Shown here: positions 1 to 24,622 of the stretch, piece by piece
Layout of the letters: each line of letters starts with the position of its first letter
Position numbering within the stretch: the stretch's first letter is position 1
Origin: a virus
Lineage: Duplodnaviria > Caudoviricetes
Reading direction: 5' to 3' (one strand)
Length of the DNA stretch: 24,622 bases
IMG/VR virus record: IMGVR_UViG_3300042997_001195
Coordinates: 1-24,622 of that record
The notes under the pieces: model-generated
What the model was told of the DNA's origin: nothing
Database searches by the model: none
What the model saw: only the letters and a program-made list of their open reading frames with translations
Position numbers and translations under genes: made by a program

Positions 1-2
1 AC

Positions 3-680
3 TGGACTGTCGGAACTTCTGGTCGATTTATTTATAACAAAGGCCAACCGCTTATCGCGCTCGCCGGCACTAGACTGCCAGAGCACGTCACAGTCGAAGT
101 GTGGGGCTCATGCTCTGTTGGCCTAGGACCATCGCCTACATTTATTGTTTATGAGATTCTAAAAGATCACTTTGGCGCTCAAGTTGCACGTCACGCCACA
201 AACATCAATCTTTCTAAAGGTACTGATGGAAACATCATTACGCCGTACCCGTGGGACGCACGAGTTGAGGGACACGCGCTAATTAGATACTTAGGCAACT
301 ACGTTGACTCAGCAGCTATCGCACAACGGTTTCGTGTTCATATGAACCTAACCGCCTACAACTTTGCGCGAGGGCTTGTTGAGTATTCAACGCTAGAAGC
401 TGCTGATGCCGGGGCGCTTTGTATTGTCCCTGAGCATTTATCAGATCCACAATTCAGAATGCATGTTCTTGATTGGTACAAAGGCTGCCCAACGCAGGGA
501 CGTCTAGTGCAACCAGAAGGCCTTGAGCTGATGCAAAGAGTCGCTGACGCGTTTACAACGTGCCTTGAAGTATCAGACAAAGACCGTATGGAAATAGCTC
601 AACACAACAGAGCGGTGCTGCGTACAAGAAATGATCCACGAAAGACCGCACAGGTAATGATTGAAAGTGCGTTCTCGTGA
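3..680 (+). CDS. GT-B glycosyltransferase (GT4-like), 5'-truncated by the window edge
   Basis: The frame is open from base 3 (WTVGTSGRFIYNKGQPLIA...), matching the GT4 'GR...KG' motif. GLVEYSTLEAADAGALCIVP matches the E-x-F-G-x-x-x-x-E-A-x-x-x-G-x-P-V-I region. The track's start at 99 is internal. Confidence 0.75.
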   Translation, partial: WTVGTSGRFIYNKGQPLIALAGTRLPEHVTVEVWGSCSVGLGPSPTFIVYEILKDHFGAQVARHATNINLSKGTDGNIITPYPWDARVEGHALIRYLGNYVDSAAIAQRFRVHMNLTAYNFARGLVEYSTLEAADAGALCIVPEHLSDPQFRMHVLDWYKGCPTQGRLVQPEGLELMQRVADAFTTCLEVSDKDRMEIAQHNRAVLRTRNDPRKTAQVMIESAFS

Positions 681-1441
681 AAGGTCTTTCAGGCGCAGTC
701 ATCACTAATAAGCGCGATGGCACAGTTACGAAAACAGGCGGCCTTGTTGATCGAACGATCGAGCAAGGCGAGTGGATACTTCGCCATGGCGGCGACGCAT
801 TCCCTAAAAATGTAAAAATTTTAGAAGACGGCTACAGCATGGAGAGACTTGACTTCATCGAGTACTTTGACGTTGGTAGTGATTTTTCGATCGACACGCT
901 TCGCCAAAGCGTGTGGTCTCAGCCCGCAGTAGTACCGCCGACTCGTGAGACTGTGCGTCTTCTTCAAGAAAAAATGATGCATACGTTTGATAAGCATCTC
1001 GCAGGCACACTTGGACAAAGCGAAAAGGTTGCAATTTTAGAAGACGCAACACACGCAGGGAACGGCGCGTATAGGCTTAGGCACTGTCTAACACACGGTG
1101 ATCCAACTGCAGAAAATATTATGGTTCGCCCAGGGTACGGAAAAGTATTCATTGACCCAATTCGTGCCACTGAGGTTGTCCCTGACTCGCCAGCAGTTGA
1201 TGTCGGAAAGGTGCTTCAAAGCGCGTATGGCTGGGAAGATGCTAAATACGGAACTGGCATTATGGCGTACAAGCCAAGTGACATTAAGCAAGCGCTAAAC
1301 GACGATGAACTGTTTGCTGTAGGAGAGTCATGGGCTGTTGTGCATGTAATGCGTGCAATTCCTTACATAGGCAGAATCATGCCTGACTCGATGGACAAAG
1401 TTGTCACCGTACTGAACAAAGCGATTGCGAGAGAACTCTGA
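677..1441 (+). CDS. Aminoglycoside phosphotransferase / choline-kinase-like small-molecule kinase
   Basis: Brenner motif HGDPTAENIM, FIDP metal-binding motif and downstream DVGKVLQS. GTGA overlap with the upstream stop. Confidence 0.8.
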   Translation: MKGLSGAVITNKRDGTVTKTGGLVDRTIEQGEWILRHGGDAFPKNVKILEDGYSMERLDFIEYFDVGSDFSIDTLRQSVWSQPAVVPPTRETVRLLQEKMMHTFDKHLAGTLGQSEKVAILEDATHAGNGAYRLRHCLTHGDPTAENIMVRPGYGKVFIDPIRATEVVPDSPAVDVGKVLQSAYGWEDAKYGTGIMAYKPSDIKQALNDDELFAVGESWAVVHVMRAIPYIGRIMPDSMDKVVTVLNKAIAREL

Positions 1442-1959
1442 TGAGCATATGGTGTTCTGATATTGATGGTGTTCTTATTGACTCAAAGGCGCTTGTCCGC
1501 GAGTCATATAAAGCTGTAGGAATTGACATGCCAATCGAAGCCTGGGGCCATCCGTGGCAGACGTGGCTTCCAGCGGTGGTCGGTTCACTTGAATTAGCTA
1601 AACAAATACACAACCAAAAGACAGATGCGTACATTGATGTTCTTTCGTCTGGCGTAGTGAGTGAAATCGTTCTTCCGTTTGCTCAAATTGCACGAGCGTT
1701 GGAAAGAGATCCAGTGACTAGTGTTTACTACGTAACAGGTGCGACCAAGCGTGCTGCCATAACAATTTTACGAGAGCTCGGACTTGATTCGCGTAACTTG
1801 ATTGCATCAAGCGCAACTACAGCCGATCGTGAGCAATTACTAAAAAATCTTGCGCCGTCAGGCGTCTATATTGACGATCGAATTGAAGGCCAAGCACCTG
1901 CACATGCGGCTGGTTGGAGTTTTATTTGGGCAAAACAGGATTGGTCATGGAATCAATAA
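1441..1959 (+). CDS. HAD-superfamily phosphatase
   Basis: Motif I DIDGVLID, motif II VTG, motif IV YIDDR. TGATG coupling to the upstream gene. Confidence 0.85.
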   Translation: MSIWCSDIDGVLIDSKALVRESYKAVGIDMPIEAWGHPWQTWLPAVVGSLELAKQIHNQKTDAYIDVLSSGVVSEIVLPFAQIARALERDPVTSVYYVTGATKRAAITILRELGLDSRNLIASSATTADREQLLKNLAPSGVYIDDRIEGQAPAHAAGWSFIWAKQDWSWNQ

Positions 1960-2675
1960 TTCTTGCTGCTGGCAGAGGCCAGCGAATGGAAGGGTTTGCT
2001 AAACCGTTCTTTAAGCCGTTGCTTGAAGTAAATGGTCTTCCACTCATTACTTATGCTGCTGAATACGCTTCCTCCGCTGGAGCTACCAGGGTCACTGTTG
2101 TTGCTTCTGAAAGTAACGCAGACGACATTAAGAAATCGCTAAAAATGTATGCGTCGTGGGTAGACGTAGTCATTCAGAGTGAACCTCGCGGCCCAGGCGA
2201 TGCTACACTAATTGGCCTAGGCAACACAGACTGTAAGTCAGTAATGCTGCTCATGAGCGACAACCTGATGAACGCAGATGCTGTTTCACAAATGGCTATG
2301 ACTGCGATGATCAATGACGCTGACGCTGTTGGCGTAGCGCGAGTGCCGTTGGAGAGAGCCGATAGATTTACACGTGTTCGCGAGTGGGAAGACGGAACTT
2401 GCACATACGTCGAAGGAGTGCCTGTTTCTGCAGAAGATGAGTCAACTGTCGGTAATGCAACAGTTTGGTGCGGGCCACTTATATTTGAGCGTGCTACAGC
2501 TATTGACGTCCTAAATAACGTGCAAGCTAGTGTCAATGCGAATACCAGTGAGTTTAAGATTGGGCCACACTTAAATAAAATAATGCGGCTAAACACGCTG
2601 GTCGCAGATGTTGGCGCAATGGATGTTGGCATTCCTGCCGCATACATAGAACAAATAAAGAAAAACAATGACTAA
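1947..2675 (+). CDS. Sugar-phosphate nucleotidyltransferase (NTP_transferase family)
   Basis: From ATG 1947: MESIILAAGRGQRM...KPLLEVNGLPLI, QSEPRGPGDA, LLMSDN and C-terminal MDVG. Confidence 0.88.
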   Translation: MESIILAAGRGQRMEGFAKPFFKPLLEVNGLPLITYAAEYASSAGATRVTVVASESNADDIKKSLKMYASWVDVVIQSEPRGPGDATLIGLGNTDCKSVMLLMSDNLMNADAVSQMAMTAMINDADAVGVARVPLERADRFTRVREWEDGTCTYVEGVPVSAEDESTVGNATVWCGPLIFERATAIDVLNNVQASVNANTSEFKIGPHLNKIMRLNTLVADVGAMDVGIPAAYIEQIKKNND

Positions 2676-3675
2676 AGTACTTATAACTGGAATGACTGCA
2701 TCGCAGTCTTCGTCAGTCTACAGCGAGCGATCTGCTACGTTTGTTGGATCAATAGCTCGCGCACTACGCGAAAGAGGAGTTACTGTCGATTGGCAAGTTC
2801 CAAACATGGACAATCGAGAGATTATGGCGTATGACAAAGTTCTTGTGGGGATTGCTCCAGTTTTAAGTCTTGCTGCCAATAGATCGTTTAGTGCTCTTGC
2901 GCTGGTTGAGGCACTTTGGGACAGCGACAAACTCACGACGTTTATCGATGCACCTGAGCCTGGAAAAATACACGCGAGCCTACGCTCTGTAAATAAAGCG
3001 CCTGAATCTCTTACTAAGTCGCTCTACTCTAGGCGCGCAGGATACTCGGCAATCGCTACCGACAAGGCGCACGCAAGCAAGATCGCAAGAATAGTTGAAA
3101 CATTGACGCATGAAAGTTGGAGAAAGACGCTAGTTCCTGTTCTTCCGTGGAGCATTGTTGACAAGTCTTTGGCAAGTCTTCCGCAAAATGTTTCTAACTC
3201 ATGCGTAGGAATAAACATTGACAGTTTTATCGTAGACAAGTTACACGAAGATAGCACAACTCGCTACAACCAGTGGGTTGTAGAAAACGAAAACACCAAG
3301 TGGATTAAGAATGCAACTAAGGTACTTGTGTACCCGAGCACTCCGGCAAAGACGAAACGCGCCCAAGGTGATGCTGCAGTTCTAGAAAACATGTCTTCTT
3401 CTGCTGGAGTTCTTATTGGTCCGCACGACGATAAAGTTCTGTGGTGGTCCAGTCGATTTGCACAGGCATTGAATACTCGTACGCCGGTAGCGACAGAGTG
3501 GCGCGACAGCCAAGCTATTGGAGACGCCTGGTCGCACCTAGCTTCTGGCATTGAAGAAATGAATTTAGAAGACAGGTACGAGCTTTCAACTGCGCAGCGA
3601 TCTCAGTATATTGAAAGCATTCCAAACAAACAACAAGTAACTGACACTCTACTCAAGGAATTAGAAATTAAATGA
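2668..3675 (+). CDS. Uncharacterised 335-aa protein, probable GT-B-fold glycosyltransferase
   Basis: Rossmann-like start (KVLITG), YDKVLVG and C-terminal WWSSRFAQALNTRTPV resembling the R-x-x-E/Q-A-L-x-x-x-x-P-V segment of GT-B enzymes. Overlaps both neighbours. The fold call is tentative. Confidence 0.45.
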   Translation: MTKVLITGMTASQSSSVYSERSATFVGSIARALRERGVTVDWQVPNMDNREIMAYDKVLVGIAPVLSLAANRSFSALALVEALWDSDKLTTFIDAPEPGKIHASLRSVNKAPESLTKSLYSRRAGYSAIATDKAHASKIARIVETLTHESWRKTLVPVLPWSIVDKSLASLPQNVSNSCVGINIDSFIVDKLHEDSTTRYNQWVVENENTKWIKNATKVLVYPSTPAKTKRAQGDAAVLENMSSSAGVLIGPHDDKVLWWSSRFAQALNTRTPVATEWRDSQAIGDAWSHLASGIEEMNLEDRYELSTAQRSQYIESIPNKQQVTDTLLKELEIK

Positions 3676-4139
3676 AAGTACTATTCAATCGTTGGCTTGA
3701 AAAGACAAAACAACTTCAAGTCGACGTATACGGAGCAGACTACACAACGTTTCACAGCGATGGGCCAGATGATCTCAATGAATTGATTGAGTACATCCGC
3801 TGGAACATGCTCGCCATTGACGATGAACTTGCTGAGGTTCGTCAAGCTATTTCATGGAAGCCTTGGCAACACGATGAGCCATATGCCGATCGCAAAGAAA
3901 TCGTTAAAGAATGCGTAGACGTGCTTCACTTTGTCGCGAACATTCTCTGTGCTGCCGGAGCTACGGACGAAGAGCTTGATGAAGAGTACCTCAAGAAAAT
4001 GCAAAAGAACGCTGATCGCCAAAAGAATGGCTATAAAGTCCTAGATCCAGGCATGAAATGCACTCGGTGTGTACGCGCTCTTGATGACTATGATGTGGAC
4101 TCGTGCCAAGACTCTCTGTGCCCCTCTAAGGGCGCGTAA
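3672..4139 (+). CDS. All-alpha (dimeric dUTPase / MazG-like) nucleotide pyrophosphohydrolase with Cys-rich tail
   Basis: DELAEV..ISWKPW and KECVDVLHF motifs, KKMQKNADRQ, and C-terminal CTRC...CQDSLC. Confidence 0.8.
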   Translation: MKVLFNRWLEKTKQLQVDVYGADYTTFHSDGPDDLNELIEYIRWNMLAIDDELAEVRQAISWKPWQHDEPYADRKEIVKECVDVLHFVANILCAAGATDEELDEEYLKKMQKNADRQKNGYKVLDPGMKCTRCVRALDDYDVDSCQDSLCPSKGA

Positions 4140-4381
4140 TGAGCCTATGGATTTCCGTACATGTCCGCAACGTGCTGCCAGGAGACGTCGTTAGAGTGCG
4201 AGAGAACGCATATAGCGGCAACACTGGCGCAATGCACAATGGACGTATATGTGAAGTACTACTTGTCCGTGGCGGTGACGTAGTTGTCAAATCAGTCGAC
4301 GGAAAACACCCTGTACTAGAAAAGACATACCACTCTCCAGCAGTTTTAGAGAAAGAAGTACTTGATGAGATTGTCAATTGA
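4139..4381 (+). CDS. Hypothetical protein, SH3/KOW-like beta barrel
   Basis: PGDVVRV...HNGRICEVL..RGGDVVV pattern; coupled by a TAATG overlap. Confidence 0.6.
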   Translation: MSLWISVHVRNVLPGDVVRVRENAYSGNTGAMHNGRICEVLLVRGGDVVVKSVDGKHPVLEKTYHSPAVLEKEVLDEIVN

Positions 4382-4577
4382 AATAAGTGTGACGGGATCT
4401 ACATTAGACGAGATTATGTCTAGTGCAGTTGCTGAATGGAACAAGCTGTCTCAGTCTGATTCACAAGTTCTTCCATCTGGGTCAGAAATTGATGTAGTCC
4501 CAAACGACGGTGCTACGCGCCCAGGACTGTACACGGCTCGTGTCTTTATTAGGACGAAAGTAGAAGATAATGTCTGA
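4365..4577 (+). CDS. Hypothetical protein
   Basis: Fills the gap between neighbours and overlaps both. No recognisable motif. Confidence 0.55.
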   Translation: MRLSIEISVTGSTLDEIMSSAVAEWNKLSQSDSQVLPSGSEIDVVPNDGATRPGLYTARVFIRTKVEDNV

Positions 4578-4866
4578 CAAAGAAAAATTGCCACGCCAGC
4601 AAATGCTTGAAGAAGCCTCTGGCATTATTTCGGGTCAGCGCGACGAGCAGTATGGCAAGCCAGAAGATAACTTCGGGCGAATTGCTAAGATTTGGTCTGT
4701 GATTCTTGGAATAGACATTTCAACAGAAGACGTGGCTATGCTAATGGTAGGTCTTAAAGTTGCGCGCTACGTAAACAAGTCTGGATTCCAAGGAGACACT
4801 TGGGTCGACATCGCCGGGTACGCGGCATGTGGATATGAAGTTGGAATTAAAGATACGCGGCAATAA
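4570..4866 (+). CDS. DUF6378-like phage protein
   Basis: R..QYGKPEDNFGRIA.IWS, VAMLMVGLKVAR, DTWVDIAGYAAC. Confidence 0.8.
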   Translation: MSDKEKLPRQQMLEEASGIISGQRDEQYGKPEDNFGRIAKIWSVILGIDISTEDVAMLMVGLKVARYVNKSGFQGDTWVDIAGYAACGYEVGIKDTRQ

Positions 4867-4874
4867 AACCACCG

Positions 4875-4883
4875 TGATACTGT
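4875..4883 (+). promoter_or_regulatory. Putative extended -10 (TGaTACTGT) for the methyltransferase gene
   Basis: TGnTAnnnT in the intergenic gap; GGAGAGG RBS before ATG 4914. Confidence 0.4.
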
Positions 4884-4913
4884 AGATCTTCGCGACAGCG
4901 GAGAGGAACGTAC

Positions 4914-6155
4914 ATGTCTCAACCTACTTTTGTAGATTGCAATGGTCTTGCTGGATTTATGAGCTACGGCTTTGTGAAGTCTGGTATGAAAATGTTAGAT
5001 CGCACAGGGACACTTGACTTTGGAAATCGAGTAGCTGAAGCTAATCGCCATCTTCTTGGCAAAGACTGGACCGCGTTCTTTTCAGATGATGTGTCAGAGT
5101 GGCCAGTACATAACGCTGATGTCGTTCTTGGTTGTCCTCCTTGCTCTGGTTGGTCTGTCTGGTCTATTGGAAGCCGTGGTCCAGATGCCGCGGTGCACGA
5201 GCACACGCGCGCATTTATGCGCTATGCGGCTGCTGTAAAGCCAAAAATTATTGTGTTTGAATGTGTGCAACAAGCATTCACACAGGGGCGAGCCGTTATG
5301 GCAAAGTACCGCGATATGGTTGAAGAGCTGTCGGGCAAAGAGTACGACCTATATCACGTAAAGATGAACAACCTCCAAGTTGGTGGATTTTCGTATCGCG
5401 CTCGATATTTCTGGGTTGCGGCTGAGCGAGGACTGCCGTTTGGTGCGCACGCCCAAGCTCCTGCTGAGTTGCCAAAAGTAAGAGACATTATTGGTGACCT
5501 TGCTCCTCTTGAGTTGATGTGGGAGTCGCAAAACTACATTGGTCAGCCGTCTAAGTATGTTGAAAAGCTGCGATCAGAAACTGGAAAAGTAAGCGGCCAC
5601 CAAAACAAGAACAATCCAGACACTCAACGCATTTCAGAAATTTTTGATATTCTTGGTAATGACGGATGGCCAGCAATGATGACTATCGACTATGCACTAA
5701 AGTCAGCTGTTGAGAAAAACCAAGATAAATTTCCGCAATCATGGCAATTCAAAGAAGAAAAGCTTCGAGCCACAGATTTCAGCATGGGATTCTCAATTCC
5801 GTGTCGCTGGGACGGAGATTCGTATTGTCACGTGCTGACAGGTGGCGCACTTGATCACGTGATCCATCCAGATCTTCCAAGAAGAATCACACACAGAGAA
5901 GCTGCCCGTATTCAAGGTCTTCCAGATGATTGGGAATTTACAAGCGTAAAAGACTACTCAATGCTCGGAGCTACTTGGGGCAAGGCAGTGTCTGCACAGG
6001 CAGCTACGTGGATTGGCGAAGCAACGGCCGCAGCCTTAAATGGTGAGCCTAACGGTCCGCAGGGTGAGCTTATCGGAGATAGAGAGTACTTAATTGACAC
6101 AGATAAAGGGTTTACCCGGCACTCTGTCAAAAAGAATTGGTATAATCATTCATAG
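4914..6155 (+). CDS. DNA (cytosine-5)-methyltransferase, divergent
   Basis: Catalytic motif IV GCPPCSGWS, motif VI FECV (normally ENV), motif VIII SYRARYF, motif IX RRITHREAARIQGLPDDW, motif X WGKAV, motif I DCNGLAG. Confidence 0.85.
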   Translation: MSQPTFVDCNGLAGFMSYGFVKSGMKMLDRTGTLDFGNRVAEANRHLLGKDWTAFFSDDVSEWPVHNADVVLGCPPCSGWSVWSIGSRGPDAAVHEHTRAFMRYAAAVKPKIIVFECVQQAFTQGRAVMAKYRDMVEELSGKEYDLYHVKMNNLQVGGFSYRARYFWVAAERGLPFGAHAQAPAELPKVRDIIGDLAPLELMWESQNYIGQPSKYVEKLRSETGKVSGHQNKNNPDTQRISEIFDILGNDGWPAMMTIDYALKSAVEKNQDKFPQSWQFKEEKLRATDFSMGFSIPCRWDGDSYCHVLTGGALDHVIHPDLPRRITHREAARIQGLPDDWEFTSVKDYSMLGATWGKAVSAQAATWIGEATAAALNGEPNGPQGELIGDREYLIDTDKGFTRHSVKKNWYNHS

Positions 6156-6187
6156 AAATGTACTTCTATATCTAGAGATGGTATATT
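6138..6187 (+). promoter_or_regulatory. Two tandem extended -10 elements (TGgTATAAT 6138-6146; TGgTATATT 6179-6187)
   Basis: Direct matches to TGnTATAAT upstream of ATG 6218, which has an AAGGA RBS. Confidence 0.5.
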
Positions 6188-6217
6188 CTCTACTCTCCGA
6201 ACGACACAAGGACCTAT

Positions 6218-6721
6218 ATGCAATCGTTTCTTATTACGCCGTCCTCATTTGAGGAAACGTCGCGCCTTCTCGACAACAAGCGCCTGCATAAGCAGACTCT
6301 CGAAGCATGGCAGTGCCTTATGGTTATGGCTAAGCTCGACAAAGAAGGCAACTACCGCGAACCCAAAGGCTGGGTCAATCACCCGGTAGTCAAAATGTGG
6401 CGTGGCCACGAGACGCTATTTGTCTCGTATATCAGCGCTACATACTTTGAGTGGCGCTCTCGTGGCTATAAATCTACTCTTCTTGATAAGACGTACGCCA
6501 CATATGATCTAGGGGTCAAGCTTGGCACTATCAACGGTGAAATGAGCATGCCCAACTGGATGGCCGATACGGAATACTATGAGCGCCTGTGCTCTACGCA
6601 CCGGACAGCGCTTCTTTGTAAAAACTACGAGTGGTATTCTAAATTCGGCTGGGTCGAAGATCCAGGCACAGCGCCGCTTACCTATGAGTATGTATGGCCT
6701 CACCAGGATGGCTACGTCTAG
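6218..6721 (+). CDS. Pyrimidine-dimer DNA glycosylase-like protein (T4 endonuclease V / MSMEG_6728 family)
   Basis: MQSFL..., LDNKRLHKQTLEAWQ, GWVNHPVVKMWRGHE, HRTALLCK and terminal YVWP. Confidence 0.8.
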   Translation: MQSFLITPSSFEETSRLLDNKRLHKQTLEAWQCLMVMAKLDKEGNYREPKGWVNHPVVKMWRGHETLFVSYISATYFEWRSRGYKSTLLDKTYATYDLGVKLGTINGEMSMPNWMADTEYYERLCSTHRTALLCKNYEWYSKFGWVEDPGTAPLTYEYVWPHQDGYV

Positions 6722-6826
6722 CCTGCGCAGCTGCCCTTGAGAGGGCCAGAGACAGCACGTAATTGGTGTCCAGATAAAACACCATAAAAGTCTACAGATG
6801 AGCTTAGAGATCACGCCAAGGCGAGA

Positions 6827-6832
6827 TACAAT
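6827..6832 (+). promoter_or_regulatory. Putative -10 (TACAAT), near-leaderless
   Basis: Lies 8 nt before ATG 6841, with no obvious SD sequence. Confidence 0.4.
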
Positions 6833-6840
6833 GTTCGTAA

Positions 6841-7170
6841 ATGAAAGATAAGCGCCCTGGAGAGCATTTGTGGCTTGAGTGGACTGGAGACGGCTATGAC
6901 TCCAGTTCTTCTATTGTTCTTTTTACTATAGAGCACGTAGATGTCGAAAATGAAGTAGTTAGAAGAGCTCTCGCGTCTAGTATCCAAAGATCTGGAATTG
7001 TTGATTCTTTAGGCGACGGATTCGCGTCAGTAAGTACTGCGTCGATCGAGTACGGGCTTGCTGGAATTGTTGAAGGCGAACTAGACTTTTCAGTATGCGA
7101 TGAAGTCGGCGAGACACTGTATGGAGATCCTGTAGAAGAAATCTACGAAGTTACATGGGTTTCTTTGTGA
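6841..7170 (+). CDS. Hypothetical acidic protein
   Basis: 109-aa ORF with an upstream -10 and a GTGA overlap into whiB. Confidence 0.65.
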   Translation: MKDKRPGEHLWLEWTGDGYDSSSSIVLFTIEHVDVENEVVRRALASSIQRSGIVDSLGDGFASVSTASIEYGLAGIVEGELDFSVCDEVGETLYGDPVEEIYEVTWVSL

Positions 7171-7691
7171 ACCCAAAGGGACTTCGCGACTTTGATTGGC
7201 ACGACCATGCGGAATGTGCAAAGCCAGAGAATAAAAAGATTTCTAAGTTCTTTTTTTCTAGCGTGCCAAGCGAAAAATACGAAGCGCGCAACTTGTGCTT
7301 TAGCTGCCCCGTAAGAAAAGAATGTCTTAAGTGGGCGCTAGAGCATAAAGAAATTTGGGGAGTGTGGGGAGGAAAAGACGAAAGCGAGATACGACGCGCT
7401 TTGTCAGTTTCTCACACCGGTCAAGAAGTTCGACGGCAGCGATTTCCAAACTGCCCGTGTTGCGGCGCGCGCCCCAGCAAGTTGAGTGTCATTATTGCTG
7501 ACTCACCAGAAGGTGGGCGGTGGGCAACTATGAAGCTCGTTACATGCGCAGAATGCGAATTTACTTGGAGAAGTCGCACAAGCGCAAATGCTGTAGACGC
7601 ATACCACGCAAGTAAGAAATCAAAAAGTAAAGCGTCTAGCCCTGCTGATCATCATGATCATGGTCATGATGATGGTCACTTAGAGACTTAA
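7167..7691 (+). CDS. whiB: WhiB-family Fe-S transcription factor with C-terminal zinc-ribbon extension
   Basis: W...AEC...FF...A..LCFSCPVRKECLKWAL...WGVWGG, plus extra CPCC...CAEC. GTG 7167 (overlapping the upstream TGA) is the likely start; ATG 7155 is an alternative. Confidence 0.9.
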   Translation: MNPKGLRDFDWHDHAECAKPENKKISKFFFSSVPSEKYEARNLCFSCPVRKECLKWALEHKEIWGVWGGKDESEIRRALSVSHTGQEVRRQRFPNCPCCGARPSKLSVIIADSPEGGRWATMKLVTCAECEFTWRSRTSANAVDAYHASKKSKSKASSPADHHDHGHDDGHLET

Positions 7692-7800
7692 TCGCTTCAT
7701 TTAATTGAGCGATAAGTGTGCGTGCAATCGCTAGTTGAAGTGCATACTGCTTGTTTTGCTCGAGTAAGTCTTCAATTACTGCTTGTGAGTTAACTTCCAT
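7636..7800 (-). CDS. Small coiled-coil protein with His/Asp tail (54 aa, below the ORF-track cutoff)
   Basis: Hand translation: MEVNSQAVIEDLLEQNKQYALQLAIARTLIAQLNEAIKSLSDHHHDHDHDDQQG*. AAGAAAG RBS-like sequence and a minus-strand TACAAT at 7832-7837. Confidence 0.65.
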   Translation of the reverse strand: MEVNSQAVIEDLLEQNKQYALQLAIARTLIAQLNEAIKSLSDHHHDHDHDDQQG

Positions 7801-7851
7801 CGTGTGTAGTCTTTCTTTGCTTTGGTTTACTATTGTATCGCATGTAGAGCG

Positions 7852-8454
7852 TTATTCGACGTATTCTTCGTTTAGTGCTTTTTCAATTATTTCTCGAAGT
7901 CTCGCCAGTTCAACTTCTGGCGGATCGCAGTAGCCACTTTCGTGCGCGTAGTTTAGTAAGAGTCCGTTAGCAAGACGAGCGATTCTTTTACCGTGCTTGT
8001 CAACAATAAACTTTTCAAAGTTGCCATTGATAGGCGCTTTTTCGCCGTCTGGGTTTAAGAAGTTGTAGAGATCGTGGATTTTTCTTCCGTCAGTCTCTCC
8101 GTCACGGTCTTCTCGCGAAGTTACTAGCTCAGTAAACGGATAAGTTACTCCGTATTTTTCTCTGCCAAAGTCTTCAGACGTTTTAGCATCACGAATACCG
8201 TCTTCGTAAATACCGTATGTTATGCCGAATCCGCAATAGTCATTTGTAGGAACTGCTACAACTTGAAATCCACGGTCTTTGTAGTCTTGGTAGAGCTGCT
8301 CGATGATTCCAAATTGCGGAGCATTTCCGCAGTCGCCTGTTGTATTAGCGAATAATGTAACTCTGCCGCGATACTGCGCTAGGAAGTTTTCTTCGCCATC
8401 TGCGCTGGCGAGTGGAATGTCATACACTGACTTATACTTATCGTTGCTGCTCAT
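7852..8454 (-). CDS. Glutathione peroxidase-family protein (Cys type, divergent)
   Basis: YRGRVTLFANTTGDCGNAPQF, LYQDYKDRGFQVVAVPTND, YGVTYP, NFEKFIVDKHG. Confidence 0.85.
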   Translation of the reverse strand: MSSNDKYKSVYDIPLASADGEENFLAQYRGRVTLFANTTGDCGNAPQFGIIEQLYQDYKDRGFQVVAVPTNDYCGFGITYGIYEDGIRDAKTSEDFGREKYGVTYPFTELVTSREDRDGETDGRKIHDLYNFLNPDGEKAPINGNFEKFIVDKHGKRIARLANGLLLNYAHESGYCDPPEVELARLREIIEKALNEEYVE

Positions 8455-8467
8455 TTTTTTTTTTCTC

Positions 8468-9232
8468 CTAAAAGTTCGTTACTTTGTTTTGGTACAAGTA
8501 TTCTTGCCCGACATCTTTTTTTAAGTTTAAAAGCCATGTGTGTGGACTTCTTACAGTATCTGGGGTTTCGCTTGGGCTTTGCAATTGGCCAGTGTCGCCA
8601 TGGCAGAACCATTGTAAATATACTATGCGATGGCCCGCCGTGACCGGTGTTACTTCGTGCGCGCCTAGATACGTTGACGGGTACATCGCAATATCTCCTG
8701 CTTCCAGTCTTACAGATACATCCCACATTCTAAAGTAAAGATCTCCACCCTCGTAGTCACTAGACCACGAGAGTCCCGCTGTCACTGTGTTATGCAGTGG
8801 CATCTGATTTATCGGCTTGTAGTTTTCGTCGAGTGGTATTGCAGAATCTGAATGGCACCCAATATTTTGTCCGTCTGAATACGTAGCAATGTGACCTTTA
8901 GTTCTCCAAGCGATGGCTTCTATTACTACTGGAAAGATTTTGCAATACTCAACAATGCATTTATACAGAGCGTCTTCGCACGCTTGTGAAAAGTCAACCA
9001 AGTGCTGTGGAGTATCGTCGACGACAGTCTCTACAAACCGTCCTGGCGCGATGTCAATCGACTTTCGGTCAAACTCATATCCAGATGAATTGACTACAGT
9101 GTCGTCTTTATCGAAAAAGTGTTGTTCCTTTTTGCTGTTTAAGTACTCCATGTACTCTCTGATCAGTGCGTCATCGACGTCTATAGCGTTCTTAAAGAGA
9201 ACAATTCCATTTCCAAGATTGCTAATCTGCAT
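8468..9232 (-). CDS. 2OG-Fe(II) oxygenase, prolyl-4-hydroxylase-like
   Basis: HSD...DYEGGDLYF...AHEV...GHR. ATG 9232 follows GAGGAG. Confidence 0.85.
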   Translation of the reverse strand: MQISNLGNGIVLFKNAIDVDDALIREYMEYLNSKKEQHFFDKDDTVVNSSGYEFDRKSIDIAPGRFVETVVDDTPQHLVDFSQACEDALYKCIVEYCKIFPVVIEAIAWRTKGHIATYSDGQNIGCHSDSAIPLDENYKPINQMPLHNTVTAGLSWSSDYEGGDLYFRMWDVSVRLEAGDIAMYPSTYLGAHEVTPVTAGHRIVYLQWFCHGDTGQLQSPSETPDTVRSPHTWLLNLKKDVGQEYLYQNKVTNF

Positions 9233-10106
9233 TGTACTCCTCAAATGAAAAACCTGGAATTGACAATGTTATACCACTATTCTTTACTAGACGGACGAAG
9301 TCATTTCTAAGCGTTGGCATATACACGTTTGTTGCAGTTTTAGCCACGTCAGGGTCTTTGTTCGGATCAGTGACGCTTTCATTGACGGCAGTGTTTGGCG
9401 TGCCATGAGAGTACCAACCTAGATATGAGTAGCGCACTCCAGAACTGACTGGCTTAACCTCGTGTGTCGCCATGTAGTTTGATGGGAACATCAAGACATC
9501 TCCACGCTTAGGTTGAATTTCGATGTCTAAATAGTTGAAGTAGTGGTGTCCACCGCAAAAAGAAGTACTAGTGACTTGGTCGTCTGTGTCTACACAGTCG
9601 TTTAGATACATAAGCACGGTCGTTGTATTGCGCGTGGCTAGTTGATCGCCAGGCTCTGGTAAGCCATAGACATAGTCAGCACTTGTATCAGAATGCGCGC
9701 CAAGATACACACCACGCTTATATGAAACAACGTGTCCTTTGACTTTCCACCAAATGTTTTTATAGGCCATTGGAAATAAAGTTAAGTACTTTAAGAGGTA
9801 CTTATCTCGAGAGTCTTCAAGAAAATCTAAAAAGTCTTTGAACTCACCATCATTTGTTGTGTGTATTTGCGACGCGCGACGTGGCATTTGCTCAACAGTG
9901 TCAAGGTCAAAGTAGTATCCGCTTCTATTTAGAAAAGATTCTTTTCCAGTCTCTGGATTAATAGCTTTCGTGTACATGTGAGACTGCTCTGCTTGGAGTT
10001 CACGCTCAATCCAGTTGATTGCAATCTCGCAGTCCCAATCGAGCGCGCCTCTAAAGATGACGACACCGCCACCTAAGTGCTCTGGAGCTACGTCATTGAA
10101 CTTCAC
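9222..10106 (-). CDS. 2OG-Fe(II) oxygenase, prolyl-4-hydroxylase-like
   Basis: HSD...MYLND...GG...FPSN..THEV...GVRYS. Confidence 0.85.
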   Translation of the reverse strand: MKFNDVAPEHLGGGVVIFRGALDWDCEIAINWIERELQAEQSHMYTKAINPETGKESFLNRSGYYFDLDTVEQMPRRASQIHTTNDGEFKDFLDFLEDSRDKYLLKYLTLFPMAYKNIWWKVKGHVVSYKRGVYLGAHSDTSADYVYGLPEPGDQLATRNTTTVLMYLNDCVDTDDQVTSTSFCGGHHYFNYLDIEIQPKRGDVLMFPSNYMATHEVKPVSSGVRYSYLGWYSHGTPNTAVNESVTDPNKDPDVAKTATNVYMPTLRNDFVRLVKNSGITLSIPGFSFEEYNAD

Positions 10107-10960
10107 TTTACGTGATCCTTTTGTCTATTTGACACTGCAAGCAAGTGCGACGGTCTAGTGCTAGCGTCTGGGTATTTTTCAACAATGTATTGCTCGTAGT
10201 CTTCAATAATTGTCTTCATCCAATACTGACCGCCAATGACAAAAGAACTTTTTTCATGCTGGGGATTGACACCGCGCTTTTCGTCTTCTGATCCCTGGGC
10301 AAACCAACCAAGATACGAGTAACGTGTCCCGCGTGTTACTTCTAGGATTTCATGAGCGCCAATGTAGTTTGCTGGCATCATGCAGATATCCCCTGTGCGT
10401 GGCTTGATGTCGACATCAAAGTATGGAACTGTCATATGACCACCAGAAAAAGAGTACGGAGTTTCTTCTTCGCCTTCGTCGACACAGTCATTAAAGTAGA
10501 TAAGTGCGCTTAGCACATTACGTGTTGCATGTTCTGTCGGCGGAACAGCACCATAGCGGTAGTTGACATCGTTATCTGAGTGAAACCCAAGGGCACCGCC
10601 TTTATCGTAGGCCAAAATGTGACCTTCGCTTCTCCACCATAGCGACTGAAGAATGGCTGGAAACATCTCGATGTACCGCAGCAGCGCTGCGTACAGAGCT
10701 TTTTCACATTCGGCGAAGAATGGATGGTCCAAGTTCATCATTCTTACTGGTGCTTTACTTGTCTTTTCAAGATCGTAAATAAATCCGCCTTGATTGACTG
10801 CGTGAAGTGGCTTACCGTTTTCATCTTTGACGATAGTGAACATCTGGCTTCGAGCTTCTTCTTTAAGCTGCTCTAGGTGTGGAATGACTACGTGTTGTGG
10901 CACTTCGATTGCATTTCTAAACACGACTGTTCCGCCGCCTAAATGTTCAATGCTACTCAT
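10103..10960 (-). CDS. 2OG-Fe(II) oxygenase, prolyl-4-hydroxylase-like
   Basis: HSD...IYFND...GG...AHEI...GTRYS. Start placed at ATG 10960 (MSSIEHLGGG), matching the paralog N-termini and the promoter position. Confidence 0.85.
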   Translation of the reverse strand: MSSIEHLGGGTVVFRNAIEVPQHVVIPHLEQLKEEARSQMFTIVKDENGKPLHAVNQGGFIYDLEKTSKAPVRMMNLDHPFFAECEKALYAALLRYIEMFPAILQSLWWRSEGHILAYDKGGALGFHSDNDVNYRYGAVPPTEHATRNVLSALIYFNDCVDEGEEETPYSFSGGHMTVPYFDVDIKPRTGDICMMPANYIGAHEILEVTRGTRYSYLGWFAQGSEDEKRGVNPQHEKSSFVIGGQYWMKTIIEDYEQYIVEKYPDASTRPSHLLAVSNRQKDHVK

Positions 10961-10967
10961 ACATTTA

Positions 10968-11011
10968 ATAGTATCACTAGTCGCGCCTAAAAGTGTGAAG
11001 CTAGATAAGAT
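10968..11011. promoter_or_regulatory. Divergent leaderless-type promoter pair
   Basis: Minus-strand TGaTACTAT (10968-10976) is 7 nt before ATG 10960. Plus-strand TAAGAT (11006-11011) is 6 nt before ATG 11018. Confidence 0.5.
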
Positions 11012-11017
11012 ACTCAT

Positions 11018-11686
11018 ATGAAAGAACCAGCCTTTTGGGAAGACGTGATTGCTGATCTACCAGTGTGCATCGCTTTTAGAGAAAACTGGGAAAAGATTCT
11101 TGAAGAAGCTCATGAGTACCTTGCAATTAGTCCTGACTTTTTGATTTCGTACCCGGCTATAGAAGTAGACGATCTTGAAAAGCCAGGAGAAAAAACAAAA
11201 GTATATTGTGGAAATTCATGGAAAGTTGCTACTGCAGGAATAAAGACTGACGATGCTATGACTTCTCTTGGCGGTCCGTTTATTGCAAAATACGTCAAGA
11301 AGACCGTTGGGATAGAGCTAAGTGACATTGTCTTATCTGTAGCTTCTGTGCTTCCAACAATTCATAAAATCGCAAAACCGCTTGAAGATGCTGGGCACAT
11401 GTTTAATGGAGTGTTTAGCGTGGTCAGCCCAGGCACAGCGATCGCTCCGCACAGAGGCGACAGCAATCTAATGAGAGTTCATCTTGGTTTGGTGTGTGAT
11501 CCTTTATGCGAAATAACTGTAGGGCCAGACAAGCGGACTTGGAAAGAAGGAGAACTTCTAGCCTTTAAAGACGGAGGAGCTTATCCGCACAGTGTCACGC
11601 ACAACGGAACGCATGACAGGCTTATACTTATATTTGATCTAACACTCGACTATTTGCGGTCAGTGATAGATCACCCTATGCTGTAG
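11018..11686 (+). CDS. Aspartyl/asparaginyl beta-hydroxylase-family 2OG oxygenase
   Basis: FSVVSPGTAIAPHRG..NLMRVHLGL, RTWKEGELLAF, PHSVTHNG..DRLILIFD. Confidence 0.85.
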   Translation: MKEPAFWEDVIADLPVCIAFRENWEKILEEAHEYLAISPDFLISYPAIEVDDLEKPGEKTKVYCGNSWKVATAGIKTDDAMTSLGGPFIAKYVKKTVGIELSDIVLSVASVLPTIHKIAKPLEDAGHMFNGVFSVVSPGTAIAPHRGDSNLMRVHLGLVCDPLCEITVGPDKRTWKEGELLAFKDGGAYPHSVTHNGTHDRLILIFDLTLDYLRSVIDHPML

Positions 11687-12440
11687 CCGCGTTTTTAATA
11701 AAGACAGTGTATCCGTAAAACTCTGAAACATGGAATGTATGTCCATCGAGAGTTTTTAGAACCTCGTGCAGTCCCGTGTGCGGGTGAGAATGATACGAGT
11801 TTCTGTAGATACGTGTAGAGTCATTAGTAGACGCGATATGGAGAATTCCGCCAGGAGCCAGTGAATCCACATATTTTTTAAGAAGATCCGGCTCTCCTAA
11901 AACATCCCACACCATCAAGATAATCATGTCGAATTTTTCAGATTCTTCGATGCCGTTCTGTAGATCTTCGTAGTCAATGACGTCATAGTCGTCAATAGTG
12001 TACTGATCATGCACACCGTACATGTGCTGTTCAAAGGCATCTAAGAATGTATTGTTCATAAACGTGAGATGAGGCACAGCGGCCGGCTCGTTGTTTATCC
12101 ACGAGTACAGGCCTGCTGGAGTTCCAGGGACAGAGCTCAGTATTCTCTTTGGATTTTTTGCAAGCAAGAAAGACTCTACAGATGCGCTAACACGCTTGAG
12201 CAAAGAAAACCACTCGTTTTCTGCGTCCTTGAAAAGATCATATAGAAAAATCTCTCCATTGCCTCCACCGCCGACAGCGACAATTCTTTTGTCAACGCTA
12301 TAAGCGGCTCTTTCATTTAAGATAGCTGTCGCGGCTTCACTTTGCGTCTGGCTAAAGTCATCTCCAAATGTTCCATTGTCCAGCATTGTAGAAGACAGAA
12401 ACTCCGACACCAAAGACATTCTTAAAATTGTATTATCCAC
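11676..12440 (-). CDS. Class I SAM-methyltransferase-fold protein, degenerate
   Basis: NPKRIL, EKFDMIIL, LKKYVDSLAPGGILHI; no canonical GxGxG at motif I. GTG 12440 follows AAGGAG. Confidence 0.55.
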   Translation of the reverse strand: MDNTILRMSLVSEFLSSTMLDNGTFGDDFSQTQSEAATAILNERAAYSVDKRIVAVGGGGNGEIFLYDLFKDAENEWFSLLKRVSASVESFLLAKNPKRILSSVPGTPAGLYSWINNEPAAVPHLTFMNNTFLDAFEQHMYGVHDQYTIDDYDVIDYEDLQNGIEESEKFDMIILMVWDVLGEPDLLKKYVDSLAPGGILHIASTNDSTRIYRNSYHSHPHTGLHEVLKTLDGHTFHVSEFYGYTVFIKNAATA

Positions 12441-12741
12441 GAGCAATAACTCCTTTAATGACTTGGCGATGCCACCAGTATCTGCGAGCTGAAGTGACAA
12501 GATGATAGTTTTCAGTTCTTAAAAAGTCGATTGCAGAATGAGAACGAGATACTCCTGACGGAGAAGAGTAGTGGAAGTTGTTTCTTAAGCCGGTAACTAT
12601 GTCGTCTATTGTAATTAGATCTAAGTTGTCTTCTGTAATTCCCGCTAAGATACAAATAACAGTAAGCTTATAGTCTACTCTTTCTAGGTCATTTTGCGGA
12701 TTGTAAAGAGCCGCTCCCGTTTGAGATCTAGTTCTCTTCAT
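12433..12741 (-). CDS. Hypothetical protein (small paralog group)
   Basis: Overlaps its neighbours; contains LERVDYKLTVICILAGITEDNLD. Confidence 0.65.
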   Translation of the reverse strand: MKRTRSQTGAALYNPQNDLERVDYKLTVICILAGITEDNLDLITIDDIVTGLRNNFHYSSPSGVSRSHSAIDFLRTENYHLVTSARRYWWHRQVIKGVIARG

Positions 12742-13024
12742 AGATTTTATCCTCTGGCATGTCTATTTCTGGGGTAACAGTCCACGGCTCAGAAGGATCT
12801 CCACTCTGCAGTAGCTCGCAAAAAAACGCAGCGCCGTCTGCAAGCTGAAAAGAAAACTGGTTCGGAACCCAGTGTATAACCTGATCGTTTCTTGACGGGT
12901 TGTGGATTGGCTCACTAATGTGAGGGTAGGCAGGATCTTCGTCCGGGCATATTTTATATTTTCCAGTTGAAATTGCAGATTCAATAATTGGCAACTTTAG
13001 TGGAATCTTCGGCTTTATATCCAC
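12728..13024 (-). CDS. Hypothetical Pro-rich acidic protein
   Basis: Tightly packed in the operon; no recognisable motif. Confidence 0.6.
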   Translation of the reverse strand: MDIKPKIPLKLPIIESAISTGKYKICPDEDPAYPHISEPIHNPSRNDQVIHWVPNQFSFQLADGAAFFCELLQSGDPSEPWTVTPEIDMPEDKIYEEN

Positions 13025-13027
13025 GGT

Positions 13028-13258
13028 TTACACCGCACTTACACGCGAGTGTGCAATCACTTGAAGTCGTAGGCATTCATACGCGTTCCAGATGTCAGAA
13101 CTGTTGTCTTCTGGTACCGGATTCTCCCATTCGGCGTCGAGTTCGTCGACGTCTACGCCTAAGAGAGTCGCAATACTGTAAATTGAGTACTCTAGGTACT
13201 CAATCGCGCTTGCATTTGCTTTCGCTTTTAATTCGTCTGAAAGTGTTGTAAATGTCAC
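13028..13258 (-). CDS. Hypothetical acidic protein (small paralog group)
   Basis: GTGA coupling; contains IEYLEYSIYSIATLLGVDVDELD. Confidence 0.65.
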   Translation of the reverse strand: MTFTTLSDELKAKANASAIEYLEYSIYSIATLLGVDVDELDAEWENPVPEDNSSDIWNAYECLRLQVIAHSRVSAV

Positions 13259-13500
13259 AGCGATTCCATTTTGGTCTTAATTTTAGCAATAGCATCAAGA
13301 GTAATCACAATCTCTAAATCACCTTGACGAATAACGCCAGGGGTATGCCCGTCGCGGGGTTCGAAGGTGGTCTCGTCAAACGTGTCTGGGTCAAAGCCTT
13401 CCATAACCAATAAGTTAATGAGGCGGCGCTCGCTATTTTGAAGACTACGAGCGTACAATGCTCGCTGCTCTCCTTCTGTCATTTTAGTTGTAAAGTCCAT
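13255..13500 (-). CDS. Hypothetical protein (small paralog group)
   Basis: AGAGGA RBS; contains LQNSERRLINLLVMEGFDPDTFD. Confidence 0.7.
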   Translation of the reverse strand: MDFTTKMTEGEQRALYARSLQNSERRLINLLVMEGFDPDTFDETTFEPRDGHTPGVIRQGDLEIVITLDAIAKIKTKMESL

Positions 13501-13553
13501 ATTTCCTCTGTGTTTTCTATTGCTGCTAGAGAGACCGGCAGGTGTTATCTACA

Positions 13554-13569
13554 ATTATACGCCGTATAA
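13554..13569 (-). promoter_or_regulatory. -10 box TATAAT (13554-13559) overlapped by palindrome TTATACG-C-CGTATAA (13555-13569)
   Basis: Read directly in the 79-bp intergenic gap upstream of ATG 13500. Confidence 0.45.
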
Positions 13570-13579
13570 GCGCCACGTC

Positions 13580-14281
13580 TTATACCTCTGGGGCACTTAG
13601 CTTTATTGGCCCGGTGTATTGAGGGCCAATTCGTACGCCATCTGCGTCTAAACCTGTCTTGATTCCTTTAGTCCATGTCCATGGATTTTCAACATTATTC
13701 TTCATTTTGACATCGCTGTACTTCACGCGCGACTTAATCAGTTCCGGGTTGTCCCACAAATTCGACACTTCAAATTCAACGGACGGCATAGTGTCTTCTT
13801 TGTAGATCGAAAAGAAGCAAAATGGTGACCCTGCTGGGAAAGTAACTGGTTCGCCTACTTTAGTGATTTTCCAGTTCATTTGTACTTCATCTGGCCACCA
13901 AGAACTGGGAATGGCAGCGGCAAGTGGAACAGCGCCATCGATGAAATAATTAGGGGACCCGGTGAGCCACGTTGCGTAGCCTTCTTCAGTATTGACTGTC
14001 CATCCCATCCCGATTGAAATGATTCCAATAATGGATGGAAACGCTACTTGACGTCCATTTTGTTCTCCTCCGCTAATTACAGTAACGGGGTTATTTCCGC
14101 CGTCCCACTGGACAACTAGATCTTCTTCAAGAACAAGTTCCCACCCCATAACATTAGCAGCAGTCATCGGCAGGCACTGATACGCGTGCTTGTTGTGCGT
14201 ATCGTCCATCCAATCGCGCTTAATGCGAGACTGCTCAATACGTGGAGCAGTCTGATGGTTTCTCGTAAGGCGCACTTTCAT
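13580..14281 (-). CDS. DUF6065-family protein
   Basis: RDWMD...HAYQCLPMTAANVMGWEL, GSPN, PL...W, MNWKIT, F.AG.PFC. Confidence 0.75.
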   Translation of the reverse strand: MKVRLTRNHQTAPRIEQSRIKRDWMDDTHNKHAYQCLPMTAANVMGWELVLEEDLVVQWDGGNNPVTVISGGEQNGRQVAFPSIIGIISIGMGWTVNTEEGYATWLTGSPNYFIDGAVPLAAAIPSSWWPDEVQMNWKITKVGEPVTFPAGSPFCFFSIYKEDTMPSVEFEVSNLWDNPELIKSRVKYSDVKMKNNVENPWTWTKGIKTGLDADGVRIGPQYTGPIKLSAPEV

Positions 14282-14997
14282 CAGGCTAAGAACCTTCCGT
14301 CAACGCTTTGCTGACTACCGTGCACTGGAAGTCCAGCACCTTCTGTTGCTTTAGTGCCATCAATGTTTTCTCCATAGCCTTGCTTGTGTGTTCTATCATT
14401 GTAGTCAAACATAGTCACAGCTGCGTACTTGACCCCGCTTGTCACTGCCTTTGACGCGTGGGCGTAGATGTATGTAGAAGGGAAAAATATTATGTCCCCG
14501 TATGACGGCTTAAATGCCACATCAATAAACGGAAACCACAATTCACCTCCTTCATAGTCATCGTTCAGATACATTACAGATGACACAGTGCAGTTGTATG
14601 AAAACCCGTGGTCAGTGTGCAGACCAAAGTGCTGCCCTGTCCCGTACCGCACGTAGTTTATTGCTTCCATAAAATCCATACGAATGTTGTATCGAGACTC
14701 ATAGTCGCGGAGGCACTCTGTTAAGCGTGCCACCGTGTCGTTATAGATATTCTTCATTTCAGAAAACTGTGGAGGAAGGTGCTGAATGTGGGTAGGACCC
14801 ATTTTGCAGTCGACACAGTCGCGGTACTCCGGCATTTTCTGCGCGTCGCCTACAAGTGCGTCCATCCACATGAACGGCGCCATCGTGCTAGTTCCAATGG
14901 TCTCTTCAAGACGCTCAATTAGGCGTAATTCTTTTGGTAGTGCATTTCTGTAGACAATAAGACCAAATTTAGGATCACCGATGTATTCGTGTTGCAT
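14281..14997 (-). CDS. 2OG-Fe(II) oxygenase, prolyl-4-hydroxylase-like
   Basis: HTD...MYLNDDYEGGELWF...FPS..YAH...GVKY. Confidence 0.9.
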   Translation of the reverse strand: MQHEYIGDPKFGLIVYRNALPKELRLIERLEETIGTSTMAPFMWMDALVGDAQKMPEYRDCVDCKMGPTHIQHLPPQFSEMKNIYNDTVARLTECLRDYESRYNIRMDFMEAINYVRYGTGQHFGLHTDHGFSYNCTVSSVMYLNDDYEGGELWFPFIDVAFKPSYGDIIFFPSTYIYAHASKAVTSGVKYAAVTMFDYNDRTHKQGYGENIDGTKATEGAGLPVHGSQQSVDGRFLA

Positions 14998-15659
14998 TAT
15001 TTATTTTCTCCGTTTACAGCTTCAGCAAGCTTAAACACTTGCAGAAATACGTCAATTATTGTTGCGTCCGACAAGAACAAAGAATACGTGTATTTATTGC
15101 CACTAATAATTTCTGCGACTTCGTGCGGATACAGAATTGTGGCTGGAAAAAGTATAAGCGTACCTGGAGCAGGTTTTGTTTTGTAGTCTTGTTTTGGGAA
15201 CCACAGCTCACCGCCTTCATAGTCGTCGTTGAGGTATACAACTGAAGAGTACAAGATCACTGGCGGCGGAGCCGCTATACCGCTACCAAGAAACTGGCTA
15301 ACGTCTATAGAACCGTCTCGTGGCGATGCCGCGGAGTCAGAGTGCCTTTCAAGTGAATCACCAATTTCCCAGCGGTTAAATCTGCCAGTGTCATCGTAGC
15401 GCTGGATGTTTGCGCCAAACTGATAACTAGCTATGTTTTCTATCGCAGTAATTACGCTCTCTAGCTCAATGAAGTCAGCGATGGGATCGGGATTAGCGTA
15501 CGAAGCAGGGGTGCTGGGGTGCCAGTCGTCTTCTCTAAGTACTGTGCGAATCCTATTTACTTCACTGGGCGTAAGAAAATCTTTTACAACAATGATGTTT
15601 CTATCAGAACCACCACGTTTCATATTTTCAATAGTAGTCAGCTGCTTTTGCTTGTCCAT
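14997..15659 (-). CDS. 2OG-Fe(II) oxygenase, prolyl-4-hydroxylase-like
   Basis: HSD...VYLNDDYEGGELWF...PHEV...GNKY. Confidence 0.9.
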   Translation of the reverse strand: MDKQKQLTTIENMKRGGSDRNIIVVKDFLTPSEVNRIRTVLREDDWHPSTPASYANPDPIADFIELESVITAIENIASYQFGANIQRYDDTGRFNRWEIGDSLERHSDSAASPRDGSIDVSQFLGSGIAAPPPVILYSSVVYLNDDYEGGELWFPKQDYKTKPAPGTLILFPATILYPHEVAEIISGNKYTYSLFLSDATIIDVFLQVFKLAEAVNGENK

Positions 15660-16377
15660 GACTGTCTTTCGTATCTTGGTTCTTTATCATTCTAAACATA
15701 TCTAAGTACACTTCTGACAGATTGATGCTAGATAAAAAGAAATTGTGCGTGTAGCGGTGACCACTAAGCACTTTTTTTACTTCATGCAGGTACATACAAT
15801 TGCCAGGAAACATGATCAGCGTGCCTGGTTTTGGCTTTATTTCTATACCATGCAGTGGAAAACATAGTTCTCCACCTTCATAGTCGTCATTGAGGTAGAT
15901 AAGTGCTGAGTACATAATAAGAAAAGGTGGGAGATCGTGCCCAGCGTAGCTGTGCAGTACAGTAGTGCACGATTCGTTTTCAGAGTCGGCGTGCAGTTTT
16001 AGCGAGTCGCCAGTGTCCCATCGGTTAATGCTTCCTAAATTTACAGACTCCGTAGTAGAACCGTACACGCATAGTCTAGCGCCATATGTGCGACTTGCTA
16101 AATCTACAGCCCGTGCCACCTGGTCTTTTGCACAGCGCATAAATCTTTTGTCCATTTGGCCGTAATTTGTGACCGCATCATTAGAAAATTTTCCTCTACT
16201 CCACGAAACAACGCTGACTAGATCCATCCATTCTTCTACTTTTTCTTGGGAAATAAAATCTTCTACGATAATAATGTTATTCGCAGAGCCTGGCACTAGA
16301 TTCTGCGCTTCTAAATTTCCGCGTCCGAGTGGCGTTTCTTTTTTTGTACGTCTATTGTACTGAATTTCGTGCACCAT
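15628..16377 (-). CDS. 2OG-Fe(II) oxygenase, prolyl-4-hydroxylase-like
   Basis: HAD...IYLNDDYEGGELCF...LHEV...GHRY. Confidence 0.9.
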   Translation of the reverse strand: MVHEIQYNRRTKKETPLGRGNLEAQNLVPGSANNIIIVEDFISQEKVEEWMDLVSVVSWSRGKFSNDAVTNYGQMDKRFMRCAKDQVARAVDLASRTYGARLCVYGSTTESVNLGSINRWDTGDSLKLHADSENESCTTVLHSYAGHDLPPFLIMYSALIYLNDDYEGGELCFPLHGIEIKPKPGTLIMFPGNCMYLHEVKKVLSGHRYTHNFFLSSINLSEVYLDMFRMIKNQDTKDSHGQAKAADYY

Positions 16378-16382
16378 GTGCG

Positions 16383-16982
16383 CTACCTGACAATGCTAAA
16401 GAATAACGGAGACGACCAGCGCGCTCCTTTTTCAATTGTATCAACGTAGTGAAGATGCGTTGCACCGCCTGGAAATATAGCTACTTTTCCTGCAGTAGGA
16501 GAAATGCGCACGGTATGCTGAGGAAACACTAAATCACCTCCTCTAAAATCTTCATTATGGTACATAACGGCCGAAATGTCGTAGTCCTCCATTCCAAGTT
16601 TTGGAGTGCCGTCTATGTTTTCTTTATCAGCGTGCACTTGCTTAACTTTTGAGTGCTCGTCGAGCCGCACTAAAGACGGTTCTCTAAAAATAAGACTACA
16701 TTCAAATAGTTTTTCTGCCTCATGCATTACGCGCCTTGCGCAGGCTTCAAGAGCTAAATACGAGATTGGGCTGATGTCGAACAGAATGTCAGCACCGCAA
16801 GTTGTCTCTATCCATGCATCAGCGTCATAGAGCACATTTCCTTTGTCGTCAAATCGTGTCACTGGGTCATAGTTCCAAAGGTTTATCATTGACGCAAGCT
16901 GCATTATTGAAGACAGCTCATCTAATGTCACAAGCCCATCTACTTCGTAGATATTTACGTTGTGCCTTGTTATGTTCATCAT
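16383..16982 (-). CDS. 2OG-Fe(II) oxygenase, prolyl-4-hydroxylase-like
   Basis: HAD...MYHNEDFRGGDLVF...LHYV...GARW. Confidence 0.88.
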   Translation of the reverse strand: MMNITRHNVNIYEVDGLVTLDELSSIMQLASMINLWNYDPVTRFDDKGNVLYDADAWIETTCGADILFDISPISYLALEACARRVMHEAEKLFECSLIFREPSLVRLDEHSKVKQVHADKENIDGTPKLGMEDYDISAVMYHNEDFRGGDLVFPQHTVRISPTAGKVAIFPGGATHLHYVDTIEKGARWSSPLFFSIVR

Positions 16983-16987
16983 TTTAT

Positions 16988-17686
16988 TTACTGAAAATAC
17001 GCAAGCATAGATTTTGGCATGTTCTGGCGTGTAAATACTCCAGACGAATTCATCGATTGCTGCTCGTCGCGATCGATGATTACCATGTCTGAACGGTCTT
17101 GCACAAATGTCTTCCAGATGTACTTTAGCTTTGGAGTAGTAAAAAACGTCATCAACGCGTATCTATTGCCAAAAGTAACTTCTTTAACTCCGTGTACATA
17201 ATGCTGTGTTCCAGGAAAAAATATGAGTTCTCCCGGGCTTGGCTTTATTTCTAGATCTAAATCTGGAAAATAGATCTCACCGCCTTCATAGTCGTCATTG
17301 AGGTAAGTCAGCGCCGCGTATTCTATAAAGATCGATGAAAAATTGTTTAGCGGTGTCATTACAGTATTTCCAGTTTCTGGATCGTCAAAAAAGATTGACT
17401 CACAGTCGGAATGCGGATCTTGCTTTTCTCCAGGATACCAATTGCGCAGTGCCGTGCCACAGGTATCTACAACGTCTAGCCCGAAGACATCAGTGACTTC
17501 TTTAGCTACTTTCTTAGTATACGCTTTTGTCCAATCAGCAATTTCTGTATTGTAGTCAGCTTGTACTATTGCTCTTGATGTGCTCTGCTGCAATACGTTG
17601 TCTTTTGCACTGTACTCAAGCACGGCCTTGACATCAGCAGCATTTAAGAAATTTGGAACTCTATGGACGTTACCTATCTGCGGCAT
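16988..17686 (-). CDS. 2OG-Fe(II) oxygenase, prolyl-4-hydroxylase-like
   Basis: HSD...TYLNDDYEGGEIYF...VHGV...GNRY. Confidence 0.9.
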   Translation of the reverse strand: MPQIGNVHRVPNFLNAADVKAVLEYSAKDNVLQQSTSRAIVQADYNTEIADWTKAYTKKVAKEVTDVFGLDVVDTCGTALRNWYPGEKQDPHSDCESIFFDDPETGNTVMTPLNNFSSIFIEYAALTYLNDDYEGGEIYFPDLDLEIKPSPGELIFFPGTQHYVHGVKEVTFGNRYALMTFFTTPKLKYIWKTFVQDRSDMVIIDRDEQQSMNSSGVFTRQNMPKSMLAYFQ

Positions 17687-18459
17687 TACTCATGAACATA
17701 ATCGTAGTCGTAGTTGCCTCGCGCGCCGCGAGGCATATGTGTGTCGACATTCCACTCTGCTGGAAATTTTTCTTTTTGTTCATCTGTCAGCGCGGAGTAC
17801 ATATTGTATGCGTTGCTATGTAGTTCAATCAGCTTTGGTCTTGCTAAGTGAGTGATGATATTCCAACGTGGACTGCCACTTTCTATAGCATGCACCCCAT
17901 GCATGTACTCATGCGAGCCGGGGAACCACACAAGCTGGCCCGGCACATGTTCGATTGTGATTCCGTACTGTTCAAAGTACAACTGGCCGCCTACAAAATC
18001 GTTATTGACGTAAATGTTTGCTGACATGTCAATTAAATTAGGCTCATAGACATGCAGCGGTGAGTATTCTGGCAAGAACGCTGTCCCAGTTGGGCCTATT
18101 CCTTCTGAATCAGTGTGTCCGGGGCAAAAACCGCCTACAGCAGTTTCCATTCTACAAAAGTCAAAGATAGGAACGAGCTGGTGCCCCGCTTCGTAGCTAA
18201 TCATTTGTTTCAACTTGATCATGTATTTTTTGAGTAGAGGGTGAAAGTTAGGGTTACCCCACTCGCGGCGAACAGTCGCGCATTGTTCTTTATATGTGCC
18301 AAGCGCGGCGTTGATATAGTCTTCCGTTGGCACACTCTTTTCGTTCCACCATTTGTCGTCTGACTTGTTTCTGCAGAGATCGTCAAGCACTGCAAGATCT
18401 TGTGGTTCTATGAAGTCATTAAATACTCTAATGTGGCTTGGGCTTGCTGGAGTGTTCAT
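17686..18459 (-). CDS. 2OG-Fe(II) oxygenase, prolyl-4-hydroxylase-like
   Basis: HTD...IYVNNDFVGGQLYF...MHGV...PRW. ATG 18459 (MNTPASP) lies just after the upstream stop. Confidence 0.88.
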   Translation of the reverse strand: MNTPASPSHIRVFNDFIEPQDLAVLDDLCRNKSDDKWWNEKSVPTEDYINAALGTYKEQCATVRREWGNPNFHPLLKKYMIKLKQMISYEAGHQLVPIFDFCRMETAVGGFCPGHTDSEGIGPTGTAFLPEYSPLHVYEPNLIDMSANIYVNNDFVGGQLYFEQYGITIEHVPGQLVWFPGSHEYMHGVHAIESGSPRWNIITHLARPKLIELHSNAYNMYSALTDEQKEKFPAEWNVDTHMPRGARGNYDYDYVHE

Positions 18460-18469
18460 GTATTTCTTT

Positions 18470-19108
18470 CTAATTAAACGATGCAACTGTGTAAAACGAA
18501 GGAGTTGTGTATCTGTACCCACTCGTGACCATAGTTACTCCATGCAAATAATTTATATCACCCGGATGTAAGACAGCCAGACCTGGTTGCGGTCTAATTA
18601 CAACATCATGGTCTGGATAGAAAAGATCTCCGCCCTCAAAGTCATCATTGTAGTAAAACAATGAGTTGAGGTCATAGCTTGGAAACGCATTTGGCTGGCC
18701 GTCATTGAGCTGTTTGTCTGCGTGCGGGCGCTGTTCAGTTCCAGGACGCCATTTCATAATCACTGGCGGACGCTTACTAACCTTACAATTAAACTGGTCT
18801 TCGATTACGCGCTGCATCTTGTCAATATATTTGTCAATAATGTGCCACACCTGCGGATTGATTCTTTCAAGAATATCAGTACTGCATTGGCGATCATTCC
18901 AATAGTCGGCGTTATACAGGCAAGTACCGTCTTCGGCAAAGACAGATTCTTTTTCGTTGTTCCACTCCGAAATAGTTGGGCAAAACTCTTGAATTATTTT
19001 AAGATCATCTAAGTCAATGAAATTATCAATAGTGACAATGTTGTCACGCGAGTTACCAAAATACCCAGGCGCGACATCCCATGGAGTATTACTAGAGTTG
19101 CTTAGCAT
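18470..19108 (-). CDS. 2OG-Fe(II) oxygenase, prolyl-4-hydroxylase-like
   Basis: HAD...YYNDDFEGGDLFY...LHGV...GYRY. Confidence 0.9.
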   Translation of the reverse strand: MLSNSSNTPWDVAPGYFGNSRDNIVTIDNFIDLDDLKIIQEFCPTISEWNNEKESVFAEDGTCLYNADYWNDRQCSTDILERINPQVWHIIDKYIDKMQRVIEDQFNCKVSKRPPVIMKWRPGTEQRPHADKQLNDGQPNAFPSYDLNSLFYYNDDFEGGDLFYPDHDVVIRPQPGLAVLHPGDINYLHGVTMVTSGYRYTTPSFYTVASFN

Positions 19109-19865
19109 TTTTGTTTTCTTTCATCTTTATGTACTGGTAGATTTCTTCGTCCACTTGAGTCTTTTCTTTTATCTTCTTAAGCTGACTATCTGTAAGGTCG
19201 AATTGAATAGGTTGAGAAGTGTTTACTTTAGCCGCATTTGAGCTAAGTTTGACGCCGAACTGCTTTAGCATGAAGACGTTTACTTTGCTAATGACTTGAT
19301 CTCGGCAGGCGAGTGTTCCAACAATATGGTTGTCAACAAAGTCTTTGACTTCGTCTACGTCTAGTTCTTTGTCTTCGAAAACACTGCGCGTAGCGTCAGC
19401 GTACGGATCGTACACTTCTACGAATCTAGACACCATAAATCTTGATTGCGTATTCGACGCACCATTAAACAGTGGCTCGTGAACATCCAAATTATAAAAG
19501 TAATTATTGATGTGCTTGTCGACAAGCTCCCGCGTTGGGACGACGCCATCGCGTAAACACCGATAAGTAATGGTGCTTAAGTATTGGGAAACAGGCTCCC
19601 GCACTAACGCAAACACAACAGGATTGTCGAAATCTTGCACCGGATTAGCAGCGAAATGCCCGCTAAAAAAATTATAATTTTCTAGTTCTGAAACTGGAGG
19701 AAGAATAAACTCGTACTCTCCTGGAACATACACTTGAAGTTTGGCAAAGCCACGTTGATCACTTGCGCGTTGAGCACAAACGGCTTCTACTTTTTCAAGC
19801 TCTCTAAGAATTTCAGTCCCAGATGTCCTCGGTATATGTAGGTGATATATCGGTCTGATTTTCAT
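19092..19865 (-). CDS. PAPS-dependent sulfotransferase-fold protein (Sulfotransfer_2-like)
   Basis: 5'-PSB loop HLHIPRTSGT, SGHF, 3'-PB motif LVREPVSQYLS, N.Q.RF and terminal D..IY. Confidence 0.75.
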   Translation of the reverse strand: MKIRPIYHLHIPRTSGTEILRELEKVEAVCAQRASDQRGFAKLQVYVPGEYEFILPPVSELENYNFFSGHFAANPVQDFDNPVVFALVREPVSQYLSTITYRCLRDGVVPTRELVDKHINNYFYNLDVHEPLFNGASNTQSRFMVSRFVEVYDPYADATRSVFEDKELDVDEVKDFVDNHIVGTLACRDQVISKVNVFMLKQFGVKLSSNAAKVNTSQPIQFDLTDSQLKKIKEKTQVDEEIYQYIKMKENKNAKQL

Positions 19866-20445
19866 AGCGCTCTTCTGTCATTCTAACCAGCATTTTATGT
19901 TTCACGGGGATCCAGAAGTGAGGAGACGTAAACCGCACTCCGGACGTAATTGGTAGCACTTCATGTATATAGTACGTGCTCGATGGAAAGAATATAAAAG
20001 TACCAGCGGCTGGTTTATACGTAATGTCATAGGCTGGAAATCTAATTTCTCCGCCTTCATAATCGTCATTGAGATACATTATTGATCCGTAATCGTCCAT
20101 ATAGGTTTCAGTTGGGACGCCGTCAAACGTTTCTCCATCAGCATGCGGCTCTTGCAAGTCGCCTACGTCCCAACGCCGTATTCCAGGTACTGCTGGATCG
20201 ACTTTTCTACCAAACTTATACTCTATAAGCATTTGAGCTTTTTCTAAATACTCAACCATAATGGCGTACAGGTGCGGATTAGCTATTTCCATTACAGTTG
20301 CTGGACTAATTTTGTCTGTGCCTGCAATAGACTTTGGCGACCAGTCTTTTATAGTCTTGCAATACTCGTGAGCTAGCTTTAAGTGCTCTACCGATACAAA
20401 ATTCTCTAAGACTACGATATTGCTTGGATCAGCAGTTTCGTACAT
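19813..20445 (-). CDS. 2OG-Fe(II) oxygenase, prolyl-4-hydroxylase-like
   Basis: HAD...MYLNDDYEGGEIRF...IHEV...GVRF. Confidence 0.9.
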   Translation of the reverse strand: MYETADPSNIVVLENFVSVEHLKLAHEYCKTIKDWSPKSIAGTDKISPATVMEIANPHLYAIMVEYLEKAQMLIEYKFGRKVDPAVPGIRRWDVGDLQEPHADGETFDGVPTETYMDDYGSIMYLNDDYEGGEIRFPAYDITYKPAAGTFIFFPSSTYYIHEVLPITSGVRFTSPHFWIPVKHKMLVRMTEERYENQTDISPTYTEDIWD

Positions 20446-20450
20446 TAAAC

Positions 20451-21743
20451 TTACTTAAATCCGGGCGGGAAGAATGGAGGAAAGTACGGTGGGAAGTACG
20501 GAGGAAAGTATGGGGGGAAATAAGGAGGAAAGTACGGTGGGAAGTACGGAGGAAAGTATGGGGGGAAATAAGGAGGAAAGTACGGAGGAGCAACAGGAGT
20601 GGCATTACCTGTCTGGAAAGTTAAGCTACTGCCATAGGCGTTTACAGCAACACCTTGGGCAAAGTACTCAGTGCCATTTGTCAAACCAGTGACAGTGACC
20701 GGTGAGGCAGCGTTGCCACTGCTAGTACTAATAAGAGCGCTGTCACTGGTTCTATATATGCGAATAGTATATGTCTGTGCTCCGGTTCCACCGCTAGGAT
20801 ACACTAGCGCAAAAGTAACTGTTACTTGAGCGTTACCTGCAGCGATACTGAAATCATTCCACGATGCGCTGGGCGCTCCCGGCCTGTAACCGTTTGCTAC
20901 TGCCGCAGACGGAGTAGATGCTGGCGACGTACCGTAGGCGTTTGTCGCTGTAGCCGTAAATGTTCGCGCGGTGCCCCGAGGATTCAACGCCCAGAACGAA
21001 TAGTTTGGAGTGGCGCTGCCTGTACTGATAGTTTCACCAGTAGAAGCGGTAAAAGTGAAGTTTGTGTTTGCCCCCGTTCCAAGAGTCAAACTTCCTACAC
21101 CGACACTGTATGTGCCACCCACGCTATCGTTTGAAGCAGTAAGACTCGTTAGGTTTGATGGCCTGTTACCGGCGGTCACAGAGTTAGATGCGGCTGATGT
21201 AGCGCTGCCGTATATTGTAGACGCGGTAACTGTAAACGTGTATGCAGTGCCTGCTGTAAGACCAGAGACGCGAACAGGACTTGATCCGGTTGCTGTAATC
21301 CCGCCAGGTGAAGACGTAACTGTGTATGTTACAGAGCCAGAGGTTCCTGTAGATCCTGCAGTGTATGGGACGTCGATATTTCTATCAACGTTTTGCACGA
21401 TGACTGCCGTGCCGATTGTTGGCGCAGACGGACCTACGCCCATAACAAGCGATGCGCTTGGGGACGATGATGAAGACTCGACACCGTTGACTGACACGGC
21501 TTTGATAGTAAAAGTAACTGTTGAGCCTGCCGTAAGACCAGTAACTTCAATAGGGCTTGAAGATCCAGTTCCAGTTTGACCAGAGCTTGCAGTTATTGTG
21601 TAAGAGATCGTGCCTTTACCGGTATATGTTGACGGAGTAAAAGCTACTGAAGCGACAGTGCTCGATACCCAAGTTGGCGTACCAATTACAGGTGCAGTCG
21701 GCTGTTTGCCGCCACTCTCTTGATCACCTGACATCATGCTCAT
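20451..21743 (-). CDS. Probable virion surface protein: four fibronectin type III modules plus C-terminal (PPYF)n tail
   Basis: Four P-x-A/N-P/L...T..F...A.(N/S)..G modules (e.g. GLTAGTAYTFTVTA, GLTNGTEYFAQGVAVNAYG). Ser/Thr/Gly/Ala rich. ATGA-coupled to the fibre gene. Confidence 0.8.
   Translation of the reverse strand: MSMMSGDQESGGKQPTAPVIGTPTWVSSTVASVAFTPSTYTGKGTISYTITASSGQTGTGSSSPIEVTGLTAGSTVTFTIKAVSVNGVESSSSSPSASLVMGVGPSAPTIGTAVIVQNVDRNIDVPYTAGSTGTSGSVTYTVTSSPGGITATGSSPVRVSGLTAGTAYTFTVTASTIYGSATSAASNSVTAGNRPSNLTSLTASNDSVGGTYSVGVGSLTLGTGANTNFTFTASTGETISTGSATPNYSFWALNPRGTARTFTATATNAYGTSPASTPSAAVANGYRPGAPSASWNDFSIAAGNAQVTVTFALVYPSGGTGAQTYTIRIYRTSDSALISTSSGNAASPVTVTGLTNGTEYFAQGVAVNAYGSSLTFQTGNATPVAPPYFPPYFPPYFPPYFPPYFPPYFPPYFPPYFPPYFPPFFPPGFK
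20454..20588 (-). repeat. Coding tandem repeat: 9x PPYF + PPFF + PPGFK (12-bp units; exact 48-bp duplication 20481-20528 = 20529-20576)
   Basis: Counted codon by codon from the sequence. Confidence 0.95.
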
Positions 21744-24622
21744 ACTGAAAGGTCTCCTACTGCTACCCAGGTATCTGTTGCTCGTTTAATCAATGTTGCA
21801 GATGCCCACTGAGTTCTAAGCTTAAGACCTGGCGTACCATTTATCGTAACACCCGCGCCTGGAGTAAGTGTGCACTGGCCAGTGTTTGTTTGAAGAACTC
21901 TAATTTGCGTTCCAACTGGAAATGCCACTGACGAGTCTGGCGGAACTGTTAGAGTGTTCCCAGAACCAACACTCATTTCAACTAGCTTATTCTTATCCGC
22001 CAAGACCAGCGTGTAGCTTGCCGTCTGCGCATTAGTTGAAATATCAGCCAGTTTGCCAAGGTCAATTGCAGCAGTTGTTGAAATGTCGGCGTCAACAATT
22101 GTGGCGTCGGCAATCATTGTGCTGGTAATAGTCCCAGTCGGCGCACTAAATGTTCCAGTGAACGAAGCGTTATTGATCGGTGCGGCATCTGTGATGCCGT
22201 ATCCAGAAAGCGTAGTTGGATTTGTTCCAGCAGTTACTCTGCCGTAGGTATCAACTGTTACTGACTGGTAGGTGCCGATTGCCGCAATACCAGAAGCAAG
22301 GTCAATGTTGTCCGCGTTGACAACAATTCTTCCAGTCGATGCAGTACCGACACTGAACGTGTTGTCTGTTAAGACAAGACCATCGCCGCCCAGGTATGTA
22401 CCAGCGCCAGAGAATTGAAAAACATCAATGTCATCTGTTCCAACAACAAACGTTGGTGGGTCTGCAACTACTTGTATCCACCCGGTTCCAGCAAGCGTTC
22501 CGTCTTGGACAAAAATATATGCGCCAGGAATTTCACTAGCTTCGTCGCAATAGCCGCATCGTGTCAGTACATACGGAGTAGACACGGAGCCCATGTCTGA
22601 TACGAAGTATCGACCGTTTTCTTCTTTGTTTGTCTGGTTCTTTACTAAGATGCCTTTGAATTGCGCCCAGCCGCTTGCTCCGCCAAAATCGGATGGAAAT
22701 ACGCCGTTCGAATTAGCAGTTAAAGTCGCGCCGACACCAAGTGTGCCATTGCTGTACGTTGCGTCAATATTTGTAGTTGTTGCTGCAAGAACAGATGGCT
22801 TTGCAACGACTCCAGCGGCCGTATTATCTACATACTGCTTTGTTGCAGCGTGCAGTGCCGATGACGGATCAGCAGCAAGTGTGACTGTTCCAGTAAATGT
22901 TGGGTTTGCAATTGGTGCCTTCGTATCAATCTGTGTTTGAATCGCAGACGTAACTCCATCTACGTAGTTAAGTTCTGTCGTCGATAGCGTTGCACCATCA
23001 AGAATGTTGAGCTCAGTCGCTGTTGCCGTAAGAGCTACGTTTTCATTGATGTTTGGCGATGTAAGAGTTTTATTTGTGAGAGTCTGGGCATCGCTTGTAC
23101 CGACAATAGCTCCAGACACGCCGTGAGTTGTTGTTAATGCCGCGTGAGTCGATACGTAACCTGAAGCTGTAGATTCTGCATTAGTTTGCGCAGTCGCTGC
23201 TGCGCCATACGCATCATATGTGTTGGCGGTTACTGAAATTGCGCCCGTTGAGTCTGTGTATGTAAGACCAGTTCCCACTGCGTTGCCAACAGCGTCTTGA
23301 GCGCGCTCATCTGTGAAGTACTGATTAGTTCCTTCTTCAATTGCAGTCGTTGTGATTGCGTCTACAGCAGAAGTAATGTCTGACGTAAGAGCGACTGTGC
23401 CTGTTGCGTCGGGCAGTGTAATTGTGCGGTCCGCCGTAGGATCAACAACTGTAACGGTGGTCTCAAAATCGTTGGCAGTCGTGCCTTCAAAGATGACACC
23501 AGAACCGTCGACATTTGGCGATGTAAGAGTTTTATTTGTGAGAGTCTGGGCATCGCTTGTACCGACAATAGCTCCAGACACGCCGTGAGTTGTTGTTAAT
23601 GCCGCGTGAGTCGATACGTAACCTGAAGCTGTAGATTCTGCATTAGTTTGCGCAGTCGCTGCTGCGCCATACGCATCATATGTGTTGGCGGTTACTGCCA
23701 CAGTTGGGCTTGCGCCTTCACCACTGTTGCCGCTTAATGTGATGCCAGTGCCTGCGGTAAGACTTTCTACATAGCTACCAGACGTATCAGTACCAAGAGT
23801 AATTGCAGTATCTGCGGTTACAGCGCCAGTTACTCGGCCATACGAGTCAGTTGTGAATGATTGAATGAATGACTTGCCAGCAGAACCGCTTGTGTTTGTG
23901 CGGGTGACAGTTGCAAGGTCAATGTCGTCTGAGTTTACAACAATACGCGCCGCGTTCGCTGTTTGCACATTTACAACGTTTCCAGTTGTGGCAAGACCTG
24001 CTCCTGCGGTAAACGTAGCTGTACCAGTGAATTGCCCAAAAGTAATGTCATCAGTGCCAATGACATACGTTCCATTTGTCCCGGTCCCGGTTGACAGTGT
24101 AATAAATCCTTGGTTAGAACTAGACGAGCCAGCAGTGACGTACACTGCATTTCCGCTTGCGCCAAGATTTTCGAACGATGGGCTTGCATCAAAGTCTGTT
24201 GCTCTTGTAAGAACATACGGAGCGCTTACGCTGCCTTGAGCTGTTACTACATACACGCCGTTTTGTTTTGCATCGGCTTGATCTTTGACAAGAACTCTGT
24301 CATTTGTTGTTGCGTTAGCGCCGTCAATAATCAATCGTGCATCTGATGTTGCAGTAAGTGTCGCTCCAACTCCCGATGTCCCGTTATCATATGTGGGCGT
24401 CCCTGGAAGAGCTGCGGCTGTTCCGAGTTTCACAGCATCGTGCCAGACAACTCCTGCAGCATAATAGTCTACATATGCTTTAGTTGCTGCGTGATTGACG
24501 TCTGTTGGAGCAGAACTAATCGTGACGTTAGCAAATGTTGGTGAAGCAGACGTTGCAACGCTTTGCCCAATCGCAACTGTAGGAGATGATCCTTCGCCTG
24601 GAGTGTGAGTTACAGTTACGCC
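21740..24622 (-). CDS. Long tail-fibre-like structural protein, 5'-truncated by the window edge
   Basis: The frame is open to the window end (...HAATKAYVD...). Repeated HAATKxYVD, LVKxQ...NGxYxV, TLTNKTLTSP, TxDxYGRVT modules. T/G/A/S rich, ending ATLIKRATDTWVAVGDL. Confidence 0.8.
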   Translation of the reverse strand, partial: GVTVTHTPGEGSSPTVAIGQSVATSASPTFANVTISSAPTDVNHAATKAYVDYYAAGVVWHDAVKLGTAAALPGTPTYDNGTSGVGATLTATSDARLIIDGANATTNDRVLVKDQADAKQNGVYVVTAQGSVSAPYVLTRATDFDASPSFENLGASGNAVYVTAGSSSSNQGFITLSTGTGTNGTYVIGTDDITFGQFTGTATFTAGAGLATTGNVVNVQTANAARIVVNSDDIDLATVTRTNTSGSAGKSFIQSFTTDSYGRVTGAVTADTAITLGTDTSGSYVESLTAGTGITLSGNSGEGASPTVAVTANTYDAYGAAATAQTNAESTASGYVSTHAALTTTHGVSGAIVGTSDAQTLTNKTLTSPNVDGSGVIFEGTTANDFETTVTVVDPTADRTITLPDATGTVALTSDITSAVDAITTTAIEEGTNQYFTDERAQDAVGNAVGTGLTYTDSTGAISVTANTYDAYGAAATAQTNAESTASGYVSTHAALTTTHGVSGAIVGTSDAQTLTNKTLTSPNINENVALTATATELNILDGATLSTTELNYVDGVTSAIQTQIDTKAPIANPTFTGTVTLAADPSSALHAATKQYVDNTAAGVVAKPSVLAATTTNIDATYSNGTLGVGATLTANSNGVFPSDFGGASGWAQFKGILVKNQTNKEENGRYFVSDMGSVSTPYVLTRCGYCDEASEIPGAYIFVQDGTLAGTGWIQVVADPPTFVVGTDDIDVFQFSGAGTYLGGDGLVLTDNTFSVGTASTGRIVVNADNIDLASGIAAIGTYQSVTVDTYGRVTAGTNPTTLSGYGITDAAPINNASFTGTFSAPTGTITSTMIADATIVDADISTTAAIDLGKLADISTNAQTASYTLVLADKNKLVEMSVGSGNTLTVPPDSSVAFPVGTQIRVLQTNTGQCTLTPGAGVTINGTPGLKLRTQWASATLIKRATDTWVAVGDLSV
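23052..23235. repeat. 184-bp exact direct repeat, copy 1
   Basis: Identical to 23514-23697; offset 462 bp, in frame. Confidence 0.92.
23514..23697. repeat. 184-bp exact direct repeat, copy 2
   Basis: Identical to 23052-23235. Confidence 0.92.

Follow-up and report, generated by a model that had tools for sequence, protein, structure and literature searches.

A Likely Phage Prolyl-Hydroxylation Cassette Encoded with a Proline- and Aromatic-Rich Repeat Tail

Overview

The window analyzed here, a stretch of 24,622 nucleotides of viral DNA, likely encodes, judging from its sequence, a phage prolyl-hydroxylation cassette. We consider it fairly probable that this is a mobile cassette composed of an x-Pro-x-Phe repeat on a protein of the tail-fiber gene block, an oxygenase designated OG0, and a DUF6065 protein, and that OG0 hydroxylates the repeat prolines to yield a modified filament. 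In the proposed mechanism, the repeat would ride on the fiber-block protein and travel with the other two components, hydroxylation would probably take place during particle assembly, and the filament, presumably displayed on the virion, may tune host attachment or shield the particle. OG0 may read a proline before x-Phe where Pro, Gly, or Ala precedes; DUF6065 may be a helper, adaptor or chaperone, rather than a dUTPase; and the other oxygenases, the sulfotransferase, and a methyltransferase-like protein could be optional decorators of the tail or of other fiber proteins.

Gene Content of the Cassette

21740..24622, minus strand: tail-fiber-like protein, 5' end cut by the window end, 4-bp overlap with the FN3 gene (PHROG 8745 tail fiber, E = 6e-60; ORF list)
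20451..21743, minus strand: carrier protein, 430 aa, four FN3-like repeats and a C-terminal repeat tail (ORF, repeat, and Pfam analysis)
20454..20588, minus strand: tail (PPYF)9-PPFF-PPGFK, proposed substrate (sequence)
19813..20445, minus strand: 2OG-Fe(II) oxygenase, OG1-type, accessory, Trp at His−9 and Arg as cofactor residue (Pfam, motifs)
19092..19865, minus strand: sulfotransferase-like protein, Sulfotransfer_2-type, accessory (ESM Atlas, locus statistics)
18470..19108, minus strand: 2OG-Fe(II) oxygenase, OG1 core member (fine family in 44/44 clusters of the window's group)
17686..18522, minus strand: 2OG-Fe(II) oxygenase, rare family (2/44 clusters, both Tyr-rich close kin)
16988..17686, minus strand: 2OG-Fe(II) oxygenase, rare family (2/44 clusters)
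16383..16982, minus strand: 2OG-Fe(II) oxygenase, OG1-related local copy (Pfam, family clustering)
15628..16377, minus strand: 2OG-Fe(II) oxygenase, OG1-related local copy (Pfam, family clustering)
14997..15659, minus strand: 2OG-Fe(II) oxygenase, OG1-related local copy, with Trp at His−9 despite a Lys at His+10 (Pfam, motifs)
14281..14997, minus strand: OG0, core collagen-P4H-like oxygenase, proposed tail-modifying enzyme (motif, fold, linkage)
13580..14281, minus strand: DUF6065, trimeric-dUTPase-like fold, core gene with a putative role (Pfam E = 7e-43; predicted structure)
12433..13500, minus strand: four small genes (81, 76, 98, and 102 aa), recurrent with the cassette (in 39–100 of 203 DUF6065 loci)
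11676..12500, minus strand: methyltransferase-like protein, weak (in 126/203 DUF6065 loci; methyltransferase matches sub-threshold only)
11018..11686, plus strand: Asp/Asn beta-hydroxylase-family (AspH) oxygenase, accessory (PF05118, E = 3e-22; 4/44 clusters)
8468..11017, minus strand: second block, three PF13640 oxygenases at 10103–11017, 9222–10106, and 8468–9244 (Pfam, family clustering)
7852..8454, minus strand: glutathione-peroxidase-like protein, recurrent with the cassette (PF00255, E = 3e-12; 146/203 DUF6065 loci)

The FN3-like repeats of the carrier span residues 14–101, 105–192, 195–284, and 301–376 (Pfam fn3, E = 2.9e-10, two passing stretches), and its 45-residue tail contains 22 Pro, 9 Tyr, and 12 Phe. 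In the codons of the tail the first two positions are fixed and the third varies synonymously, and therefore the minus strand and this frame are the coding ones. From its gene position behind the tail-fiber gene, the carrier is presumably a virion protein. Five base pairs after its stop codon begins a co-oriented run comprising eight PF13640 oxygenases, the sulfotransferase-like gene, and DUF6065, with successive gaps of 5, −53, −17, −53, −1, 5, 5, −32, −1, and −1 bp; the long overlaps probably reflect over-long ORF starts. Both the tail and the run are as the original prediction, made from the sequence alone, had described them. The cassette likely extends beyond DUF6065 to about position 7852, taking in the four small genes (found in 0/5 stretches from phages that share the terminase but lack the repeat), the methyltransferase-like gene, the AspH-family gene on the opposite strand, whose product has a weak likeness to LpxO/OlsC, the three further PF13640 genes, and the glutathione-peroxidase-like gene. 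No protease or exporter, as sought for RiPP-type release of a small product, is annotated in the window cassette. Elsewhere in the window, a nucleotide-modification-like block occupies positions 3–6155.

Linkage of the Repeat with the Cassette across Phages

About 1,100 viral stretches contain the repeat, on carriers that can be exchanged. The carriers with which the cassette occurs form 19 clusters at 30% identity and include FN3 and PASTA types; in some relatives the repeat is capped by S74 or Hint-like domains, the latter below the cut-off. DUF6065 lies no more than 10 kb from 26 of 27 terminal tails and from 38 of 53 tails overall, whereas internal repeats on long fiber proteins have it nearby in only 12 of 26. 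Of 14 records with a completeness of 50% or more, three yielded no Pfam DUF6065, one of the three being a chance match. DUF6065 loci with room on the contig contain a repeat in 27/27 viral and 31/31 metagenome cases, so the search for co-occurrence proposed with the original prediction did not find tails and enzymes commonly apart. A strict repeat is present in 22 of 26 OG0 loci, and in the remaining four OG0 and DUF6065 follow a degenerate FN3-xPxF tail after 30 bp; one of these records, 94% complete, contains a single PF13640 gene. The minimal cassette is thus a tail, one oxygenase (OG0), and DUF6065. The predicted battery of eight is present in the window, but it is a local expansion, one PF13640-type oxygenase being enough in the minimal cassette. 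The number of oxygenases is not predicted by tail length (rho −0.01). The C-terminal FK ending of the tail is common to 42/72 clusters.

Among sister phages, defined by their terminase (21 records), five have the repeat, DUF6065, and 6–8 oxygenases, four of these having been selected through DUF6065, which leaves G038 as the one unbiased positive, and 16 lack repeat and DUF6065 and have 0–2 oxygenases. For sister records at least 90% complete, the counts are two with both repeat and cassette and four with neither. The terminases of cassette-bearing phages are down to 23% identical. That repeat and cassette come and go as one among sister phages, and that DUF6065 lies within 10 kb of nearly all terminal tails, supports the reading of the locus as substrate plus tailoring enzymes, and the linkage data likewise bear out the proposed RiPP-like layout, in which a ribosomal precursor is encoded with the enzymes that modify it. 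Co-inheritance of an island could also produce such linkage.

OG0 and the Other Oxygenases

All eight oxygenases of the run match PF13640 (E = 1e-3 to 1e-11, two under the curated cut-off) and keep the HxD motif; their description as P4H-like, taken in the strict sense, fits only OG0, which alone among them has the collagen-P4H cofactor signature. The pair of Tyr at His−9 and Lys at His+10 occurs in 0/7 of the others, which have W, W, T, W, D, W, and W at His−9 and a cofactor residue that is Arg in six and Lys in one. In OG0 the iron triad H127, D129, and H180 is invariant (57/57), as are Y118 (His−9), S139, and K190 (His+10), which pair with Tyr421, Thr467, and Lys511 of collagen P4H, the S139–Thr467 pairing by motif spacing only; an excerpt of PMC9676403 gives the same spacing for Tyr421/His430 and His501/Lys511. 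The Tyr at His−3 that contacts the substrate proline in P4Hs (Tyr140/427) is not found in OG0, where an invariant Phe124 takes its place; this lowers the standing of OG0 as a P4H family member but not the proposal that it works like one.

The predicted structure of OG0 (pLDDT 88) shows the DSBH fold and has as its top Foldseek match 3gze, an algal P4H with (Ser-Pro)5 (E = 6e-11), and 37 of the 39 matches listed are named prolyl hydroxylases, at 15–20% identity and a TM of about 0.55–0.6, with PiuC-type and lysyl hydroxylases scoring close to them. No TET/JBP or AlkB fold is among the matches listed for OG0, the enzyme for which folds were checked, and at E ≤ 0.01 none of the 11 PF13640 genes matches a TET/JBP or AlkB Pfam family (PF13640 only, one also PF13759). 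In 66 of 72 clusters, the OG0 gene has the tail on one side and DUF6065 on the other.

A second OG0 clade, OG0b, is found in another phage group and goes with tails bearing Phe-Pro-x-Phe units, a context that it may handle. In the set from which this idea was formed, OG0b was present in 12/12 loci with at least two three-residue units. A later test on 63 fresh loci gave 57 with unit and OG0b, none with the unit alone, five with OG0b alone, and one with neither; a motif refined after the fact reconciles four of the five discordant loci, and L639 stays discordant. None of 10 loci without OG0b has a Phe-Pro-x-Phe unit, three of their tails being cut at the contig end. In a pattern-driven set, a cassette gene is in view in 55 of 66 loci and OG0b is present in all 55. 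OG0b physically adjoins the tail gene. It occurs in almost every member of its group, which leaves only four separate losses and the basal branches as informative events; only one of the losses (L654) was new to the test. Tail spacing co-varies with an OG0 paralog. The window lacks OG0b, and its tail lacks the Phe-Pro-x-Phe unit.

DUF6065

The invariant residues of DUF6065 are R22, W24, M25, Y34, C36, and P38. Its predicted structure (pLDDT 94.6) has the dUTPase beta-fold (Foldseek E = 1e-5; VIA Z about 10, rmsd 2.6–5.7 over 114–129 residues), at 10–19% identity to dUTPases and with no match to the dUTPase Pfam families. Trimeric dUTPases have five catalytic motifs, the motif-III Asp included; judged by eye, that Asp is absent from the DUF6065 consensus. 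Bacterial DUF6065 genes have an oxygenase neighbor in 0/20 loci and a tRNA-editing-domain gene beside them in 13/20, which count as one event because all 13 form one clade. No DUF6065 match turned up among 50,697 phage records from isolates.

Alternative Explanations

The original prediction centered on tyrosine, envisaging DOPA, Tyr sulfate, and cross-links in a mussel- or extensin-like adhesive, and this part did not hold up; we regard such an adhesive as very improbable. Of the 72 clusters, that of the window has the highest Tyr share in its tail (0.88 per unit) and also the largest number of oxygenases separating tail from DUF6065; Tyr share correlates weakly with oxygenase count (rho 0.30, P = 0.012, related loci not being independent). 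However, the family consensus is PPFF (1743 Phe vs 160 Tyr pooled over 68 tails), 22 of the 68 tails have no Tyr, and the L454 tail, equally Tyr-rich (0.84), has only three oxygenases between it and DUF6065 and no sulfotransferase. The sulfotransferase, which 7 of 53 loci contain, does not follow Tyr (15 vs 57 clusters, P = 0.78). It matches nothing in Pfam or NCBIfam, and in the ESM Atlas it falls among Sulfotransfer_2 clusters (score 0.96; 34–46% of their members carry the family); given this placement and its independence of Tyr share, we rejected an identity as tyrosylprotein sulfotransferase. It is unlikely, in our estimate, that the repeat is modified mainly at its aromatics (e.g., by beta-hydroxylation of Phe, Tyr, or His) instead of by forming 4-hydroxyproline. 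At position 4 of the unit, Phe varies no more than Pro does, OG0 has its invariant Phe at P4H Tyr140, and the family of the gene at 10103–11017 is missing beside His-bearing tails (0/6 vs 35/38 clusters, one of 64 tests and only two to three lineages); against this, the nearest folds of OG0 are peptidyl-prolyl hydroxylases and the Lys/Tyr cofactor pair is kept.

Improbable to a similar degree is a co-inherited accessory island, in which the repeat would be an unmodified hydrophobic filament, DUF6065 perhaps a chaperone, and the targets of the oxygenases would be small molecules, lipids, or host proteins, along the lines of what Iyer et al. 2010 suggested for cyanophage arrays. The AspH gene with its weak LpxO/OlsC likeness, the PhyH, desaturase, and TauD genes of relatives, cyanophage oxygenase homologs in the isolate collection that lacks DUF6065, and the other enzyme cassettes in the fiber region of repeat-less sister phages are in keeping with it, and it may apply to most accessory enzymes, but it accounts neither for the retention of OG0 while carriers and other oxygenases are swapped nor for the link of OG0b with tail spacing. 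Nucleotide or translation chemistry, with the dUTPase-fold protein acting on nucleotides or on Pro-tRNA supply to aid translation of the repeat, has a very low probability: the fold, the tRNA-editing neighbors, and the block at 3–6155 would suit it, whereas the low identity, the apparent lack of the Asp, the single origin of those neighbors, and the lack of TET/JBP and AlkB Pfam matches among the window oxygenases speak against it. Returning to the prolyl-hydroxylation cassette, a broader version is possible, if doubtful: abundant aquatic phages may share a modular tailoring code, in which a portable xPxF polymer can sit on any fiber protein, a dUTPase-fold protein serves as adaptor, and each sequence context has its own oxygenase: Pro/Gly/Ala-Pro-x-Phe would be read by OG0, Phe-Pro-x-Phe by OG0b, and contexts with Tyr or His by further enzymes. 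In this way phages would vary a hydroxylated polymer on their surface, a material resembling extensin or collagen that viruses had invented.

Comparison with Known Systems

Phage 2OG oxygenases that occur in tandem are commonly classed as auxiliary metabolic genes. The chlorovirus enzyme vCPH hydroxylates Pro-rich peptides of PBCV-1 itself. We found no description of a PPYF-tail/oxygenase/DUF6065 cassette in the literature searched. The cassette points to one defined peptide, one core enzyme, and a rule of sequence context; if our reading is correct, hydroxylation would join the short list of modifications that phages are known to make to their own particles, DUF6065 would gain a first role, and small prolyl hydroxylases expressible in prokaryotes, with an unusual Pro-aromatic specificity, would become available.

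OG0 shares the HxD...H triad, the Tyr at His−9, and the Lys at His+10 with Cr-P4H-1 bound to (Ser-Pro)5 (3gze) and with collagen P4H (excerpt of PMC9676403), and a proline-rich repeat is its proposed substrate too. It differs from them in its 17% identity, in the Phe for Tyr140/427, in being phage-encoded beside that substrate, in which Pro pairs alternate with aromatic pairs, and in its DUF6065 partner. The viral P4H-fold enzyme vCPH (5c5t, rank 7 among the OG0 fold matches listed) is, unlike OG0, a single enzyme of a eukaryotic virus without a known substrate–enzyme cassette or DUF6065. In the excerpted text of Iyer et al. 2010 (PMC2938197), bacterial operons combining a beta-hydroxylase/PhyH, a sulfotransferase, and a collagen-like or tail-collar substrate are predicted to follow a related logic, a co-encoded repetitive or fiber protein being hydroxylated and then sulfated; the phage cassette differs in its xPxF polymer, its PF13640 OG0 core, its optional sulfotransferase, and its phage location. 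The same excerpt ascribes a tandem dioxygenase array of Synechococcus phage Syn9 to secondary metabolites; like the window, Syn9 has many non-identical 2OG oxygenases in tandem, but no repeat substrate is named in that text and the phage records contain no DUF6065 match. Finally, glycosyltransferases experimentally shown to O-glycosylate mycobacteriophage capsids or tails (Freeman et al. 2023, as cited in an excerpt of PMC11652166) provide a precedent for phage enzymes, there in actinobacterial phages, that modify proteins of their own particle, to which the window cassette, known here from its genes, would add oxygenases and a dedicated repeat.

Organization of the Cassette in the Window

The ORF ends, the 5-bp gap, and the PF13640 matches confirmed the original prediction of an FN3 protein with a (PPYF)n tail encoded directly before a run of oxygenases. 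The carrier comprises 430 aa, with four FN3-like repeats and the C-terminus (PPYF)9-PPFF-PPGFK; its gene overlaps an upstream tail-fiber-like gene, and the third positions of its repeat codons vary synonymously. The unbroken run that begins 5 bp past the carrier takes in eight PF13640 oxygenases together with a sulfotransferase-like gene and DUF6065. The cassette probably extends to approximately 7852, adding three further PF13640 genes, an AspH gene, a GSHPx-like gene, and five more genes that recur with it. The methyltransferase-like assignment of one cassette gene is weak, being based on sub-threshold matches. Promoter and terminator scans of the window gave chance-level counts (23 vs. 25.7 and 17 vs. 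14.6, respectively). Because the 24.6-kb IMG/VR record, which the window spans in full, has an estimated completeness of 16%, we estimate a phage size of roughly 150 kb. The WhiB gene points to a probable actinobacterial host.

Features of the window
20451-21743 (-): carrier, FN3 protein ending in the repeat tail
14281-14997: OG0, collagen-P4H-like PF13640 oxygenase
13580-14281 (-): DUF6065
7636-7800 (-): ORF of 54 aa with a His/Asp-rich end, overlapping the end of the WhiB gene on the opposite strand
7155-7691 (+): WhiB with a Cys-rich C-terminal extension
6218-6721 (+): pyrimidine-dimer glycosylase-like gene
3-6155 (+): APH-type kinase, HAD hydrolase, nucleotidyltransferase, dimeric-dUTPase-like, C5 methylase-like, and two further genes; by gene content this looks like a putative nucleotide or DNA modification set

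Distribution and Composition of the Repeat

The three-unit PP[YF]F pattern occurs in an estimated 1,100 viral stretches and in only 16 stretches among 185,579 prokaryote genomes; five of the prokaryote contigs bear a true repeat adjoining oxygenases and look like mis-binned phage DNA. DUF6065 had no match among 50,697 phage records. Carriers form 19 clusters at 30% identity, of types that include FN3, PASTA, and long fiber proteins. An S74 chaperone, a Hint-like domain, or Cys-rich peptides often cap the repeat (L034, L067, L007, and other tail loci), which hints at self-cleavage or at tips that may be further modified. Twelve of 80 tail loci, comprising 11 real repeat frames and one chance match, were dropped before counting for want of a start-codon ORF, as were 41 loci with short flanks and any that lacked sufficient room. 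Repeat frames without an ATG, GTG, or TTG start yielding a 60-aa ORF were seen in L002, L017, L047, L051, and L072, where the carrier may start late, use a different start codon, or be read through a frameshift. Genome G440 was excluded and bears on no claim.

Residue totals over 68 tails were 1826 Pro, 1743 Phe, 160 Tyr, and 42 His. Tyrosine is absent from 22 of these tails, and the window tail lies at the Tyr-rich extreme of those compared. The proposed link to Tyr sulfation was rejected: a sulfotransferase is present in 7/53 loci and 15/72 clusters, and its presence showed no association with Tyr share (p=0.78). Tail length likewise showed no relation to oxygenase number. The family of the gene at 10103-11017 occurs in 0/6 clusters with His-bearing tails versus 35/38 others, an apparent association that we regard as a lead only, as one of 64 tests and involving 2-3 lineages. 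Tails in which His replaces Tyr and this family is missing are found in L356, L461, L464, L465, L476, and L486.

Linkage of the Repeat, DUF6065, and Oxygenases

Co-occurrence and synteny of the repeat tails with the cassette, the check originally proposed, were seen in both directions. Among 53 tail loci followed by 5 kb or more of sequence, DUF6065 is present in 38 and two or more oxygenases in 35; DUF6065 accompanies 26/27 terminal tails versus 12/26 internal repeats. A whole-record search located DUF6065 in 14/33 records (11/14 of those at least half complete). Conversely, examination of 52 viral and 80 metagenome DUF6065 loci, counting only those with room, revealed an upstream same-strand repeat in 27/27 and 31/31, respectively.

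As a control for kinship, we compared 21 long records related by terminase. Five of these sister records contain the repeat, DUF6065, and 6-8 oxygenases, four of the five having been preselected such that G038 is the sole unbiased positive; the other 16 contain neither repeat nor DUF6065 and have 0-2 oxygenases. The six records that are at least 90% complete divide into two with both and four with neither. The terminase of one repeat-bearing phage is only 23% identical to the others, and the cassette therefore crosses lineages. In a group of ~110-kb phages no terminase was found (0/5), and the relationship of this group to other phages is judged by estimated size only.

A Three-Gene Core

Clustering of 674 oxygenases identified only two near-constant groups, OG0 and OG1 (49/53 and 52/53 loci, respectively), and the usual place of OG0 is directly before DUF6065. 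A scan driven by OG0 recovered the strict repeat in 22/26 loci with room. The four exceptions, which are close kin and count as one event, encode an FN3 protein whose C-terminus carries degenerate units (e.g., GPSF, PPPF) and the same ...FK end; the tail gene lies 30 bp before OG0 and DUF6065, and OG1 is absent. One of these records, 94% complete, contains only one PF13640 gene, although a TauD-family gene lies nearby. These loci suggest x-Pro-x-Phe as the conserved unit and the tail, OG0, and DUF6065 as the minimal set. The predicted battery of oxygenases stands in part: the eight-gene run is real, and the number of enzymes and the Tyr richness of the window are local elaborations.

The OG0 model (pLDDT 88) matches peptidyl-prolyl hydroxylases, with an algal P4H bound to (Ser-Pro)5 as the top match, and a known viral P4H (PDB 5c5t), with activity on viral peptides, is among the fold matches. 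The best PDB sequence matches are to a bacterial P4H. OG0 has a tyrosine nine residues ahead of its first His and a lysine ten residues after the last His (invariant in 57/57 sequences), and the same spacing around the iron-site His residues is described for collagen P4H in PMC9676403; the remaining seven oxygenases of the run are without this signature. In contrast to P4Hs, OG0 has an invariant Phe where these enzymes place a proline-contacting Tyr. Because the fold and the Tyr/Lys pair are kept and this Tyr is replaced, OG0 is predicted, on its fold and cofactor site, to function as a P4H does, yet is not classed as a member.

Some tails of the ~110-kb group mix PPFF with 3-residue PFF units. 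A second OG0 (OG0b), which forms its own clade on the OG0 tree (support 0.998), is present in 12/12 loci with mixed tails and 0/104 others. The prediction that OG0b tracks this spacing was set down before fresh scans; of 63 new loci picked by OG0 similarity, 57 have the unit and OG0b, none has the unit without OG0b, five have OG0b but lack a strict 3-residue unit, and one has neither. Phe-Pro-x-Phe, a motif refined after the test, is present in four of the discordant five and absent in one; it is also absent in 10/10 OG0b-less loci examined, three of these tails being truncated. In 66 new loci picked by the mixed pattern, OG0b is present in all 55 where at least one cassette gene could be seen. 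The window, with one OG0 and a tail containing neither the 3-residue nor the Phe-Pro-x-Phe unit, fits this pattern. OG0b presence switches five times on the OG0 tree. This link, which involves few independent losses and genes that are neighbors, is the best sign that OG0-type enzymes may read the tail.

DUF6065 in Bacteria

The DUF6065 model (confidence 94.6) matches trimeric dUTPases at 10-19% identity, and its invariant residues, common to bacterial copies, cluster at R22-W47. DUF6065 exceeded the cut-off in 23/401 sampled bacterial genomes, and no oxygenase was found nearby in the 20 bacterial loci examined. Thirteen of these 20 (L314-L328), a single clade, adjoin an aminoacyl-tRNA editing-domain gene, presumably of the ProX type.

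Bacterial DUF6065 directly behind polyproline autotransporter or collagen-like genes, without oxygenases
L284: 6403-9684
L286: 7214-9762
L332: 5965-8366

DUF6065 follows a polyproline or collagen-like surface protein in two of three plasmid examples: in Sinorhizobium a gap of 9 bp separates it from the preceding autotransporter gene, whose product has a 30-residue stretch with 29 Pro, whereas it lies behind a collagen-like gene in Ochrobactrum and behind neither in Niveispirillum. Since the 20 genome loci gave only one collagen-like gene directly upstream and, at one more locus, a polyproline gene ~3 kb away, a general partnership with polyproline proteins in bacteria is a weak lead. We consider it plausible that DUF6065 is a proline-tract helper.

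Comparison with Other Systems

Other cassettes occupy the fiber region of repeat-less sister phages, and three of four pair a protein that is Gly-rich or collagen-like with a different oxygenase and with a Trp-halogenase-type gene. DUF6065 compared with a gene of these phages gave an hhalign probability of 22%.

Other cassettes in repeat-less sisters
L278 6815-13304, also L275 and L279: collagen/Gly-rich protein, small gene, other 2OG oxygenase, Trp halogenase, possibly a dUTPase-fold gene
L275 4867-7729: FN3 protein whose C-terminal peptide is rich in Cys, then a weak sulfotransferase match and an APS kinase domain; a candidate tailoring set

We found no description of the repeat or cassette in the literature searched (subscription papers were outside its scope, and the supplements of PMC2938197 could list related neighborhoods) and no publication on DUF6065. 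The system is real and widespread, and it is probably a phage cassette for peptide hydroxylation built on three core genes. Phage-encoded virion glycosylation is already known, as a review relates (PMC11652166). In Iyer et al. (2010; PMC2938197), cyanophage oxygenase arrays are read as metabolite pathways, and bacterial hydroxylase and sulfotransferase operons are predicted to act on co-encoded collagen-like or tail-collar proteins.
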